Part shown: positions 1 through 64,000 of the stretch, piece after piece | Position numbering within the stretch: position 1 is the stretch's first letter | Layout of the letters: the number at the start of each line of letters is the position of its first letter | Virus record (IMG/VR): IMGVR_UViG_3300043774_000656 | Coordinates: 32,001-96,000 of that record | Strand: one strand, 5' to 3' | DNA length: 64,000 nucleotides | Source: a virus | Position numbers and translations under genes: made by a program | The notes under the pieces: generated by a model | Told to the model about the DNA's origin: nothing | What the model saw: only the letters and a program-made list of their open reading frames with translations | The model's database searches: none

Positions 1-1878
1 TTTTATTCTAATCTGTACTGCTTCTCCCTGTTGAATTGCAATATCTAACTGGTTGATATTTATAGTATCAGCATTCTCTACATTTTCAATAGCCCATGAG
101 TACTGACCTGTAACTTCATCCATTACTCTCTTTCTAACAACAGTAGGTGATACTACCCAGTTGGTGAAAGCACCTCTTCTTTCTGCGCCGTTTTTATCTA
201 CAAAAGATAATTGCTCTACATTATTAGCCGTACCTGATGTGTCTACATATCTGTATTCTACAATGAATTGTACAACTTCTTGATTACCTGTAAACTTAGA
301 GAATTTAGGGTCCGGTATTTGCCAGAAACCTCTTACTCTATATTTAGGCTGCGCATTTAATAGGTCCTGTGACGTAGACTTAGCTTGTATATCTTGTACA
401 GTTGAAGCAAAAAGCTGAGCAGTAGAAGCTCTCTGATCTACTAATGATTGCAATTCATTAAGATCCTTTTCTCTTTCTACATCACTGCTATATTGCTTAG
501 TATTGATAGTAGTTCTCTTAACTGATATAGCAGAGTCCTTCTCTTTAATTTCAGAAGCTAATCTATTTCTATCATCAGCCAATCTTTTTATATCACTGAT
601 AACAGGATTATCTGTAATGTGATTATTGATTTGAACTACTTTAAAATCACCTGCAGCAATAGAAGGTGAATCTGGATTTATACCATACGCAGAAGGTACC
701 ATCTTATCTTTAGAATATGATAGCATCATCTGACCAAAGTCAACTGCTTGATTTCTATAGAAAGTATCTAAAGAAAGTGTCTGACCATTTGCCAGAGTAG
801 TTGAAAGTTCATTAGTTAAGAATGCAGTACCAGGAGACCAAAGCTCAGCTGGCAGTTTTGAAGTAGGGCTTATAGGTTTAATGAATGTAACTAGATATTC
901 ATCAAATCCTACCGGTATATCAATTGAGATAGACTCTTCTAAACCTTTATAAATTGAGAGAACATTTGCTCCAATTGTTACAGCGTCATAACCTTCAATT
1001 ATTTCAAGTACAATAGTATTACTACTAGCGTCAATCTCAGTAACTCTATAACGTGTGTTTTTATTATCATTATTAACCATTAACTGGTCGCCAATCTTAA
1101 GACTGAGCGTATCTGGGCTGCCAGAAAGTACATCAGTATACGTTAACTTATTAAGCTTATACGTCTTACGTCTTATATCTGTAGTTACACCATTTGATAA
1201 TACCTGCTTGGTAACATCTGATATTTTAATAACATCGAATTTACCAATATAGTTAATTGTTCTAGGAGGTGTATCTAAAATTTCCTCATCTAAGACAAAG
1301 GATATACTTTGTGAAAGAAGATCACTTATAAGTTGTGTAAAACTAATGTCTGATCTACCTTTTAAGTTCTTATTAAAGTATCTTCTTTTCTCTTCATTAT
1401 CGATCTGTAAAAGATATCTTCTTACCAGGATGTTTTCCGTATCAATAGGAATTTGGCCAGAAAGATCTAAGCTAACATACATCAATGGGTCAATAAAAGA
1501 CTCAAAGAAATAATTACTTTTTATGTTAAACGTAACAGGTGCTGCAACTGAATTTATATTATCTGCAGGTAGTTTAAGCCTAGATGCAATTATCTTTCTA
1601 TAGCTACCATCAGACAGTCTGACATTAACGTCAGTATCTCCAGTTCCTGTTAAATTTTTGATGTTATTCTCAGCATCTGTAATCCTCTTAAGAAGGTGGC
1701 CGAAACTAGGTACCTGTATACTTTTCAGAGTATCATTATCATCGAATAATTGAACTGTTACCGATTCTCTGTTAGTGGTAATAGCTTCATTTAATCTTTG
1801 AAAAACTTCAAGGGCATTTCTGTTCAGTCTAATAAACTGAGACATCAATGTTGATAATGAATTTTTAGTATTACTCAT
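1..1878 (-). CDS. large putative virion protein, partial (runs off left edge)
   Basis: ATG at 1878 (MSNTKNSLSTLMSQFIRLN...), frame appears open to the window edge; absent from ORF track, consistent with no stop in the window; structural gene block. Confidence 0.75.
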   Translation of the reverse strand, partial: MSNTKNSLSTLMSQFIRLNRNALEVFQRLNEAITTNRESVTVQLFDDNDTLKSIQVPSFGHLLKRITDAENNIKNLTGTGDTDVNVRLSDGSYRKIIASRLKLPADNINSVAAPVTFNIKSNYFFESFIDPLMYVSLDLSGQIPIDTENILVRRYLLQIDNEEKRRYFNKNLKGRSDISFTQLISDLLSQSISFVLDEEILDTPPRTINYIGKFDVIKISDVTKQVLSNGVTTDIRRKTYKLNKLTYTDVLSGSPDTLSLKIGDQLMVNNDNKNTRYRVTEIDASSNTIVLEIIEGYDAVTIGANVLSIYKGLEESISIDIPVGFDEYLVTFIKPISPTSKLPAELWSPGTAFLTNELSTTLANGQTLSLDTFYRNQAVDFGQMMLSYSKDKMVPSAYGINPDSPSIAAGDFKVVQINNHITDNPVISDIKRLADDRNRLASEIKEKDSAISVKRTTINTKQYSSDVEREKDLNELQSLVDQRASTAQLFASTVQDIQAKSTSQDLLNAQPKYRVRGFWQIPDPKFSKFTGNQEVVQFIVEYRYVDTSGTANNVEQLSFVDKNGAERRGAFTNWVVSPTVVRKRVMDEVTGQYSWAIENVENADTININQLDIAIQQGEAVQIRIK

Positions 1879-1879
1879 A

Positions 1880-3949
1880 TTACTTTATAATGTCTATTGC
1901 GAAGGTATAGTTTACGTTATCCAAACATATAAGTTCAAATATAGGCTTAGTACTAAGATCAACCGATGTGATAGTTCCTATTGCTAAACCTAAAGATCCT
2001 TGTCCGAACTTATCAAGCTTGTCAGTGTATATAATCACGTTCTTACCGTTAATGTTGAAGTCTGTATCAAATGAAAATCTAATTGCTTGACCTTCTTTAA
2101 ATGATACAGCACTGTCATCTATATAAATTTTAATATCTGCTAATGCTGAATTTTGGGTATTCATTCTAATCATATTCGTAAAAGTTTCAAGCTTAATATA
2201 AGCCCTGATTACGTTCTGATTTAGATCTAATGGTGCTGCACCTGTTATCGGGAAATTAAAGTTGATATCAGTGAATATACCATTTATGTTATATTGCTGT
2301 ACAGTATTGAAAACTCTTACTATGTTAGGTGTAGATTTATCTAACTGTATACCGTCTCCTGCTTTAAGAACATCTACATTGTATTGCAGATTAACAGGAA
2401 CTGTACCATTAAGTATAGAAGTTATAGTATCGTTTGTACTAGCAATCAGGTCAATAATAGAATTTGAATTAGACAAAGCTAACTGTGCATTATTAACCTG
2501 TGCTTCAACTGCCGTCATTCTACTTTTAAGCTCATTGACATCTTCCTGTGAGAAGATCATCGTCTCTAGCTCATTAACTCTATTGTTGACATCAATTAAA
2601 CTATTCTGTGACTGTAAAAGAATCCTTGTAGCTTCTTGTAATTGGACACTTGTGTCAATAAACAAGTCCATTGAAAACTGACTATAGTCATTGATGATAC
2701 TTTCGATAGTTGAATTATCAACACTGGTATCAAAATTCAAATTAAGTTTAAGGCCATATGAGTTACCATTAAGACCTGTAACCAAGTTAGGTTTAAACTT
2801 CTCGAATCTTTGGATATAGCTTGTGCTAGCAGTATCTGTTACGTTATCAATAAAGATAACACCATATAGATTTGTTGCTCTGTCATCTGGATTTGATACA
2901 TCATACAAATCATAATAAACTAAGATAGCATTAAAACTAAAATTCTTAGCTTTATAGCTAGAGTTGTATTCCTGTATAGTGCTTATTTCTGGATCAACAG
3001 CTATATCATAGTAGTCATCAGCATTCCAGTCTACAGTAATACCATCAAGTCTATTTCTTAAATAGGTTATTGGTGTAAACGCATCGGCACCTGGATAATC
3101 ACCTGGGTATTTAGTTATTTCAACTGTAGTCGCATCTGCAAATGTAGTAGGTGCTGTAAAATAACTATCTGGGTTTGATACAGCCCACCACTGTGCTAAC
3201 GGGTCTGTGTATGTTATTGCAACATCTTCATCATAGAATGCAAATAGGCTAAGACCATCTGGCTGCAGAGTTGAAGAATTTCTACCATAGATATATTCAC
3301 TATTACCTGGTGATATAATCATATCAGGCATATAGTTAGTATCTGAAACTGTGTCAAATAAAACTACTGGTGTATTACCAACCCTTGTAGGTACATTGAA
3401 ATAGATTTCAGTATAAGCCTGTCCACCTTTATCTACGTTATTAGTTACATCAATATCGCCAAGATATTGTACAACTCTGTCATATCTTCTAGTACCAGAT
3501 GAAACCTGGTTTTCTTCAGTGAATAGTGTTCCAGTATTAGGACCCTTTTCGGTTGCTGTAGCCTCTCTAAATCTTATTGCACCAAGCTCCTTAAGCCACT
3601 TAAAGAAAACTCTTTCAGATACTGATCTCTTTAAAGATGTATCATAGTCATTATCAGCCTGTAATAAAGCTTCTATGTTTAATGCATAGTTCTGAAATGA
3701 CTCAGCTAAGTTTACGTTATTATCAGAGTTCAGACCATTGAAAATAGCACCATCAATAGTTCTAAACTGGATATAGTTTTCTTTATGTAAAGGTACCTCG
3801 ATGTTAGGTATATTCAGGAGCGCATACTTCGAAAACTGGAATTTAAGCTGATCATTGTTAAATGTTTTCGATAAATCTTTTGCAGCGGATGCAAATGCAT
3901 AGAATACGCCACCACTTATCTGGGGTGTTCTAATTAAAGGTGTTGCCAT
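1880..3949 (-). CDS. putative virion structural protein (689 aa, central coiled coil)
   Basis: long ORF, N/D/T-rich, in baseplate gene block. Confidence 0.6.
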   Translation of the reverse strand: MATPLIRTPQISGGVFYAFASAAKDLSKTFNNDQLKFQFSKYALLNIPNIEVPLHKENYIQFRTIDGAIFNGLNSDNNVNLAESFQNYALNIEALLQADNDYDTSLKRSVSERVFFKWLKELGAIRFREATATEKGPNTGTLFTEENQVSSGTRRYDRVVQYLGDIDVTNNVDKGGQAYTEIYFNVPTRVGNTPVVLFDTVSDTNYMPDMIISPGNSEYIYGRNSSTLQPDGLSLFAFYDEDVAITYTDPLAQWWAVSNPDSYFTAPTTFADATTVEITKYPGDYPGADAFTPITYLRNRLDGITVDWNADDYYDIAVDPEISTIQEYNSSYKAKNFSFNAILVYYDLYDVSNPDDRATNLYGVIFIDNVTDTASTSYIQRFEKFKPNLVTGLNGNSYGLKLNLNFDTSVDNSTIESIINDYSQFSMDLFIDTSVQLQEATRILLQSQNSLIDVNNRVNELETMIFSQEDVNELKSRMTAVEAQVNNAQLALSNSNSIIDLIASTNDTITSILNGTVPVNLQYNVDVLKAGDGIQLDKSTPNIVRVFNTVQQYNINGIFTDINFNFPITGAAPLDLNQNVIRAYIKLETFTNMIRMNTQNSALADIKIYIDDSAVSFKEGQAIRFSFDTDFNINGKNVIIYTDKLDKFGQGSLGLAIGTITSVDLSTKPIFELICLDNVNYTFAIDIIK

Positions 3950-3952
3950 CTA

Positions 3953-4597
3953 TTAAGAGAATGATACGTTATGATAAGCTACTGCGTACCAAGCTCCATT
4001 ACCTGAAGAGTCAACCATGAATCTGAGTGTAATGTTAGCTCCAACTTCAGATAAACTTACCGTTTGGTTTGTGTAACCTGAGCTTGAACCAAATACAAAC
4101 TGACTGGTACCAGATGCTGCTATATCAATAGCACCTGCAGCTTGTTCGCAGAAGAAAGTAACTTCTTGTCCAAAATATCCATCATCTACCGCAATTGTAT
4201 ATCCGCCGGTAGTAATGTTTTTAATTGCATAGTTTCTGCTACCTGTTGTAGGATCTACTGTAACTGTAGCACCTGTAATACCTGAATCAAGTACTGCAAA
4301 ACTATCATGTGCAACCAAACCGTTTATTGTCGTTACTGCAGAAGATGAAGTAAGAGTAAGGTTTGTATTGATATTAAACACTGAAGATGTTATCTCCATG
4401 AAATATGAAGAAACCGGTCCAACTCTAAGTTCACCGGTCTGTAATGAAACTAAACCATCAATGGTTCCAGCATCTGGATCAATATAAGCTTCAATAGCAT
4501 TGATCTCATCTTTAAGAATGTTAAAGTTGTCATTGATGATAGGTCTAGAAGCAGTTAATGAATCTGTTCCTAAGATATTGGTTACAGTTATTGCCAT
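3953..4597 (-). CDS. putative tail fibre/baseplate-associated protein
   Basis: N-terminal SRPIINDNFNIL resembles fibre-attachment motifs; beta-rich T/S/G composition. Confidence 0.5.
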   Translation of the reverse strand: MAITVTNILGTDSLTASRPIINDNFNILKDEINAIEAYIDPDAGTIDGLVSLQTGELRVGPVSSYFMEITSSVFNINTNLTLTSSSAVTTINGLVAHDSFAVLDSGITGATVTVDPTTGSRNYAIKNITTGGYTIAVDDGYFGQEVTFFCEQAAGAIDIAASGTSQFVFGSSSGYTNQTVSLSEVGANITLRFMVDSSGNGAWYAVAYHNVSFS

Positions 4598-4604
4598 TTT
4601 GGTT

Positions 4605-7600
4605 TTATTTTATTATTAGTATGTTTTTGGTAGTTTTCTTTTTATTACCATTAGTATCTTGTAACTGAAGGCTTAATTCATACCTACCTGATCGCTTAAA
4701 AAGATAAGTGAACCAGCGTCCAGTAAAGTATATATCATCGGTACCAGGGCTGTCAAGATTCCTTAAATTCCATATAGGAAGATCTTTACCGGGTATCTTA
4801 GACATGTCATACGTGAAAGTTAGATGTGTCAATCTAGGTAAGAATATACCATCTGTCAAGAATCTAGTATCATTGTATGTCGGATTGTTAAGCTCAGTAA
4901 GCTGTTCATATCTTATATCAATTGCAGGATCTTGCCATGTAAAATCAACCCAGTCACCATTCTGACCTGTGTATTTAGCAACGGCTTGTACAAATTGTAG
5001 TATTAAATTATTACCTGAATCTACGTCGTACACCTTATTATAGATAAATTTACTAAATACAGGGTCTGTAGTATTATTCAAATCGTCTGCAGCTGTATCT
5101 AAATTACTGGTAGTAAATAAAAATGTACTAGTGTAAGGATATGGATATGACTGTTGCATAGTCATGCTTGAACTCGCAGTAACATTATAAATTCTAAAGT
5201 TAGCAGGTGTGTCACCGCTTACTTTACATGATTGCCACCATAAGTGATATGAATCATCCCATGATCCAGCTCCTAAATTATTCCAGAAATATGGACCAGG
5301 TGTATACAGATCTTTATAGACATCTACTTCAGGGTTAGTAAAGTGGTAACATAAAGACTGGTCAGGATTACTATTGTTCAATATGTAATTAGCTCTATCA
5401 AGAGACTCATATAAACTGGCTTCACCTTGGAAGTAACTTGAACTAGGTGCTATAGGTAAATCCCAGCTAGAACCGTATTCATTCCAGATATACTGTGGGT
5501 AATATGGACTAACTGGTTGACCAGGTAGAATAGGCTCACTTAATACAGGTTGCTTCTTCATACCAAAGATACTATTCCATGTATATTGAAGCTCTCTGAA
5601 TTTATAGAAACCTACAAACTCAACTTCTCTAGATAAAACTTCTACATAGTCTTTATAGATTTTAGAAGATAGATTATTATATGTGTCAAACAATCTAAGT
5701 TCTACGTTATAAAAACCGACATACGGTAAATTTATAGCTACTGTATTATAAGTTGCTATATCACCTCTTATTTTAAATTCATACGCAGGTGACTCATCTG
5801 TTTTATCTTTAAAGACTCTCCATTCAAGTTCATAGAAGTTACCTTGACCAAATGTGTCCCAACTCAATAATGTATTACCTGAAGCATACGACTGTGAAAG
5901 AGTAGGATTATTTCCAAATGCACCATTATCTTGAGTAAATGGTTTAAGCTCTATTCCAAAGTTACCTGCTATAACCTGACGTAATCTAAATGTTTCAAAG
6001 TTAGAATCATTATCTTTATCAACTACAGTACCTTCAAAATAGGTCCATGGTTTACCATCACCGATATTATACTCTGCGTTAAATGAGGCTAAAAGACCTG
6101 CAGCAACCTGAGAAGGTGTATCACCAAATGAAGCAGTATACGATATCTCTTTACCACTCTGTACATCTTTTACAATGAACACATCACCAGAACCTATGTT
6201 ACTGGCTATAAAATCCATAATTAAAACACCATTAGCCCAGAGTTCATCCCATTGAACTTCTGCATCTATCCAAGTCTTTGTAAAACTTTTATTTTCTAGA
6301 ACTACTGGAAAGCCAACAGGTATTCCAGGTTTATCTGGCAATTGTGCAATCGTATTTAGATTAGGACCATAGTCTTGGAAATAAGCTAACAGTACAGGTC
6401 CGATATCACCTAAAATTTCAGGATTTAAATCGTTAAGTGTAACGAATCTATCCAAAAAGTAAGGTGTAAATTCTGGATCAAATAAAGAATTTAAAGGTCT
6501 CAAATCTTGGATATAACCAAACTTTGGTGTAACTTCAAATACCGGGTCTATACCTATTTTTAAATAGTCAATTCTCTGTTGGTCATTCCAAGCAGACGTT
6601 ACAGTTTTACCGAAGTAGTCAGCTTCACCAATAATATCTATAATTCTAGAACTTGACGGAAGGAATCTCTTTCTTAAAACCTCTTTAAGACCATACAGCT
6701 TTATTAAAGCTTCTTCTAATGTAAATTCATCAGTCTCTGTTACGACAGGTATATCATATTGATCTAGCTCATTTGTAACCTGGTTTATTCTATAAACTAA
6801 AGAAAACAGTGCAGTTTTCTTGTAGATTTTATTAGGTACGTATGTGTTAGGATCGTTTACATTAACTGTTCTATCAAATACGTCTATTACAGTAGTAGTC
6901 TTATACTTACCGTAGTTGGGTGAAGTGCTATCGACATTAAGCCAGTATTCCCTAAGCTTAACGTTATTATATCCAAAGAACTTTATAGCATTGATTACAC
7001 CTTTATATGAGCCGATGAAGTTTTGGATATTTTTACCCTCAAGCAACATCTCCTTTCTCTTCTCGTTTAGAAGCATAAAGTCAGGAAGTGCCTCATTAAT
7101 GTCTGAAGTTCTAAATACAGGAGAGTCTTCTTCAAATAAACTATATCCTAAATTCTGAATCAGAGTAGTTAAACGTTCATCTTCACCAACAACCTCACCA
7201 TAGAATTTAATTCTGGCTATCATTTTATTAGTGCCATCTTCCTCTATAATAAGATATCTTTCAAAGACACCTTCCATTTCTGAGACTATACCTATATTAA
7301 ATTGTATGCTCTGGCTGGTGATATCATCAGTAATTATCTGGCCAAATGATGTGTACGATTGTGTAGGATCTATATCTACGTCTACTATAGCCGTATTAAC
7401 TACATTGAGTTTAGGTTTACTTTGTGCTAGATTAAAAGTAAACAATATGAATTTATCATTCTCATCCGTTTCGTCTTCCCAATATGCTCTCCATGTGGAG
7501 CCATCATATGAACCTGTAGCCTGAAACGTTGCATTAGGATCGCTGTAGTGTGGTACACCCCATCGTGTAATACCACCAGTAGTTAAAAACTCTTCTAAGA

Positions 7601-7754
7601 TTACTAGCGTTGCAGTCTCATATAAGCCTACTGAAACTTCAGGTAAATTTACACTACCTGTCCATATACCCAACATCTCATCATATGAGAAGTTAAGATC
7701 GGTTCCGTTTTTATCAAAAAAGCTTACGTATTTAAAATCTGTTGTAGCAGGCAT
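4605..7754 (-). CDS. large baseplate wedge-like protein (1049 aa)
   Basis: IGSYKGVINAIKFFGY resembles gp7-like wedge motif; PKD/Ig-like C-terminus; next to gp6-like gene. Confidence 0.55.
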   Translation of the reverse strand: MPATTDFKYVSFFDKNGTDLNFSYDEMLGIWTGSVNLPEVSVGLYETATLVILEEFLTTGGITRWGVPHYSDPNATFQATGSYDGSTWRAYWEDETDENDKFILFTFNLAQSKPKLNVVNTAIVDVDIDPTQSYTSFGQIITDDITSQSIQFNIGIVSEMEGVFERYLIIEEDGTNKMIARIKFYGEVVGEDERLTTLIQNLGYSLFEEDSPVFRTSDINEALPDFMLLNEKRKEMLLEGKNIQNFIGSYKGVINAIKFFGYNNVKLREYWLNVDSTSPNYGKYKTTTVIDVFDRTVNVNDPNTYVPNKIYKKTALFSLVYRINQVTNELDQYDIPVVTETDEFTLEEALIKLYGLKEVLRKRFLPSSSRIIDIIGEADYFGKTVTSAWNDQQRIDYLKIGIDPVFEVTPKFGYIQDLRPLNSLFDPEFTPYFLDRFVTLNDLNPEILGDIGPVLLAYFQDYGPNLNTIAQLPDKPGIPVGFPVVLENKSFTKTWIDAEVQWDELWANGVLIMDFIASNIGSGDVFIVKDVQSGKEISYTASFGDTPSQVAAGLLASFNAEYNIGDGKPWTYFEGTVVDKDNDSNFETFRLRQVIAGNFGIELKPFTQDNGAFGNNPTLSQSYASGNTLLSWDTFGQGNFYELEWRVFKDKTDESPAYEFKIRGDIATYNTVAINLPYVGFYNVELRLFDTYNNLSSKIYKDYVEVLSREVEFVGFYKFRELQYTWNSIFGMKKQPVLSEPILPGQPVSPYYPQYIWNEYGSSWDLPIAPSSSYFQGEASLYESLDRANYILNNSNPDQSLCYHFTNPEVDVYKDLYTPGPYFWNNLGAGSWDDSYHLWWQSCKVSGDTPANFRIYNVTASSSMTMQQSYPYPYTSTFLFTTSNLDTAADDLNNTTDPVFSKFIYNKVYDVDSGNNLILQFVQAVAKYTGQNGDWVDFTWQDPAIDIRYEQLTELNNPTYNDTRFLTDGIFLPRLTHLTFTYDMSKIPGKDLPIWNLRNLDSPGTDDIYFTGRWFTYLFKRSGRYELSLQLQDTNGNKKKTTKNILIIK

Positions 7755-8035
7755 TAGTTAATATGTTGATAATCTTTATTTACGCTAAATACTCTAAAAA
7801 TTCTAACCACCTTTGTAGTATTTATTAGATTAACAAAGTAGTCATTCATATAAATCGTAAAGTAATAGATTATTGGTACTCTGAGTAAGTGCTTAGATAC
7901 ACTTTTAGATGCCACAGTTTCCCTGTAGTCGTATGCTACATTTATTCTATATTCACCACCTGTTTTAGCTATAGAATAAAGACTCTTCTTTTTATAACCA
8001 AATCTGCCGTCAAGCACACTATTATTCCAAGCCAT
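7754..8035 (-). CDS. hypothetical protein (baseplate block)
   Basis: ORF tightly coupled to neighbours. Confidence 0.6.
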   Translation of the reverse strand: MAWNNSVLDGRFGYKKKSLYSIAKTGGEYRINVAYDYRETVASKSVSKHLLRVPIIYYFTIYMNDYFVNLINTTKVVRIFRVFSVNKDYQHIN

Positions 8036-8041
8036 TAGATA

Positions 8042-9922
8042 TTATTTTTTTAATTTAGCGTAATCGTCTCTGTACACGTTTTGACCTTTGTACTTATCCT
8101 TAATCTCTTGTTTAGCAGCATCCATTCTAGCCATGTTTAAAGTCAAATCTGCTTGATTTTTGAAGTATATGCCCAATGAAGAAGCTCTACCCTGTACAGG
8201 TGTAGGTTCATAGTACACACCGTTTCTATCAGTCCATCCACCTCTTATGACTGCAAGATCTCTCAGACCGGTTACAATATCACCAAACTCATCTAGACCT
8301 AAATTAGGATCTTCGTTTGGTGCAATAGGTATCTTAGTTTCAATAAGCTCTTTGTTAAAGAACACGTATCTCTTTTTATTACCTTCACCTTCCTGTAAGA
8401 ATGGTGTAGTAGGTGTAACTTTGTATGTCTTCTTTATATAGTAGCCATTTCTGATAGCTGTTTCGTTCTCTTCAGAAACAAAGAACACGCTTACAGAATC
8501 TACACCTTTGATATCTTCGATTATAGAAACTATATCGCTCTTTGGTGTTCTATCTCTGCGTCTAATTTTTATGAAATAGTCATTAAGCTTAGATCTTATT
8601 TCATTTTCTATAACACCTAGATCATAACCTTCAAATGTTCTTAAAACTATATTCAGTGCATACTTTTTAATTGTAGGATCAACGAACTGAAGTTCAGTGC
8701 TGGTCATTTGTCTACCACTTTCATTAATTACAGCTTTTAGCATTCTTTTCTCATCGTCTGTGAGTGTAAACTCTTCAAGATCGATTGTAAAATAATCATT
8801 GTCTGTAGTAACCTTTCTCTGTATGTCAGGCACTAAAAATAAATAAATGATGTTGTCGTCATCTAGATAATCATCTCCTGTTTCGTTGAAAGCATCAATG
8901 TAAGAGAAGTAATTAAATTTAGAAAGATAATACTCGTAGTTTTCTGGGTTAGCTAATACAAATGACCTGCTAGCCATAGGCGCTATAAGCTTTGTGAAAA
9001 ATGGACTTTCTTCATTTGAACCCAATGTTGGATTCTTTGAAGTTTCAATAAGTAAAAATTCGTTTAGGTCTACTTCTTCACCGTTAACATCACTACCTGG
9101 ATCTATAAATGTAAATTCAACAGGTTCTGATCTAGAGCTAATGTTACCTCCTGCACCTGCTGTAGCAAGATATTCAACATCTATGAATGCACCCCTTTCT
9201 GGGGCTTTACCAAAAAAGCCATTACCGAAAAATAGATCTAAACCTCCGGCCAAACCTGTTCTAACAATAACACCCTTTGTATCTAAAGCCATGTCATACA
9301 ATGAATCATATAATTGCCATAACTCGCCATTTACATAAACTTTCACGTTATCATTATCTACCATACCAGGTGTGTTAACGTTAAATGATTGCATAGCTTC
9401 ACCTGTTCCAACAACTCTCTGTGTCTCAAATTCACCCTGTATTATAGCACAGTATGTAAAATCTACAGTGTTCTTTTCAGCTCTGATAAAATCACCAGAA
9501 AAAGTCATGGTATACTTTATGCCATTGTCTTTGCATCTAAGTATAGTTCTATTTGAAATCAGGATGTATGGTCCTGGAAATTGAGACTGCTTACCTGGTT
9601 TAAACTTAAATCTTACTTCACCCAGTGCACTTATAGGTCTGGTTGGATTATGACCAGTAAGAGCAGCTAAACCATAAATAGATTCAAGGTTGTTTGCAGT
9701 CATGATATTGTTTTCAGTAACTGCATCTGTAATATAAAACATAATCAATTCACCGATATTTGACATTACCTTAAGTAATTGACCAAATGGTGAAGATACT
9801 GTAAAAACCTTTAGAGAACTTTGATAAGCACCTACAAGAAAGCTTATTGAGTCTTCATATATTTGCTCACCTAGTATTCTAGTTTTATGTAGAAAGTTAT
9901 AATTATCTTTAACTGTTGACAT
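8042..9922 (-). CDS. baseplate wedge subunit, T4 gp6-like
   Basis: ESIYGLAALTGHNP, LFFGNGFFGKAP, VEYLATAGAGGN motifs typical of gp6/BplJ. Confidence 0.8.
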   Translation of the reverse strand: MSTVKDNYNFLHKTRILGEQIYEDSISFLVGAYQSSLKVFTVSSPFGQLLKVMSNIGELIMFYITDAVTENNIMTANNLESIYGLAALTGHNPTRPISALGEVRFKFKPGKQSQFPGPYILISNRTILRCKDNGIKYTMTFSGDFIRAEKNTVDFTYCAIIQGEFETQRVVGTGEAMQSFNVNTPGMVDNDNVKVYVNGELWQLYDSLYDMALDTKGVIVRTGLAGGLDLFFGNGFFGKAPERGAFIDVEYLATAGAGGNISSRSEPVEFTFIDPGSDVNGEEVDLNEFLLIETSKNPTLGSNEESPFFTKLIAPMASRSFVLANPENYEYYLSKFNYFSYIDAFNETGDDYLDDDNIIYLFLVPDIQRKVTTDNDYFTIDLEEFTLTDDEKRMLKAVINESGRQMTSTELQFVDPTIKKYALNIVLRTFEGYDLGVIENEIRSKLNDYFIKIRRRDRTPKSDIVSIIEDIKGVDSVSVFFVSEENETAIRNGYYIKKTYKVTPTTPFLQEGEGNKKRYVFFNKELIETKIPIAPNEDPNLGLDEFGDIVTGLRDLAVIRGGWTDRNGVYYEPTPVQGRASSLGIYFKNQADLTLNMARMDAAKQEIKDKYKGQNVYRDDYAKLKK

Positions 9923-9936
9923 TTATTAAGTTTTAT

Positions 9937-10299
9937 TTACGCGAACACCATACCCATGTAGGTTTGACCATTTATTACTATATCTAAAACAGCCAAATCT
10001 CTTGAACCATCTTTATAGAATTTACAAGAACAGTCTACATTATATCTATTTGCCAGCATTCTACTGTATTGTTCTATCTGTGTATTAACCATACTTTCTA
10101 TTGTAGAAGCCGACATATTAGTACTAAATACTAAATCGTCTAGATTCGCACCAATGTATGGTTCACCTAGAACATCCGTTCTTCTGGTAAATAATATAAC
10201 CTCGATCTGTGTAAGAAGTAATTCTAAATCACCAAGCACTTCAATTTTGTCATTAACAAAACCAGGATCGCCTTCGATTTTAGTGTAAATGTCTGCCAT
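9937..10299 (-). CDS. baseplate wedge subunit, gp25-like
   Basis: 120 aa, ILFTRRTDVLGEPYIGANLDDLVF gp25 pattern; adjacent to gp6. Confidence 0.75.
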   Translation of the reverse strand: MADIYTKIEGDPGFVNDKIEVLGDLELLLTQIEVILFTRRTDVLGEPYIGANLDDLVFSTNMSASTIESMVNTQIEQYSRMLANRYNVDCSCKFYKDGSRDLAVLDIVINGQTYMGMVFA

Positions 10300-10302
10300 T
10301 CA

Positions 10303-11118
10303 TTAACTTGTTAAGAAGTAATCTACGCCTTCGTCTCCCTTAATCTCTTCCTTGATTGCATCAAGTTCTTCCTGACCAGCATCTCTGATCATGTCAGCAT
10401 TGAGAGTAACGTTACCCGGCATTTGATAACTAAATGTCATCAACATTGTGCCCAGTTGAGTTTTACATTTTGCCACAACATATCTGTGGAAAATCTCATC
10501 TGAATATAAAGCACAGTCTGATATAGATTCATACACACTAAGCACACAGTTGTGCTTTGGTGTTTCACCTTGTATCTTTAAAATTCTATTTAATCTATTA
10601 TAGTTGTATGATACCTTGGAATTAAGTACCTGTCTGGCCATATCAAATAAATTCTCGTTTGCTACATAATACATAAGGTTTTCACCGAGTACTGTTGTAC
10701 CTCCACCAAGGGCATATGCATTTGCAAATATGAATTTATCTAATGTAAAATCCGCGTCTAGACTAAAACCATTATTACCAGATCCAATCAAAAATTCACC
10801 TGCCTGTGTCAATTCATTTACACCGACAATATATCCTGCACCATCTGGTCTCGCAGGAGGTAGTGGTATTTCTCTTTTAGCCTTAAACAGATCTGTTGTA
10901 AACGTAGATCTAGGTATTACATAATAACCTTCCTGTACTGAGTCTTCATAGTTCTTATAAAACCATTTTTTAGTCTCAGTAATAATACGAACCATTTCCT
11001 TTTTAGGTATGGTAATAGGTATCATACAAGCGCTTGTCAATTCTGAATTGACATTGCTGATCAGCTGATCTAAACATCTACCAGCGTTTGCCGCTAATTC
11101 ATCGTTAATACTTGGCAT
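10303..11118 (-). CDS. neck protein, T4 gp13-like
   Basis: YNYNRLNRIL and KTQLGTMLMTFSYQMPGNVTLNADMI..GQEEL resemble gp13 C-terminus. Confidence 0.7.
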   Translation of the reverse strand: MPSINDELAANAGRCLDQLISNVNSELTSACMIPITIPKKEMVRIITETKKWFYKNYEDSVQEGYYVIPRSTFTTDLFKAKREIPLPPARPDGAGYIVGVNELTQAGEFLIGSGNNGFSLDADFTLDKFIFANAYALGGGTTVLGENLMYYVANENLFDMARQVLNSKVSYNYNRLNRILKIQGETPKHNCVLSVYESISDCALYSDEIFHRYVVAKCKTQLGTMLMTFSYQMPGNVTLNADMIRDAGQEELDAIKEEIKGDEGVDYFLTS

Positions 11119-12424
11119 TTATACCTGGGATTATTTTCTCAAATTTAACTACTTCAGTGCCATCAAATTTAGATAGATCTGTAATCTTACCTTCTCTGAA
11201 GATACCGTTAATCATAGTACCGTTCATAACACCATTATTACCACAGAAGTATGAATCATTCAAGGTTACACTTCTGTTGACATATGAATCTTTAAGCTTA
11301 CAGTTAGTAGCTTCACATCCGTCAAATAGGTTAGACTCATATATTTCTGTTCCTGTAAGTTCTGATGCAAACACATCGCACTTATTTAGAATACCTCTAA
11401 CCTTTGTACAGTCCACGATATCAACCTCTTCTAGCTTAAATGAACCACTTAGATCTGCATCCTTGATCTGTATCTTACCAGTGTTGGAGTCATAGTTAAT
11501 TATACCTGAAGCCATTGCGCCTTCAGTAAGTATATCAAATATCTTATCTCTGATCTTAGACCAGAATGATTTAATGTTTCTGTCATCGGTGTCTAAATTA
11601 ACCAGCAATCCAATCTTTGGGAAATTTTCTTTAAATTTCTCAAATGATCTATAGGCTTCTAGAATGTTCTGATGTTTTTCAAGTATCTTCTTGAGTTTCT
11701 TTTTATCATCCTGTGTAAATACTGGATTGGCTGCAGTCTTATAGAGTGATTCTATGAATTGATCCTGTGTAGCTAAAAGCTTATCAGTCTTCTTTTCATA
11801 ACCATCACCGCCTAGATATCTAAATTCAAGATAGTTCTTTTCAAGCTTGAGGAAGTTTACACCATAATACTTTTCGGTAGGAAATATAAAATCAGACTGA
11901 CTAACATTCTTAGCAGTATCATAGCTAAGTTTATCTACAGGTACTACAAACTTTATAGACTTGGCATATACAGAATCTTTACGATCAGGATAATCTTTAA
12001 AGATCTTATCTTCGTCAAAATCCAAAATGAATTTAAGCCTGTTTAATCTAACTAAAAAACTAGAACCTAGCTTCTCGTCATTAAATGATATATTGAAGTG
12101 TAGACCACATCTGCTATTAGTATAACCGTTCTCTTTTATCCATTTAAGAACTTTGATTAAAGTAATTCTGGCTTCCTGATATGGTTGTGATGCTGTTACT
12201 AATTCAATAAGCTTCTTACCGCCTGAATAATCCTTCTCTATCTTATAATGATCAGGTGTTACTTTAAAATCACTATGTGACTCATCAAACACGCTTATCT
12301 TTTTACCTAAATATCTGGCCAGCATTTCAGCTGTTTCCTCGGTCTTATAATTAGAATAGAACTCAAATTCATAACCAATCTTAGAGTTCATCAAGACATT
12401 TATTGTCTGCTCATTTAACAACAT
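11105..12424 (-). CDS. putative amidoligase (COOH-NH2 ligase, Amidoligase_2-like) with C-terminal beta-helix-like repeats
   Basis: IGYEFEF, KDYS, ELVT, TNSRCGLHFNIS, KYYGVN, LEFR motifs. Confidence 0.75.
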   Translation of the reverse strand: MLLNEQTINVLMNSKIGYEFEFYSNYKTEETAEMLARYLGKKISVFDESHSDFKVTPDHYKIEKDYSGGKKLIELVTASQPYQEARITLIKVLKWIKENGYTNSRCGLHFNISFNDEKLGSSFLVRLNRLKFILDFDEDKIFKDYPDRKDSVYAKSIKFVVPVDKLSYDTAKNVSQSDFIFPTEKYYGVNFLKLEKNYLEFRYLGGDGYEKKTDKLLATQDQFIESLYKTAANPVFTQDDKKKLKKILEKHQNILEAYRSFEKFKENFPKIGLLVNLDTDDRNIKSFWSKIRDKIFDILTEGAMASGIINYDSNTGKIQIKDADLSGSFKLEEVDIVDCTKVRGILNKCDVFASELTGTEIYESNLFDGCEATNCKLKDSYVNRSVTLNDSYFCGNNGVMNGTMINGIFREGKITDLSKFDGTEVVKFEKIIPGINAKY

Positions 12425-12443
12425 AGTGAAGCCAGTATTTTGA

Positions 12444-12451
12444 GTATATAT
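12444..12451 (-). promoter_or_regulatory. putative late promoter ATATATAC
   Basis: recurrent motif just upstream of amidoligase. Confidence 0.5.
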
Positions 12452-12458
12452 TTAAGAC

Positions 12459-12485
12459 AAAAAGAAAGGGGCTTGATGCCCCTTT
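12459..12485 (-). terminator. rho-independent terminator after S1 gene
   Basis: AAAGGGGC-ATCAA-GCCCCTTT hairpin followed by T-tract on minus strand. Confidence 0.75.
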
Positions 12486-12487
12486 AA

Positions 12488-13639
12488 TTATTTTTGCGTA
12501 TCTGCAGCTAAGCTCAAGAATACCTTCTTATTGACTTTGTCAAGCTTGTTTATCCTTACTCCTACTGTATCACCTTCTTTGAATTTACCTTTTAATTCAC
12601 TTACGTGGATTAGACCGGAAATACCTGGTGAAAGTTCAACAAACGCACCATACTCTTTAATGCTTGTAATTCTACCAACAACTACCGATGATGGCTTATA
12701 AACCTCTTCAGCTTTCTCCCAAGGGCTTTCTTTATAAAACTGGGTAAGAATGATCTTGAAGTTGGTAATAATTTCCTTTACATAGAACTCGAGTGTATCA
12801 CCTGGTTTAATTTGACCTGCTTCATGTTTAGCTTTCAGATCATCTGTAAGATCACTGGAGTGTATCATACCTGTAAGACATTCACTAAACTCACAGAATA
12901 CTCCATACTTTGTAGTACCTGTCACGAAGCCTGTTTGTAATTGTGCAGGATTCTCCTTTATCTTCTCTATTGCAGAAGGTATGAGCGAGTGTAAGTATTG
13001 TCTATGTGAAACAACAACTGTACTCTTTTCTTTAGAATAGTTAACAACCATTACAGGTAATTCCTTTCCAAGAAGAACTGTAAAGTCATGTAACTTATTT
13101 AGACCAGCTAAAGATCCTGGCATAAAAGCTTTAATACCGTCAATATCGACCATGTAACCAGCTGAAATCAATTCTTCAACTCTAGCTATATAGGCAACGT
13201 TGTCTTTACCAATTGCATCAATAAGCTCTTTTGTTTTCATTTCATTTACACTATCTGTGAATGATGCTGAAATGAAATCTTTAGTTTTATTCTCTCCGAT
13301 TTTTACAGAAAGTCTAGTACCAACTTTGAAAAGCTCTTTAAATTCTGCAGCTTCTTTTTTCAGGTCCATATAAGCATGTTCACGATATCCTATATCGAAA
13401 ATTGCATCATCTCCTGTAATACTAATAATTTCTGCTTCGACCAGTTGACCTTTTACTGGCTCTCTGTAATTGCTTGATCTCTTTTCATAAAGATCATAGA
13501 GTTCTTGTGCGTCTTCTCCATAATAGAATACTTTATCACCGGCTACGGTTTTAACTTTTCTATTTGGTTTTCTTTTGATTTTAGCCTGTTCTGATTCGAC
13601 TTCAAGCCAAAAACTTTCTTCGGTTTGGAAACCTGACAT
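12488..13639 (-). CDS. rpsA: phage-encoded ribosomal protein S1 homologue (about 4 S1 domains)
   Basis: GIKAFMPGSL, VVVSHRQYL, YGVFCEF..GMIHSSDL, YGAFVELSPGISGLIHVSEL motifs of bS1 domains 2-4; N-terminal D1-like FDIGYR. Confidence 0.88.
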   Translation of the reverse strand: MSGFQTEESFWLEVESEQAKIKRKPNRKVKTVAGDKVFYYGEDAQELYDLYEKRSSNYREPVKGQLVEAEIISITGDDAIFDIGYREHAYMDLKKEAAEFKELFKVGTRLSVKIGENKTKDFISASFTDSVNEMKTKELIDAIGKDNVAYIARVEELISAGYMVDIDGIKAFMPGSLAGLNKLHDFTVLLGKELPVMVVNYSKEKSTVVVSHRQYLHSLIPSAIEKIKENPAQLQTGFVTGTTKYGVFCEFSECLTGMIHSSDLTDDLKAKHEAGQIKPGDTLEFYVKEIITNFKIILTQFYKESPWEKAEEVYKPSSVVVGRITSIKEYGAFVELSPGISGLIHVSELKGKFKEGDTVGVRINKLDKVNKKVFLSLAADTQK

Positions 13640-13685
13640 AAAATAATTTTTAAAGGGTTAAACAATATACTATTATACTATCATA

Positions 13686-13693
13686 GTATATAT
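13686..13693 (-). promoter_or_regulatory. putative late promoter ATATATAC
   Basis: recurrent motif upstream of S1 gene. Confidence 0.5.
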
Positions 13694-13700
13694 CCGTCTG

Positions 13701-14084
13701 TTATACGATTGTAGCAGGTGCAGAAGGGGTTGAAGTTGCTCCACTGCCTGCACCTGAATTGGTAACTACATTAACTACCTGGCCAGGTGGTATAGTTATA
13801 GTAGCAGACTTAATGTATCTGTCTATATTGTTTACAAGTACTGGTGCAAGCTTAACAGCCATTGCTTTACCAAAAACTTCTGAAGCTTTTTCTAGATCTA
13901 CAGTCTTATTACCCTTCCTTGTATTTAGGTTTATAGGTACATCAATGCCAAAACTGGTTTGTACATTGACAACAACGTTGTCTTTAGGATCTAAGGCTCT
14001 ATTGTAAAGAACCATTGCTTCAGCTGCTGATTTAGATATAGCATCAAATAGTGATACGTAAAATGTAAGAGGTACTAATGGCAT
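13701..14084 (-). CDS. hypothetical protein, possibly spike-associated
   Basis: directly downstream of gp5-like gene. Confidence 0.5.
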   Translation of the reverse strand: MPLVPLTFYVSLFDAISKSAAEAMVLYNRALDPKDNVVVNVQTSFGIDVPINLNTRKGNKTVDLEKASEVFGKAMAVKLAPVLVNNIDRYIKSATITIPPGQVVNVVTNSGAGSGATSTPSAPATIV

Positions 14085-14095
14085 AATTTAAGTTT

Positions 14096-14905
14096 TTATA
14101 ATTGTGATGGACCGTCTATTGAAACGGAACTACTTCTTGTTTGAGGTATGGTTGCAGCTTTAATCGGCGCAGCTATTTGTGTTATTACAGGTTGTGCTGC
14201 AGTACCAAGCGCAGTCAGTGCCGCAGATAAAGGTGCTAATGGAAATATAGCACCACATACGGTAGCCTGAGCAGTAGCATACGTCTGTACAGCAATAGCT
14301 AAATTATTTATCTGATCAGCTAAAGCATTAAGTGCATCTACATTTTTATTACCTAACACTGCTGGCTCATCTGATTCATTTTCTTTGCCTATGCTTATAC
14401 TATCCTGTTGTACATGTATTACTTTACCACCGGAGTGTTGTATGAAAACAGTATTATCAGGTCGTATGTTTATTTGACTACCGTTATAATCCAACATTAA
14501 ACCTGTTTCTTCAGTAAAGAAAATCTTAATTGGACCCGGTTGAGCTTCAGTATCGTATATTATAGAATGAGCATTCGTATAAGAACCTTCTATCTCAGCT
14601 TTCAATTCATCTGAGATGTGTTGATGATAAAAGTATTCCGGTTCATACATATCACCATTATCAAAACTAATACCAACAACTGAATCGACCTTAGGCACAG
14701 AATGAAAACCAGAACCAGTTGCTGAACCTCCTGTTACCATGTTTAAAGGTCTAGCCCAAGGTAAGTCTTCGTCTAAGACATCGTCAAATTTACCAAAAAT
14801 TCTAACTTTAATCTTACCCTCAAAATCAGGATCTTGATTATCTATTACTTTACCTAACCAATTCGATGTTTTTAAATCGTCTTGAAATAAATTATTTAAT
14901 GCCAT
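14096..14905 (-). CDS. baseplate central spike, gp5-like (OB-fold N-terminus, no lysozyme domain)
   Basis: WLGKVIDNQDP..GKIKVRIFG..LPWARP..VPKVDSVVGISFDNGD motif of gp5/gpV OB domain. Confidence 0.8.
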   Translation of the reverse strand: MALNNLFQDDLKTSNWLGKVIDNQDPDFEGKIKVRIFGKFDDVLDEDLPWARPLNMVTGGSATGSGFHSVPKVDSVVGISFDNGDMYEPEYFYHQHISDELKAEIEGSYTNAHSIIYDTEAQPGPIKIFFTEETGLMLDYNGSQINIRPDNTVFIQHSGGKVIHVQQDSISIGKENESDEPAVLGNKNVDALNALADQINNLAIAVQTYATAQATVCGAIFPLAPLSAALTALGTAAQPVITQIAAPIKAATIPQTRSSSVSIDGPSQL

Positions 14906-14907
14906 AG

Positions 14908-16161
14908 TTATGATCGATAAATGTTACCTAAAGCACTAGGTGTAGCATCAGCGGCCCTATTGTTTTGTCTATTCTGTGATAATACGTCAGCCTGTTGTCC
15001 TAATGAGAGTAAAGAACCCTGCTGTAATGCACTTAAAGCATTTGATGCAGAAAATCCATATACATTACCTAATAGTAATCTATTAAATCTAGCAGCAAGA
15101 CCTTCTGTAGCATTTCTTGCTAATTGTTCTGCTGTGTTTAGGGCAGCACCTGCTAATGCAGCACCTGCATTTTTAGCCGCAGATTCCATTAAATCTCGAC
15201 GTGCATCAGGATCTTCTGCCAACTGCTTTAATTTCTCAATCATTCCAACACCATCACCTGTTTCAGGTGCTGGAAGATCACCTAGGAATGAATAATTCAT
15301 ACCTGTACCTTCATATCCTGGAGGAAGATTCATTATAGTTGGATTGATATAACTTTCATCAATGCTATCATACGTAAACTCTATTACCTGTGATGCTGGT
15401 TCAGGTGCTACATTAGATACTGAAGCAAAATTACCAAACGACTTATCCGAATCAAATTCACATTTCTTAAGTGTAAACATAATGTTTGCACCAAATTCAT
15501 TTACAACTTTTGCAGTTTCCATTGCAGCTTTTTGTGCAGGTGTTTCAATCGTGGGTAAACTTATAGGTGTAGCACTTGGGTATAGTGATGTAAGTTGATT
15601 AAATGTATTTACAGCAGCATCAAGTGCACCGGCATTTGCCTGTATGTTTCTTATTTCCTGTATGAATATAGTTACCTGGAACTTCCTTAAATTACTTGGG
15701 ATAATCTCTCTTCTAAATTCATAATCAAAGCACGCCTTTCTGTATAAGTCCATTAGAGCAGTTATCCTAAGGTCAATAGATTCAAGTGTAGTAACTTTAA
15801 GTCTAGACTCGTCTCCACCTTTATATGGATCTGAAAGTTTTTTATAGTCCCAAACTTTATCTATACCCTCAACTGTTTGCCAATACCACGGCATCCAATA
15901 ATTAGTGTCCAGTAATAATTCCTGAAACATTTTAAGATATTCAAATCTAGCACTCTGGTTATTTGCCGCTAAATAATTTAAAGCACTGCCTACCTTCAAA
16001 GAGTCTCTTACTAAGAGTGGGCTTTCTTTTGTGTCAAAGTCATTAAATAAAAGTACAAACCCTAAATATGTAGGATCATTATACTTGCCATAATCGGCCT
16101 GTAGTCCCTTTCTGAACCTTTCAATGGTCGATAAATCAAATGTTCTAGTTGCTACTGCCAT
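14908..16161 (-). CDS. putative tail tube initiator/baseplate protein
   Basis: position between gp5-like and gp27-like genes; tube-like beta pattern. Confidence 0.45.
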   Translation of the reverse strand: MAVATRTFDLSTIERFRKGLQADYGKYNDPTYLGFVLLFNDFDTKESPLLVRDSLKVGSALNYLAANNQSARFEYLKMFQELLLDTNYWMPWYWQTVEGIDKVWDYKKLSDPYKGGDESRLKVTTLESIDLRITALMDLYRKACFDYEFRREIIPSNLRKFQVTIFIQEIRNIQANAGALDAAVNTFNQLTSLYPSATPISLPTIETPAQKAAMETAKVVNEFGANIMFTLKKCEFDSDKSFGNFASVSNVAPEPASQVIEFTYDSIDESYINPTIMNLPPGYEGTGMNYSFLGDLPAPETGDGVGMIEKLKQLAEDPDARRDLMESAAKNAGAALAGAALNTAEQLARNATEGLAARFNRLLLGNVYGFSASNALSALQQGSLLSLGQQADVLSQNRQNNRAADATPSALGNIYRS

Positions 16162-16162
16162 G

Positions 16163-17680
16163 TTACGGTGTATTTGGCCACTCTCTTCTAAAGAGGTGCA
16201 TTTTTTGTCTCATTCTACCCTCGACTTCATCATAAGTGATGAATATCCTAGCTATAGTATATATGCCGGTTAATCTTTCATTTACTTTCAAATTAAGATT
16301 ACCGTTTTTAAGATCACCTTCATCACCTTTTTTATCTTTCATTTCTTCACCTCTTTCCTGGTTCAGAACCTCTTTCTGCTCCTGTACAGCAGAGTTTACA
16401 GGGCTCTGCTCATAGATAATAACCGGTAGTAGTTGATATCTATACAATGATAAATTGGTTGTTTCAAGCTCTACTTCTAAATACATTTTTTCAAGCTCAA
16501 CATTGTTCTTATAGTTAAGCATCTGTGCATAGTAATAGTTACGGTGAACATTTTTACCCTGTTTACCTACATACTTATACTTCTGTTGCTCATTATAGAT
16601 TCTTTCACCTTCAGCTGTAAGCTTACCTTTTAATGGAGCCTGATCTGGTGGCAAGTTTTCAGTAGTAAGAGGTTCAACAGTAAATGTTCTATACTCTTTA
16701 TCTACATCATCATAATATTGAATAATTCTTCGATACCCATCATTCAGGGTAATAGTAGCAGCGTTGTTGATTAGTTTATACTTTTCAATATAAAGATTAC
16801 TACCTCGCTTTGCATACTGGTTTGTTAAGTACAACTTAACCTCACTTTGCGTAACAGGCGTATCATTTTCAATGTGATTAGATATACTTGGATCTTGTAT
16901 CAAGCTACTTAAAGTATCTTCTAGTTTTTCATCAAACGTCACCTGTTTATTGACATTAACCAATGTAAGATAATAATATGGATCTATGTATGCTTTAAAA
17001 AAACTATTGTCATCTTTATACGCTGAGTCTAGTGCATCACCTAATAGTTTAAACTTAGTATCAAACGGGCAAAGCCTTTTCATTAAATCATCTGTTCTGT
17101 CTTCATTTGATGCAAAGCCTAATTGCAACTCGTCTGCAAGCGTTATAAAAAAATCATATGAATTTGCTTCTGGATATGTCTTACATGTTTCAGCATATAA
17201 TCCAGGTAATCTTAAAACACCGGTTATGTTAATTGAAACCGTGTCACTACCTCCTCCTTTTTCATCACCTCCGCCTCCACTGTATGCTTCTGAGTTACCA
17301 GCATCTGATGATACTTCGGTTATATCAAAGTCCATTCTAATAGGCTTGTAAAGAGTTTCATCTTTGCTTTTAATGTAAAGCATGACTACATCACCATCTG
17401 ATGGGTATTGACCTTTTGTAAAAGTACCTTTACTGTCTCTTACTGTAGCCTTCATATAAGGAACTATACCATCTAGATTTAGTTCAAAGTCAACTACATC
17501 TTCTTTATTAAAATCAAATCTGTTTATTCTAATTGCAGGATATTGGTCACCTGCAAATTTACTCATCCTATCATATTGCTTATCATATTCTTGACCCTCT
17601 TCTATGTTAGCCATATCAAAACTTTCAAGGCTAATCGTAGGTTCAGTAACTGTTAAAATGTTATTAGATAATGAAGGCAT
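16163..17680 (-). CDS. putative baseplate hub protein (gp27-like)
   Basis: 505 aa, C-terminal LTGIYTIARIFITY..QKMHLFRRE typical of hub proteins; synteny. Confidence 0.55.
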   Translation of the reverse strand: MPSLSNNILTVTEPTISLESFDMANIEEGQEYDKQYDRMSKFAGDQYPAIRINRFDFNKEDVVDFELNLDGIVPYMKATVRDSKGTFTKGQYPSDGDVVMLYIKSKDETLYKPIRMDFDITEVSSDAGNSEAYSGGGGDEKGGGSDTVSINITGVLRLPGLYAETCKTYPEANSYDFFITLADELQLGFASNEDRTDDLMKRLCPFDTKFKLLGDALDSAYKDDNSFFKAYIDPYYYLTLVNVNKQVTFDEKLEDTLSSLIQDPSISNHIENDTPVTQSEVKLYLTNQYAKRGSNLYIEKYKLINNAATITLNDGYRRIIQYYDDVDKEYRTFTVEPLTTENLPPDQAPLKGKLTAEGERIYNEQQKYKYVGKQGKNVHRNYYYAQMLNYKNNVELEKMYLEVELETTNLSLYRYQLLPVIIYEQSPVNSAVQEQKEVLNQERGEEMKDKKGDEGDLKNGNLNLKVNERLTGIYTIARIFITYDEVEGRMRQKMHLFRREWPNTP

Positions 17681-17682
17681 AG

Positions 17683-18222
17683 TTATACTTTTCTAGCGGT
17701 TTCTGGTTTTTTAACTTTTAAATTAGCTCCCAGAAGTATAGCATTTGGTTTAATTTCCTTTGACTTCTGGTCTGACTTTAGCATATTAGGTGGTAGATTC
17801 TCAGTTGAGCCGTTTGGGTTAGCCTTTGATTTTTCTGCAAGAAACTCAAGTCTCTTTTTATCAACAGGTGTAATCCTTTTCTTGTTTTCAAAATTAGTTC
17901 TAGGCTTCAAGTTCTTTTTGATAGGTTTATAACTAGAGAATACTGAACTGAGATCAGGTATCATAAGATTCATACCTTCCTTTATACAGAATGGATTTGA
18001 AATACCATTTGCTTTTAAAATAACATCCACAAACTCAACTGTTCCATAGTAAATAAATGAAATGATATCAGGTCTCATTACCTGATCTGAGTTTACATAA
18101 TGCATTTTAATTATCCTCGCATTCTTCGATATCATGAATGGAGGTACTGCAATGTTAATCTTCATATCACCGGTTAGGTCATCGACCACCTTAGACATAT
18201 TCTGTAATGTTTTAATTCTCAT
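17683..18222 (-). CDS. baseplate wedge protein gp53-like (LysM-like)
   Basis: RPDIISFIYYG..VILKANGISNPF..GMNLMIP motif. Confidence 0.75.
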   Translation of the reverse strand: MRIKTLQNMSKVVDDLTGDMKINIAVPPFMISKNARIIKMHYVNSDQVMRPDIISFIYYGTVEFVDVILKANGISNPFCIKEGMNLMIPDLSSVFSSYKPIKKNLKPRTNFENKKRITPVDKKRLEFLAEKSKANPNGSTENLPPNMLKSDQKSKEIKPNAILLGANLKVKKPETARKV

Positions 18223-18234
18223 AGTACTAGATTT

Positions 18235-20103
18235 TTAAGAGAAGCCAACAGCTTTAGCAAAGTTTGCATATCCTGCTTTCAAATTATCATTGAGCTTAGG
18301 GTACTTACTCACTATCTGTTCTTGGTATACCTCACCTACAGCTCCCTGTATTGTGTCAGGACCTGATAATTGAGCAGCAGCGTTGTGTCCAATATTAGAA
18401 GCATTTCTATTTGTACTACCTGTACCATTTATACTACCTGTCTGTTGAAAACCATTTGCAGCATTAGGTGCAGGTAGTTTATTGTAACCTGTACCGACGT
18501 ATGGTTGTTTACCAGCAACGTTTGTAAAATCTTCTTCACCTTCAGGTACTTGATATAATCTACCTCTACCTGCGTTAAACATCATTTCAAGATCGACTTT
18601 ATCACGATCTCGACCACTCTTTAAAGTTGTTGTTACTGTAAGTTCAGTTGGGAAGTCATCTTTACCTAGAGGTCCACCGAACTTAAATTCAGCATTCGTA
18701 CAAATAAGATTACCTATCATTGCGATTGGATTCAATGGGTTACCTACTGTAAGGTGCCATTGTCCTGTAGCAGATCCTGATAGTAATGCAGCTGCTGCTT
18801 GACCTCCCTGCGGTGTATTAAAGTTTTTCATAATCCAACCTCCAACCATGTCTGAAGCCACTTTACCGACACCTTCAACTGCACTTGCCAGTGTAAAACC
18901 ACCTGAACCGTCTCCGAATACATTGCTTATTATACCACCTAGGTCGCTGATTACACTATTGAAATACTCTCCTAGATTACCACTTCTTAATAGTTCGTGA
19001 TTACCTATAGGTTCACCAAAACCTTGACCACCGCCTCCACCGTAATATCTAGTACCTCCTCCCCAGAATGGAGCCGAATTATATGTAAGTACCAGCATGT
19101 TAGCTAGCACATCAAGCATCGCTATCTTAGGATTGATATTACCATAAGATCTTAATGAATAGTGAAAATTTATCTTAAATTCAGGAGCACAAAAAATACC
19201 ACTGTCTTTAATCATAACTCTTTTAATCACGTATAATGGACCTTCTACGAAGTTAGGATAAGTTGTCTTAACAGGATCATAACCTGCGGCAGGTGTTGGA
19301 TTTACGGCATTGGCTGAAGTATTACCAGTACCTAGTGTTGCAGCACTTGAAAAGAATGATGCTGGACTAAATCCTGTAGTACCTATTCCCATGAAACCAT
19401 TACCACTGACTGAATGTTGGGCAGACTGTAATGCTTGCATTTCAGATTCTACTTCTTTAAATTTCAACTCTGTTTTAAACTGTATAATGTCTTCAAGTTT
19501 ATTACCTGTTGCTTCACTCATCCATGTCACGGCTCTTGCCATGTCCATTTGTCTAGTATCAACAGCTTGACTTGATTTCCAGTCATAGGCAGACGGTGAA
19601 ATAATATCATCAAGTACTGGAGCATGAAATCTTCTCAGGGTAAGCATATAGTTATTAGGTATCTTACCGTGATATTTAGCATATATGAAATCGGCATAAC
19701 TATAAACCATAGCCGTATTATCTGGCAAATCATTAAAATAATTTATAATGTTTGCGGTTGTAGGTACCATAGCGAGCTTAAACTGCTCATCTGTTATAAA
19801 TCTAGATTCGGGATTGTCGCGATAGTCTTCTCCTTTAATAGCGCCACCTGTAAGCGTCTTATATTGTAACAAGACGTATCTGTTAATCATAGAAGCAGGA
19901 GCTAAACCCTGTTCACCGACTTCAGTATCTAGTACCTCAAACTTTTTAATAGGATAACCATTATCGTATTGTGAGTTTAAGAAATCACTAATGTTTTCAG
20001 ACCTATATTGATTATTCAGCTTTGCTTCTAGAACAGTAGCTGCATCATTAGACTGTGATTTAGGGCTTAAACTTGGACCTTTTGCCCCTGTTACTCTTGC
20101 CAA
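18235..20103 (-). CDS. putative baseplate/tail tube cap protein (gp48-like), TTG start
   Basis: HLTVGNPLNPIAMIGNLIC...DDFPTELTV; synteny with gp53. Confidence 0.5.
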   Translation of the reverse strand: MARVTGAKGPSLSPKSQSNDAATVLEAKLNNQYRSENISDFLNSQYDNGYPIKKFEVLDTEVGEQGLAPASMINRYVLLQYKTLTGGAIKGEDYRDNPESRFITDEQFKLAMVPTTANIINYFNDLPDNTAMVYSYADFIYAKYHGKIPNNYMLTLRRFHAPVLDDIISPSAYDWKSSQAVDTRQMDMARAVTWMSEATGNKLEDIIQFKTELKFKEVESEMQALQSAQHSVSGNGFMGIGTTGFSPASFFSSAATLGTGNTSANAVNPTPAAGYDPVKTTYPNFVEGPLYVIKRVMIKDSGIFCAPEFKINFHYSLRSYGNINPKIAMLDVLANMLVLTYNSAPFWGGGTRYYGGGGGQGFGEPIGNHELLRSGNLGEYFNSVISDLGGIISNVFGDGSGGFTLASAVEGVGKVASDMVGGWIMKNFNTPQGGQAAAALLSGSATGQWHLTVGNPLNPIAMIGNLICTNAEFKFGGPLGKDDFPTELTVTTTLKSGRDRDKVDLEMMFNAGRGRLYQVPEGEEDFTNVAGKQPYVGTGYNKLPAPNAANGFQQTGSINGTGSTNRNASNIGHNAAAQLSGPDTIQGAVGEVYQEQIVSKYPKLNDNLKAGYANFAKAVGFS

Positions 20104-20123
20104 TTAAATAAATCTTATTTTTA

Positions 20124-20131
20124 GTATATAT
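20124..20131 (-). promoter_or_regulatory. putative late promoter ATATATAC
   Basis: motif at head of baseplate operon. Confidence 0.55.
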
Positions 20132-20137
20132 TGGGGT

Positions 20138-20701
20138 TTACAGTTTTTCCGTATAATCTAGCCATTGCTTATCATCACCGGCAACTTTATCTCCAATAAA
20201 TCTTCTGAGTCTTATAAAGAACTCGGCATACGTAGGTATTCTATATTTACCCTTATATGAAGTTCTGCTTGCATGTTGCATCACAGAACGTAGTGACTTT
20301 TCAATAACATGATCTTCAACTTTATTGAAAAGGTCAAACATATCCTGTTTATATTGCTGCGTCATTATAGAATCAACAACAACCAGGAACCTTCTTTCTT
20401 TAGGACCGTTCATGTCTCTAAAGAAGTCGTCATGTGTTTTAAGCGGATTGTCTTCTGAGAATTTTAAGCGTCTAGGTTTTGAATTAAAGCTCTGTACGTA
20501 ACTCATCTTTGAAAAATGCATTCTCAGAAAATCAGATGAGTCGTAGAATTTAACAATCTTAATTAGATACTCTGGGTTAATCTCATCATACTTCACATCT
20601 TTAATTACGCCCTTGACAGGTATAAGTATATTAGGATGTGAATGGGATATTAAGAGAGAATAAACCCTTTCACCTTTTACAAAAAGCTTATGATTGAGCA
20701 T
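20138..20701 (-). CDS. hypothetical protein
   Basis: 187-aa ORF in overlapping run. Confidence 0.7.
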   Translation of the reverse strand: MLNHKLFVKGERVYSLLISHSHPNILIPVKGVIKDVKYDEINPEYLIKIVKFYDSSDFLRMHFSKMSYVQSFNSKPRRLKFSEDNPLKTHDDFFRDMNGPKERRFLVVVDSIMTQQYKQDMFDLFNKVEDHVIEKSLRSVMQHASRTSYKGKYRIPTYAEFFIRLRRFIGDKVAGDDKQWLDYTEKL

Positions 20702-21095
20702 ATTCTACTAAAACTACTTCATCAAATCGTGAAACAACTTCTTCTGGTATTTCTACACTATTCTTTTTATGATTGACTATAGTTAACATAAAAACTATTT
20801 CACTTTCATAGACCTCAGAGATCAACGACCTAATAGAGTCTACAGTTTCGCCGTCTAGGTTTTTTAATGCATACAGGATATAATCAGCATCTGTTACCGC
20901 CTTAAAAAGCTTTTTACGGATATATGAATTTATGACAAGCTCACTGGGTTTTATTCCATCTATGTCATTCTTAATAAGTTTAGATATAATGTCATGGTAA
21001 CTTACAACCTCTTCAGCTGAAGAGTTCTTGCAGTACTTCTTAAAGTCTAACTTATTTTTAGCGTAGATACAGTTAATCTTTTTCATTGAGCTCAT
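20688..21095 (-). CDS. hypothetical protein
   Basis: ORF overlapping neighbours. Confidence 0.65.
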   Translation of the reverse strand: MSSMKKINCIYAKNKLDFKKYCKNSSAEEVVSYHDIISKLIKNDIDGIKPSELVINSYIRKKLFKAVTDADYILYALKNLDGETVDSIRSLISEVYESEIVFMLTIVNHKKNSVEIPEEVVSRFDEVVLVEYAQS

Positions 21096-21420
21096 CGACT
21101 TCCTTTTTTAAGGTTTTCAGATATCTTAGTTCGGCACTAAGCACTTTTATTTTATGTTCAAGTTCTTCCTCATCTGGCAGATAACTTTTACCCCAGTCTG
21201 TCTTCATTACCAGGTTTAATTTATCAAATTTATTACCTGTCTCGATGTCAAGTTCTTCGCACAGCTCATACAAGAAGTTTATTTTACTCTTAAACTCTTT
21301 ATCGTTTATAAAGTCATAAACCACTTTCTTTTCATACTTGTCACCCGCCCCATTGATGTTATCATCGACTACAGTCTTGATAACACCATTTGAGGCTACT
21401 TCTAAAATAACTTTAACCAT
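21073..21420 (-). CDS. hypothetical protein
   Basis: ORF coupled to neighbours. Confidence 0.65.
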   Translation of the reverse strand: MVKVILEVASNGVIKTVVDDNINGAGDKYEKKVVYDFINDKEFKSKINFLYELCEELDIETGNKFDKLNLVMKTDWGKSYLPDEEELEHKIKVLSAELRYLKTLKKEVDELNEKD

Positions 21421-21758
21421 TAGTTATTAGGCCAAGGTTTGATAGTTTCCATCCAGCTTTCAATGTGCTTATCGGTTTTTTCTTTATCAAAACCCATTTC
21501 AGCACAGCTTACACGGAGTCTTTGTTCTATTGAAGACAACTGCGACTCTAGATCACTCAGAATAATCTTTTCATACTCACCATGTCTTCTACTACCATCT
21601 GTCTGATTATTTGCAACAACTTTACCCCAGTCTGAAAGTGCTAGATTTCTTTTAGCCTTGAGAATACCTACACCTTTCATGTAAGCTCTACGTTGTCTTC
21701 TGTTCATCCATACTTTCTGCTGCTTGTTGACCTCTAGATTGTTTTGGTTCTCTTCCAT
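21420..21758 (-). CDS. hypothetical protein (NRRQRR basic motif)
   Basis: ORF coupled to neighbours. Confidence 0.65.
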   Translation of the reverse strand: MEENQNNLEVNKQQKVWMNRRQRRAYMKGVGILKAKRNLALSDWGKVVANNQTDGSRRHGEYEKIILSDLESQLSSIEQRLRVSCAEMGFDKEKTDKHIESWMETIKPWPNN

Positions 21759-22218
21759 GATTATAGAATTTAAGAATTTGTGTTTTTATTTGTTCTCTAA
21801 CTTGTTTATGTAATTCGTTTTTATCTATGTGAAGCATAAGCATATCAACTACAATTGAGTCGACATCTGCATCAAACGAGTCCTTAATAAGATTATATAC
21901 TGTGGCCTTAGGGATATCTAAATCAAATCTATAAGCAAACTGTAATTTCTCCTTTGTTGCTTGATTAAGTAAAGCTTTAATAGGATTAGGATCTTCTTTC
22001 TTCTGTACAGGTTCTTTCTGTCTAGGTTCTGGCCTAGTTTTAGTAATAGACATATCCATTGCAATTTCACCTTCTACTTGTAACATAAATTCTTGTAAAA
22101 GGTTAACGCTGATACGTCCACCACTTTTGAAATAAACCCATTCCTCGTCATGTGAGTGATATAACTCTACATTACCAGACTTTTCTCCTTTAATCCATTG
22201 ATACTTTTCAGCGAACAT
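21688..22218 (-). CDS. hypothetical protein
   Basis: 176-aa ORF with upstream promoter-like motif. Confidence 0.65.
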   Translation of the reverse strand: MFAEKYQWIKGEKSGNVELYHSHDEEWVYFKSGGRISVNLLQEFMLQVEGEIAMDMSITKTRPEPRQKEPVQKKEDPNPIKALLNQATKEKLQFAYRFDLDIPKATVYNLIKDSFDADVDSIVVDMLMLHIDKNELHKQVREQIKTQILKFYNHGREPKQSRGQQAAESMDEQKTT

Positions 22219-22223
22219 AAAGG

Positions 22224-22250
22224 TTATATGCTAAAAGAATTAAATGTTTA
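22224..22250 (-). promoter_or_regulatory. putative middle promoter TAAAC-N17-TATAA
   Basis: recurrent spaced motif. Confidence 0.5.
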
Positions 22251-22251
22251 A

Positions 22252-24183
22252 TTACAATTGTGTCGTAATAAGATTGCCATAGTCATCCACTGTTATGGCA
22301 AATCTAGTGCCATTAGGTGAAGCTAAGATAATACAACCTTCAGGTGCTGAAGGGTTTGTTACATCAGCAGGTTGTGTTAGTTCTAAATAAGTTGCACTTC
22401 CGGCAATTTCAATAGGAGTGGCTGTAGAAAAACCATTTTGACAAACATCATTCAAATCTACACTGATATCTATTGCAACAGAATTTGTACCGCCTGTCGA
22501 AGGTGATGTATTTACTGTTGTTCCAATACCATCTACGAAATCTATACCGGTAAATGAGCCATCTAGTGAACCGTTTGCATATATGTCGATCTGATTAGGT
22601 GTTGCAATATTAGCCTCAACCGCTACAGTATCTGTGCCAGCCTGGTCTGTTACAGTCCAGGTTATTTCAGTATTGTCTTTAAACGCTAAATTAAGACGAG
22701 GTGCATTCAATACTGTTATAACCGCAGGCGCAGGATCCTGTACACCTACTATAACCTTTGATTCAGCTTCTACGGTTACATTATCACCGGTACCAAGAGT
22801 TGCTGTAAATATAACATTACTAGTATCTGTAAAATCCAGATTATGTACAGTACCAACACTTGAAGTATTAGATTGCACTGTTATCTTCGGGTCTACAAGC
22901 TCAACAGTAGCTGCACTTGAAGTTACACCTGTCACTGTAAAGCTACCAAAGCTATTTGCAATAAAATCTAGACCAGCATATGCTCCTATAAGTGTGCCAT
23001 CTTCATATACATCTATGATGGCTGAACTAGCCGCAGAAAGGTCTATTACGTTAGGTGTAGTTGTATCAATGGTAATACTACCATCAGTTGATGATAAAAC
23101 TCTATAAGCCGTGTTTGTAAATGGGCCACCATAAGTACTAGCTATTATATAGTCACTTGAATCAGTCGGTTTACTAGTTACATTATTCCAGTGTACTTGA
23201 CCGCCACCGCCAGATGTTGTTAACTGTGTTTTTGTAAAATATCTAGTATCGTGATTATGGGCAAATGGCGCGGTTGCGAAACCCGTGTCAAGACTATAAG
23301 TCATTGCTACGTTATTCCATTTACCGGTGCCAAAATTATATCTAAGCAATTGATTATTAGCTAATGCTGAAAATTGTACATCACTTAAACCTGAAAGTGA
23401 AGCAGAGACTGCAGCCTGGTTTTCCCATTTCTTTGTACTGTTATTCCAAACTAATGTATGACCAGTTGCAAGAGTACCTGTATTTATAGTTACGTCTTCT
23501 AATTGATTATTAGAGTTAGGATAAAGTATAGAGTAGTTAGTTAATGTAGTAGGAACTATAGTATGGGTATGTACATTGTAGTCAGCAGCAAGTGCGGAAA
23601 TATCAACACCATCTACAGTTATGGCATTTGCAAGTGTGATATTACCAGTAAAATATGATGTGCCGTATACAGTTAATTTATAAAGGCTATTTACATTACC
23701 ACTCCCTATAATAACCTGCCCGGTATGTATGGCTTTTGCATTATTTACACCAGCTCCAATGCTTGGATCACCCACTGGCAACCACCACTTAACAGCATTA
23801 TCTTTTATACTTAGGTTTGCATTAGCTCCTACAATTGAAATATTGAAGTCATCAGGTGCAACTGTAAGTGTATTAACTGAACCTGATGTTGTACCATCTG
23901 TTACAGTGATGTTAGTACCAGCTGCAGCAGCTGCACCAATTGCCTCCCATTGTGCAGGATCCCATGCACTTACAGGACCATTATCAACTAAAGCTCTATA
24001 CCATGCTAGACCTGAAGCACTTCCTGTATCATCTGGATCGTGATAAACAATATAGCCTTCTTTATAATATCTGGTTGGTACCCAAGGATTTGCAACATAG
24101 AGGAAGTTGCTATCTACTTCACCCCAAGATAATTCTCTTTGTTGCTCGGTCCTTAGTTTAATATATTCTGATAAATGCGCCAT
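22252..24183 (-). CDS. tail fibre-like virion protein
   Basis: ELSWGEVDSNF N-terminal fibre motif, LSGLSDV/LVWN repeats, HNHDTRY metal-binding motif, C-terminal LASPNGTRFAITVDDYG. Confidence 0.7.
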   Translation of the reverse strand: MAHLSEYIKLRTEQQRELSWGEVDSNFLYVANPWVPTRYYKEGYIVYHDPDDTGSASGLAWYRALVDNGPVSAWDPAQWEAIGAAAAAGTNITVTDGTTSGSVNTLTVAPDDFNISIVGANANLSIKDNAVKWWLPVGDPSIGAGVNNAKAIHTGQVIIGSGNVNSLYKLTVYGTSYFTGNITLANAITVDGVDISALAADYNVHTHTIVPTTLTNYSILYPNSNNQLEDVTINTGTLATGHTLVWNNSTKKWENQAAVSASLSGLSDVQFSALANNQLLRYNFGTGKWNNVAMTYSLDTGFATAPFAHNHDTRYFTKTQLTTSGGGGQVHWNNVTSKPTDSSDYIIASTYGGPFTNTAYRVLSSTDGSITIDTTTPNVIDLSAASSAIIDVYEDGTLIGAYAGLDFIANSFGSFTVTGVTSSAATVELVDPKITVQSNTSSVGTVHNLDFTDTSNVIFTATLGTGDNVTVEAESKVIVGVQDPAPAVITVLNAPRLNLAFKDNTEITWTVTDQAGTDTVAVEANIATPNQIDIYANGSLDGSFTGIDFVDGIGTTVNTSPSTGGTNSVAIDISVDLNDVCQNGFSTATPIEIAGSATYLELTQPADVTNPSAPEGCIILASPNGTRFAITVDDYGNLITTQL

Positions 24184-24208
24184 GGCTTTATATTTGTTTA
24201 TTTATTGA

Positions 24209-24922
24209 TCAGGGTGTTGTACGTAAATACATTTTACGCAAAGGTGCAGTGCTAATACCTGCTGTAAGCGGGGTCTTGTTTATAACAAAGAAAAGCTTGT
24301 AAAGTTCAAACGTAAACTCAACATAGCCTATAGCGGCATAGCATAAATTAACATACTGACCCTGTATGAATAATCTATTCAGTCTACCAAATATCTTATT
24401 GTAAACATCTATAAAACCAGCTACAGTATTTTTAAATCTTTCTATTACTACTGCTATCTGATCTTGTCTTCTAAGGTCAAATCTGCTACTGTTGATTATC
24501 TTAAGTGCACTGGTTACATCCTTAACAGTAAAGGACATTTGATATTCTTTTATGTAGCTATTGATATTAAAACTTTCAAGTGCTACAAGGTTACCTACAT
24601 TACAGAAAAACTCAGATGACTCAAAGTACACCTGAAATGGGTCATAGGTATTATAAAGAAATTGACCAACCGTTGTTGTAACAGGTTCCTGTATAGCTAA
24701 TCTTGGATCGTCTGTGTAGGGACTTCTTTTAGACTGGACCTTTTTAAGATACTTATTGGTATATTCCAATTTAAGTGCCTCAAGTGTCGGATAGGTGACA
24801 TATTGTTTTTTAGCACCCTTTTGAGTATAACTTACTCTTATTTCAGTAGCAGTAAATGAATTTTTACGTAATGACTCCAGTAAATCAATAATAGTCTTAA
24901 CCGAAGTAGACTCAATAACCAT
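24209..24922 (-). CDS. hypothetical protein
   Basis: 237-aa ORF with late-type motif upstream. Confidence 0.65.
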   Translation of the reverse strand: MVIESTSVKTIIDLLESLRKNSFTATEIRVSYTQKGAKKQYVTYPTLEALKLEYTNKYLKKVQSKRSPYTDDPRLAIQEPVTTTVGQFLYNTYDPFQVYFESSEFFCNVGNLVALESFNINSYIKEYQMSFTVKDVTSALKIINSSRFDLRRQDQIAVVIERFKNTVAGFIDVYNKIFGRLNRLFIQGQYVNLCYAAIGYVEFTFELYKLFFVINKTPLTAGISTAPLRKMYLRTTP

Positions 24923-24943
24923 TAAGTATGTGCGCTATTTTGA

Positions 24944-24951
24944 GTATATAT
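24944..24951 (-). promoter_or_regulatory. putative late promoter ATATATAC
   Basis: 19-nt context identical to the copy at 12436-12454. Confidence 0.55.
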
Positions 24952-25440
24952 TTAGCACTGTTGGCACTGTATGCCAGCTCTCATCAAAAGTTCCAAACCA
25001 TCTTTCTGTCTATACTCTTCTCTATAGAAAACTCTCTTAATTCCAGATTGGATTATAAGCTTTGCGCATTCAAAGCACGGGGAAAGTGTAACATATAAAT
25101 CTGCGTCTTCTGAGCTGTTTGAAGATTTTGCAACTTTACTGATAGCATTTGACTCAGCATGTAGAACCTCTCTTTTTGTAATAAGCTTTTTTGCTATACC
25201 GTTATCCAGTTCATATCCATAATCTATCAAAAGTTCTGCAGCATCAGGATTGTCATAATATCTTTCTTCATATTCCTCACAATCATTACCAAATCCATTA
25301 GGTGTGCCATTATAACCATGGCTTATAATAGCCCCATCCTTGACCAAAATACATCCGACCTTTTTACGTTCAGCATATGACAACTGAGAAATTTCCTCAG
25401 CGATATTCATATAGACTTTATTTATGTCGATTCTTGGCAT
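24952..25440 (-). CDS. dCMP deaminase
   Basis: KVGC, GYNG, HAESNAI, SPCFEC zinc-binding motifs. Confidence 0.92.
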   Translation of the reverse strand: MPRIDINKVYMNIAEEISQLSYAERKKVGCILVKDGAIISHGYNGTPNGFGNDCEEYEERYYDNPDAAELLIDYGYELDNGIAKKLITKREVLHAESNAISKVAKSSNSSEDADLYVTLSPCFECAKLIIQSGIKRVFYREEYRQKDGLELLMRAGIQCQQC

Positions 25441-25445
25441 AAGTC

Positions 25446-25472
25446 TTATATTCTATAAAGTAAAATGGTTTA
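25446..25472 (-). promoter_or_regulatory. putative middle promoter TAAAC-N17-TATAA
   Basis: recurrent spaced motif upstream of dCMP deaminase. Confidence 0.5.
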
Positions 25473-26567
25473 GAGATTGACGCCGTACCAGAAAGCAGGA
25501 TTGTCATACAAACACTCAGGTATCTTATAGCCTAAGATGTATTTGCCGGTGGCAGTGATTGCACTATACATAGAAGTCTTCATTTTATCTATGTCAGATC
25601 CTGATATCTTTAAGCCATAAAAATCTTGAACAAGATTCAGATACATTAAATGTGATGTAATACCATTTTGGCCAGGTTGAGTATTGACCTCAATTAACCA
25701 ATGTTTACCTTCTACATCTACTGCAACGTCAATTGCAAACATATTCATACCTGGACTAACAGATAAAACGTCCTTGACCATATTTGAAATTTCATCTATG
25801 CTTGGGCAATTCTCATCACCATTGTAAATATCAACAGCAGTCCATGTAAATTTAGAACTTTCATTATCTGCAATCTCATCATGTGATGAACCTTCTGCAA
25901 CACGTAGAGACATTGCTTTTTCGTTTGCTGGTGTTCTAAGTGACAGGGAAAGTAACTTAGGCGTCTGATCTTTTTTACCTTTAAAGATTATCGCCCTGTA
26001 CTCTTTATCAATCTTGAAAGCTTCTTGATACAGATCATAACTATCTTCAGTAGCTGTAAGCTCTTCATAGGTATCAAATTTCTTGACGCCTTTTGATTGC
26101 CATGAAGCTTCTGCTTTCGCTATGATTGGAAATTTTAAAGTTTTAGTTTCAGCAACACTGAATACTGTCTTAGCAACATACTTACTACCTGCAATATTTA
26201 GTTCCTTATACAGATTGACCTTTCTTAATTTAAGAGAGTCTTCCGGTAAATTATACATTAACTGCGGATTGTAACCAGAGTCAAGCACAGATTGTGTATA
26301 TGTAGTAACGTAGCCTAGAGCAGGCAGACCGTCATTTATCTTTTTAGTATTACCTATAAAATCAAGTTGCTTGATAACATTGAAAAGATCATGTTGAGCT
26401 ATGTCATAAATTTCATCTATGCCAGTTGCTTTATCAATTCCGAACCAGTGTTCACCAGAAAAGCAATTAACCTTTTTGGCAATCAGCATGTCGAACCTGT
26501 TATCAGGAGCCTCTCTCATATGTGAAAGACCCTCATTTACGAATTGTTTAAACGAATGTAATTTCAT
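25470..26567 (-). CDS. ATP-grasp ligase (RimK-like) with putative capsid-targeting N-terminus
   Basis: FPIIAK..SWQSKGV, YQE..EYR, AIDV..WLIEVNTQPG ATP-grasp motifs; N-terminus MKLHSFKQFVNE. Confidence 0.75.
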   Translation of the reverse strand: MKLHSFKQFVNEGLSHMREAPDNRFDMLIAKKVNCFSGEHWFGIDKATGIDEIYDIAQHDLFNVIKQLDFIGNTKKINDGLPALGYVTTYTQSVLDSGYNPQLMYNLPEDSLKLRKVNLYKELNIAGSKYVAKTVFSVAETKTLKFPIIAKAEASWQSKGVKKFDTYEELTATEDSYDLYQEAFKIDKEYRAIIFKGKKDQTPKLLSLSLRTPANEKAMSLRVAEGSSHDEIADNESSKFTWTAVDIYNGDENCPSIDEISNMVKDVLSVSPGMNMFAIDVAVDVEGKHWLIEVNTQPGQNGITSHLMYLNLVQDFYGLKISGSDIDKMKTSMYSAITATGKYILGYKIPECLYDNPAFWYGVNL

Positions 26568-26830
26568 TAGTACTCTGCGCCTTTTATGTCACCATACATG
26601 ACTTCGACCTGCTTACCTTTTTTATCTAGAGCTTTGAAGCCAACGTTGTTGCCATCATGTATGATGCCATTCTTGTCGTGCATAAAAGATGTGATGAAAT
26701 ATCTCTCATTATCTTTAGTGATAATATCTACCTCATCATGTTTTTTAAGCAAATCTTGTATTATCTCCTGGGTAAAATCAACATCCTTTGTTGATTTTTT
26801 TTCCAAAATAAAATCTCTAAATTTCTTCAT
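26567..26830 (-). CDS. small putative internal head protein
   Basis: N-terminus MKKFRDFILE; late motif upstream. Confidence 0.6.
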   Translation of the reverse strand: MKKFRDFILEKKSTKDVDFTQEIIQDLLKKHDEVDIITKDNERYFITSFMHDKNGIIHDGNNVGFKALDKKGKQVEVMYGDIKGAEY

Positions 26831-26833
26831 GAT

Positions 26834-26841
26834 GTATATAT
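26834..26841 (-). promoter_or_regulatory. putative late promoter ATATATAC
   Basis: motif 3 nt upstream of ATG. Confidence 0.5.
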
Positions 26842-27182
26842 CATTTCATGAAAACCTGTATACAGATGATACCACCGGCAAGCAATAAAGAAAGACCGGT
26901 CTTCAGGTTTACATTTTCACCCATGTAGTAATAAGCCAGAATAGTAAACACAAAAACACCGGTAGCAAAACCTAACATTCTGCCAGGCCATGTGGCACCA
27001 AATCCTTCATAGCTCATTCTTGTTGCATGGATAAACAGATAAGAAATAGGTACACCAAATAGAGATACAAGTAAAGTATTGCTCTTAAACCAGTTAGAGA
27101 TAAACTGACCATTTGATTGATACCAGATAAGTATTTGACCTATCGTAAATAGAGTCATTGAGAGCAAAATGTTCTTATTCAT
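26841..27182 (-). CDS. small membrane protein with about 4 TM helices (SMR/DMT-like topology)
   Basis: four hydrophobic segments in 113 aa. Confidence 0.6.
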   Translation of the reverse strand: MNKNILLSMTLFTIGQILIWYQSNGQFISNWFKSNTLLVSLFGVPISYLFIHATRMSYEGFGATWPGRMLGFATGVFVFTILAYYYMGENVNLKTGLSLLLAGGIICIQVFMK

Positions 27183-27999
27183 TATTCATAAATTTCTTGT
27201 GGTACCAAAATCTACGGCCTTTACTATCTTCAACACTTTCCATTTTACCATAACATTGAAGCCAGTCTCTGAATGATGTATCTGCAAGTCTACCCATCTT
27301 TTCATTGATACGTCCTCTACCATAGCCACGTTTAAATGGATTATCCCAATCTTTAAGTTCACCACCTCCTACTAGATAAGCTTCCTGGCAAACATCATGA
27401 CAAAGCTCAAGCAGGTCATCACTTAAAATCTTAACTGCTGGTAAAAATGGATTGACTCCTGATCTATAAAGGATCTCAGCTCTTAGATAGTTGCCGATAC
27501 CGTTAAAGTATTTTTGATCCATCATTATTTCATAGATGGGCTTTTCGAAAAGCTTTTTATTTGAAGATGACTTGACGTGTTCTACGAAGCCTTCATACTC
27601 TGAAAGCGGGCAAGGGCCTCTCTTATTACTCCAACTTTCAGTCCAGTCCCATTTTGCAAATCGACGGACGTCTACCATCATTAGACTATATCCATCTTCT
27701 CTATAAAATTTAAGATGTGCATGTTTAACCATTTCACCGGGACTGGCAAGATACCAGTTGCCGCTCATGCCCATTGCAAACTTAATGCTACGTTCCTCAC
27801 CTGCCATTGATATTAAGGTAAGCATTAATTCCTTACCTCGGCTTTGGGCCTCAATTGTAAAAGGCATTCCTCCAAATGGATCTTCCATTTGAGTTTTAAC
27901 TTTAGTCTCAGGTGACTTTCTGATGTTAGTGTATATCTGACCTTCTGAAACTGAGTTAATGTACTCAGACATGATTTTGACTTCTGCTAATTCAGGCAT
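27175..27999 (-). CDS. nei: Fpg/Nei family DNA glycosylase/AP lyase, NEIL1-like
   Basis: true start MPELAEV (catalytic Pro2/Glu3); RGKEL, GMSG, H2TH QKYFNGIGNYLRAEILYR; no Cys4 zinc finger. Confidence 0.9.
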   Translation of the reverse strand: MPELAEVKIMSEYINSVSEGQIYTNIRKSPETKVKTQMEDPFGGMPFTIEAQSRGKELMLTLISMAGEERSIKFAMGMSGNWYLASPGEMVKHAHLKFYREDGYSLMMVDVRRFAKWDWTESWSNKRGPCPLSEYEGFVEHVKSSSNKKLFEKPIYEIMMDQKYFNGIGNYLRAEILYRSGVNPFLPAVKILSDDLLELCHDVCQEAYLVGGGELKDWDNPFKRGYGRGRINEKMGRLADTSFRDWLQCYGKMESVEDSKGRRFWYHKKFMNNE

Positions 28000-28192
28000 C
28001 TGCTTCTTTGCTAGTGAAAATGTAGGTGTTATCAAAATCACCATAAGGTTCACCTAGCGTCACATTAAAATGTTTTCTTAGTTCGGTCAATTCAGACTGA
28101 AGCAAGTTTACACCTAATCTATAAGACGCTTGTGTCTTAAGTCTTTCGTTTACGTGATTGATGATAACTACCAACTTTTCTGGGTTAAACAT
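27992..28192 (-). CDS. hypothetical protein
   Basis: 66-aa ORF coupled to neighbours. Confidence 0.55.
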   Translation of the reverse strand: MFNPEKLVVIINHVNERLKTQASYRLGVNLLQSELTELRKHFNVTLGEPYGDFDNTYIFTSKEADA

Positions 28193-29517
28193 TATTTGAC
28201 ATTATTTATATTGTCGGCTTCTGACTTATCATTCCTGATCTCAATAAACCTAGGTAAGAAAAGGCTATGGTTGCCATGCTTATCCGTAATGCTCAAGTTA
28301 TATTGAATGGCTACGATTTTGCCGATCAGCTCATTCTTATTTATCAAACCATTGAACATTTCAAGATCAGCATCAGTAAAGCCAGAACCAACGTCTACTC
28401 TCAATTTGCCAGTAGAGTCAGATACACAGAGACTGCCAACATAACCTGTACGTCGACCTTCACCTGGGATCCAGCCTGTAACAATTAAGTCACAGTCATT
28501 AACTTCCTTAAGCTTGATCCAGTTTCTGCTACGTTTACATTCATACACTGCATCAGTTTTGCAGATAACACCTTCACCGCCGTTCTTAACAATTTCTTTA
28601 TACTGATCCATCATCTCATTGACGCTATTGAAAGTCCAACGCTCTGATAGACAAATATGCTTACAGTTTTCTGTCAGATGTAACCACAGCAAATCAAGAA
28701 CATTTCTACGATCAGTATACTTTATTTTACCTTTACCTGCAGTAAGTACCTTTTCTTCCTCAAAGTCAAATATGTTGAACATGAACTCTTTAGAAATTTC
28801 TCCATCTACTTTACCCTTGAGCATTCTGTTCAGTTTACCTGATACTGACTTGCGATCATGGTCAGTTAGCTCACCATCAAAGAACCAGCCTTCAAAATCA
28901 AAGTTAGGATTTGAGGCTACCATCTTATGAAGCTCGATATTCACATACTTCATATGTTCAGTAGGTACCTGATTGAAGTTTCTGGTAAAATACTGGAAGT
29001 CACCGTCTTTATAGATTGCAATAATACGAACTCCGTCATATTTATGCTCACAGTAGATGGTGTCCCATTTTTCAATAAGCTCTACGTCATCTTCTGAAAG
29101 CATCAAGCTTGGGTTAGGTATCAGCTCACGTCCTACAGCTTTATTGATAGACTTAGCCTGTATACCTATGTTGAGGTTCTTAGTAAGTACATCATAAAGT
29201 GTTTGTTGCAATTCAGATGGGAAACTAGATATAACCCAGTGTGCCTCTTCGCGCAATTCTTTATTTGCAGACTTAGCGTCTTTAAGTTTTTGTACTAGAT
29301 CTTTAACCGCCTTAAATGTATCTGAAGTCCCAAATACAATTCCTACTTCCATGTCTAGCTTATTAAGCTTGGTAGTAATAAATGGGTTGTATGCAACCTC
29401 AAGTAGAAACTCCAATTCAGGAGTTAGATTCTGCTTAAGTATACGCTGCATCTGGTCCTGTGAACCTTTACCAGTACAGGCTGCAATTTTTTGCAATGTC
29501 TCTAATGCTTTAATCAT
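28192..29517 (-). CDS. lig: ATP-dependent DNA ligase
   Basis: EHKYDGVR motif I, FDGEL, FNIFD, GEGVICK, WIKLK, VGSGF, LFLPRF. Confidence 0.95.
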   Translation of the reverse strand: MIKALETLQKIAACTGKGSQDQMQRILKQNLTPELEFLLEVAYNPFITTKLNKLDMEVGIVFGTSDTFKAVKDLVQKLKDAKSANKELREEAHWVISSFPSELQQTLYDVLTKNLNIGIQAKSINKAVGRELIPNPSLMLSEDDVELIEKWDTIYCEHKYDGVRIIAIYKDGDFQYFTRNFNQVPTEHMKYVNIELHKMVASNPNFDFEGWFFDGELTDHDRKSVSGKLNRMLKGKVDGEISKEFMFNIFDFEEEKVLTAGKGKIKYTDRRNVLDLLWLHLTENCKHICLSERWTFNSVNEMMDQYKEIVKNGGEGVICKTDAVYECKRSRNWIKLKEVNDCDLIVTGWIPGEGRRTGYVGSLCVSDSTGKLRVDVGSGFTDADLEMFNGLINKNELIGKIVAIQYNLSITDKHGNHSLFLPRFIEIRNDKSEADNINNVK

Positions 29518-29518
29518 A

Positions 29519-29818
29519 TTATGCGTGTGTATGTTCTAATTGAAAAGTTAACTCTAATCCCCATGGGAGTTTATAAGCAGTGAAACCGCCTGTGCCTACG
29601 TTTGTAACGTCTGCTTTATCATAGATAGCCCTTGTCAAAAGATCCCTTGCCGTAAAGCGTAAATCGTCCATATCTGGTACTTCCATTCTTCCGTCACCCT
29701 TATACCATTTCCAGTCCTTTTCCTGCATGTGGTTTAACACCGCTTCGAAGTTAAAGCTTTTCATAATGTCGTAAGCTTTTTTCTCAAGTTCAGAATCTGT
29801 GAATTTTTCGTGTGCCAT
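29519..29818 (-). CDS. hypothetical protein
   Basis: ORF downstream of early promoter. Confidence 0.7.
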   Translation of the reverse strand: MAHEKFTDSELEKKAYDIMKSFNFEAVLNHMQEKDWKWYKGDGRMEVPDMDDLRFTARDLLTRAIYDKADVTNVGTGGFTAYKLPWGLELTFQLEHTHA

Positions 29819-29843
29819 GTTGATTATGTTTATTGTTATGGTG

Positions 29844-29874
29844 TAAATATAACTAGACTAGGTTCAATCTGAAA
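29844..29874 (-). promoter_or_regulatory. early (host sigmaA-type) promoter TTTC-N19-TATATTTA
   Basis: repeat-family member with CACCATAACAAT leader. Confidence 0.75.
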
Positions 29875-29888
29875 GTTATTTGCAGATT

Positions 29889-30458
29889 TTACTTTTTCCA
29901 GTTATTGAAAGCCCATGAGACATCTTCTGAAACATGAGCTTTAGGTTGAGATGGTTCGTACTTACTATAAGGATTGTAGACAGGCTTGCTGGTCTGTTCA
30001 GGCTTTAAGCTTGCAGCCATTGATTTCAGTATACTGAATAGTCTGTGCGACTGGCCTATACTGATAATACTGTCTCTAACGTTTTTATAAATGAAAGCAC
30101 TTGCTGATTCATAACCTTCGTTTTCCAGCAAGTCAATTACTTTAGCACCGACTTCATTGAATACGTCTTCAGAAGGATTAAGGACTGGAGCAACTTTGCA
30201 AATACCAATACCGCTAAGCTTCTGTTTATCGGATTTGCCGGACATCATTCCTCGCATTACACCAAAGCCACTACGTCTTGAGGCTTTATTGATAAGCTCT
30301 GCTGTCTGCTTATCTACTGGTTGAACTGTGTTGCCGGTTTTGTGATATACGATATCTACACAACCATAAGACTCTACTGTACTACAAGTTACGCAAACTT
30401 TATAGCCAAGTTCTGCCCTTTTTACAGGCATGTCGTTTTTACATTTCGCACATTTCAT
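29889..30458 (-). CDS. zinc-finger protein (CxxC..CxxC, TraR/DksA-like N-terminus)
   Basis: MKCAKC..RAELGYKVCVTC. Confidence 0.55.
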   Translation of the reverse strand: MKCAKCKNDMPVKRAELGYKVCVTCSTVESYGCVDIVYHKTGNTVQPVDKQTAELINKASRRSGFGVMRGMMSGKSDKQKLSGIGICKVAPVLNPSEDVFNEVGAKVIDLLENEGYESASAFIYKNVRDSIISIGQSHRLFSILKSMAASLKPEQTSKPVYNPYSKYEPSQPKAHVSEDVSWAFNNWKK

Positions 30459-30462
30459 AGTG

Positions 30463-30493
30463 TAAATATAACAAGCATCTTTTGCCTGTCAAA
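30463..30493 (-). promoter_or_regulatory. early promoter TTTG-N19-TATATTTA
   Basis: repeat-family member; -7 box only 4 nt from ATG, so possibly near-leaderless. Confidence 0.65.
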
Positions 30494-30500
30494 GAAATCT

Positions 30501-31130
30501 TCAGAAAAGTGAGTTGCTGTTATTTTTAGATATAACATAGTTGGAAATAAATGTAGTCCTGTGATGAACAGTAGGCCCATTTTCCAATAGGGCTTCACGA
30601 TGATCTGCAGTGCCATAACCTTTATTGCTTTCCCATTTATAAACAGGAAACTGTTCAGCAAGTCTGGTCATATAGCCATCTCTTTCGACTTTAGCCAAAA
30701 TAGAAGCTGCAGCAATTGAATAGTAGTTAGCATCACCTTTAACTACACAGGTATGCGGTATACTTCTGTAACCGTTAAACTTATCACCATCAACTATAAT
30801 ATGCTCAGGTGTTTGACCAAGACCGTCAAGAGCTTTATGCATAGTTTTAAAGGTGGCCTGAAGTATGTTGAAAGTATCTATTTCATGAACAGAACCATAG
30901 GCTACAGAATATGCTATGGCGTTCTTCTTAATTATTTCCACTGCCTCTAACCTTTGCTTCTCTGAAAGCTTTTTAGAGTCTTTAACCAGAGGATGGCTAA
31001 AATCTTTAGGTAGGATAACAGCTGCGGCAACTACAGGTCCAGCAAAGCAACCTCTACCTACTTCATCAACGCCTGCTTCTATACAGTCCTGTAAAAATGG
31101 CTTAAGTTTAGTCAATGTTTTTTGTGTCAT
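30501..31130 (-). CDS. rnhB: ribonuclease HII
   Basis: AGVDEVGRG, DSKKL, VDG, KGD..IAAASILAKV, NKGYGT..H, HRTTF. Confidence 0.95.
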   Translation of the reverse strand: MTQKTLTKLKPFLQDCIEAGVDEVGRGCFAGPVVAAAVILPKDFSHPLVKDSKKLSEKQRLEAVEIIKKNAIAYSVAYGSVHEIDTFNILQATFKTMHKALDGLGQTPEHIIVDGDKFNGYRSIPHTCVVKGDANYYSIAAASILAKVERDGYMTRLAEQFPVYKWESNKGYGTADHREALLENGPTVHHRTTFISNYVISKNNSNSLF

Positions 31131-32523
31131 ACATCATAAAATAAAGTTCATGCTTAGGTCGGGTAATAGCAACGTAATGTACATTCATAGACTCTTGGTC
31201 CTCAACATCACCTGGGTCAAATGAAACACTCTTAAGTTCCTTTTCATCTAGTTCAAGACCATTATGTTGTATGATGTCAGGTGAAATTGAATTGACTACA
31301 ACACAGGTTGGAAACTCTCGACCTTTGCTCTTGTGAATGGTAGTAATGAAAGTTTTGCTCTCACTGTTCTCGTCTATAAACTGTATCAGCTCACTACCTT
31401 TACCAAAATCTGGCAAGATTCTTTTAAGCTTCCTGTTTAACTGAGGTGTCACACCTTCCTTTTTTCTAATAACATCTAGTTCATCTTTTGTAAAAACGTT
31501 CTGATACTTCATAGGTATCTTTTTAAGCAGGAACTTTTCTTCAAGACTTCTGATAACACTATTTGTTCTGGCCAATATCACAACCTCTTTCTTCTTCATT
31601 AACTTAAGAAGTTCATTTTCATCTATAAGATTCATGTGTACTTTACCTGGCTTATCAGAATGTGCCACTGCTTCAAGCGAACTGTAAGAGTTAGAATGCT
31701 CTACAATATTATAATCTGATCTGAAGTTTTTAGACAGACTGTACTCAACTGTAGTCTTATCTTGCTTAAGTAGCTTTTCAATCATATCACAATTAGAACC
31801 AGAGAAAGCGTATATGCTTTGGTTACGATCACCGATAAGATGGTAGATTTTTGCTTTAAGCTTTAGTAGGATCTTAAGCTGAAGTGCTGAAGTGTCCTGA
31901 TACTCATCGACGAACACATAATCATATCGCTTATGCATCTCATCATCCCAAGTTTTACTATCAGTAAGACGTAGTGTTTCAACCAGCATGTCAGTAAAGT
32001 CTCTACTGCCTGTCTGCTTCAGAAACCTAGTGTATTCAATAAAGAAATCTGGTAGCCTAGACTTTACGTTCTCCTGTTGAAGCATCTTATACTTAGAAAT
32101 TTGTGAGCTGCAGTATTCGGGCTCTCTTTCTAGCTTTTCAACTCTGCGCTTAAACGCAATCTTCTCATCAATCCTAGCCTTATTACCAGGTGAACAATTC
32201 TTTTTATACCAGTTTATGAAATGGTGGAAGTCTGCGGTCTTCTTAAACTTTCTACATTTAGCCAGGGTTGAAAGACAAAATGAATGTATCGTCGTGATAT
32301 TAACCCTAGGGTTTTTTATACGATTCCTCAATTCATTTACTGCGTCATTAGTAAAGCTAAAAAAGATTATCCGTTCTGGTTTAACGCCTTGTTCTAAAAG
32401 CCAAACCAGTCTACCTGCAGCAGACGCTGTTTTACCTGAACCTGCAGTTGCTGTGAGTATCACAGACTCTGGTCCATTGTGTGTAATAAACTTAAATTGT
32501 TCCTCTGTAAATTTTGAAGCCAT
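31108..32523 (-). CDS. UvrD/Rep-like SF1 helicase
   Basis: ATAGSGKT, TIHSF, VDEYQD, GDRNQSIY, NFRS, TIHKSKGREF, YVAITR. Confidence 0.92.
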   Translation of the reverse strand: MASKFTEEQFKFITHNGPESVILTATAGSGKTASAAGRLVWLLEQGVKPERIIFFSFTNDAVNELRNRIKNPRVNITTIHSFCLSTLAKCRKFKKTADFHHFINWYKKNCSPGNKARIDEKIAFKRRVEKLEREPEYCSSQISKYKMLQQENVKSRLPDFFIEYTRFLKQTGSRDFTDMLVETLRLTDSKTWDDEMHKRYDYVFVDEYQDTSALQLKILLKLKAKIYHLIGDRNQSIYAFSGSNCDMIEKLLKQDKTTVEYSLSKNFRSDYNIVEHSNSYSSLEAVAHSDKPGKVHMNLIDENELLKLMKKKEVVILARTNSVIRSLEEKFLLKKIPMKYQNVFTKDELDVIRKKEGVTPQLNRKLKRILPDFGKGSELIQFIDENSESKTFITTIHKSKGREFPTCVVVNSISPDIIQHNGLELDEKELKSVSFDPGDVEDQESMNVHYVAITRPKHELYFMMYDTKNID

Positions 32524-32543
32524 TTGATATCATTCAGTTATAA

Positions 32544-32570
32544 TTATACTGAAACAGATATCAAAGTTTT
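32544..32570 (-). promoter_or_regulatory. putative middle promoter AAAAC-N17-TATAA
   Basis: recurrent spaced motif upstream of helicase. Confidence 0.5.
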
Positions 32571-33268
32571 TACAGTTTACTGTTTTCAGATTTCCACTTC
32601 TCGTATCTGTCAGTGATCTCAATAAGTATCTTGTCACGCATGATATCTTCTTTCGTGAAAACAAAATCACCAATACCAGTAATGCCGTCAAGCATCTTTA
32701 CGAAACTAGGTAAAGCAACCTTATTCTTTTCAATATCATATTGGCTTACGTCACCTGATACAACAACTTTACTACCTTTACCCATACGTGATATGAAAAG
32801 CATAAGTTGTCTGAAGTCAGCGTTCTGTGCCTCATCAAGTATCATAATACAATCATGGAATGTACGACCTCTCATATAGGCAAGCGGCTCATACTTTATA
32901 AGATCTATAGACAATAACCAGTTAGCTGTGTCATTGCCAACGATCTGTGATAAACAATCCATGTAACTTTCCATGAATGGCTTAATCTTTTCGTCTACGG
33001 TACCTGGTAAAAAGCCAAGTTTTTCACCTGACTCCTGAATAGGTTTAGTAAGAATGATCTGGCTTATTTTACCTTCAGCAAGTAATTGCAGTGCAGCATA
33101 TACTGTAGTAAAAGTTTTAGATGTACCTGCTGGCCCATGGCAGAATGTTACTTTGTTTCTTAAGATGGCATCTTTGTACTCAGACTGCTTATCTTTAAGT
33201 GTAACGTGAGCTAAGTGAGCTAATGTAACCTCTGGTTGCTTAGTTCTTCTTGATGTTTTGCTTCCCAA
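32570..33268 (-). CDS. phoH: PhoH-like ATPase
   Basis: GPAGTSKT, LGFLPG, PLAYMRGRTF, LDEAQN, SGDVSQ. Confidence 0.93.
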   Translation of the reverse strand: MGSKTSRRTKQPEVTLAHLAHVTLKDKQSEYKDAILRNKVTFCHGPAGTSKTFTTVYAALQLLAEGKISQIILTKPIQESGEKLGFLPGTVDEKIKPFMESYMDCLSQIVGNDTANWLLSIDLIKYEPLAYMRGRTFHDCIMILDEAQNADFRQLMLFISRMGKGSKVVVSGDVSQYDIEKNKVALPSFVKMLDGITGIGDFVFTKEDIMRDKILIEITDRYEKWKSENSKL

Positions 33269-33512
33269 ATTCTTGAGCTTTTTGTTTGATTAAAACCAGT
33301 TCATGACACATTTCATATTCTTCATACTTCTCAAAGTATTCTATCACTTTATCAATAGCACGTAATCTGATTTTCATATTGTATGGAATTTCAATAACCT
33401 CATCCATGTCTTCATAGATAATGAAGATATCGTTGATATCGGATTTCAACATACAGTTATAACATTTCTTGATAAGCTTATCCAACTCATCATCTTTAAC
33501 TGGCTTTTCCAT
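33240..33512 (-). CDS. small protein with UVR-like C-terminal motif
   Basis: IEYFEKYEEYEMCHEL. Confidence 0.6.
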   Translation of the reverse strand: MEKPVKDDELDKLIKKCYNCMLKSDINDIFIIYEDMDEVIEIPYNMKIRLRAIDKVIEYFEKYEEYEMCHELVLIKQKAQEFGKQNIKKN

Positions 33513-33530
33513 ACCATTGGTTATTAGTAA

Positions 33531-33767
33531 TTAGACCTTTTCGTTTTTATCCCATTTAGAAAGTATGTCTTTCCAAAGGTCCTTAAGATCTTCAGCCTGT
33601 TCTTTAATCGGCGGCATTTCCGTTTTATGCTCTGTCTTGTTATTAGTTATTCTAATCAGAGCAAATGATTTAACAACATTAGCAACATTTACTCCTGCTA
33701 CAAATATAAGCAAGATAGTTCCTAAGAAATTATACCAAGTACTTAAAATAAATTGAAGTGTTTCCAT
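33531..33767 (-). CDS. small membrane protein
   Basis: one N-terminal hydrophobic helix. Confidence 0.6.
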   Translation of the reverse strand: METLQFILSTWYNFLGTILLIFVAGVNVANVVKSFALIRITNNKTEHKTEMPPIKEQAEDLKDLWKDILSKWDKNEKV

Positions 33768-33768
33768 A

Positions 33769-34095
33769 TTATTTCTTTTTAGCCTTTTCAGCCTTTTCAG
33801 CTTCCTGCTTCTTCTTCAAAGCTTCGGCTTTCATAAAAATTTTATAATCAAGTTGAGCCAGATTTGAAACTATCAAAGACTTTCTATACTTTAGCGTTTC
33901 AATCGCGGCTTTATCTGCGTCACCTTTCTGTAAAAGCTCTTGTGCTTTTGCAGCTGCGGCATTTGCTTTATCCATATTCGCCCTCATCTTTTCCTTTAAA
34001 GCATCAATCTTTTGATTGCGAATAGCATCGTCAGTTAAGCCGTCTCCTGCTCCTTCATTTATAAATATATCGTATTTACTTATTAACTGTTTCAA
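33769..34095 (-). CDS. coiled-coil putative internal head protein
   Basis: N-terminus MKQLISKYDIFINE; K/A-rich helix. Confidence 0.6.
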   Translation of the reverse strand: MKQLISKYDIFINEGAGDGLTDDAIRNQKIDALKEKMRANMDKANAAAAKAQELLQKGDADKAAIETLKYRKSLIVSNLAQLDYKIFMKAEALKKKQEAEKAEKAKKK

Positions 34096-34324
34096 TTTTT
34101 AATATATCTTTTTTAACCTCGATCAGATAAGCGCATTTTTCATATTCTTCTTTACCTTCAAAGAAGTTTAACATATTATCGATCGTCTTAATCTTTATTC
34201 TATAATCAGTCGGCGCATCTATAGCCTCCTGTCTAAAATTAAGTAAAAGATCATAGCCTGTGTTGAAGAAACGTTCTTTACTAACCTCCTTCAAAGCAGT
34301 AATAAATTCATTTACGTCATCCAT
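34076..34324 (-). CDS. small protein with UVR-like motif (paralogue of 33240-33512)
   Basis: IKIKTIDNMLNFFEGKEEYEKCAYL. Confidence 0.6.
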   Translation of the reverse strand: MDDVNEFITALKEVSKERFFNTGYDLLLNFRQEAIDAPTDYRIKIKTIDNMLNFFEGKEEYEKCAYLIEVKKDILKIETVNK

Positions 34325-34327
34325 ATA

Positions 34328-34335
34328 GTATATAT
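34328..34335 (-). promoter_or_regulatory. putative late promoter ATATATAC
   Basis: recurrent motif. Confidence 0.5.
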
Positions 34336-34340
34336 CAACT

Positions 34341-35024
34341 TTAAAGCTTTATCAAAAAATGAAGTATCTTCTTAATAACGTATTCATAACCTGGGCTTTT
34401 CTCAAAATGCGGACTGACGGCTACAACATGGCCTTCACCATATATGGTATGTACTGCGGCAGGTGTATCAATTACTTGACCTGCTGTGCCCTTTTCAGAG
34501 TAAATATCTTCAGTAAACGTCATCAGCACATTCTCTTCTACAGATAAGCTTTCAATAAATCGTTGCCACACCGGGCCATTATGGTAATAGATACCTGGTA
34601 GTACGTCTTCTTTTATCTTTAGAAGTTTCTTACCCTTATCTGTCATCTTAAACGACATGTTTGTCTCACCTCTATGTGCGTTCTCTTTATCAACTAATTC
34701 GTAGTTAATTAAACCAAGTGACCACGTATAACCTGAAGATAGAGCATAAGCCCCAGCGCATACACCAAGTACTTTACCCCCATTTTTTACATAATTTATT
34801 AAGGCAGCTCGACCTACCCATTCCAGTGTATTACATATTTTACTACCACTTCCGCCTGGCAATATAATGCAATCGTATTGCTTAAGTATATCATGTGTGA
34901 AGTCGCTTTCTTTCAGCACAGATAAGTCTCCGATTAAACCAGACTTATAGTGTTTAAGCCATACGTTAATTGTATTAGATGTTACGCCATCGCTGATATA
35001 AAGTCCTATCCTTTTATTTCTCAT
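34341..35024 (-). CDS. class I glutamine amidotransferase-like protein (BPL_N type)
   Basis: IILPGG, GGKVLGVCAGAY nucleophile elbow, YHNGP, SPHFE. Confidence 0.8.
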   Translation of the reverse strand: MRNKRIGLYISDGVTSNTINVWLKHYKSGLIGDLSVLKESDFTHDILKQYDCIILPGGSGSKICNTLEWVGRAALINYVKNGGKVLGVCAGAYALSSGYTWSLGLINYELVDKENAHRGETNMSFKMTDKGKKLLKIKEDVLPGIYYHNGPVWQRFIESLSVEENVLMTFTEDIYSEKGTAGQVIDTPAAVHTIYGEGHVVAVSPHFEKSPGYEYVIKKILHFLIKL

Positions 35025-35829
35025 AAGTCTTTAATTGTTCTATAAGATTTTTCTCTTCGCTAGAAATTTGTCTAGGAAAAACAGGTCTTATCTTAACCAT
35101 TAGATTACCTTTCTTGTCACTGTCATAGAAAGGCATACCGCAACCAGGTATTGCTATAGTGCCTTCAGTCATTGGTGATATAGTATGCATCAGTGAACCC
35201 TCAGGTGCAGGTATTTCAACATGACCACCTGCCATGATCGTATAAATATGAACATTGAGATCTATGAACAGGTCAGCACCTCTTCTAATAAAGCGCTCAT
35301 CCATCAGCACAGTAGGTATGATAATCAGATCTCCTTTATTCAGTGCAGAATTATAGGGATGCGGATAACCTAAACCTCTTATTCTTAACTTCTGACCTGT
35401 TTCTACACCTTTCTTAATGTTTATCTTATATGACTTGCCATTTAACTGGACATCTTTGCTAACTCCTGTATAAGCCTCTTGCATAGTCAGAGTCATCTGT
35501 ATGATAATATCAGGACCCTTTTTAACACCTTGACTTCCATATATTTCGTCAAATGCCTGTGACCAGCCCTGTGAAAACATAGTGTCTTTTATGAAATCAT
35601 AGTTATCGGCGTATTGCATGCGCTGACCAGAATGGTCATACTTAGCCCTCTTACCCTCATCACCTAAAATATCATATGCTTCTGATATCTGTTTGAATTT
35701 TTCTTCAGCAGCTGTATCACCAGGGTTCTTATCAGGATGGTATTTTATAGCCAAAGATCTATAGGCTTTCTTAATATCATCTTGACTGGAACCCTTCTCG
35801 ACACCCAGTATTTCATAAAAATTTTTCAT
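35014..35829 (-). CDS. DnaJ/CbpA-type co-chaperone (no zinc finger)
   Basis: J domain with HPD motif and DnaJ C-terminal domain. Confidence 0.92.
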   Translation of the reverse strand: MKNFYEILGVEKGSSQDDIKKAYRSLAIKYHPDKNPGDTAAEEKFKQISEAYDILGDEGKRAKYDHSGQRMQYADNYDFIKDTMFSQGWSQAFDEIYGSQGVKKGPDIIIQMTLTMQEAYTGVSKDVQLNGKSYKINIKKGVETGQKLRIRGLGYPHPYNSALNKGDLIIIPTVLMDERFIRRGADLFIDLNVHIYTIMAGGHVEIPAPEGSLMHTISPMTEGTIAIPGCGMPFYDSDKKGNLMVKIRPVFPRQISSEEKNLIEQLKTYEK

Positions 35830-35837
35830 GTAATGGT

Positions 35838-36029
35838 TTAGAGATCCAGCTTGCTTTCGTTAAGCTGCTTCGTTTTCAATGCTCTCTCCTTTCTGTTTTC
35901 TAAGAGCATCCTTTCGGTTAATAGATTCTGGGCTTCAATAGCTTCTGAGAGCTTATTTAAAGATTTAATAAGTGAGGGTAAATCATTGTCATAATACTTT
36001 TTACCCATTATAGTTTTGTGAAATTCCAT
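35838..36029 (-). CDS. hypothetical protein
   Basis: 63-aa ORF, FHKTIMGKKYY. Confidence 0.6.
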   Translation of the reverse strand: MEFHKTIMGKKYYDNDLPSLIKSLNKLSEAIEAQNLLTERMLLENRKERALKTKQLNESKLDL

Positions 36030-36041
36030 ATCCTTTATTGT

Positions 36042-36069
36042 TTATATGGTTACTGGAGCAAACGGTTTA
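36042..36069 (-). promoter_or_regulatory. putative middle promoter TAAAC-N18-TATAA
   Basis: recurrent spaced motif. Confidence 0.45.
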
Positions 36070-36277
36070 CGTATGAGCCTGGATTAGCTAAAGGTGGTTG
36101 AGTATCGGATGACGATAGGATATCGGCATTAGAACCCTTTATTCTTCTTTTCAATCTGCGTTTCGGTGTCATCGGAAAGATGTTATCATTCTTGCTAACA
36201 TTTCCTACACCTTCAGTACCTGTATTAAGTATACCTAAACCCTCATTTACAAATTGTGAAAACGATAAAAGTTTCAT
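36050..36277 (-). CDS. small putative internal head protein
   Basis: N-terminus MKLLSFSQFVNE. Confidence 0.6.
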   Translation of the reverse strand: MKLLSFSQFVNEGLGILNTGTEGVGNVSKNDNIFPMTPKRRLKRRIKGSNADILSSSDTQPPLANPGSYVNRLLQ

Positions 36278-36501
36278 GGGATGATTACTGCTTTTTCATA
36301 AGGTATTGTGCCGCCTTTTACCCTAAAGCTTTTCTTTACACCACCGATATTTCCGCCGCAATTGCAACTGCCAGTGGTAAAAACACCATATTGATCATAT
36401 ATTTCACCAACCCTGAACATAACTCCCCTAGGCGTTTTATGATTCTTAATAATCTTTATTCTACCTGAAGGTTTTCTAGTTACCGTATTGATACCGTTCA
36501 T
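36274..36501 (-). CDS. hypothetical protein
   Basis: ORF coupled to neighbours. Confidence 0.55.
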   Translation of the reverse strand: MNGINTVTRKPSGRIKIIKNHKTPRGVMFRVGEIYDQYGVFTTGSCNCGGNIGGVKKSFRVKGGTIPYEKAVIIP

Positions 36502-36782
36502 TAGTCCTTTTTGCTTTCTGCCTTCTTTTCAAGGTTCTTTAATTGGATATCTGCAGCAATAGAATCTGTACCTGCTTCGGCCTTTTTATGAATAAGCTTT
36601 GCTTTGGTTACCTCGTCCTGTTTAACACCATCCTTATTCTCTACTTTGTCCAAGGCTTCTTTAGCTTTAGCTTCAGACTGCTTAGCAGTCTTTAATTTAT
36701 CAGCCATGTCTTTTTGCTTCTTGCGCTCTTCAGCTGCATCAGAAGCTTCAAATAAAAATTGACCAAAGTTTTTATAGTTCAT
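36501..36782 (-). CDS. charged coiled-coil putative internal head protein
   Basis: probable start MNYKNFGQFLFE at 36782. Confidence 0.6.
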   Translation of the reverse strand: MNYKNFGQFLFEASDAAEERKKQKDMADKLKTAKQSEAKAKEALDKVENKDGVKQDEVTKAKLIHKKAEAGTDSIAADIQLKNLEKKAESKKD

Positions 36783-37008
36783 CTTTCTTAAGTTTTTTAC
36801 GAGAGTAGAAATAAAGCCCAAAGAATAATCCCGACAGGCAGTAAAAAATAGCGTCCGTAATCCAGTATGAGCCTGTCAGGTCCATAACCATTTTGAATGC
36901 TGCATCGAATCCAAAAGGGTTGAAAAATGTTGCAAAGATTAAGTAGAGCGTTGGTCTGTCTATCTTCTTTAGTGCAACTGTCGCCTTCGTCCTGTTCTTT
37001 AAGTTCAC
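36772..37008 (-). CDS. small membrane protein
   Basis: two hydrophobic segments (FFNPFGFDA motif). Confidence 0.5.
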   Translation of the reverse strand: MNLKNRTKATVALKKIDRPTLYLIFATFFNPFGFDAAFKMVMDLTGSYWITDAIFYCLSGLFFGLYFYSRKKLKKDEL

Positions 37009-37039
37009 AATTTACTGTGCTGCTTTCCATGTTTTTATT

Positions 37040-37327
37040 TTATTTGTCGCCACTTAACTTACGTCTGGTTTCCATGTTTCTTTTTACCAAAGCGGTTTCA
37101 CCATTTGCAAAGTCCTGATAAGGGAGCGACTTGTCCTCTACTGAATGTGGGGTTGGATATAAATAATCAACCTTCTTTGTGGCAGACTGTCCAATCTTTT
37201 TATCCCAATACTCTTTAAACTGGAGAACACTACCTCTAAAATATCTGATATCTTCTAGGTTAGGGTCCTGTTCAGCACTGGGTTGTACAGCCTTCTCAAA
37301 TACAGCATATGACTCTATGAATTTCAT
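37040..37327 (-). CDS. small putative internal head protein
   Basis: N-terminus MKFIESYAVFE; late motif upstream. Confidence 0.55.
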   Translation of the reverse strand: MKFIESYAVFEKAVQPSAEQDPNLEDIRYFRGSVLQFKEYWDKKIGQSATKKVDYLYPTPHSVEDKSLPYQDFANGETALVKRNMETRRKLSGDK

Positions 37328-37330
37328 ATG

Positions 37331-37338
37331 GTATATAT
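37331..37338 (-). promoter_or_regulatory. putative late promoter ATATATAC
   Basis: motif 3 nt upstream of ATG. Confidence 0.5.
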
Positions 37339-37340
37339 TA

Positions 37341-37359
37341 GGGCCACCACAGATGGCCC
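37341..37359 (-). terminator. hairpin after zinc-ribbon gene (possible terminator or processing site)
   Basis: GGGCCA..TGGCCC stem, no clear U-tract. Confidence 0.4.
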
Positions 37360-37365
37360 TAATTG

Positions 37366-38238
37366 TTAGATCTTTTTACCGCAAGTTGCACAGAACTTCC
37401 AAGTGGCCTTAAATTTAGTACCACAGTCTGTACAGTAATGTGCTACAGCAGCTTGCTTTTTGATATCCTGTGAATAGATCTTCTTCTGACTGATAGGTAA
37501 AATCTTGATCTTAGTTCTAGAACAGGGTATAGATTCAAATTCCATATTAACCTCTACAAAACTTTGATCGCTTTTTGAACCTTCGGCAATGCGGCCAGTT
37601 TCAGTAAGCCTTTCTTTGTATGACTGATCTGTAACTATGTTATTAGACACGCTGTTATCAAATGAAAGATACGCATCAGATGCTGTAGAGTAAAAATTAA
37701 GATTGTCTGATGTGGTGATAGTACCATCAAACATACCGCCGGTGTTCATGCTACCGCCTGTGTTTACAATACCACCTATGTTGTATAAACCATTCTGCCA
37801 GGTACCTGCTCTCCAGCCAGCACCACTATCATGATAATAATTACCTGTAGAAGGATTGATATAGGTATAAATCTTTTTACTAAAGAACTCTACTTCTACA
37901 GATCCATTATTTTCAATAGCTTCCTGTACTTCTTTTGAGCTACCGACCTGATAAGTCTCAAATTTGAAACGATTGTTTTTGTCAAGATATCTTTCAAGCC
38001 AGATTCTTTCACCCGGTCTAACTATAATACCAGACTGGCTAATGTTTTGACCATTAAGTTTAATAACAGCCAAGGCTTCTACTTTACTTGGATTGAATAA
38101 TTCGATCTCGAACTCTTGACCATCTTCGAGATAAACATTACCGTCATATTGTTTAAGACGGTTCTTTTTTGTGCTGATGTTAGCATATGGTTGTTTACCA
38201 AACCCCCATGTGCCGTTTGTGTTTGTAATGTACGACAT
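37366..38238 (-). CDS. hypothetical protein with C-terminal zinc ribbon
   Basis: CTDCG..WKFCATCG C-terminus; Ig-like N-terminal part. Confidence 0.7.
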   Translation of the reverse strand: MSYITNTNGTWGFGKQPYANISTKKNRLKQYDGNVYLEDGQEFEIELFNPSKVEALAVIKLNGQNISQSGIIVRPGERIWLERYLDKNNRFKFETYQVGSSKEVQEAIENNGSVEVEFFSKKIYTYINPSTGNYYHDSGAGWRAGTWQNGLYNIGGIVNTGGSMNTGGMFDGTITTSDNLNFYSTASDAYLSFDNSVSNNIVTDQSYKERLTETGRIAEGSKSDQSFVEVNMEFESIPCSRTKIKILPISQKKIYSQDIKKQAAVAHYCTDCGTKFKATWKFCATCGKKI

Positions 38239-38266
38239 ACTTCTTTACTTTATTTTAGTTTAGCGG

Positions 38267-38325
38267 TTACTAATCTCTTTGTCCTTTCGAACTCTCGGCT
38301 ATCTGTGGTAGCCCGAGACCAATAA
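38267..38325 (-). ncRNA. candidate structured 5' leader RNA (three-way junction)
   Basis: hand-folded P1 UUAUUGGUCUC/GAGAUUAGUAA, P2 GGCUA/UAGCC, P3 GUUC-GAAA-GGAC. Confidence 0.45.
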
Positions 38326-38339
38326 CACGAAGTTACAAA

Positions 38340-38347
38340 TTATATAT
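38340..38347 (-). promoter_or_regulatory. putative late promoter variant ATATATAA
   Basis: 14 nt upstream of the structured leader. Confidence 0.4.
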
Positions 38348-38350
38348 CAA

Positions 38351-39469
38351 TTATACCGCGATCGGTACATTCTTAAAGTTAGCATGGCAACCATAACCTA
38401 CAATCTCAAAATCATCATAGCTATAGTGTGTTACATTAGCTCTCTTATTCTTGATTACAAGCTTAGGTAAGTTCTCGTACGGCTCTCTTTTAATCTGTTC
38501 TTTCGCGAAGTCTAAGTGATTGTTGTATAAGTGAACATCGCCAAGTGAACAGATAAGCTTATCTGGCTCCATGTTTACAACATCTGCTAGTAAATGTAAA
38601 AGCAGGGCATAAGATGATATGTTAAATGGAAGACCGAGAAATGTATCAACACTTCTCTGGTTCCACATGAGAGATATGCCTCTTTCTGGTACACCAAGTT
38701 CGGTTAATACTCTATGACATTCCTTTTTACTTAAATTACCAATAGGAAAATCTAACACATCAAATGTTGGTAGTTTTTCCCATGCCTTTATGCGTTCAGT
38801 TATGTTTAGTTTTCTGGTATAAACCTGGAAGCCATAGTGACAAGGAGGCAAAGCCATCTGATCAACTTGTGCTACATTCCAGGCATTAACCATAAGTCTT
38901 CTGCTATCAGGATTGTTTTTAAGATCATCCACAAGTTTATTGATCTGATTGATGCCCTCAAAGTAAACAGGGCCTCCTGTCATTGTTTGATGTCTTCTCC
39001 CTGCTTCTCCGCCCCAGTCAACCCATTGTTTTCCATACACAGGTCCTAAGTCACCAAACTGTTTAGCAAAATGTTCATCTAGAACTATAGCCTCATTAAA
39101 TTCTTGAATAGTCATCATTCTGGTGATATTCAAATTAGGATCATCGATGTGATACCTATAATCAGGCTCTTCTAGTTGAGAAGCATAATCATAATAGTTC
39201 TGATAGGGCCATTCTGACCAGATAGTTACACCTTCTTTTACCAGGCTTCTAATGTTTGTCTCACCTCTTAAAAACCAAAGTAGTTCATGTGCAACCGACT
39301 TAAAGTGAACCTTCTTTGTAGTAAGAAGCGGAAAACCTTCAGACATGTCAAATTCAAGTTGTCGACCAAATACTGATACTGTGCCAGTACCTGTTCTGTC
39401 TTCCTTTGAAACGCCATTGTTCATTATATCTGCGATCAGATCGAGATACTTTTTATCTAGACTATTCAT
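38351..39469 (-). CDS. thyA: thymidylate synthase
   Basis: DRTGTG, FPLLTTK, ELLWFLRG, PDSRR, ALPPCH, QRSVD, GLPFN, GDVHLY. Confidence 0.97.
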   Translation of the reverse strand: MNSLDKKYLDLIADIMNNGVSKEDRTGTGTVSVFGRQLEFDMSEGFPLLTTKKVHFKSVAHELLWFLRGETNIRSLVKEGVTIWSEWPYQNYYDYASQLEEPDYRYHIDDPNLNITRMMTIQEFNEAIVLDEHFAKQFGDLGPVYGKQWVDWGGEAGRRHQTMTGGPVYFEGINQINKLVDDLKNNPDSRRLMVNAWNVAQVDQMALPPCHYGFQVYTRKLNITERIKAWEKLPTFDVLDFPIGNLSKKECHRVLTELGVPERGISLMWNQRSVDTFLGLPFNISSYALLLHLLADVVNMEPDKLICSLGDVHLYNNHLDFAKEQIKREPYENLPKLVIKNKRANVTHYSYDDFEIVGYGCHANFKNVPIAV

Positions 39470-39656
39470 TTGAAAAAAGTTTTGTAAGTTCTATAGAGTT
39501 ACCCTCACCTACAAGTTTAACCACTTCAGATGAAAATTCATCTTCACAAAAGACAGCATCAGGTTTTGTTACATAGACAGTGATACCTTCTATGCCTCTT
39601 GCTTTGAAAACTTGTAAAAGAGATTTTTGATTAAGAATACGTTTATTGAAGCCCAT
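39462..39656 (-). CDS. hypothetical protein
   Basis: 64-aa ORF (MGFNKR) coupled to thyA. Confidence 0.6.
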   Translation of the reverse strand: MGFNKRILNQKSLLQVFKARGIEGITVYVTKPDAVFCEDEFSSEVVKLVGEGNSIELTKLFSNE

Positions 39657-39686
39657 ATTAAATAGTACGGCTTAAATCGAAATAGT

Positions 39687-40139
39687 TTAACGAACGTTGG
39701 TAAAATAAATGTATGGAAAAAAGTTCTCCATTTGCTGTCTGAAATCATCAGTCTTGATTGCAACTTCAGGCTCTTTGATCGAACCGGTTGGATCATCATC
39801 TATAAGTTCTTGCCAGTACTTAACCTTAAATGAATCTGGCTCAGTTTCATTTTTACATAAGAAGTACTCATACCTGTCTCTCTTATTAGAGCTGTCAAGC
39901 ATGATGTGATGTATTTCATTATTGTATTGACGCATCCTCTCATCGTCAAGATCATAAAAGATACCAACCTTTTTTAAGACCCAGCCTATACCGTTTCTGT
40001 TAATGATAGAAATATAGGCCAGCTTACCCTTATCCCAGTCGGTTGCATAGTAGTCTATCTGATGGCCATTTGCATCAATAGATCCATAGTTACCTGAAGC
40101 CTCAAGTAGAAATTCGCCAAAGTTTTTAATGCTTCTCAT
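39687..40139 (-). CDS. putative internal head protein
   Basis: N-terminus MRSIKNFGEFLLE. Confidence 0.6.
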   Translation of the reverse strand: MRSIKNFGEFLLEASGNYGSIDANGHQIDYYATDWDKGKLAYISIINRNGIGWVLKKVGIFYDLDDERMRQYNNEIHHIMLDSSNKRDRYEYFLCKNETEPDSFKVKYWQELIDDDPTGSIKEPEVAIKTDDFRQQMENFFPYIYFTNVR

Positions 40140-40857
40140 GTTCTAGATATTTATCAAGGAAGCCATTGTCGACTAATTCCCTTGTAAGCATTTTAGATAT
40201 TATAGAATCGCTTGGATAGTGCACTCCGCCTTTTATTCGACTCATTGTAATCTTTTCTGCCATATCAACCAGCTGCATTGCCTTTTCAGGATATCTTTTG
40301 GCTAAAAGAAAAGCTACATTATACGAGTCAAAAGCGTGACCACTAGGATATGCTGGACTGTTAGCATCGGTTGCAAGATATGGGTACAGGTTAATAGCAT
40401 ACTGATATGCTAACTGTAAAGGTCTAGGTCTCTGGTAATGATACTTAAGTAAAAATACAATACTGTCTGTTTCAATAAAGAACCTGTGAATCTCATCTCT
40501 GCTAATACCGGGTATATTCAATTCCTTTAAGTATTCATGCCAGACTTTAGCATGATCTTTTTCACAGGCAGTAATAAACCCTTTGTCTTCATCGGTCAGA
40601 GCATCCTGTAAAGAGATCATATAGTCTATTTCAGCTTTAGCAACTCTTTCACCTCCTTCAATGAAGCTTTGCCATGGCATACTATAATACTTATTAAGTA
40701 CACCGCTCTTTATTATGGCGTCACATAGCTCATTAGGTTTAAGCATGGTCCCCATTTGATAAAGGGTTGGATTACCATAGACAAAGCCTGTACGTGTTGC
40801 CATAGGTTTAGGAACACTCATGGATTTCATTGCTTGTCTAAAGGCATTTGCTATCAT
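40126..40857 (-). CDS. PAP2/haloperoxidase-family phosphatase
   Basis: K-x6-RP (KYHYQRPRP), PSGH, SR-x5-HYPSD motifs. Confidence 0.85.
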   Translation of the reverse strand: MIANAFRQAMKSMSVPKPMATRTGFVYGNPTLYQMGTMLKPNELCDAIIKSGVLNKYYSMPWQSFIEGGERVAKAEIDYMISLQDALTDEDKGFITACEKDHAKVWHEYLKELNIPGISRDEIHRFFIETDSIVFLLKYHYQRPRPLQLAYQYAINLYPYLATDANSPAYPSGHAFDSYNVAFLLAKRYPEKAMQLVDMAEKITMSRIKGGVHYPSDSIISKMLTRELVDNGFLDKYLEHEKH

Positions 40858-40860
40858 GGG

Positions 40861-41091
40861 TTATGTATCTTGAATTTTGAATTTATATTTTTCATGTTCA
40901 GGTATATCTACCTGTTCAAGTTCAAGAATCCAAAGAAATTCACCAGAACTTATGTTTTCTATCTCATAGTTAGTGATATAATATTGGCCGGATAAGTCAT
41001 CCTGCATCGGGTTAAAAATACCCCAGTCTGAATACATCTTTCCATGATATTCAGTATACTGTTCATTTGTAATGTAAGCTATCTTTATCAT
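40861..41091 (-). CDS. hypothetical protein
   Basis: 76-aa ORF coupled to fibre cluster. Confidence 0.6.
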   Translation of the reverse strand: MIKIAYITNEQYTEYHGKMYSDWGIFNPMQDDLSGQYYITNYEIENISSGEFLWILELEQVDIPEHEKYKFKIQDT

Positions 41092-42608
41092 GCTCTACCT
41101 AAAAGTATTTGATATTGTTGAACTATATTGTTAAAGTCGGTAGGTTCAGTACCTGTTAAAGCTGTCGATCCCCATGCAGCTAAAGCCTGTCTTCTTAAAC
41201 CGCCATTTGCGGCATTTGTAGAGAATAGATAAGGAGCTGTGGTCGAGTTATTAGAACCTGAAGTGGGCGTGAGAACGATTGATCCATTCCTGTAAAGAGG
41301 TGAGGGCTGGCTTAAACCGGGTATATTTACCAGCCAGAAACCCGTGGTAGTTGTATTTGCGGCGTTAATATTTGTAGCTCCTCCGAAAGGACGAATAAGC
41401 AAGCTAGATCCATTAGTTGCCTGAAAATCCATCCTGTTTGTTGTACCAAACCAGTCATAACCGTTAGTAGTGTTTTGCTCATTGATATAAACACACATAA
41501 AGGCCTGAGTCCAGCCTAATGTAGTCCATGTGGTCGTGACCGGCGTGAGAGCGAATGAACTTGTTGTCTGCGGATCCATGCCAGACAAAGTATGTGTAAA
41601 AGAACCGGAAAGACCTAGAGAAGCTAGCTGTACAACATCTCTGATTTGAGTTGCAGCATTAGTTCCTACCATAGGAAAAAGATATTGTAACTTACTAAAG
41701 ATCGTAGTGTTTCTAAGATTTGTAATTAAATAATCCAGGCTGTTCTGTTGATTAGAATCAACGTTAGCGAAACCTACAGTATTCAAAAATCTATTAGTGT
41801 ATATGTCAAAATTCGGATTGATGGTATAGAGCTGTCTACCTAAAAGCTCTTGATATTGTTCTATTATTTCTTCAAGGATGATCGCCTCTGCTGTTGTATA
41901 GGCCTGTGATACAAAGGCTAACCTCATATTATTAATTTCAACTGAGGCTGATCTTGAAAGTTGTATAATCCATGAGCCTGATGATACCGTACTTCTTGTG
42001 AAGTTTGCATAAACGAATTGATTCCTAAACGAATAAGCGCTAGTGCCAGTAGATGTACTTGCAAATTGTAAACCAGGTATACCCGTGGCAAAAAAAGTGC
42101 CACCACCACCGCCGCCTGCTATTCTAACACTATTTCCACCGAGTAAAAATGATGGACCTGAGGAGAGAATAGTATTACCGAAAGTAATAATACCACTGGG
42201 ATTCCAGGTTCCATAATACGCAAATGATAGATTAGTAACGTCTACATTAGAATCAAGAAATCCGGTAGTTGCGTTAGCATTAGCAGATGGGGTACCTGAT
42301 ATACCGTTAGAATCATGCACAAATGAACCTGTAAAAGTTATAGCGTATAGCGAAGGATCAATGAGATTAAAACGATGTGACGTTGAGTTACCTCCGATAA
42401 ACGGATATAAAACATGAAACCTGTTCCAGAACCCATTTTCTTTAAGTGCGGTTACTAAATAATTTAAGGCAATTATCTGTGCAGGATCTGTAATGTTAGC
42501 ATATGCCGATGAAACAAAGGTCTGCACAGCAGGATCAACACCTCCTGACCAGCCTCTCTGCCTATCTGTAATACTGGGTAATCTTCTATCTGATGTAGTG
42601 TGTAACAT
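41088..42608 (-). CDS. virion appendage protein with internally duplicated domain (lectin-like)
   Basis: two ~250-aa repeats ending QYQELLGR and QYQILLGR. Confidence 0.6.
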   Translation of the reverse strand: MLHTTSDRRLPSITDRQRGWSGGVDPAVQTFVSSAYANITDPAQIIALNYLVTALKENGFWNRFHVLYPFIGGNSTSHRFNLIDPSLYAITFTGSFVHDSNGISGTPSANANATTGFLDSNVDVTNLSFAYYGTWNPSGIITFGNTILSSGPSFLLGGNSVRIAGGGGGGTFFATGIPGLQFASTSTGTSAYSFRNQFVYANFTRSTVSSGSWIIQLSRSASVEINNMRLAFVSQAYTTAEAIILEEIIEQYQELLGRQLYTINPNFDIYTNRFLNTVGFANVDSNQQNSLDYLITNLRNTTIFSKLQYLFPMVGTNAATQIRDVVQLASLGLSGSFTHTLSGMDPQTTSSFALTPVTTTWTTLGWTQAFMCVYINEQNTTNGYDWFGTTNRMDFQATNGSSLLIRPFGGATNINAANTTTTGFWLVNIPGLSQPSPLYRNGSIVLTPTSGSNNSTTAPYLFSTNAANGGLRRQALAAWGSTALTGTEPTDFNNIVQQYQILLGRA

Positions 42609-43048
42609 TAGAAATCTCTTTTCATTATCATAAACGTCATAGTACCTGATGTCAGAGCGCTATTCATTTTAGCTCTAAGCTTCCATCCATTCGGGAGAAG
42701 AACATAATAATTTTGATCTCTGTCTAGATAACGAACAAAAATGTTATTGTTATCCACTGCTTGTATTAAGCGATATGGATTTGGTGCACTTGCTGAAGTA
42801 CCCTGATTAGCTGCAACACCTGCAGTACTTAAAAGTGATTTAATTGGCACGTCATTAGAACCATCAGAAAGGTATATCGTAATTGGTACCTGAGAGCCCT
42901 CTGTGCTGGTTATAAAAACCTCATATACCCAAGAGTCATCGGCTGATGCTGATACTAAATCTTTGGTTGATGTACTGTCAGCACTGGTAAAAGTGACCAG
43001 TGTGTAATTTTGATTTGCTAAAAAGTAAGCTGTTGTATTCTTTGCCAT
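42608..43048 (-). CDS. small beta-rich virion/fibre adaptor protein
   Basis: LLPNGWKLRA C-terminal motif, follows collagen-like gene. Confidence 0.5.
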   Translation of the reverse strand: MAKNTTAYFLANQNYTLVTFTSADSTSTKDLVSASADDSWVYEVFITSTEGSQVPITIYLSDGSNDVPIKSLLSTAGVAANQGTSASAPNPYRLIQAVDNNNIFVRYLDRDQNYYVLLPNGWKLRAKMNSALTSGTMTFMIMKRDF

Positions 43049-43061
43049 ATTCTATATTTTA

Positions 43062-44078
43062 TTATCCTGGAAATGAACCCATAAATGAAAGAGGGGTATT
43101 GTTTCCGCTTGAACCACTTGAACCACTTGAACCTGAAGAACCATCTGTGCCAGATGTACCGCTTGAACCAGAAACTCCAGTCCCACCTGATGTACCACTT
43201 GAGCCAGAAACTCCTATTGCACCAGACGTACCTGAAGAACCATCTGTGCCAGATGTACCACTTGAGCCAGAAACTCCAGTCCCACCTGATGTACCTGAAG
43301 AACCATCTGTGCCAGATGTACCACTTGAGCCGGATGCACCTGTTGCTCCTGACGTACCTGAAGAACCGTCTGTGCCGGATGTACCAGAGCTACCTGATGA
43401 ACCACTACTACCACTTGAACCAGACGAGCTCGATGAACCACTGCTACCACTTGTGCCGTTTGCTCCTGATGTACTTACCTGTACACCTATAAGTATTATA
43501 AGATCAGTGTTATTTGGAAAATTTGTACTACCGACACCATTAGATGATATCAATGTGACAGGATAAGTCCAGTAATTATTAGGAACTGTAGTCGGTGTGC
43601 CATTTACTTTCCAGATCTGATAATCCACAGAGTTATTTCTATCTTGAATTATTATCTGCTGGTTGATTTGAATAAGACCTAAAATTACATCTATATCCTG
43701 GTTGTTTTGGTCAAGATGATCTATACTAATGCTAGTAGAGTTTATCTGCGTCGCATTATTCCAGATGATATTTCCAGCACCTGGGTCGCCTGACTGTATA
43801 GTAGTTTCAGCAGCATAATCAAATAAACTTGAAGATGCACCGTTTATACCACTGGTACCGTTTATACCACTTGTGCCTGAAGTACCGGCAACACCGCTGG
43901 TTCCTGAACTACCTGCAGTACCTGAGCTACCTGCAGTGCCTGAAGGTCCAACTGGACCTGGTGCACCAGGTGAGCCTAGAGTTTGCCAGGCAGATCCATT
44001 CCATTCCCAGGACTCTCCTGTAGGAAGTGTGTATATCTGTCCGATACTTAACGGCGGTGGTGGAAAACTTATTGGCAT
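43062..44078 (-). CDS. collagen-like (Gly-X-Y; GTS/GSS) fibre protein
   Basis: long G-T-S/G-S-S triplet tracts; ISFP..GQIYT..WEWNGSAW N-terminus. Confidence 0.75.
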   Translation of the reverse strand: MPISFPPPPLSIGQIYTLPTGESWEWNGSAWQTLGSPGAPGPVGPSGTAGSSGTAGSSGTSGVAGTSGTSGINGTSGINGASSSLFDYAAETTIQSGDPGAGNIIWNNATQINSTSISIDHLDQNNQDIDVILGLIQINQQIIIQDRNNSVDYQIWKVNGTPTTVPNNYWTYPVTLISSNGVGSTNFPNNTDLIILIGVQVSTSGANGTSGSSGSSSSSGSSGSSGSSGSSGTSGTDGSSGTSGATGASGSSGTSGTDGSSGTSGGTGVSGSSGTSGTDGSSGTSGAIGVSGSSGTSGGTGVSGSSGTSGTDGSSGSSGSSGSSGNNTPLSFMGSFPG

Positions 44079-44082
44079 ATTT

Positions 44083-45306
44083 TTATCTTGTTATTTCCTC
44101 CCAGTCCATAGATCCATAGACCGTTTCGCCGTTGGTGGAAGCAGCTACGGCTAAACATATTTCATGCGGATCCGGGATAAAAGGATCACGTTCAAGCTGA
44201 AATCTAAAAAGGGCCTCTTTAAGAACGTCGGTGTTTACTGATGCTTGTATAGTGGATGAAAGATATCCTGTAGCAAGCGTTCTACCACCAGAAACGCCTG
44301 TTCCGGTGATGTTATATTCTACTGCAGAATCGGCACCTGCTGATACCCACGATCCGCCGGCAGTTGTACAACTTTCAAGCATTTTCCAATTGTATTTTCC
44401 AGTACCAGCTCCCATAATTGAAAGAGCTGAAATAATTGCAATTGCGTCTAACGCTGTAGTTTTTAATCTTATGCTAATAATAGGATAGTATGTTCCTCCA
44501 GTTGCAAGAGAAACTGGGGTAGTAATAGGCGTAACGACAGCCTGTTGAACTCCATGCATTTCATATCCGCCTTCAGATATTACCGAAGAACATATTTGTT
44601 TAAATGTACTACCTGTTACAGTACCTGCAGTATTAAAGATCTCATATCGTAGAGGTAATGATGCAGTAGTAATATATGTTGATGTGATAATGTTTGCGTG
44701 ATGAAATATGTGACACGTATGAAACTCACCATTAATGACAAATCCACAACGAACACTGCCTACGCCTAGCCATTCAAAGTCCATAAAGAGGATTTGCGCC
44801 TTAGTAATATCTAAGGTAATACCAGAAGGACCGGTGCCATCCATTGGATCTACATTCCAGGAAGCTTGTGCAACTGGCGTATCAACAAGTACGCCAGTTA
44901 CGGAACTCCTCTCTACAAGTGAAAGCGTAGAATTTGCTAATTGCAAAAACATACCGTTTGCTGCTCCGTAATAACCAACTCTTTGTGTTAGGCCTGACTG
45001 CGCAGGTGCCATAACAAATGTATTAAGAGCTAGGAGACTCTTGCCAGGCTGATATGCAAACACCTTATAGGTTTCACGTCTTATCGTTGATCCCGATGCG
45101 GCTGTCACATTTAGGTTTACTAAACCTTCGTTTGCATCAAAAACAGCGGTACCGCCAGTGGCAGTTTGAGTAGCCCAAAGACCGTTATCTTTGTAACGAT
45201 GTGACGAATCGAAAAGCGTAAACGGCTCTGATATACGCAATCTTCCGAATGAATCGAAATTATTAGTATATGCAAACTTTATTTTATCCGTGTAGGTGTA
45301 CGACAT
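44083..45306 (-). CDS. putative virion structural protein
   Basis: DSFGRLRISEPFTLFD, YQPGKS, FEWLGVG pattern recalled from aquatic phage structural proteins. Confidence 0.55.
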   Translation of the reverse strand: MSYTYTDKIKFAYTNNFDSFGRLRISEPFTLFDSSHRYKDNGLWATQTATGGTAVFDANEGLVNLNVTAASGSTIRRETYKVFAYQPGKSLLALNTFVMAPAQSGLTQRVGYYGAANGMFLQLANSTLSLVERSSVTGVLVDTPVAQASWNVDPMDGTGPSGITLDITKAQILFMDFEWLGVGSVRCGFVINGEFHTCHIFHHANIITSTYITTASLPLRYEIFNTAGTVTGSTFKQICSSVISEGGYEMHGVQQAVVTPITTPVSLATGGTYYPIISIRLKTTALDAIAIISALSIMGAGTGKYNWKMLESCTTAGGSWVSAGADSAVEYNITGTGVSGGRTLATGYLSSTIQASVNTDVLKEALFRFQLERDPFIPDPHEICLAVAASTNGETVYGSMDWEEITR

Positions 45307-45312
45307 ATTTCT

Positions 45313-46194
45313 TTATATTGTTTTCCAGGAATTGTTTCTGAATAAAAAGTTTAATGACATTCTATCTATTTTCATCAATACTGATGATTCTCCATTGATT
45401 AGTTGTCCACCTTGCCCTTGTACCAGTATGCCTCTGTTGCCATAGCTTATACCTCCTACCTCATCTGCAATATTGATAAACTTTCCTTCATCAGAAGGCA
45501 CAGTTCCTAATGGGAGTGTAATAGTACAAACTCCTGTATTATATGTAACTCCATAATATTCGTATGCAAAAGTCGGAGAATAGGTTGAAGTGTTAATATA
45601 ACTTGCCTGATACGTAACATTACCTAATTGTGTAGGCTGCATCCAAAGATACTGTGTTCCATCCCATACCCAAACATATTCTATACCGTTGTCATTGTCA
45701 ATCCATCTTGCTCCTACATTAGTAGGATCTGGTGACGGACGTGTCGGTTGGTAGTAAAATTCAGTAACACCTGAAGTACCAGATGAGCCAGATGAGCCAG
45801 ATGAGCCAGATGAGCCAGATGAGCCAGAAGTTCCTGTTACACCACTTGTACCAGATGTACCTCTAGTTCCCGATGTACCATCTATACCTGATGCTCCTGT
45901 TGCACCGCTTGTACCAGATGTACCTCTAGTTCCAGATGTACCATTTACACCACTTGTACCACTTGAACCTCTAGTACCTGAAGTACCGCTTTGACCATTT
46001 GTACCTGAAGTACCATTTGTACCTCCTCCGCCACCACCACCTCCATTTGTACCAGATGTACCACTTGTACCTCCACCTCCAATGTTTAATGGAAAACCTA
46101 AACCGTCGTAGTAGTTACCTGCGCCATCGGTTTGAACTACTCGTTCAAACGTAGAAGATATAAGTTTATTGGTTAAATCAAATGGTCCTGGCAT
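45313..46194 (-). CDS. collagen-like (GTS) fibre protein
   Basis: Gly-X-Y tract; TITLP..INIADEVG C-terminal fibre domain. Confidence 0.75.
   Translation of the reverse strand: MPGPFDLTNKLISSTFERVVQTDGAGNYYDGLGFPLNIGGGGTSGTSGTNGGGGGGGGTNGTSGTNGQSGTSGTRGSSGTSGVNGTSGTRGTSGTSGATGASGIDGTSGTRGTSGTSGVTGTSGSSGSSGSSGSSGSSGTSGVTEFYYQPTRPSPDPTNVGARWIDNDNGIEYVWVWDGTQYLWMQPTQLGNVTYQASYINTSTYSPTFAYEYYGVTYNTGVCTITLPLGTVPSDEGKFINIADEVGGISYGNRGILVQGQGGQLINGESSVLMKIDRMSLNFLFRNNSWKTI
45779..45826. repeat. perfect 9-bp tandem repeat (CCAGATGAG)x5 encoding (GSS)n
   Basis: read directly. Confidence 0.9.
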
Positions 46195-46199
46195 GAAAT

Positions 46200-46226
46200 T
46201 TATATTCGATTAGACGTTATTGTTTA
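46200..46226 (-). promoter_or_regulatory. putative middle promoter TAAAC-N17-TATAA
   Basis: recurrent spaced motif. Confidence 0.4.
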
Positions 46227-46762
46227 AAGCTGACCTTTACACCTTTCTGTGATCCGAATTTAACATTAACCTTTTTAGAAAGTGTAACTACAAATTCATC
46301 CTCCCATCCAACAAACAGCTGATCATCAACAATTATCTCTAATCTAATATCACCCTTTGTGCCTTCAGCTAGGGGAATACCTTTCTTAATAGGCACTGAG
46401 CATTGACCATCTTTATCTAATTCGCCATACAGCACTATGTTCCAGACCTTAGAATCAAGAACCAATCTTATCTGAGCTGTATCTGGGTTAGCGCCTTCTA
46501 TAGAAATGTTACATTCGAAATTTTCATCCTTGTCTTTGAAAATTCTATAGGAATCTTTTTCTGGTTCACCAGACGATGTAACTATCTTAATAGTATCATC
46601 TTCATTAAGAAGACTGTTTACATCATTTTCAAATTCTTCAAATAGATCATCGAAGTTAACATCGTTCACAGCCTGTTCTTTAAGATCCTGAATACGATCA
46701 ATTATAGAATTACGATAGTCTTTATCGTTATCCATATAATCATTGTAACTTTTGACTGACAT
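46217..46762 (-). CDS. hypothetical acidic protein
   Basis: 181-aa ORF. Confidence 0.7.
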   Translation of the reverse strand: MSVKSYNDYMDNDKDYRNSIIDRIQDLKEQAVNDVNFDDLFEEFENDVNSLLNEDDTIKIVTSSGEPEKDSYRIFKDKDENFECNISIEGANPDTAQIRLVLDSKVWNIVLYGELDKDGQCSVPIKKGIPLAEGTKGDIRLEIIVDDQLFVGWEDEFVVTLSKKVNVKFGSQKGVKVSFKQ

Positions 46763-47145
46763 TAACTTTTATTTCTTTTTTTCACGTCTACTGAAATGAC
46801 TTTAACTGTAGGCATTACAATTGATAGGGTATTCTTGATATGGTCTACGGTAATTTCCTTTTTCATATCATCAACTTCTCTTATCTCTTTTTTCTTTAGA
46901 CCATTAACCTCTACAACGACTTCTAAAAATCTTGTAGCTTCCTCATCACTGTAACCCTTTTTCTTAAGAGTCTTTTCAATGCTTCTCCATACCGGTCCTT
47001 TTTTAGGGGCTTTGAATGCACCACCTCCTGCAACTGCACCGGCAAACTGTTCTATGAGTATAAACACCTGGCTCCAAATATATGGATTGTCACTCCATGA
47101 AATACCTGGCCAATTCCAAGGTAGATATTTTTTATAGGATGACAT
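46762..47145 (-). CDS. hypothetical protein
   Basis: 127-aa ORF. Confidence 0.65.
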   Translation of the reverse strand: MSSYKKYLPWNWPGISWSDNPYIWSQVFILIEQFAGAVAGGGAFKAPKKGPVWRSIEKTLKKKGYSDEEATRFLEVVVEVNGLKKKEIREVDDMKKEITVDHIKNTLSIVMPTVKVISVDVKKRNKS

Positions 47146-47168
47146 AGTGTATAAGCATAACAGTTAAG

Positions 47169-47176
47169 CTATATAT
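47169..47176 (-). promoter_or_regulatory. putative late promoter variant ATATATAG
   Basis: head of the fibre cluster. Confidence 0.45.
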
Positions 47177-47184
47177 TCAAATCA

Positions 47185-48231
47185 CTATTTATTATATCTT
47201 CTGACAGACTGTTCAGATACAATAACTACCTCAGTATTACCAATAAACTGATAAAGGTCTTTGCTGTTAGTGTAGCTCATTGCTGAAGCCAAATAATGTT
47301 CAAAATTTGAAACCCAGCTTGACAGGGTGTATTGAACCTTTCTGTTGGCAATTATACCTTCTGAAGTCTTAAGTCTTTTTGAACCGAAAGATTTCTGAAC
47401 CTCTTTAGTACTCATACCTCTAAACTTCTTGTATAAAGGTAGCTTATACTTCATAGCCAGTTTAGCCAGCTTACCGTGTTGATCTATCTTAACGCCAAAT
47501 AGTGTAGTATCGCCAGCTGACTCTAATGATTTATTGAAAATGCTACCAACCATTACATACTGCGCACCAAGTGCAAGAGCTTTAATGACGTCAGCATAAT
47601 CTTTCATACCGCCGTCAGCAATGATACAAACACCCGACTTGCTTTCTCTCTGTATCACTGAACACTCTGAAATAAGAGAAGCCATTGGATAGCCAACACC
47701 CGTCTGCTGAGTAGTTAAACAGCCATTGCCATTACCAATACCTACTCTAACACCAAACAGCCACGGATATCTTCTAACAATATACGAATACGTATCAGGA
47801 TTTGCAATGTTACCAATCATCAGGGCAACACGATCTTTATGTTCAGTTTCTGCAAACTCATCCAATGTATCATATAGCTTTTTCATATGACCATTGGCCA
47901 TATCAATCAGTATACAGTTAGGAAGAACTTTTGCCGACATCATCTCTCTGAACTCGCTCAATGAGTAAGATTCAAATATAGGAAACTGAGACAGTGATGC
48001 ATGAATAGAATGCTCCTGACTTGATCTAGGTATGCAGTAACCTATTTTGTTCTTAATAAACTCTTGTTGATTACCACCCACCACAGTGTCCATAGGTGCT
48101 GCAATAATAGGTAGATGCCTGTCATTGCCCTCGCCGTAATAAATGTTGATGTCATTGAACCTTGACTCAATACTTGTAATTGTGTCAGGCTTAATAAGAA
48201 TGTCGTTTAAGTCGTACTTAGTTATGCTCAT
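47185..48231 (-). CDS. GMP reductase / IMP dehydrogenase family (no CBS domains)
   Basis: AAPMDTV, IDMANGH, VGIGNGNGCLT catalytic Cys, IIADGG, KALALGA; probable start MSITKYDLND. Confidence 0.88.
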   Translation of the reverse strand: MSITKYDLNDILIKPDTITSIESRFNDINIYYGEGNDRHLPIIAAPMDTVVGGNQQEFIKNKIGYCIPRSSQEHSIHASLSQFPIFESYSLSEFREMMSAKVLPNCILIDMANGHMKKLYDTLDEFAETEHKDRVALMIGNIANPDTYSYIVRRYPWLFGVRVGIGNGNGCLTTQQTGVGYPMASLISECSVIQRESKSGVCIIADGGMKDYADVIKALALGAQYVMVGSIFNKSLESAGDTTLFGVKIDQHGKLAKLAMKYKLPLYKKFRGMSTKEVQKSFGSKRLKTSEGIIANRKVQYTLSSWVSNFEHYLASAMSYTNSKDLYQFIGNTEVVIVSEQSVRRYNK

Positions 48232-48409
48232 AATTCCCCATCTGGTTGGTTGCGCTGTTAAACAAGTCTGCGTAATTTTTTTTCTGTGCTGATTTTGCTT
48301 TATGTTCCCATGCATCACGTTCAGCCTCAACCCCTTTAAGTTTAGACCTGTAATACATCTTGGCTACAAAAGCACCTAATAAAAAAGCTAGTATTATCAT
48401 TTCATCCAT
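48218..48409 (-). CDS. small membrane-anchored protein
   Basis: N-terminal hydrophobic helix. Confidence 0.55.
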   Translation of the reverse strand: MDEMIILAFLLGAFVAKMYYRSKLKGVEAERDAWEHKAKSAQKKNYADLFNSATNQMGNYEHN

Positions 48410-48756
48410 TCATGGAAGCCAAGTGACATGGCTTCGTTTATTTTTAAAGAGTTATCCTCTTTCATGTATTTAAGGGCAAATGCTACCACTTCGGCTTGAA
48501 GACCCTGACCTGCAGCATTCTCAAGATAAAACTGTATAGCCTTTACTGAAGATGCTAAGTCATCTGGCTCAGGATCTTTGTGCCTAACTTTAGAAATTTC
48601 CTTTACTTTATAATTAAAGCCTTTTGCATTCGCATTCAAGATATCACACATATCTTTAGCATCACATAGGTTATCGTACTCAAGTACTTCAGCCTGTGAG
48701 TCAAGCATTAAAGTATTTCTTTTAGTCCCTATCTCTTGTTTTACTATCTGGTACAT
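48397..48756 (-). CDS. hypothetical protein
   Basis: probable start MYQIVKQ at 48756. Confidence 0.6.
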   Translation of the reverse strand: MYQIVKQEIGTKRNTLMLDSQAEVLEYDNLCDAKDMCDILNANAKGFNYKVKEISKVRHKDPEPDDLASSVKAIQFYLENAAGQGLQAEVVAFALKYMKEDNSLKINEAMSLGFHEWMK

Positions 48757-48757
48757 A

Positions 48758-48919
48758 TTAAAATCTTTTAGTTGATATGAAACTAGAACCTGACCAGCAG
48801 AATGAACAAAACCAAGCGGTTGCCAATTCATACTGTGAAGATGTTAATGCAATAATACAACTGATCAAACTACAGACACAACCTACGCCTGCGGTCCATA
48901 AAAGAATTTTTTCACTCAT
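48758..48919 (-). CDS. 53-aa hydrophobic Cys-rich protein (not in ORF track)
   Basis: MSEKILLWTAGVGCVCSLISC..., fills gap, promoter motif upstream. Confidence 0.5.
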   Translation of the reverse strand: MSEKILLWTAGVGCVCSLISCIIALTSSQYELATAWFCSFCWSGSSFISTKRF

Positions 48920-48934
48920 GTTATTATTTTAAGT

Positions 48935-48961
48935 TTATAGCTAGTAATGATGCACTGTTTA
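48935..48961 (-). promoter_or_regulatory. putative middle promoter TAAAC-N17-TATAA
   Basis: recurrent spaced motif. Confidence 0.5.
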
Positions 48962-48968
48962 TGCCTGT

Positions 48969-49000
48969 AAAATAAAAAAGGTCGCTATTGCTAGCGACCT
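48969..49000 (-). terminator. rho-independent terminator
   Basis: AGGTCGCTA-GCAA-TAGCGACCT plus T-tract. Confidence 0.8.
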
Positions 49001-49024
49001 GTAAATTGTAAGTGTTCTAAAATC

Positions 49025-49270
49025 TTAGTCAATAATGCTATGATTTTGTACGCGACCACGAGACATATCATATGCGGCATTAATGATACGCTCGTTCATG
49101 TAGTGGCCATTAAGAACATCACTTACGTAGCTAGTTGAAAAACCAGTGCGATCAGCTACTTTAGTAACATCACCGCTACGACGGCGTGAGTTAATAGAAG
49201 CAAGCTTTGCGGTCAAGCTAATTTTCTTATAGCTTGCAGGGCGGTTTGAAAAATAATAATGAAAGTACAT
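49025..49270 (-). CDS. small helix-turn-helix DNA-binding protein
   Basis: VTKVADRTGFSTSYVSDVLNG HTH pattern. Confidence 0.7.
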   Translation of the reverse strand: MYFHYYFSNRPASYKKISLTAKLASINSRRRSGDVTKVADRTGFSTSYVSDVLNGHYMNERIINAAYDMSRGRVQNHSIID

Positions 49271-49298
49271 TGTAAATAAATTTTGGTTATTATGTATG

Positions 49299-49326
49299 TT
49301 ATAGGTGTCTAGGCATAAAATGTTTT
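49299..49326 (-). promoter_or_regulatory. putative middle promoter AAAAC-N18-TATAA
   Basis: recurrent spaced motif upstream of HTH gene. Confidence 0.45.
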
Positions 49327-49453
49327 ACTCAGCTGCTGACATTTCAATACATATACTAAATAATATCCTATCATGAAAAAAGCTATTTGTAAATTAGTGC
49401 AGAAGGTTACATTTGGTAAAATATGCCTAGGATGGTGTAAATTATAAAAGACA

Positions 49454-49729
49454 ATGAAATACTTCCAGTTATTCGAACAATTTATAAACGAGTCGATCTA
49501 CGATATCGTTGGACGCAAGCAATTAAGAGTAGTTATTGAAGGTGACCCTGTTGCCAAAAATCATGAAAACATCCTGGCTGCTATGCTTAAAGCTGATAAT
49601 GAGAATAGTCTTAAATTCTTTGAAGCAACAGGTAAGATAGTAGGTAATATCACTAAGGTTAGACTTGATGCTATTAAGAGAGACTTGCGTTCTATTTCAA
49701 AAGATATCGTTATCAGAGAAAAGAAATAA
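49454..49729 (+). CDS. putative internal head protein (lone plus-strand gene)
   Basis: N-terminus MKYFQLFEQFINE. Confidence 0.7.
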   Translation: MKYFQLFEQFINESIYDIVGRKQLRVVIEGDPVAKNHENILAAMLKADNENSLKFFEATGKIVGNITKVRLDAIKRDLRSISKDIVIREKK

Positions 49730-49813
49730 TAGACTTAAGGGTAAGCGAAAGCCCAACTTAGGACCGGAAGCTTAGTTAATTCGCTATCGCTAGGTTTCAA
49801 TGTTACAATCAAC

Positions 49814-49836
49814 AGGCCGTCGAAAGACGGTCTTTT
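49814..49836 (+). terminator. rho-independent terminator between convergent genes
   Basis: AGGCCGTC-GAAA-GACGGTCT-TTT. Confidence 0.8.
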
Positions 49837-49843
49837 GATGTCT

Positions 49844-50182
49844 TTACTTTTTACGTTGAAAAATCATATATTGTACTGGACGATCTATGCACTTTTTAAG
49901 TACACCTAATTCCATAAACGTAACACGCATATTATCACCCCATTGATTGACGTATTCATAGTTGTGACCAAAGGCCTTGTCGACTTTATATTCAAATAGG
50001 GTGCCATCACTAAAATGGGTAAGCAAGCTGTCGCTTTCAGAGTATGCCCAATACCCTGTCCAATTTGCTGTTCTTCTTTTTTGACCGTCATAGTCAATTA
50101 TGCCGCTATAAAACACTGTGTCTTTTTGGGCCATTGCTGAAATTGATATTGCTGAAAGCAATAAAACTAAAAGTTTCTTCAT
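49844..50182 (-). CDS. secreted/periplasmic protein with Sec signal peptide
   Basis: MKKLLVLLLSAISISAMA|Q. Confidence 0.7.
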   Translation of the reverse strand: MKKLLVLLLSAISISAMAQKDTVFYSGIIDYDGQKRRTANWTGYWAYSESDSLLTHFSDGTLFEYKVDKAFGHNYEYVNQWGDNMRVTFMELGVLKKCIDRPVQYMIFQRKK

Positions 50183-50305
50183 GTGTTTGCTGTTTGTTGA
50201 TTGTTATGGTATGTATCGTTGAAGTTGAAGTTGAAGATGGAAATTCAGACTATTACTGTACCGTAACCCACTGGTTATCAGCAGATTTGGGTGCTGATTT
50301 TTCAG

Positions 50306-50440
50306 TCTAGATCAGTAAGATGAGTGATAGTATGTACTGAACCATAAGCTGTCTAAAACAGACTATTTCTGATGGCTAACTCACTGAAAATAAGTAACTT
50401 AAATACCATTGATTATCAGTAAGTTACGGTATAAATAAAG
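50306..50440. repeat. non-coding ~130-bp element (copy 1) with TGA-N3-TCA palindromic boxes
   Basis: colinear similarity to 58839-58985. Confidence 0.55.
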
Positions 50441-50565
50441 TCAGCAAGCTTGCTGTTTTTCAGGAACTTTGGCATGGTTATTGTAGCCTTCTGAAGTCTA
50501 TTTTTACCCACACCACAAAGGGCCACATATGTGGCCCAGTGCGGTCATCAATCAACAATTTATAT

Positions 50566-51663
50566 TTAGAATGGAGAACGAACGATGTTCTCCATGTCTA
50601 GCTTTTTAGTCAACATTTGACCAGCAACTACTTGAAGACGACGGCGGTCATAATCACTAATTTCAATACCGTTATCGTGTGTTGCAAAGTGCGTGATACC
50701 GTTGATGAGCTCCCATACTGAAGTACCGGTTTTTGCATTTTTCATTTTAGCTGCATCAAGTGTTTCAGCATCAACTCCAATTCGGTTGTAAGCTTGTTCA
50801 GTAGACTTGAGAGGTACCCAAGCTTCCATATCCTCTTTGCTCACATCAGCTACTGACCAGATGGCATTTGCTGCAGTATGCATTTCATGAAGTGAAGCAT
50901 TAGTACCGTTGGTTAAACGAACTGCATCAACAAAACCAAATGGCTGAAAGCTATTTTTACGCAATTCTTTCAAGTGCATCAAGAACTGGTTCATTTCAGC
51001 ATCATCAAGTTTAGTCAACTTGTACTGTTCTTCAAAACCACGTGTTACAAGACCGTTTGCACATACCAGACGATTGATGTATGGAGATACTTGAAAACCA
51101 TTTGACGGATTGTTAGTAAAGCTGATACCACCAATGAAGTGTTCATCTTTCATACCAGGTACATCGAAGCGCATGTTAGTGCTAAAAGCATTTACTGCAA
51201 TACCACCGTTATCAGAATTTACACTGAAGTCTGCAACGTCAAGTCCAGCATCGTTGATGATGTTATGGATAAAACCGATTGCAGTAGAGTTGCTGATAAG
51301 GTTACGGTTAGTTTTATGTACAGCTACGATAACCATTGTCTTTGGGTTCAACACAAGTGTTACGTTACGGTTGCCGTTTGAGGCCATTACGTTTTTGATA
51401 GTGTTGATGAACTTCTTTTGAGCATCAGGACCTACGATACCTTTAAAGCGTTCAACGAATGCTGTAGGTACTTTAAGGATCGACATCAGATCTTTGAAAG
51501 CTGGATTGGTGATCTTGACACGATGACCATTGTACTCAATGTTCTCATTGTCAATAATTGTAATTTGCTGCAAGGCAACTTCACGGCGGATAGGTTGCGT
51601 TTCAATTGCTTGCTGCATTCGCTCTTGTACTAGAGCATCGGCTAAACTTACTAATTGTGGCAT
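50566..51663 (-). CDS. DUF932-like protein
   Basis: PYINRLVCANGL and TSVWELINGITHFATH motifs. Confidence 0.65.
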   Translation of the reverse strand: MPQLVSLADALVQERMQQAIETQPIRREVALQQITIIDNENIEYNGHRVKITNPAFKDLMSILKVPTAFVERFKGIVGPDAQKKFINTIKNVMASNGNRNVTLVLNPKTMVIVAVHKTNRNLISNSTAIGFIHNIINDAGLDVADFSVNSDNGGIAVNAFSTNMRFDVPGMKDEHFIGGISFTNNPSNGFQVSPYINRLVCANGLVTRGFEEQYKLTKLDDAEMNQFLMHLKELRKNSFQPFGFVDAVRLTNGTNASLHEMHTAANAIWSVADVSKEDMEAWVPLKSTEQAYNRIGVDAETLDAAKMKNAKTGTSVWELINGITHFATHDNGIEISDYDRRRLQVVAGQMLTKKLDMENIVRSPF

Positions 51664-51686
51664 AAGATTTTGTTTTTGTTATGTTG

Positions 51687-51717
51687 TAAACTTAATACGT
51701 TTTGTTCAGATAAGAAA
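51687..51717 (-). promoter_or_regulatory. early promoter variant TTTC-N19-TAAGTTTA
   Basis: repeat-family member. Confidence 0.6.
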
Positions 51718-51757
51718 GTGTGTTGCTGTGTTTGCGAAACTTTGTTTTTCTGTTATA

Positions 51758-51765
51758 GTATATAT
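51758..51765 (-). promoter_or_regulatory. putative late promoter ATATATAC
   Basis: recurrent motif. Confidence 0.35.
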
Positions 51766-51773
51766 CAGAAATT

Positions 51774-52715
51774 TCAGATTTGTTCTTCATCAACTTCTGC
51801 ATTCTCAGCAACAGCTTCTTCTTCTGTATTTGCAAATATCTTATCCCATGCATCGGCATCTTTCTTCAACTCTTCCATTTCCTGATCAAGACGCTTTCTG
51901 TTCTCTTCTTCTTGAATAAAGCGTTCAGCATGATACAGTACATCACCTTCTGCAGCAAGGCTGAAATACATTTTCTTGTATACATCACCTCTTCGGTTCT
52001 TAGTAAACATCAGATAACGTTCTTGACCACCTTCTTCTGTAAAGCGTATTTCAAGCATACCTGTAGTATTGTGCTTCAGCTTGTTTGAACCAACGAAATT
52101 ACCACCTTTAGTTACTTGCTGAATCATCAAAAAGCTGGTGTAGCTGTTACCTTTGTTTTCACCATTGTTATGCTTAAGCATCAGGTCAATCAACCATTTC
52201 TCTGCAGAACCTGTTGTCATACCAGCAGTTTCTTTCACGGCGTCTTGTATCTCTACAAATGAGTCGCCAAGTACGATATCATAGCCACGGTCAAGTACTT
52301 GTTCAACTACCAGCTTGCAGTTCTCATCGGTGTACTCACCTAAGAACAAGATATCAATGTTGCCGAATTTTGGATAGCGCTGCATGTACTGGTACATATC
52401 TACACGTGACATTTCACCGCTAATGAACAGAACCTTTTCCTTCTGTTTCTTAATATCTGATATGATATCAAGACAGACTGTAGACTTACCAACACCTGGA
52501 TCACCGATGACGATGTAGTTGGTAGCACGAGGTATACCACCTTGGTTGCTGAATAGTTTATCGATGGCCTTGCCGCCTGACATTGACTCAAATACACGTT
52601 TGTCAAACTTGACCTTGCTGAGTTGAACCAACTCTACATTCTTTGTTAAAGTCTTACTGACAGTAACTTCTGCTTTTGTTTTTGTTGCGCGTTTGCGATT
52701 TCTTACTCTTGCCAT
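51774..52715 (-). CDS. RadA/Sms-like RecA-family ATPase (no Zn finger or Lon domain)
   Basis: GDPGVGKST, FISGE, GDSF, QVTKGG..GSNKLKH, KNRRG (cf. RadA KNRFG). Confidence 0.8.
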   Translation of the reverse strand: MARVRNRKRATKTKAEVTVSKTLTKNVELVQLSKVKFDKRVFESMSGGKAIDKLFSNQGGIPRATNYIVIGDPGVGKSTVCLDIISDIKKQKEKVLFISGEMSRVDMYQYMQRYPKFGNIDILFLGEYTDENCKLVVEQVLDRGYDIVLGDSFVEIQDAVKETAGMTTGSAEKWLIDLMLKHNNGENKGNSYTSFLMIQQVTKGGNFVGSNKLKHNTTGMLEIRFTEEGGQERYLMFTKNRRGDVYKKMYFSLAAEGDVLYHAERFIQEEENRKRLDQEMEELKKDADAWDKIFANTEEEAVAENAEVDEEQI

Positions 52716-52740
52716 TGTTGTATGATTGATGATTATGGTG

Positions 52741-52771
52741 TAAATATACTATGAAAAGTTGGAAAGTGAAA
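52741..52771 (-). promoter_or_regulatory. early promoter
   Basis: TTTC-N19-TATATTTA. Confidence 0.75.
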
Positions 52772-52787
52772 GTCTTTTGCAGTTTTC

Positions 52788-53195
52788 TTAGAAAGACATT
52801 TTAAAGATATCACTCATAGTATCAGCAACAGCAATTGCACCTTGGAAGTCATTCTGTCTTCCCCATACTTCTGCTTTTCCAGAATGACCAGATTTAGGTG
52901 TCACTGACCAGATCACGTCACCTGTTTCACGATCACAGATGCGAAAATCGTCATACAATGGCCCATTCATAGGACAGTTATTCTTAAAGAAGACATAGCA
53001 CTTGTCAGTATCAGTGTTTCTGAACTTGACCCAACGTTTAACCTGTTTCATCAACTTAATTGACTTACGTTCAAGTGAAGAGTCTTTGCAGAACCAGTCA
53101 TAGAAGTTATAGCAATCGTTGCTGCGACCTTCATTGTCAATGATGTTGCCGTTTTCGAATGCTTCAAGTTGTTTTGTAAGTGATACGCTTTTCAT
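52788..53195 (-). CDS. hypothetical early protein
   Basis: start MKSVSL after promoter leader; FYDWFC, FFKNNCP..LYDDFRICD. Confidence 0.75.
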   Translation of the reverse strand: MKSVSLTKQLEAFENGNIIDNEGRSNDCYNFYDWFCKDSSLERKSIKLMKQVKRWVKFRNTDTDKCYVFFKNNCPMNGPLYDDFRICDRETGDVIWSVTPKSGHSGKAEVWGRQNDFQGAIAVADTMSDIFKMSF

Positions 53196-53219
53196 GTTGA
53201 TTGTTTTAATGTTATGGTG

Positions 53220-53250
53220 TAAATATAACAAGGATCGGTTGAAGTTGAAA
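53220..53250 (-). promoter_or_regulatory. early promoter
   Basis: TTTC-N19-TATATTTA. Confidence 0.75.
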
Positions 53251-53266
53251 GTTATTTGCTGCTTTC

Positions 53267-53407
53267 TTAGTAGTCAGAAACTCTAAACTTAGTTCTGCCA
53301 TCTTTGATTTGCTGCTTTCGCTTTTTATTCTCAATAGTACGTTGACGAAAACGACCATCAAAAAAGCCTTGCTGCTTTGCAGATTCTCTGTTTTGGCCCT
53401 TGGCCAT
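53267..53407 (-). CDS. 46-aa basic protein, candidate ArfA-like ribosome rescue factor (not in ORF track)
   Basis: MAKGQNRESAKQQGFFDGRFRQRTIENKKRKQQIKDGRTKFRVSDY; gapless resemblance to recalled E. coli ArfA KGQ..[15 protein letters not shown]. Confidence 0.5.
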   Translation of the reverse strand: MAKGQNRESAKQQGFFDGRFRQRTIENKKRKQQIKDGRTKFRVSDY

Positions 53408-53420
53408 CTTGAATAGTTTA

Positions 53421-53783
53421 TCAGATACCGTCATAGTGGTAGTATTTATTTAGTATTACAATTGTCGGCAAATCGTTTCCAGCATCATCTGTTTCAAAAT
53501 ACCAGTCGTCACCTCCTTCCAGTTCACAGAAGATAGAACCATACGTATGATTGTCAAAGTTCTCAGTTATCATATAGGCTTCATTTTCGAATTGACTGAA
53601 GGTCAAGCTTCTGCCATCGCTATTGTCGTTGACGCATTCTGCATTGTTGCCAAGCTCGTAGTTGGTGCCTGCTTCGTCGTTTAAGACTCCAATCAAGTCT
53701 TCAGTACTTAGGTTAGACAGATAGTCATCAACTCTAGTTTTTGCCATAGATAGGCTGTGATGTTCTTGTTTCCAGGTACTCAT
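53421..53783 (-). CDS. hypothetical acidic early protein
   Basis: probable start MSTWKQ at 53783. Confidence 0.65.
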   Translation of the reverse strand: MSTWKQEHHSLSMAKTRVDDYLSNLSTEDLIGVLNDEAGTNYELGNNAECVNDNSDGRSLTFSQFENEAYMITENFDNHTYGSIFCELEGGDDWYFETDDAGNDLPTIVILNKYYHYDGI

Positions 53784-53784
53784 A

Positions 53785-54081
53785 TTATTTACTGTTTTTG
53801 GTTGGTTGATATTCGTCTCTAAATATGAACATGAACAGGTAACCACGATCTTCGTCCCAGTCACAGTCTGTTGTAACATATTTCCAGATCTCACTATCTT
53901 CTGGAACGTTGATTTTTCGCCAGTAATCGTAGCGCAGATATCGAGTTTCGAAGCGTTGCTGATATTCATTCCAGTCTCCGCCTCTGAACTGTATTTCGTT
54001 TTGATCGTGGCCAGTAGCAATCAGCAAGTCTTCAATCTTCTGTTCTACTGGATTCTGTGGTTGTTCGTTTTCTAATCGCAT
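53785..54081 (-). CDS. hypothetical early protein
   Basis: start MRLENE after promoter leader. Confidence 0.7.
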   Translation of the reverse strand: MRLENEQPQNPVEQKIEDLLIATGHDQNEIQFRGGDWNEYQQRFETRYLRYDYWRKINVPEDSEIWKYVTTDCDWDEDRGYLFMFIFRDEYQPTKNSK

Positions 54082-54100
54082 ATTGTTAATTGTTATGGTG

Positions 54101-54131
54101 TAAATATACAATGAAAGTTTGATACCCCAAA
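54101..54131 (-). promoter_or_regulatory. early promoter
   Basis: TTTG-N19-TATATTTA. Confidence 0.8.
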
Positions 54132-54156
54132 GAAAAAAACGAAAAAAACAGCAAAA

Positions 54157-54189
54157 GGGCTAACTTACTGAAAATCAGCAGGTTAGCCC
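54157..54189. repeat. palindromic box GGGCTAAC..CTGA-AAA-TCAG..GTTAGCCC (hairpin, terminator or protein site)
   Basis: inverted repeat read directly; same core as other intergenic boxes. Confidence 0.6.
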
Positions 54190-54211
54190 TAAGCTATTCA
54201 CAATCAACAAT

Positions 54212-55120
54212 TTAGCAATTTATGTTCAACTTCAACTCCTCAGAAGTCATCCATTCTGTATATGCCTCGTAATTTTCACCATACTCTTCTGACATAAAAT
54301 CTTCAATATCTTTACTCAATACCTTGTGTACGTTTACTGTACTTTCAAAAAAGTTTAGAACTGTCAGATACACTTTATGGCAATCACAATCTTCATCGTC
54401 TTCTTCAAGACCATCAGCAAGTGTATGCCACCAGGGGTTGCCATACATTTCTGACCATACTGTACCTAGAAAATTATCAAGTTCTGGGTACTCTTCAAGT
54501 TCAAAGCCATTGTCATGCATCCAGATCGCTAGGTCTTCAGCACAGTCTTTATGTATAATATGAATTTCAATTTCTTCAGCATTGACTGGAACTGCAAGTA
54601 CACCGATTTTGCGAAGATCAATACATGCCTTAATAATATCAATACATTGAAAGGTTGCCAATGCCTCACCTGGTTGTGGAGCATTTTTATTGCTGTTAAC
54701 CTTTTCTGCTTCTTCTATCAACTCAAACTTCAGCTTGCTGATATTGATACAACTGTTAATCATGTCTTGCCATTGTTGCCGTGTCTTACCCTTATATTGA
54801 GATTTGCGGCTACGTGTTTCATAATTCCACTCACCGTAACCAAGAGCAAAGTTGACAACTCCAAGATCCAACCATTCAGGTGCATGACCAAGAACCTTCC
54901 ATTCTCCTCGTTTTACATTCTGTAAAAAACCAAGACGACTAAGGTACGTTTGATATGTACGAGTACGATAGGCCTCGTTTTTGTTGATTCGTTTCCACCA
55001 GGTAACTTCTTCTACACCACGTGTGGCATTTACAAGTTCTGATGATTTGTAGGTACTGCCGACTGGTATTGCATTAATGAAGTCGACTACAGTTGAAAAT
55101 AAAGATCCGTCTTTACGCAT
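54212..55120 (-). CDS. hypothetical early protein (possible N-terminal winged helix)
   Basis: 302-aa ORF after promoter; YLSRLGFLQNVKRGEW. Confidence 0.7.
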   Translation of the reverse strand: MRKDGSLFSTVVDFINAIPVGSTYKSSELVNATRGVEEVTWWKRINKNEAYRTRTYQTYLSRLGFLQNVKRGEWKVLGHAPEWLDLGVVNFALGYGEWNYETRSRKSQYKGKTRQQWQDMINSCINISKLKFELIEEAEKVNSNKNAPQPGEALATFQCIDIIKACIDLRKIGVLAVPVNAEEIEIHIIHKDCAEDLAIWMHDNGFELEEYPELDNFLGTVWSEMYGNPWWHTLADGLEEDDEDCDCHKVYLTVLNFFESTVNVHKVLSKDIEDFMSEEYGENYEAYTEWMTSEELKLNINC

Positions 55121-55146
55121 GTTGATTATGTTTTATTGTTATAGGG

Positions 55147-55177
55147 TAAATATAACCTAAAGATTGTAGTTATGAAA
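55147..55177 (-). promoter_or_regulatory. early promoter
   Basis: TTTC-N19-TATATTTA. Confidence 0.75.
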
Positions 55178-55200
55178 GTAAGTTGCTGCTTTCTTGAAAA

Positions 55201-55626
55201 TTAGATTGCTGCAATTTCTGAACAGTCTTTGATGTACTTCAAACGATCTGTTGCTGAATATTCACCATTCACGTAGATCCAGTTGCCGTCTACTGTATAA
55301 AGATAGCCCCATTCTTCAACGTCGCTGGTCAAATACTCATCAATACTGGCATGCTGAATTTGCATAAAGTCTTCGCCACGATCTCGGTGATAGGCTACAG
55401 TTACACCTTCTTCAGGGTTGCTGAAGTCGTGTGCACCTTCTGGAAATACAAATTCATGTAGAGAACTAATAGAACCCAGGTCAATCAGCTGTTGTACCTT
55501 TTCACGGTGTTGATAGTTTTCAGCAAGTGTCTTGCCGTTGCCTTGAGGATAACCGTCCCAGTGACAGTAGATAGAGGTTACAGTACCATCTGCATTTTCA
55601 ATTCCAATTCTAGAGCGAGTTGCCAT
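55201..55626 (-). CDS. conserved phage early protein (YCHWDGYP family)
   Basis: MATRSRIG..SIYCHWDGYP..AYHRDRGE. Confidence 0.75.
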   Translation of the reverse strand: MATRSRIGIENADGTVTSIYCHWDGYPQGNGKTLAENYQHREKVQQLIDLGSISSLHEFVFPEGAHDFSNPEEGVTVAYHRDRGEDFMQIQHASIDEYLTSDVEEWGYLYTVDGNWIYVNGEYSATDRLKYIKDCSEIAAI

Positions 55627-55652
55627 GTTGATTATGTTTTAATGTTATGGTG

Positions 55653-55683
55653 TAAATATACCTTGAATGGTTCAGAATAAAAA
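55653..55683 (-). promoter_or_regulatory. early promoter
   Basis: TTTT-N19-TATATTTA. Confidence 0.7.
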
Positions 55684-55710
55684 GCGTTTTGCTGTTTATC
55701 TTATTTAGTA

Positions 55711-55950
55711 TCAGTCAAACCAGAGGACGTCAAAGATCTCCCTCTCTTCCACATCCGATTCCTTCACCTCGCACCAGTACTCCTCATTGACCTCATCGAA
55801 CTCATATGATACAAAATCTTCATCTGTGAAAAACTCGTCTTGGATCTCGTTGTATCTCTTTTTAAGCTCACTGATCAGCGCAATGGTTTTCTCGTCTTTT
55901 TGGAATTTCTCCTTGAACCCAAGGAGCTTCTCGATTAGATCTTCTTTCAT
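55711..55950 (-). CDS. very acidic small early protein
   Basis: D/E-rich 79 aa. Confidence 0.7.
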   Translation of the reverse strand: MKEDLIEKLLGFKEKFQKDEKTIALISELKKRYNEIQDEFFTDEDFVSYEFDEVNEEYWCEVKESDVEEREIFDVLWFD

Positions 55951-55974
55951 AGTGTATGTTTTAATGTTATGGTG

Positions 55975-56005
55975 TAAATATACAATGACTTATTGAAAGA
56001 TAAAA
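55975..56005 (-). promoter_or_regulatory. early promoter
   Basis: TTTT-N19-TATATTTA. Confidence 0.7.
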
Positions 56006-56019
56006 GAGAGTTGCTGCTT

Positions 56020-56235
56020 TTACATGCACATATAACTTTCTGTAGTTTGCCAGTAGGCCATGAACTCGTTTGCAGCTTCAGCAACTTCAGACTTGCTGAC
56101 CGCTTTATGTAGAGTTCTACGACTTCCCCAAACTCCTCGTAAGTTGACAGTTTCTCGAGTTGACCTGCTTACACGATAGTAGCCGCCTTTGTAATTGACA
56201 ATAGAACCGACTGATAGATTATTTTGATCTTTCAT
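56020..56235 (-). CDS. hypothetical early protein
   Basis: start MKDQNN after promoter leader. Confidence 0.7.
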   Translation of the reverse strand: MKDQNNLSVGSIVNYKGGYYRVSRSTRETVNLRGVWGSRRTLHKAVSKSEVAEAANEFMAYWQTTESYMCM

Positions 56236-56253
56236 AGTGTGATTGTTATGGTG

Positions 56254-56284
56254 TAAATATAACCCAACCCTATCAGAAGCCAAA
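56254..56284 (-). promoter_or_regulatory. early promoter
   Basis: TTTG-N19-TATATTTA. Confidence 0.75.
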
Positions 56285-56390
56285 GAGACCTACTGCTTTT
56301 GCATTTCTGCCGGATCTTCAACTTCAACCACTAGGTCTATATAGATCGCGCCGCTCCCGCACGCGCAAGAACAACCTTATAAAATAACTC

Positions 56391-56636
56391 TCAACCCCTT
56401 GGGGAACCCGGGGGCACCCCAGGCAATTCAACAGCCCCACAAACTTCAGCAAGCCACCCATCAAATCTTTCCTTATCCAGTCGCTCGTCTAGGTTTACCC
56501 AGATAAAAAAGAAGCCCACAAGGTTTCGATACTCCAAAATCGTCGCAGAATAACCAAGACTATAATACGTATCAGCCTCAAAATTCTTCCAGTCGTCTGG
56601 ACGCCATGTACCGATTATCTGATAGCAACAGGTCAT
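56391..56636 (-). CDS. hypothetical protein
   Basis: 81-aa ORF coupled (ATGA) to upstream gene. Confidence 0.45.
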   Translation of the reverse strand: MTCCYQIIGTWRPDDWKNFEADTYYSLGYSATILEYRNLVGFFFIWVNLDERLDKERFDGWLAEVCGAVELPGVPPGSPRG

Positions 56637-56998
56637 CGTTTCTTCTTACCAGTCTTTGGACTATTATCAAAACTAAAGTCACCATAAGGTGTGTAACCAT
56701 TGTTACGAGGAGCCGAGGGCTCTTGACGATTACTGAGTCGTTCTAGACGTTCAGTCGTCTTTTGAGAAGCTTTAGGCTCGTTAACAGTCTTTTTAGCCTC
56801 AGTCACCGTAACGGTTACCGGCACCTGATCAACATCAATCAGATAGAAGTCACGATTAGGATCATCAAGACCCTTAAACAGGTCAAGTATAGCCCGAGAC
56901 CAATCAGGGTCAACAATGGCTATCAGGCGATCAGTCACGACTAGACCACTGTCAGGGTCGATATCTCGATAGCGCAGTTCACGATTTTTTGCTTTCAT
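56633..56998 (-). CDS. hypothetical protein
   Basis: 121-aa ORF. Confidence 0.6.
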   Translation of the reverse strand: MKAKNRELRYRDIDPDSGLVVTDRLIAIVDPDWSRAILDLFKGLDDPNRDFYLIDVDQVPVTVTVTEAKKTVNEPKASQKTTERLERLSNRQEPSAPRNNGYTPYGDFSFDNSPKTGKKKR

Positions 56999-57386
56999 AA
57001 GGGTTATAGTCTAAGACTTACAGATTGTCTCAACGGCTTACAGGGTCGACAGAAGGGCGCGCAGACCCGGGCCAGCCCAAAAAATTTTGTAAACCGGTGA
57101 CAGTTGCCCTAATACCAAGAGCCCTATAAAAGACATCGCGGGGGCGGGCAGTTCCGGGGCCGGTATAACATTTGCGACAGGGTTCCAACGTTAACCCCTA
57201 ATACTGGGTATATTATAAGTAAACTTGTCATGACACCTACTGATCACCATGAATTTCCAGGACTATAGGGCGTTCACCCGAAAGGCTAGGTTTTTCGAAA
57301 ACTTCGAGGATTTCGGAGGTCACCCTCCCCCTCCGTCCGGCAGCACAATCAACAAAGCTACCGGACGGTCATGACCACGTGAGGTC

Positions 57387-57767
57387 TTAGTCTATTCCCT
57401 CAGCCTTTACGGCGTTTCGCCTCTCTTTACGGAGTTTACGCTTTTCGGTTCGGGTAAGTTTCTTTTCGGTATCGGATAGGAGGCTCATCTTAGTACCGCG
57501 CATTTTGCCTCGACCATTAAGTTGGGCTAAACGTACCGCATCCGCAAATAGATTTCTGATCTGACCTTCACCATCACGGCATTTACAAGCGGGGGTGCCA
57601 TCAGCCTCATAGTACCATTCCATAAACTCAAAGGTTTGATCCTCATAGTTCGCATCTACTATACGTTGGCCTGATCGGATGTCTTGCCATTCTGGAGGTA
57701 GATTGACAAAGCGATTGCGGGGAGCGGGGATACCTTGACCGAAAAATATTGTTTCTATCTGGAACAT
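57387..57767 (-). CDS. hypothetical protein, basic C-terminus
   Basis: probable start MFQIET at 57767. Confidence 0.6.
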   Translation of the reverse strand: MFQIETIFFGQGIPAPRNRFVNLPPEWQDIRSGQRIVDANYEDQTFEFMEWYYEADGTPACKCRDGEGQIRNLFADAVRLAQLNGRGKMRGTKMSLLSDTEKKLTRTEKRKLRKERRNAVKAEGID

Positions 57768-57768
57768 A

Positions 57769-58008
57769 TTAGTTAAGATTATGGGTGAGTTGAATATTGT
57801 AAAGAAGCTCGAGATGGCGGCACATACGGGTGAGCTCGATCTCAGTAAGTTCTGCAATAGGTATAGGTCTGCCAGTGATCCAGTTTAGAAATGACATTTG
57901 ATTTTCGTCTATCTCTATATGGACTTGGCGGCCATCATACTCTGGAAAAAGATAATGATCTTCTATAAGCAGAAAGCTGAGGCCTACTATAGGTATAAGC
58001 TTATGCAT
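57769..58008 (-). CDS. hypothetical protein
   Basis: 79-aa ORF coupled to neighbours. Confidence 0.55.
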   Translation of the reverse strand: MHKLIPIVGLSFLLIEDHYLFPEYDGRQVHIEIDENQMSFLNWITGRPIPIAELTEIELTRMCRHLELLYNIQLTHNLN

Positions 58009-58187
58009 TAGCGTATAGTCTTTTTACGGTTAGTGTCAAGTGTAGAGGCGATCTCTTGTGGAGTGCGACCTCTTTCTGTGGCACGTTCTATAAAGTCACG
58101 ACTAGTGTTTACCATTGAGGCTGATAGGGCGCTGCCATATCCGAGTTGTCTTAGTGACTGTTCTACTTGTTCGAAAATTGCTTTCAT
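58008..58187 (-). CDS. 59-aa early protein (not in ORF track)
   Basis: MKAIFEQVEQSLRQLGYG... directly after promoter leader. Confidence 0.65.
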   Translation of the reverse strand: MKAIFEQVEQSLRQLGYGSALSASMVNTSRDFIERATERGRTPQEIASTLDTNRKKTIR

Positions 58188-58205
58188 ATTGTGATTGTTA
58201 TGGGT

Positions 58206-58236
58206 CTAATATACTATGAAAAGAGCTAGGGCCAAA
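58206..58236 (-). promoter_or_regulatory. early promoter
   Basis: TTTG-N19-TATATTAG. Confidence 0.7.
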
Positions 58237-58248
58237 GCCTTTTGCTGT

Positions 58249-58488
58249 TTATTTTTGTGCTGTTACAAAACGTTCAGCCTGGTCATATACGTTTTTGTCA
58301 ACATATCCAAGCTCTACTAGCTTTGCTCTATAGCAGTCAAGTTCGTCATCTGTCATCAGCTTAAAAAGCTCATAGATACATGACTCATATCTGGCTGCTT
58401 TATGCAAGTCCTCTTCGTACTTCTCTGAGGTGCATTGTTCAAAGCAGTAGATGGCTTCTTTTACCTGGTCGGTGTAGTGTTCGCTCAT
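58249..58488 (-). CDS. hypothetical early protein
   Basis: 79-aa ORF. Confidence 0.65.
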   Translation of the reverse strand: MSEHYTDQVKEAIYCFEQCTSEKYEEDLHKAARYESCIYELFKLMTDDELDCYRAKLVELGYVDKNVYDQAERFVTAQK

Positions 58489-58703
58489 ATACCTTGCTCC
58501 ATTTTAAGTTGTTGTGCATGATGCTCGACTTCGCTGTAGACAGCTAAGTTGAGGTAGGTGTTATTCCAAGAGTTGAGGAATAAGTATTCAGCAGCCCATT
58601 GGGGTTCTATTGAGCGGAGCATTCCTGCTTCGTATGCTGAAAGTATTTCTTTGGCTTTAAGCTCTGTGGTGAGCTGATTGATACCGAATATATCTTCTGT
58701 CAT
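58485..58703 (-). CDS. hypothetical early protein
   Basis: start MTEDIF after promoter leader. Confidence 0.65.
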   Translation of the reverse strand: MTEDIFGINQLTTELKAKEILSAYEAGMLRSIEPQWAAEYLFLNSWNNTYLNLAVYSEVEHHAQQLKMEQGI

Positions 58704-58721
58704 TTGTTGATTGTTATGGTG

Positions 58722-58752
58722 TAAATATACAATGACTGCAGCAGAATCCAAA
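58722..58752 (-). promoter_or_regulatory. early promoter
   Basis: TTTG-N19-TATATTTA. Confidence 0.8.
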
Positions 58753-58838
58753 GAAAAAAACGAAAAAAACAGCAAACAAAACTGTTTTTATCTAACTTAT
58801 TGACAGTAAACATACTACTGATATGTCTGTTTTTAGCT

Positions 58839-58985
58839 GTCTAGAGGCAGAAAATAGCAGAAGATAGATGATAGTATGTCTGATAAAATGACTGTCTAGA
58901 ACAGCTTAAAACTGACCTATTAAGATACTGAAAGTCAGTGAGTTATAACCTATTGATAATCAGTCAGTTACGTATATAAAAAATA
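58839..58985. repeat. non-coding element (copy 2) with palindromic boxes
   Basis: similar to 50306-50440; 22-mer TATTGATAATCAGTCAGTTACG identical at 61398-61419. Confidence 0.6.
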
Positions 58986-59033
58986 TAAGCAGGTCGGAGT
59001 ATACTCGGTCCTCATTGAAGAATGATTACATGG

Positions 59034-59064
59034 CTAATATACAATGAAGGGCTCAGAAGCCAAA
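59034..59064 (-). promoter_or_regulatory. early promoter with no downstream ORF
   Basis: TTTG-N19-TATATTAG followed by ATGTAA. Confidence 0.6.
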
Positions 59065-59252
59065 GAAAAAAACAGAAAAAACAGCACACCCTAAACTACT
59101 GACTAGCAGTAGGTTAGGTAGAGCACTGAATATAAGTGGGTTAGCTATTTACACTGCACCGCAGCATTTTAAGGTAACAATCAACAATACACATACGATG
59201 ATGTAGCCAACAATAAGGGTCCACGTGCTTTTAGATTCTGTGCTCATTTTTC

Positions 59253-59939
59253 TTATACGATTTTTTCAAGGTTCATTTGAGTGATGATGGATTGCGCTTG
59301 TGTCAAGGCTTGCTCATACTCTTCTATTTCGTTTTTCAATTCTTGTATACGGGTTTGGTTGAACCAATCATAGTTGTTCATGGTTCTGATACAGTACTTC
59401 TGTACAGTATACTCACTTGTCTTGTAGTTATAGCGGATCTGGAACATTCTGGTACCATCTTCACCATTTCTGATATCCATTTCAACCGTGTCATTATCAT
59501 AGCGCTCTGCTTTACAACGAGGATTGAACTTGCCTTTAAGCCATGTGTCAATCTGTTGTACATATTCTTGTGCCTCTCGTAGCTTTTGCTTTCGTTCACG
59601 TTCTGCTGTATCTTGTTCACGGCACTTTTCAACTATCTCAGTCAAGCGATTCTTAAGTCGCTTTGGGTTGCCAATCAGCTCACCATACTTGATGTTGGTG
59701 GTGATACTGCCGTCATGCTTAGACCTATATCGTGTAGTTGCTATAGTGATCTTATCACCACATGGATCAATTGGTACGGGCACGTTATTGATAAGAGCTT
59801 TCATTGGCCAGTTGCCACGTTCATCTGATTCGATCTGGCACCTAAAGCCTAATGCTGTTATCAGATTGATGAAGTCTTGTTGTTGTGCCTGCCTTTCTTC
59901 AGTAGAGGCACTATAGCTGTAGATCTTTCTTACTATCAT
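59253..59939 (-). CDS. hypothetical early protein (coiled coil)
   Basis: start MIVRKI after promoter leader. Confidence 0.7.
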   Translation of the reverse strand: MIVRKIYSYSASTEERQAQQQDFINLITALGFRCQIESDERGNWPMKALINNVPVPIDPCGDKITIATTRYRSKHDGSITTNIKYGELIGNPKRLKNRLTEIVEKCREQDTAERERKQKLREAQEYVQQIDTWLKGKFNPRCKAERYDNDTVEMDIRNGEDGTRMFQIRYNYKTSEYTVQKYCIRTMNNYDWFNQTRIQELKNEIEEYEQALTQAQSIITQMNLEKIV

Positions 59940-59957
59940 TTGTTGATTGTTATGGTG

Positions 59958-59988
59958 TAAATATACAATGATTGATTCAGAATAAAAA
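59958..59988 (-). promoter_or_regulatory. early promoter
   Basis: TTTT-N19-TATATTTA. Confidence 0.75.
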
Positions 59989-60000
59989 GTGGGTTGCTGA

Positions 60001-60417
60001 TTATTTGATTTTGAATGCGTAATCGTCCCATGTCTGTGCTCCAGCAATTCTGTAGTTGTTCTGGCTATACAAGTTGGTTCTAGACCAATCTTGATTGATA
60101 TCACCTACTTTCATTGTCATGAACATCTCTTCATCCATGCTGTGGACATTTTTACCTTTGCGGGCAAATACAGTGAACCAATGTTCTGTACCCTCAGGGT
60201 TGAATTGAATAGTCTGAAGACCTTTTTGATTGTAGCTTCTGAAAGCATCTATAGCACTAACTGCATATCTGCAATCTGATACTGTCATAAAGCCTGCTTG
60301 GCATTTAACTATTGCTCTGAACTTTCCTTTTTGACCTTGTATGAAGTTAGTTACTCCGATTCTTTCTGAGTTAGCGAATGCTGTGGTGTTTACTCGTTTT
60401 AAGATAGTCTGTTTCAT
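60001..60417 (-). CDS. hypothetical early protein
   Basis: start MKQTIL after promoter leader. Confidence 0.7.
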   Translation of the reverse strand: MKQTILKRVNTTAFANSERIGVTNFIQGQKGKFRAIVKCQAGFMTVSDCRYAVSAIDAFRSYNQKGLQTIQFNPEGTEHWFTVFARKGKNVHSMDEEMFMTMKVGDINQDWSRTNLYSQNNYRIAGAQTWDDYAFKIK

Positions 60418-60436
60418 ATTGTTGATTGTTATGGTA

Positions 60437-60467
60437 CTAATATACAATGATTGTTTCAGCGGCCAAA
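60437..60467 (-). promoter_or_regulatory. early promoter
   Basis: TTTG-N19-TATATTAG. Confidence 0.75.
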
Positions 60468-60569
60468 GTTTTTTTTGACAAAAACAGCAAGCATTCCCCA
60501 CTACTTCCCCACCCCCACCTAACCAGCGGCTATGCCAACTCTGGATAGGATGGGGTTTGTTAAGGTTGT

Positions 60570-61079
60570 TTAGGCTAAGGCTTCAGCTGCTGCGTTCTTA
60601 GCTTTTGGGGTAGCTTTAGTCTTGGCAGCTTCTTTAGCTTTAGATGCTTTTTCAGCTTCTTTAGCTTTAGCTTTCTCGGCCTTTGCAGCTTCACGTTGAG
60701 CTTTAGCTTCTGCTTTAGCTTTTGCCTTATCGGCAGCTTTAGCATCACGTGCTGCTTGACGTTCAGCTTTAACTTTTGCTTTCTCCTCTTTAGTAGGAGT
60801 GATACGTACTCGTGTAGGCTTAAGGTTGCTTACTGTACCGTCTTCAGCAATGACTTCGATCTTGCGGATTTTAGCTCCAGCCTCTACCATCTTGTTGATG
60901 TGTGCGTTAGCTGCATCTGTAGTTTTGAAAGTCACACTGTCACGCTTCTTCTTGAATTTCACGTCACCTTTTGCACGTGACTTAGAATAGATGCGTACTG
61001 TCATTTTCTCGTCTACTGGTACGTTTACGAGGTTCTTGCTGTTTTCAGCGTTTTGAGCTTTTGCTTCTTTAGCGTTCAT
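60570..61079 (-). CDS. Lys/Ala-rich protein (histone H1-like tail)
   Basis: C-terminal AKAEKAKAK repeats. Confidence 0.7.
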   Translation of the reverse strand: MNAKEAKAQNAENSKNLVNVPVDEKMTVRIYSKSRAKGDVKFKKKRDSVTFKTTDAANAHINKMVEAGAKIRKIEVIAEDGTVSNLKPTRVRITPTKEEKAKVKAERQAARDAKAADKAKAKAEAKAQREAAKAEKAKAKEAEKASKAKEAAKTKATPKAKNAAAEALA

Positions 61080-61116
61080 ACTTTTTATTTTACTGGTTAT
61101 CGTTATTGTTATAGGG

Positions 61117-61147
61117 TAAATCTAACTAAAAGTTTTGATTCTCCAAA
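61117..61147 (-). promoter_or_regulatory. early promoter
   Basis: TTTG-N19-TAGATTTA. Confidence 0.7.
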
Positions 61148-61171
61148 GTTTTTTTGCTGTTTTTTCGGCAA

Positions 61172-61312
61172 TTATTGTAGGCCAATAGCTGAACCTAACC
61201 ATAATACTCCGTAAAATGCTGCAAATAAGCATACTAAACCTAATGCATTCAAAATGAACTCTTTAGGATTTTCAGTGTAGGCTTCTTTAAGGGTGGTTAT
61301 CATCTGTTTCAT
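61172..61312 (-). CDS. 46-aa membrane peptide (not in ORF track)
   Basis: MKQMITTLKEAYTENPKEFILNALGLVCLFAAFYGVLWLG after promoter. Confidence 0.6.
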   Translation of the reverse strand: MKQMITTLKEAYTENPKEFILNALGLVCLFAAFYGVLWLGSAIGLQ

Positions 61313-61331
61313 ATTGTTGATTGATCTGGTG

Positions 61332-61362
61332 TAAATATACAATGACTGTTTCAGATTCCAAA
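61332..61362 (-). promoter_or_regulatory. early promoter (leftward of divergent pair)
   Basis: TTTG-N19-TATATTTA. Confidence 0.75.
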
Positions 61363-61397
61363 GAAAAAAACAGTGTCTTTGCTGTTTTTTCTTAGTA

Positions 61398-61449
61398 TAT
61401 TGATAATCAGTCAGTTACGGTTAGTCCACTTATTTTCAGTCACTTAGCC
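61398..61449. repeat. pair of palindromic boxes at the strand switch
   Basis: matches boxes at 58951-58972 and (inverted) 50374-50401. Confidence 0.6.
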
Positions 61450-61554
61450 CGGTCATTATTAAATGCGTGCACATACATGCCCGCCCGTATCAACAACCAT
61501 GCCAAAGTCCCCTCTTTGTTAACAAGTATTTGTCAAGTTTTTTCCGTTTTTTTC

Positions 61555-61585
61555 TTTGGCCAGAACAAATGTCATTGTATATTTA
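61555..61585 (+). promoter_or_regulatory. early promoter (rightward of divergent pair)
   Basis: TTTG-N19-TATATTTA-CACCATAACAATC. Confidence 0.8.
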
Positions 61586-61603
61586 CACCATAACAATCAG
61601 CAA

Positions 61604-61870
61604 ATGACACACAAAGAATTTACCCTTACCGTCAAAAAAACTATCTATGAAACTAGTGGATCCGTGAAGGCCACACTATACCGCAAAGGTGAGCAAATCA
61701 CAGTAGACGAAACCACCTTTTTGGATCTACAAGCAGGTCACCGCTATGCTAAGTACACCAACAGCGGAGTAGTCTATCTAAGTAAAGACCTTTTCGAAAA
61801 CGAGGTCACCTGCACCACAGTTGAGGTCAGCTATACCACCAGGAAACTTGGTCAACGTAAATCAAAATAA
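61604..61870 (+). CDS. hypothetical early protein
   Basis: start MTHKEF after promoter leader. Confidence 0.7.
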   Translation: MTHKEFTLTVKKTIYETSGSVKATLYRKGEQITVDETTFLDLQAGHRYAKYTNSGVVYLSKDLFENEVTCTTVEVSYTTRKLGQRKSK

Positions 61871-61882
61871 TCAGCAAACCTC

Positions 61883-61913
61883 TTTGGCCCCTCAACCTTT
61901 CATAGTATATTAG
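61883..61913 (+). promoter_or_regulatory. early promoter
   Basis: TTTG-N19-TATATTAG. Confidence 0.75.
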
Positions 61914-61931
61914 TACCATAACAATCAACAA

Positions 61932-62174
61932 ATGACAAAGACCCTTTTTAAACTTAAAAGCCTTACAGATTACCTGAACGGCCAATGCAGACCATCTGCC
62001 GCTCACACAATCTCTAAGTACGGCAAGATGTATACCATCATCGGAGACCGTGAGCAATACGTCTACGTAGATGCAGCAGACGTGAAAAACATCCTCGTCC
62101 CACAACTTTACCGCGAATGCTCAGCATCCGTGACCCAGTTCAACCTTTCTGTAAACGACATCAAAAAGTTCTAA
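61932..62174 (+). CDS. hypothetical early protein
   Basis: 80-aa ORF after promoter. Confidence 0.7.
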   Translation: MTKTLFKLKSLTDYLNGQCRPSAAHTISKYGKMYTIIGDREQYVYVDAADVKNILVPQLYRECSASVTQFNLSVNDIKKF

Positions 62175-62175
62175 G

Positions 62176-62346
62176 ATGACCACAACTTTCACAGGAGCAG
62201 AAAAAGTCCTCTATCGCGCAGAATACCAATTTGCCATTGACGTGCTAAAGCTTACAGAAGCTGAAGCAACCGAAAAGGCAATGAGTAAGATCCTCTCCAC
62301 GAGAGCCCTAAGCAAAAAAGTAAAACGATCAGAATACGGTCACTAA
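62176..62346 (+). CDS. 56-aa protein (not in ORF track)
   Basis: MTTTFTGAEKVLYRAEY..., fills gap. Confidence 0.55.
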   Translation: MTTTFTGAEKVLYRAEYQFAIDVLKLTEAEATEKAMSKILSTRALSKKVKRSEYGH

Positions 62347-62356
62347 TCCCAACAGC

Positions 62357-62893
62357 ATGAAAACAGTCAATGTATACCAGTTCCATGAGCTCCCAGCGGC
62401 TATACAAGAAAAGGTCCTTAATGACTTCAACACCGATCCTCTATACGATCACGATCCTATACTAGAAGGCATGAAAGAGGATCTAGAAGCTATAGGACTA
62501 GGAGACGTCGAGATCGAGTACTCAGGCTTCTGGAGTCAAGGAGATGGACTCAGCTTTACGGCCAGTATCGACGACATGTTTAAATTCTGTAACCATATAG
62601 GAGTGCCAGCCATGACAGATACAGACGGCTCATTCTATAGAACCACAAGTCGGTATCAACACGAGAACACTTGTACAACCGAGCTCAACTTCATTCAAGC
62701 CCCGGAGTCTAAGGAGCATGAAGAGCAACTGGCCACTACCGCTGCGGCCATAGAGCTTTGGAGAAAGGACGAATGCAAACGCCTTTACAGAGTCTTAGAG
62801 AAGTACTATGACGAATGTACTAGCCGTGAAGCCATTATCGAGCATATGGAGGCCAATGGCTACCACTTCTTAGAAGACGGCCGCCCGGTATAA
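62357..62893 (+). CDS. conserved phage early protein
   Basis: VYQFHEL..QEK, YSGFWSQGDG, ANGYHFLEDG motifs recalled from a widespread phage family. Confidence 0.7.
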   Translation: MKTVNVYQFHELPAAIQEKVLNDFNTDPLYDHDPILEGMKEDLEAIGLGDVEIEYSGFWSQGDGLSFTASIDDMFKFCNHIGVPAMTDTDGSFYRTTSRYQHENTCTTELNFIQAPESKEHEEQLATTAAAIELWRKDECKRLYRVLEKYYDECTSREAIIEHMEANGYHFLEDGRPV

Positions 62894-62904
62894 GGCCCGG
62901 TCTT

Positions 62905-62937
62905 ACCTCTGGCGGTCTGTAATGGACTGCCAGAGGT
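62905..62937 (+). terminator. long hairpin after gene
   Basis: ACCTCTGGCGGTC..GACTGCCAGAGGT; no U-tract. Confidence 0.5.
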
Positions 62938-63238
62938 GTAGGTCACCCGCTAAGGCAGTACGCGCACGACGCACGCACACGCGGAGAGGCCGTTTCAGTT
63001 GTCAGAGGCATTTAATCTAGGACGGGCAACTTTACCTAAACATTACCTAGAGGCTACTATGAGGCATCTCCCGAGGGGTGTAGCCGCTGCCCGAGATAGT
63101 ATGATAGTAAGATAGTATTATACTATGATACTATATTGCCGGTCTACACGCGCATGGACGACGCGCGCACGATTAGGCCATGGGCTGCGGCTCTGCTGGT
63201 CATGTTGCTGAGATCCGGCTGGAAAAGAGGCAAAAGAC

Positions 63239-63269
63239 TTTGAAACAGAGAGCCATATGAGTATATTAG
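63239..63269 (+). promoter_or_regulatory. early promoter
   Basis: TTTG-N19-TATATTAG. Confidence 0.65.
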
Positions 63270-63292
63270 ACTATATGATAACCCTTATAGGT

Positions 63293-63421
63293 ATGCTTAT
63301 GAAAAAACGACGTAATCCAGAGGACCTGATGTATGCCTTAGCTATAGGCTTTGGTCTATTCGTAATTGTGATGGGCGTGATTGCTCTTATTGGACAATTG
63401 ATAATCGGCCTAATTGACTAG
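63293..63421 (+). CDS. 42-aa membrane peptide (not in ORF track)
   Basis: basic N-terminus then one TM helix. Confidence 0.5.
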   Translation: MLMKKRRNPEDLMYALAIGFGLFVIVMGVIALIGQLIIGLID

Positions 63422-63427
63422 AAAGTT

Positions 63428-63661
63428 ATGAGTAAACAAACAGCAGTAGAATGGTTATTGGAGGAATTAGATAACACCATGCCTCAAAGAAATGTTAAAA
63501 CATCTCAAGTCTTTACCGAGATATTTGAAGTAGCCAAAGCAATGGAGCGTGAGCAGATGCTGGAACTAATCAGCTTTGTCCGAGTACACAACAAGATGGG
63601 CAAGACTGCTGAGGACTTGCTGCAACAATTTGAAGCATATAAAGGAGGTGAAAAATGTTAA
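63428..63661 (+). CDS. conserved phage protein (KQTAVEWL family)
   Basis: MSKQTAVEWL..AKAMEREQ. Confidence 0.7.
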   Translation: MSKQTAVEWLLEELDNTMPQRNVKTSQVFTEIFEVAKAMEREQMLELISFVRVHNKMGKTAEDLLQQFEAYKGGEKC

Positions 63662-63810
63662 TTACTAAGGAACAGCAAGAGGCCATGATAGACGGCTATA
63701 TCCGATCTGGTAGAAGTCAAGACGAGGTCATTGGCTTTATTGATGGCATGGACAAAATGCTTGATCTAGTGGTGAGACTGGACCGGGCTAGACGAGAGAT
63801 AAAGCAGTAG
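63655..63810 (+). CDS. 51-aa protein (not in ORF track)
   Basis: MLITKEQQEAMIDGY..GFIDGM, overlaps previous stop. Confidence 0.55.
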   Translation: MLITKEQQEAMIDGYIRSGRSQDEVIGFIDGMDKMLDLVVRLDRARREIKQ

Positions 63811-63815
63811 AAGTC

Positions 63816-63847
63816 TTTATGGGTTGAGAGACTATTGGTTATATTTA
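63816..63847 (+). promoter_or_regulatory. early promoter variant
   Basis: TTTA-N20-TATATTTA. Confidence 0.55.
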
Positions 63848-63866
63848 CCCTACAACAATAAAAGAT

Positions 63867-64000
63867 ATGGATATAGAATGTACATTAAATCGTTTGGAAG
63901 GTGGATGGTGGTTCGAACTCGGTTTCAGCTATCAGAGAACAGAGTATCACCACAAACATAAACGAGTGATTACCATTGCACTTTTATTGGGTAGTGTGTA
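63867..64000 (+). CDS. hypothetical protein, partial
   Basis: ATG after promoter leader, open to the window end. Confidence 0.45.
   Translation, partial: MDIECTLNRLEGGWWFELGFSYQRTEYHHKHKRVITIALLLGSV

What the first reader, a model, noticed from the sequence alone, without database searches (positions are those of the whole stretch)
12488..13693. Multi-domain ribosomal protein S1 inside the baseplate/neck block, with a late-type promoter and its own terminator
Seen: 383 aa with about four S1 domains (ribosome-anchoring D1-D2 and RNA-binding D3-D4 types), an ATATATAC motif upstream and a terminator downstream. Known: S1 drives initiation on A/U-rich leaders, Bacteroidota largely do not use Shine-Dalgarno pairing, and S1 and bS21 genes have been reported in huge phages. 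Inference: a late-expressed phage S1 replaces host S1 and biases ribosomes toward the SD-less A-rich phage leaders seen throughout this window.
Basis: partly seen in the sequence, partly recalled or inferred. Interest (0 to 1): 0.72.

Follow-up and report, generated by a model that had tools for sequence, protein, structure and literature searches.

The report
Phage-lineage ribosomal protein S1 gene
A large freshwater phage that probably infects Bacteroidia carries its own shortened copy of ribosomal protein S1, an old and well-kept phage gene with its own promoter and terminator inside the tail-gene block; genes like it have been reported in huge phages, so it is a well-documented new member, not a new kind.

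Summary
Window 12488-13639 (minus strand) encodes a 383-aa protein with two N-terminal helices and four S1/OB domains, colinear with domains D1-D4 of E. coli bS1. A GATATATAC motif lies 47 nt upstream and a strong hairpin terminator follows the stop. The gene sits between baseplate-hub and neck/wedge genes of a 123-kb phage contig (about 45% complete) whose genes lack Shine-Dalgarno sites and have A-rich leaders.

New here:
- The gene is not a recent host capture. All 29 phage S1 proteins tested, including those of published huge phages and Lak phages, form one long-stemmed clade apart from cellular bS1.
- In every related viral locus examined it keeps the same place, always just upstream of an amidoligase-like gene.
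- It is under strong purifying selection.
- Its promoter motif and an S1-specific A-rich leader are conserved.
- Its N-terminus resembles the aromatic anchor helix of Bacteroidia bS1, and the D1 loop residues that contact uS2 in E. coli are kept.

Ribosome binding, late timing and a preference for phage mRNAs remain inferred. Phage "possible rpS1" genes linked to SD-less genomes are already in print (Al-Shayeb 2020), so I rate this a new member of a known kind, of moderate interest.

The parts
13686..13694 (-). Promoter-like motif GATATATAC, 47 nt upstream of the ATG
   Evidence: every match is on the coding strand. ATATATA[AC] lies at -30 to -55 upstream of S1 in 36 of 37 distinct related loci.
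13640..13685 (-). 5' leader. It holds a tandem ATAGTATA pair and the S1-specific element TAACCCTTTAAAAA (13647-13660). It has no SD site and no significant fold.
   Evidence: the element AAC(C)CTT(T)AAAAA is kept in all 36 distinct related leaders; it is the only intergenic copy in the 123-kb contig; z -0.09.
12488..13639 (-). CDS of the 383-aa phage S1 protein (bS1 homologue, D1-D4)
13577..13621 (-). N-terminal helix 1 (residues 7-21) with F10-W11. It resembles the aromatic N-terminal helix of Bacteroidia bS1.
   Evidence: model. W at this column in 62 of 80 family members. PMC13000457.
13475..13510 (-). Helix 2 (residues 44-55) with Y48 and Y51, just before D1. It lies where the E. coli S2-binding helix lies.
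   Evidence: Y51 in 69 of 80; helix 2 aligns with the helix before D1 of the 591-aa bS1 chain 9zcd_A.
13262..13444 (-). S1 domain D1 (residues 66-126). Its loop D82-I-G84-Y-R86 aligns with E. coli D39-A-G41-L-K43.
13007..13192 (-). S1 domain D2 (residues 150-211) with the D2-type AFMPGS motif. It is one of the two most conserved parts of the family.
12743..12937 (-). S1 domain D3 (residues 235-299), with the signature TGFVTGTTKYGVFCEF..CLTGMIH. It is highly conserved.
12509..12685 (-). S1 domain D4 (residues 319-377), the best Pfam S1 match
   Evidence: (residues 318-377).
12455..12485 (-). Intrinsic terminator: an 8-bp G+C-rich stem with a 5-nt loop, followed by CUUUUUGUCUU
12444..12452 (-). 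Next promoter-like motif, AATATATAC, 20 nt upstream of the amidoligase-like gene
11105..12424 (-). Invariant downstream neighbour: a 439-aa Amidoligase_2-like protein with a pentapeptide-like C-terminal half

Best explanation
The gene encodes a phage-lineage version of ribosomal protein bS1, cut down to the N-terminal anchor plus domains D1-D4. It is transcribed on its own from a phage-specific RATATATAC promoter, probably middle or late. Its mRNA is short and monocistronic, with an unstructured, very A-rich leader, and ends at an intrinsic terminator. The most likely mechanism has three steps. (1) The protein docks on the host Bacteroidia 30S subunit at the bS1 site, using its helix-loop-helix N-terminus and D1-D2. 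(2) D3-D4 capture A-rich, SD-less leaders. (3) This sustains or redirects translation initiation while virion proteins are made in bulk. Shown: homology, domain order, conservation, the transcription-unit signals, the SD-less A-rich leaders, vertical inheritance and purifying selection. Inferred: 30S binding, timing, and any preference for phage mRNAs.
For: - Colinear D1-D4 homology to bS1. A four-OB model whose best structural matches are ribosome-bound bS1.
- E. coli D39/G41/K43, which contact S2 (PMC4288201, passages read), align with D82/G84/R86. In the family, D82 is kept in 74 of 80 and R/K86 in 67 of 80.
- The N-terminus is helix-loop-helix like residues 4-40 of F. johnsoniae bS1, whose aromatic helix FLANFNWHNF contacts uS8 (PMC13000457, passages read). 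The phage family has W at the matching column in 62 of 80 and Y51 in 69 of 80.
- The aromatic-x-W motif was found in the 3 sampled bS1 of named Bacteroidia families (Saprospiraceae, Chitinophagaceae, Flavobacteriaceae). It was absent from the 30 unnamed Bacteroidota-phylum bS1 and from one truncated call.
- dN/dS is 0.04-0.10.
- The phage's genes are SD-less with A peaks at -11 to -14. [quoted passage not shown]
- The promoter motif and an S1-specific leader are conserved across relatives that share only about 40% protein identity.
- Precedent: phage bS21 genes sit among core structural genes and are transcribed with them in freshwater Bacteroidetes phages (PMC9723584, passages read).
- bS21 co-occurs with S1 in 3 of 5 related records.
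Against: - Scores are far below the curated bS1 cut-offs.
- The phage clade sits on a very long stem (2.27 changes per column) outside cellular bS1, which fits a change of function.
- D5-D6 are missing.
- HMMER does not align the N-terminal helices to E. coli, and the F5/F9 equivalents are ambiguous.
- One subclade (18 of 80) lacks the W.
- Host leaders are of the same A-rich type, so selectivity is unexplained.
- No expression or binding data exist.
Confidence: 0.55

Rival explanations
1. It works off the ribosome as an RNA-binding factor. It could be an RNA chaperone, a protector of phage mRNAs against host RNases, or a cofactor of a phage enzyme, much as host S1 serves T4 RegB and Q-beta replicase. 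It would use D3-D4 for RNA and D1-D2 for a phage protein partner.
For: - A long stem separates the clade from cellular bS1.
- The strongest conservation is in D2-D3, with phage-specific signatures, not in the N-terminus.
- In E. coli the same D1-D2 surface binds Q-beta replicase (PMC4288201; 4q7j and 4r71 are among the fold matches).
- Al-Shayeb et al. left open 'on or off the ribosome'.
Against: - The Bacteroidia-like N-terminal aromatic helix and the D1 loop are kept.
- The gene co-occurs with phage bS21 in relatives.
- No partner enzyme has been identified.
Confidence: 0.25
2. It is a virion-associated protein. It would be made with the tail and baseplate proteins, packaged, and either structural or injected with the DNA to act on host ribosomes or RNA at the start of infection.
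For: - It holds a fixed place between the baseplate hub and neck genes in 51 of 51 S1-seeded loci and in LR756500.
- It shares a promoter motif with neighbouring tail genes.
Against: - In the larger huge phages and in Lak, the gene lies away from these structural genes (no neighbour match within 8 kb).
- It has its own promoter and terminator.
- The sequence is that of an RNA-binding bS1 homologue.
- No virion proteome exists for any relative.
Confidence: 0.1
3. It is a recently captured host rpsA fragment, a passenger gene with no specialised role.
For: The gene is annotated as 'small subunit ribosomal protein S1' by a source. PhiMa05 shows that host-derived bS1 genes do occur in phages (PMC13157829).
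Against: - Identity to the 34 sampled Bacteroidota bS1 is only 25-31%.
- The phage clade is monophyletic (SH-aLRT 100).
- Its divergence across relatives matches that of the structural neighbours.
- dN/dS is 0.04-0.10.
- Regulatory signals are conserved.
Confidence: 0.03

Closest known systems
Cellular ribosomal protein bS1 (rpsA) of E. coli and of Bacteroidia such as Flavobacterium johnsoniae
   Same: - Tandem S1/OB domains in the order D1-D4.
- The D2 motif AF(L/M)PGS.
- The D1 loop D-x-G-x-K/R.
- An N-terminal helix just before D1.
- A Bacteroidia-like aromatic helix with W at the extreme N-terminus.
- A gene with an A/U-rich leader and no SD site.
   Different: - 383 aa against about 560-640 aa, with no D5-D6.
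- 25-31% identity.
- Scores below the curated family cut-offs.
- A separate long-branch clade.
- A longer loop between the two N-terminal helices, with a phage-specific motif (N..VKT..G.KV..).
- Encoded inside a phage tail-gene block.
'Possible rpS1' genes of huge phages (Al-Shayeb et al. 2020, PMC7162821) and of Lak megaphages
   Same: - Same clade in my tree: LR756500, LR745206, LR756501, LR756502, LR756504, Lak-C1 and Lak-B5.
- SD-less genomes.
- Bacteroidota-type hosts.
- LR756500 keeps the same gene order.
   Different: - This one comes from a smaller phage: a 123-kb contig estimated 45% complete.
- It is the type of a very abundant aquatic lineage where the gene is fixed next to an amidoligase-like gene in the baseplate/neck block.
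- The larger huge phages and Lak carry it elsewhere in the genome.
Phage-encoded bS21 placed among core structural genes and transcribed with them (Chen et al. 2022, PMC9723584)
   Same: - A ribosomal initiation protein encoded in the structural module of freshwater Bacteroidetes phages.
- Proposed to substitute into host ribosomes during late protein production.
   Different: - A different ribosomal protein.
- Expression is shown for bS21 but not for this S1.
- Chen et al. state that their phages lack other ribosomal protein genes.
bS1 of Microcystis jumbo phage PhiMa05 (PMC13157829)
   Same: A phage-borne bS1 homologue.
   Different: In the paper's trees PhiMa05 bS1 groups with bS1 of a cellular lineage (Vampirovibrio), which implies capture from such a host. 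The gene here belongs to an old phage-only clade.

Membership tests
Ribosomal protein bS1 (rpsA; TIGR00717, NF004952) | Tandem S1 domains colinear with D1-D4 of bS1 | tested here: met
   profile positions 60-381 align with E. coli residues 13-346; four OB domains.
Ribosomal protein bS1 (rpsA; TIGR00717, NF004952) | Score above the curated equivalog cut-off | tested here: not met
   170.3 bits against 524 (NF004952), 150.7 against 577 (TIGR00717), 140.6 against 368 (NF005208).
Ribosomal protein bS1 (rpsA; TIGR00717, NF004952) | Six-domain length, as in Gram-negative and Bacteroidota bS1 (D5-D6 present) | tested here: not met
   The protein is 383 aa and ends after D4. The ORFs called for the 34 sampled Bacteroidota bS1 are 580-799 aa; start codons were not curated and one is a fusion.
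Ribosomal protein bS1 (rpsA; TIGR00717, NF004952) | D1 loop residues that contact S2 (E. coli D39, K43) | tested here: met
   D82 aligns with D39, G84 with G41 and R86 with K43. D in 74 of 80, R/K in 67 of 80.
Ribosomal protein bS1 (rpsA; TIGR00717, NF004952) | N-terminal helix with two stacking aromatic residues (E. coli F5, F9), essential for S2 binding | tested here: inconclusive
   Helix 44-55 carries Y48 and Y51 about 10 residues before D1. Y51 is kept in 69 of 80 and Y48 in 37 of 80. The HMMER alignment to E. coli does not reach this helix.
Ribosomal protein bS1 (rpsA; TIGR00717, NF004952) | Bacteroidia-type N-terminal aromatic helix that contacts uS8 (FLANFNWHNF in F. johnsoniae) | tested here: inconclusive
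   F10-W11 lie in helix 7-21. W is kept in 62 of 80. A similar motif occurs in 3 sampled Bacteroidia bS1. The likeness rests on motif and position only.
Ribosomal protein bS1 (rpsA; TIGR00717, NF004952) | Branches among cellular bS1 in a tree | tested here: not met
   the 29 phage rows form one clade (SH-aLRT 100, stem 2.27) outside the 34 Bacteroidota rows and the 2 proteobacterial rows; a phage-plus-Bacteroidia clade is not rejected (p-AU 0.08).
Ribosomal protein bS1 (rpsA; TIGR00717, NF004952) | Physically part of the 30S subunit | not testable with these tools
   This needs co-sedimentation or cryo-EM.
Phage 'possible rpS1' of huge phages (Al-Shayeb 2020) | Homologous to the S1 genes of the published huge phages | tested here: met
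   LR756500 45%, LR745206 38%, LR756502 36%, LR756504 35%, LR756501/LR756503 30%, Lak 28-30%; they form one clade.
Phage 'possible rpS1' of huge phages (Al-Shayeb 2020) | Phage genome rarely uses Shine-Dalgarno sites | tested here: met
   10 of 154 genes carry a 4-mer SD core (background 5.8%), and 2 of 154 carry a 5-mer.
Phage 'possible rpS1' of huge phages (Al-Shayeb 2020) | Genome over 200 kb | tested here: inconclusive
   a 123,304-bp linear contig with a CheckV completeness of 45%.
Phage late promoter (T4-type: a single A+T-rich element, no -35) | A short A+T-rich motif upstream of late genes, distinct from host-type promoters | tested here: met
   RATATATAC occurs only on the coding strand, in the tail/baseplate block and further blocks. 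A different TTTG...TATATTTAC class lies in the 49-62 kb block.
Phage late promoter (T4-type: a single A+T-rich element, no -35) | Active late in infection, dependent on a phage factor | not testable with these tools
   No time course is available.

The most novel reading that the evidence does not exclude
The phage S1 is an ancient ribosomal-protein paralogue owned by phages. It mimics the Bacteroidia-specific N-terminal anchor of bS1 and displaces host bS1, building phage-specialised 30S subunits during virion production. It controls its own synthesis through the conserved TAACC(C)TTTAAAAA leader. It works as a fixed two-gene module with the adjacent amidoligase-like enzyme, which may covalently modify it or a host ribosomal protein.
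Probability: 0.12. Interest if true: 0.8.

Novelty: new member of a known kind. Interest (0 to 1): 0.48.

Why it matters
Whether phage-encoded S1 proteins are true ribosomal proteins has been open since they were seen in viromes (PMC3877843) and in huge phages (PMC7162821). Mizuno et al. set S1 aside as ambiguous (PMC6375957).

This locus gives the question a clean test case:
- a compact four-domain protein with an anchor-like N-terminus;
- defined promoter, leader and terminator;
- at least 551 viral contigs carrying the linked neighbour gene;
- a probable host class (Bacteroidia) for which purified in-vitro initiation systems and ribosome structures exist.

It also shows that the gene is an old core gene of a phage lineage and not a host pick-up. 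That changes how such 'auxiliary' translation genes should be read.

Tried and rejected
- PHROGs search of the protein: no family.
- First genome-contig scan with the single protein: nothing. The profile scan gave 5 loci. Two are phage-like contigs binned into MAGs (L054 Flavobacteriaceae, L055 Erysipelotrichaceae).
- Complex prediction of residues 1-135 with F. johnsoniae uS2: no verdict. The score was 0.72, but a control with chain 1 replaced scored 0.66. I did not use it as evidence either way.
- RNA evidence: one metatranscriptome run (X20) gave only 6 short contigs over window 6000-22000, none inside S1. This says nothing about expression or transcript ends.
- Leader RNA structure: not different from shuffles (z -0.09).
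- Origin from Bacteroidia: the free tree does not show it, and the AU test does not reject it (p 0.08). It stays unresolved.
- bS21 in the window's own contig: none in the 123 kb held. The contig is incomplete, so absence is not shown.
- Supplementary tables of PMC7162821, which list the phages carrying rpS1 and their ribosome-binding sites, could not be read. They may already list close relatives of this gene.
- Searches for prior description of S1 in the baseplate block or paired with an amidoligase found nothing beyond the papers cited.
Full report
**1. What is there**

The ORF at 12488-13639 on the minus strand encodes 383 aa and starts at the first start codon of its frame.
- Pfam finds S1 domains (E 2.1e-25, three stretches).
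- NCBIfam bS1 models match residues 22-377 to model positions 7-373 of 580 at E 5.2e-50. The score is far below every curated equivalog cut-off.
- PHROGs has no family for it.
- A profile of 18 family members aligns colinearly with E. coli bS1 residues 13-346, that is D1 to D4. It also aligns with a 591-aa bS1 chain, 9zcd_A, from residue 20.
- An AlphaFold2 model built from 80 sequences has mean pLDDT 82.3 and pTM 0.55. It shows helix 7-21, a loop, helix 44-55, and four OB domains at about 66-126, 150-211, 235-299 and 319-377.
- Its best Foldseek matches in the PDB are ribosome-bound bS1: 9gut_B at E 1.1e-25, and D1-D2 fragments at TM 0.66-0.72 normalised to the target.

**2. Transcription signals**

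- ATATATAC lies at 13686-13693, 47 nt before the ATG.
- The window holds 10 copies against 4.33 expected on both strands, and all 10 are on the coding strand. The wider form is RATATATAC.
- By my own ORF calls, four copies lie in non-coding DNA within 50 nt upstream of an ORF start. Two of these abut the ATG. Two more lie in non-coding DNA 94 and 233 nt upstream. The remaining four fall inside a called ORF: three inside the preceding gene, 95-130 nt before the next start, and one in a probably spurious opposite-strand ORF.
- They occur in the tail/baseplate block and in a few further places.
- A second, unrelated class, TTTG-N(about 19)-TATATTTACACCATAACAATCAACAA-ATG, marks about 15 genes, mostly at 49-62 kb. 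It resembles the Bacteroidia housekeeping promoter. The consensus TTTG / TAnnTTTG is recalled from memory; papers containing the term were only listed.
- Two promoter classes are therefore real. That the RATATATAC class is 'late' is inference from where it lies.
- Downstream of the stop, an 8-bp G+C-rich hairpin with a T-run folds at -13 kcal/mol (z -3.07; 0 of 200 shuffles as good). A second RATATATAC follows directly and serves the next gene.

**3. The phage and its host**

- The window is part of a 123,304-bp linear viral contig that CheckV rates 45% complete.
- Neighbouring genes are a baseplate wedge, a head-tail adaptor and a gp5-type hub.
- The wedge protein's relatives are the huge phages LR7565xx, the Lak phages of Prevotella, and jumbo phages of Tenacibaculum, Chryseobacterium, Flavobacterium and Sphingomonas.
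- Only 10 of 154 called genes have a 4-mer SD core at -20 to -5, which is 6.5% against a 5.8% background. Leaders are G-poor, with A peaks of 56-67% at -11 to -14 and smaller peaks at -3, -5 and -7.
- This is broadly the pattern reported for F. johnsoniae: A at -3, -6, -12 and -13 (quoted in PMC13000457).
- Near-identical DNA is held by runs labelled lake, freshwater and estuary metagenomes.
- A Bacteroidia host is therefore likely but not proven.

**4. Relatives and inheritance**

- The protein search returned 1403 hits at E <= 0.001 among 5730 candidates. The best 120 listed are 246-441 aa long, nearly all about 360-440 aa, on contigs up to 219 kb.
- In IMG/VR, 51 distinct loci encode a relative at 30-88% identity.
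- In all 51, S1 is followed by the 439-aa gene and then (where the locus reaches that far) by the adaptor; the 120-aa and wedge genes follow too, except in the most divergent locus, L051.
- The hub gene is detected upstream in 43 of 51. Seven of the other eight lack enough upstream sequence. The most divergent, L051, has room but no detectable hub (my reading of its table).
- S1 diverges in step with its structural neighbours: about 41% identity where the wedge is about 44% and the adaptor about 44%.
- Seeding from the neighbour gene gives the same picture. At least 551 viral contigs hold a relative of it. Of the best 80 loci, 74 have room upstream. Of those, 73 carry S1 directly upstream, and the 74th carries it behind a 1-kb insert.
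- LR756500 (462 kb) keeps the same gene order with insertions. LR745206, LR756502, LR756504, LR756501 and the two Lak phages show no neighbour match within 8 kb.
- dN/dS between the window and its two closest relatives is 0.04 and 0.10, at dS of about 1.5-1.6.

**5. Phylogeny**

The tree has 70 rows and 351 columns from residue 40 onward (IQ-TREE quick search, LG+C20+F+G4). The rows are:
- 22 environmental family members, including the window;
- 5 huge-phage and 2 Lak sequences;
- 34 bS1 from genomes of the phylum of a Flavobacteriaceae MAG;
- E. coli and Acinetobacter rpsA;
- an IspH-S1 fusion;
- 4 Bacillota S1.

Three other Bacillota loci gave no usable ORF and were left out.

Results:
- All 29 phage rows form one clade (SH-aLRT 100) on a stem of 2.27 changes per column.
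- The 34 Bacteroidota rows form one group (SH-aLRT 84), joined to the proteobacterial pair (SH-aLRT 95).
- The tool warns about long branches.
- An AU test does not reject a clade of the phage rows plus the four named Bacteroidia rows (log-likelihood 13.6 lower, p 0.08).

The gene is therefore an old, phage-only lineage. Its cellular source is unresolved.

**6. Anchoring features**

In E. coli, binding to S2 depends on F5 and F9 of the N-terminal helix. D39 and K43 of D1 add minor salt bridges (PMC4288201, passages read).
- The ungapped HMMER alignment puts D82, G84 and R86 on D39, G41 and K43.
- Across 80 family members, D82 is D in 74 and position 86 is R or K in 67.
- The alignment to E. 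coli stops short of the helix. The model places helix 44-55, with Y48 and Y51, about ten residues before D1. Y51 is kept in 69 of 80 and Y48 in 37 of 80.

In F. johnsoniae, residues 4-40 of bS1 form a helix-loop-helix on the 30S subunit. The aromatic helix FLANFNWHNF contacts uS8, and this part becomes disordered when bS21 is missing (PMC13000457, passages read).
- The phage protein has the same layout, with a longer loop. Helix 7-21 carries F10-W11.
- W is present at that column in 62 of 80. The other 18 form the subgroup whose N-terminus has a DPF(D/E)T-like motif instead.
- Lak S1 and L051 carry FNW or FDW.
- Among the sampled cellular bS1, an aromatic-x-W motif before D1 occurs only in the Saprospiraceae, Chitinophagaceae and Flavobacteriaceae proteins. 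It was not found in the 30 unnamed phylum members or in one truncated call.

This is a resemblance of motif and position, not a demonstrated contact.

bS21 genes occur in 3 of 5 related records searched: a 205-kb relative, LR745206 and LR756501. They were not found in LR756500, in Lak-C1, or in the window's own incomplete contig.

**7. The leader**

- Upstream of S1, ATATATA[AC] lies at -30 to -55 in 36 of 37 distinct related loci. The 37th is cut off at its start.
- Between the motif and the ATG, all 36 distinct relatives keep AAC(C)CTT(T)AAAAA followed by an A-run. A reaches 73-92% at -12 to -8.
- In the window's contig this 14-mer, allowing two mismatches, has no other intergenic copy.
- The window, L002 and L003 share an identical 31-nt stretch from the promoter motif onward, holding a tandem ATAGTATA, although synonymous sites in the CDS are saturated.
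- The leader has no significant fold.
- A gene-specific control element is likely. By analogy with E. coli rpsA, whose autoregulation is noted in PMC13157829, it may be an autoregulatory site. This is inference.

**8. The neighbour**

The 439-aa protein downstream has no Pfam hit itself at E <= 0.01. However, 7 of 13 homologues match PF12224 Amidoligase_2 (best E 1.5e-5) and one matches Pentapeptide. The Atlas points the same way (a lead only). Its strict pairing with S1 is unexplained.

**9. Literature**

- Al-Shayeb et al. 2020 (passages read) report S1 among the translation genes of huge phages. They note proteins with up to six S1 domains. They state that phages with 'possible rpS1s' rarely have SD sequences, and that true rpS1 is hard to confirm.
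- Mizuno et al. 2019 excluded the S1 domain as ambiguous.
- Roux et al. 2013 saw S1 in viromes and asked for genomic context.
- Chen et al. 2022 show phage bS21 among structural genes, transcribed with them, in freshwater Bacteroidetes phages.
- My searches found no description of S1 fixed in a baseplate/neck block, of its pairing with an amidoligase, or of the N-terminal likeness to Bacteroidia bS1.
- Supplementary tables were closed and may list relatives.

**10. Verdict**

- New in this work: vertical inheritance, fixed synteny, conserved signals and anchor-like features.
- Ribosome binding, timing and selectivity remain to be tested.
- I rate it a new member of a known kind, of moderate interest.

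Noticed in passing
window 11105-12424 (-): A 439-aa gene lies directly downstream of S1 in every related locus examined. It is Amidoligase_2-like: 7 of 13 homologues match PF12224, and the C-terminal half looks like pentapeptide repeats. Its role and its link to S1 are unknown.
   Followed up: partly
window about 49000-62000 and 29835 (both strands): About 15 genes are preceded by a near-identical element of about 45 nt, TTTG-N(about 19)-TATATTTACACCATAACAATCAACAA-ATG. It looks like a Bacteroidia-type host promoter plus a shared leader, and probably marks the early gene class.
   Followed up: partly
window 34328-34336 and 37331-37339 (-): Here the RATATATAC motif lies only 3 nt from an ATG. 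If it is a -10-like element, these small genes would give leaderless or nearly leaderless mRNAs.
   Followed up: no
window 13664-13694 (-); L002, L003 upstream of S1: A 31-nt stretch (the promoter motif plus a tandem ATAGTATA) is identical in three phages whose S1 coding sequences have dS of 1.5-1.7. More distant relatives lack this insert.
   Followed up: partly
G070:C1:3039-3188; LR745206 296654-296806; LR756501 542936-543088: Ribosomal protein bS21 genes occur in 3 of 5 related phage records that also carry S1. None was found in LR756500, in Lak-C1, or in the window's own incomplete contig.
   Followed up: partly
L054 (PAUJ01000008.1) and L055 (ONCO01000010.1): Two phage-like contigs carrying this S1 (L054 also the amidoligase-like gene, L055 the baseplate genes) are binned into MAGs labelled Flavobacteriaceae and Erysipelotrichaceae. 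The first MAG also has its own 633-aa bS1 on another contig. In L055 the wedge and 120-aa genes lie on the opposite strand next to S1.
   Followed up: partly
G000:C1:96350-96439 (just beyond the window's end): A single tRNA-Leu(GAG) gene is the only tRNA in the 123-kb contig. There is none inside the window.
   Followed up: no
window 28192-29517, 31108-32523, 38351-39469, 44083-45306 (-): An ATP-dependent DNA ligase, a DNA helicase, a thymidylate synthase and a virion structural protein (phrog_1645) lie on the same strand. Nearly all genes of the window are on the minus strand, and the strand switches near window 56-62 kb.
   Followed up: no

Follow-up and report, generated by a model that had tools for sequence, protein, structure and literature searches.

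A small gene on the minus strand of this DNA is the phage copy of an unnamed family of proteins of Bacteroidota and their phages. We give just under an even chance to a remote kinship of this family with the ribosome rescue factor ArfA, or at least to a close likeness in mechanism. Our preferred reading makes the family a divergent rescue factor of the ArfA type, a candidate function that we hold about as strongly as we doubt it. As far as sequence profiles can tell, it is not a member of the Pfam ArfA family. The window, by which we mean the whole stretch of 64,000 nucleotides that was analysed, is part of a 123-kb IMG/VR virus record (GC 37%) that carries myovirus-type genes (baseplate, sheath, tail fibres, DNA ligase, thymidylate synthase and dCMP deaminase). 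No tRNA or tmRNA genes are found in the window.

A conserved gene at the end of a three-gene cassette

The frame is open from an ATG at 53434 and gives a 55-residue protein beginning MTVSDKLFKMAKGQ. The gene and its surroundings are:

53267..53434, minus strand: the 55-residue gene, with stop codon TAA at 53267-53269; a member of the GF[YF]DGRF family of small basic proteins and a candidate ArfA-like factor
53405..53407, minus strand: internal ATG, the start of the 46-residue peptide described earlier; residues 1-9 are conserved upstream of it
53421..53783, minus strand: upstream cassette gene of 120 residues, with no family assignment
53785..54081, minus strand: first cassette gene of about 98 residues (MRLENEQ...), with no family assignment
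54093..54108, minus strand: exact copy of the promoter-like motif TATATTTACACCATAA, upstream of the three-gene cassette
53212..53227, minus strand: next exact copy of the motif, 40 nt past the stop of the 55-residue gene

The preliminary description reported a peptide of 46 residues on the minus strand, from 53407 to 53267. That peptide is encoded, but according to the homologues the product is more likely to have 55 residues. A collection of 5.8 billion proteins yields four close homologues of 55-56 residues and 80-91% identity. The nine extra N-terminal residues are kept in all four, with T2, S4 and L7-F8-K9-M10 invariant, and remote relatives retain an N-terminus of the KLF.MAK type. Because all four close homologues keep these residues, we prefer the longer form, and by this comparison the true start is most likely 53434 and not 53407. 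The argument that a length of 46 residues resembles that of truncated ArfA depends on the wrong start codon and therefore falls.

The motif TATATTTACACCATAA, which we take to be similar to the TAnnTTTG -7 box of Bacteroidota promoters, has 21 matches in the window when up to 3 mismatches are allowed, against 1.95 expected, and none of 100 shuffles reached 21. Two exact minus-strand copies bracket the genes 53785..54081, 53421..53783 and 53267..53434; the start of the first of these was placed from the position of the motif inside a longer ORF that starts with TTG. With the copy at 53212..53227 the cassette ends and a further unit begins, which holds the gene 52788..53195. As a matter of anatomy, then, the gene is the last of a promoter cassette, as had been proposed, since exact copies of the motif flank the three genes. 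Its start overlaps the end of the 53421..53783 gene by 14 nt, as is typical of translationally coupled genes.

The gene is real and conserved. We consider it very improbable that this phage leaves the ORF unexpressed or carries it as a decaying remnant: the frame is unbroken, homologues of equal length from other samples are 80-91% identical to it, the gene is placed as in an operon, with translational coupling at its start, and in the one DNA run from another sample that was examined both differences within the ORF, at 53327 and 53375, are synonymous. Two observations point the other way. The tail of the protein diverges from that of most of the family, and in the only metatranscriptome that contains part of the stretch no RNA contig covers the 55-residue ORF; the contig found there, of 272 nt, covers the downstream gene only (52899-53158). 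Two other runs that we compared for transcripts are probably DNA.

DNA runs whose labels are lake, freshwater and estuary contain the phage or near-identical relatives of it. In 17 runs no less than half of the sampled words were found, and one of these runs may be the source sample. No close relative appears among GenBank phages, by megablast of positions 52000-56000 or by tblastn of the protein, or in an IMG/VR scan with the single 55-residue protein. Neither the protein nor two of its homologues has an NCBIfam match at E≤10. The sole PHROG match, which is weak, is to an unannotated family and covers residues 2-27.

Resemblance of the phage protein to ArfA

The preliminary description had aligned the peptide with Escherichia coli ArfA, and this alignment is real. 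BLASTP against ArfA of E. coli K-12 gives 13 identities in 33 gapless positions (E 2e-5, as a single comparison). In a phmmer search of 177,635 distinct PDB sequences all six matches are E. coli ArfA chains, with non-significant E values of 0.2-0.45, and the alignment is again gapless, pairing residues 8-42 of the phage protein with residues 4-38 of ArfA. At the level of sequence the resemblance to ArfA is real, yet it is not significant as a database search.

The part closest to E. coli ArfA is the FRQR..NKK stretch. Here F29-R-Q-R of the phage protein is aligned with F25-R-Q-R of ArfA, its RF2-docking segment, a correspondence in sequence alone. Elsewhere the two proteins share less. D26 is aligned with D22 of ArfA, and the other residues with the strongest conservation in the family (R16, G23, F24, G27 and R28) have no ArfA counterpart. 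A18 of ArfA, a residue critical for its function in the short helix 15-24, lies opposite Q22, a position filled by Q, A, D or S across the family. In 18 diverse ArfA proteins K34, G35 and G37 are near-invariant and R41 is invariant. Alignment shows KGKGS[YF], the block of ArfA with the highest conservation, to be absent from the phage protein, which has KKRKQQ, and from the family, which mostly has KK.Y. in its place. The tail of the phage protein, KKRKQQIKDGRTKFRVSDY, is basic and keeps KK, and it has no histidine and none of the Y, RK and KH positions of ArfA. Of the motifs proposed earlier as shared, FRxR and NKK hold in part, in that F..[RK] and KK are conserved in the family. KGQ does not, and the close homologues already have LGR or KGR.

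A sparse family of small basic proteins in Bacteroidota

An exhaustive phmmer search of 1.84 billion representatives finds 19 remote relatives of 49-76 residues, and a profile search finds 1,628 clusters at E≤1e-3, from Bacteroidota MAGs and phage contigs. There are 36 family loci in IMG/VR and 50 in species-representative genomes; by record title, 48 of the latter 50 are from Bacteroidota, one is from Oscillospiraceae and one from an unclassified uncultured bacterium. The family is sparse: among sampled Bacteroidota genomes it turns up in 5 of 301; a sample from a single order has 3 carriers in 151 genomes, and one from a family-level group has 4 in 81.

Members have 50-60 residues, with a basic N-terminus, a predicted helix, a near-invariant R...GF[YF]DGRF block and a tail rich in Lys and Arg. 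F29 is near-invariant in the family alignment, and 188 of 189 tails carry R or K three residues further on. AF2 run on the alignment predicts helices at 3-21, 24-28 and 37-48 (mean pLDDT 76, pTM 0.35).

Nearly all members are named "hypothetical protein". One of them, P0246, has the JGI name "stalled ribosome alternative rescue factor ArfA", and in the ESM Atlas the nearest named clusters are DUF7230 (0.88) and an ArfA cluster (0.87), which we treat as leads only. Both sets of labels were obtained independently of the ArfA alignment.

The neighbours of the genome copies are ordinary chromosomal genes, for example polA directly downstream, tig/oxyR/ahpC, xerD/aroQ/gldK, or a retron-type reverse transcriptase. 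In view of these annotated neighbours we reject the idea of prophage-borne genome copies. In 10 of the 50 genome loci the opposite strand has a gene for the translation factor EF-G2 no more than about 4 kb upstream; in loci L067 and L076 it scores above the NCBIfam cut-off.

Comparison of family and ArfA profiles

The Pfam ArfA profile PF03889 (gathering threshold 25.5 bits) matches none of the family proteins, whether in a scan of 61 at E≤10, of 109 at E≤0.5 or in another scan at E≤0.05. The phage protein has no match to it at E≤1 or at E≤10, and neither has the phage record as a whole. As positive controls, all 12 proteobacterial and phage ArfA proteins scanned pass the threshold. In the opposite direction, family profiles run against the PDB at E≤10 do not find ArfA, and their best matches, RuBisCO small subunit and SAMHD1, are plainly due to chance. 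At the HMMER level the signal thus gains nothing, and the profile similarity to ArfA that the preliminary description had set as a test is missing there, with no PF03889 match among 170 distinct family proteins, the phage protein included.

Comparison of two alignments gives more. With hhalign, the family alignment of 61 sequences matches one of 21 enterobacterial ArfA proteins with probability 69.1% and P 4.4e-5 over 40 columns, and one of 18 diverse ArfA proteins with probability 63.1% and P 7e-5 over 45 columns, so that the wider ArfA profile does not raise the probability. The alignment has a single gap, of 3 columns, at the GKG of ArfA. A P value of about 5e-5 equals an E value of about 1 in a search of all Pfam. 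The real scores of 25.8-27.6 compare with maxima of 18.8 for 200 column shuffles of the ArfA alignment and 16.3 for 200 column shuffles of the family alignment, and with 9.3 for the reversed alignment.

To place the family against decoys, small ORFs were taken in all six frames from the window and the retrieved loci, 7,505 in total with 92 family ORFs among them, and searched without filters. The ArfA set used here comes from 10 proteobacterial PLSDB replicons and 7 phages and is not a systematic sample; the ArfA of phage Y3, identical to that of Pseudomonas aeruginosa, was left out. With an HMM of all 18 ArfA proteins ranks 1-34 are all family ORFs, and the ORF of the window has rank 25 (11 bits, E 0.11). 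Leaving out one phage protein, that of phage J2-1, brings the first decoy to rank 31. With an HMM of the 11 cellular ArfA proteins only, the first decoy has rank 17 and the ORF of the window rank 39 (4 bits). Of 78 family proteins, 42 score above the 99th percentile of 3,900 residue shuffles when the full HMM is used; the cellular-only HMM leaves 17, and with it no family protein beats the best shuffle. From these sequence comparisons, the resemblance to ArfA is more than a one-off and persists at the family level.

A rather unlikely alternative is that the family has nothing to do with ArfA and that short motifs rich in Lys and Arg arose by convergence in a DNA or RNA binder, a small regulator or an adaptor. 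Significance is marginal throughout (E 0.2 in the PDB, hhalign below 70%, no PF03889 match), the best PDB matches of the family profile are clearly chance, the genomic contexts are heterogeneous (polA, tig/oxyR, retron reverse transcriptase), and ArfA was chosen for comparison after the resemblance had been noticed. Against this, both the column and the residue shuffles, which keep composition, are still exceeded, the JGI and ESM Atlas labels do not depend on the alignment, and the tail register and the distribution of ArfB described below also argue for a relation to ArfA.

Tail register and a bridging phage protein

We counted positions in 189 distinct tails from the conserved F. KK stands at +8/+9 in 164 of 189 and KH at +16/+17 in 100; between them, position +11 is Y or F in 107 tails, +13 is R in 110 and +14 is K in 134. 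The corresponding stretch of E. coli ArfA is F25 ... K33 K34 [G K G] S Y39. R41 K42. K44 H45, and once GKG is removed its spacing equals that of the family at all seven positions. Over half of the family tails thus show the KK..Y.RK.KH spacing of ArfA after one deletion of three residues. According to the accessible parts of PMC8012679, F25 and Q27-E30 of ArfA dock on RF2 and the C-terminus lies in the mRNA entry channel, where KH, described there as the only motif common to ArfA and BrfA, binds a pocket. The KH-less tail of the phage protein could be a phage-specific adaptation, for example to another channel contact or another release-factor preference.

A protein of Pseudoalteromonas phage J2-1 that is annotated as ArfA stands between the two groups. 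It passes PF03889 with 41.3 bits (cut-off 25.5) and also passes DUF7230 with 28.6 bits (cut-off 27). The KGKGS block is absent from it, with the same three-residue GKG deletion as in the family, and it is identical to the family member P0254 at 14 of 19 positions (E 1e-7). P0246 is identical to Pseudoalteromonas ArfA at 12 of 21 positions, with a gap of three residues. That seven motif positions fall into one register after a single indel, and that this indel is also found in a bona fide phage ArfA, argues against a family unrelated to ArfA. DUF7230 itself matches the tail, and nothing but the tail, of 8 members in the set of 61 and of 29 in the set of 109, each time below threshold. Its threshold of 27 bits is not reached by the family, with best scores of 26.0-26.2, and the phage protein has no match.

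Distribution of ArfB and the case for a ribosome binder

ArfB, called with NCBIfam NF006718 at E≤1e-10, is present in 166 of the 301 sampled Bacteroidota genomes and in none of the five family carriers among them. Of 30 further family-bearing genomes, reached via their loci, two have ArfB, and none of three more from the family-level sample has it. Pooled, ArfB accompanies the family in 2 of 38 genomes and occurs in 166 of 296 genomes that lack the family (Fisher P 3e-10, a value that ignores phylogeny and MAG completeness). Restricting the count to one family-level sample leaves ArfB in 0 of 4 carriers and in 33 of 77 non-carriers (P 0.14). The family-bearing genomes are all MAGs, with titles from several orders, and many genomes without ArfB are also without the family. 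Phylogeny set aside, the family and ArfB show the complementarity of back-up rescue factors. This anti-correlation, like the independent labels, is obtained without the ArfA alignment and speaks against an unrelated protein.

The release factors that such a function would use are present: RF2 in all five family-bearing genomes checked and RF1 in all checked. A co-prediction of RF2 with the family member, for one genome's pair, scores 0.30 against a mark of 0.32, and we count it for neither side.

A second alternative, which we regard as unlikely though less so than an unrelated protein, keeps the ribosome and drops the release factor. The protein would bind the ribosome or rRNA through its basic tail, as a channel plug, a hibernation-type factor or a translation modulator, for example together with EF-G2 in starvation, and would give the phage a means to bias or silence translation in its host. 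The best-supported likeness to ArfA is indeed in the tail, the part of ArfA that binds the channel; the helix of ArfA that contacts RF2 is replaced by the GF[YF]DGRF block and A18 is not kept; and 10 of 50 genome loci have EF-G2 close by. Against this alternative, F25 and the R.R of the RF2-docking strand of ArfA match the near-invariant F29 and the [RK] at +3, and an anti-correlation with ArfB (2/38 vs 166/296) is expected of a rescue factor and not of an inhibitor.

Proposed function

The ArfA reading of the preliminary description keeps the support of hhalign, of the ArfA HMM ranked against decoys, of the tail register, of the J2-1 bridge and of the ArfB anti-correlation; PF03889 and the profile searches of the PDB go against it. 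In its full form, to which we give somewhat less than an even chance, the family is the missing release-factor-dependent rescue factor of Bacteroidota, a descendant or a convergent twin of ArfA that replaces ArfB in its carriers, and it was captured by freshwater Bacteroidota phages to keep ribosomes running.

By analogy with ArfA, the basic C-terminal tail would probe the mRNA entry channel, left empty when a ribosome has stalled at the broken 3' end of an mRNA, and the central GFFDGRF-RQR segment would lie at the decoding centre and recruit a class-I release factor, by the same analogy RF2. The recruited release factor would then hydrolyse the peptidyl-tRNA. The phage might benefit in that host ribosomes stay available while mRNA is being cut, by phage shut-off nucleases or by host defence RNases. 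Ribosome binding, release-factor recruitment, the timing of expression and the benefit to the phage are all points that we infer from this analogy.

The family is in any case a concrete, testable candidate in Bacteroidota, with about 1,600 natural variants, a distribution complementary to ArfB and phage-borne copies. If the rescue reading is true, ArfA-type rescue would extend beyond Proteobacteria, the GKG loop and the helix would be seen to be replaceable parts of ArfA, and ribosome rescue would join the translation functions carried by phages of several phyla. Rescue systems are discussed as antibiotic targets.

Relation to known rescue systems

ArfA (PF03889; YhdL in E. coli) is found in beta- and gammaproteobacteria, whereas the family is found in Bacteroidota. 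The two are alike in size, the active form of ArfA having about 55 residues, in a basic N-terminus that is common in both groups, in the conserved F, R.R/K and KK at +8/+9, in Y.RK.KH mostly in register and in the basic tail. They differ in that the family stays below the Pfam threshold, is without KGKGS through the three-residue deletion and has GF[YF]DGRF in place of the helix; the copy in the window is in addition without Y, RK and KH.

They differ also in regulation. The E. coli arfA control shows a hairpin of -28.1 kcal/mol at -66..-16. Inside the 55-residue ORF there is no comparable hairpin, the best in the window being -8.3 kcal/mol, and the strongest hairpins of the family mostly follow or straddle the stop codon, as ordinary terminators do. 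The family proteins end directly after the basic tail, with no hydrophobic C-terminal extension like the dispensable one of ArfA. An intra-ORF hairpin or terminator of the kind that gives ArfA and BrfA their non-stop mRNA, a hallmark of their regulation, is absent.

BrfA of Bacillus and ArfT of Francisella, which we compared by description only, resemble the family in being small, lineage-restricted and release-factor-dependent, with basic tails. BrfA is made from non-stop mRNA, of which the hairpin test gives no sign in the family. Since BrfA shares only KH with ArfA, as stated in the accessible parts of PMC8012679, such factors appear to diverge beyond recognition. The same parts of that article hold that further small rescue proteins that recruit release factors probably exist and are hard to find by sequence. 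The ArfA and BrfA systems are also species-specific according to that article. ArfB (NF006718) would share with the family the role of a back-up to tmRNA, and its distribution is complementary; it differs in having its own GGQ hydrolase domain and about 140 residues, and has no sequence relation to the family. DUF7230 (PF23876) is like the family in that its positions of about 15-37 match the tails of 37 of the 170 scanned members, and unlike it in that all these matches are below 27 bits and in the tail only, with none for the phage protein. A literature search on DUF7230 found nothing.

In the accessible portion of one survey (PMC11633108), its columns as we read them list zero ArfA or BrfA in 1,956 genomes of Fibrobacterota, Chlorobiota and Bacteroidota. 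Within literature searches limited to phage-encoded ArfA with ribosome rescue and to DUF7230, no ArfA-type factor of Bacteroidota was found. Phage-borne ArfA as such already has annotated examples in several phages of Proteobacteria; a Bacteroidota version would be new. An IMG/VR scan with patterns from enterobacterial ArfA found no relative, the patterns being too narrow, and the phage ArfA proteins were found by tblastn.

The known phage ArfA proteins include those of Pseudoalteromonas phage J2-1, Salmonella phage Arash, Pseudomonas phage pf16, Citromicrobium phage RXM and gp30 of pelagiphage HTVC027P. Like the gene described here, they are small genes among small genes of unknown function in large lytic phages, and they have no regulatory C-terminal extension. 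Unlike it, they pass Pfam ArfA and their hosts are Proteobacteria; the protein of the window fails Pfam ArfA. In the available text of PMC12753301, gp30 of HTVC027P is assigned to PF03889 and transcribed early and late. We count seven phage ArfA proteins above the PF03889 threshold, with scores of 25.7-72.5 bits, one of which is mis-annotated as ribosomal protein L2.

Genomic context of the family gene

In one subfamily of the GF[YF]DGRF small basic proteins (LQRKLA.QQGFYDGRF), the divergent neighbour of the family gene is the Bacteroidota EF-G2 paralogue, found approximately 0.2-3.5 kb upstream and on the opposite strand in 10 loci (L038, L051, L057, L066, L067, L074, L076, L085, L086 and L087). 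The arrangement may simply have been inherited as synteny, or it may point to a functional connection with translation during starvation. In L064, a locus from a Chitinophaga-labelled MAG, the gene directly 3' of the family gene encodes a retron-type reverse transcriptase (L064:4542-6221), which matches the TIR anti-phage RT model with an E-value of 4e-74, yet falls under the cut-off of that model.

Several loci (L032, L078, L079, L081, L045 and L084) have a terminator-like hairpin whose loop or 5' arm contains the family gene's stop codon, so that the transcript would end a few bases past the stop. This layout is close to a non-stop design, but is not one.

The family gene is present more than once in some MAGs, in two or three copies; genome G315 has three family matches and G312 has two. 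The copies in locus L047 (1626-1757 and 2088-2249) are in tandem and near-identical. Another family-bearing genome, G155, has a third ORF with an RF-1 domain (G155:C5:102147-102422; a 206-aa open frame scoring 86 bits). This ORF is absent from the matches to the ArfB model (NF006718) at E<=1e-10, and it may be a PrfH-type or a different GGQ protein.

A phage protein annotated as L2

Salmonella phage Arash gp99c (L106:1417-1641), whose gene adjoins a tRNA cluster, is annotated as "ribosomal protein L2". However, Pfam ArfA matches the last 54 residues of the protein with a score of 69 bits, and gp99c is probably a phage ArfA that has been wrongly annotated.

Organization of the phage window

Many small genes of the window have the 16-mer TATATTTACACCATAA upstream, which occurs at 21 sites across 29836-63855. 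Examples are:

52733-52748, minus, 16-mer
53212-53227, minus, 16-mer
54093-54108, minus, 16-mer
55645-55660, minus, 16-mer
55967-55982, minus, 16-mer
56246-56261, minus, 16-mer
58714-58729, minus, 16-mer
59950-59965, minus, 16-mer
61578-61593, plus, 16-mer

Because the copies switch strand at about 61.5 kb, the small genes appear to form a divergent block of transcription units.

Around the three-gene cassette that includes the family gene we find:

51774-52715, KaiC/DnaB/RecA-type P-loop ATPase, 313 aa
52788..53195, gene 3' of the cassette, 135 aa, no family
55201-55626, PHROG 1987 protein of unknown function, 141 aa (E 1.7e-32)

Between 50 and 57 kb, no gene other than the ATPase and the PHROG 1987 protein could be assigned to a family. 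A 272-nt contig from metatranscriptome X18 covers 52899-53158, within the 135-aa gene, with one mismatch; the contig may derive from RNA of this phage type, or from DNA that was carried over into the library.

The whole virus record is 123 kb long with a CheckV completeness of 45%, and P0003, an 87% identical homologue of the 55-aa family protein, is encoded on a contig of 222,815 bp, so this could be a jumbo phage.
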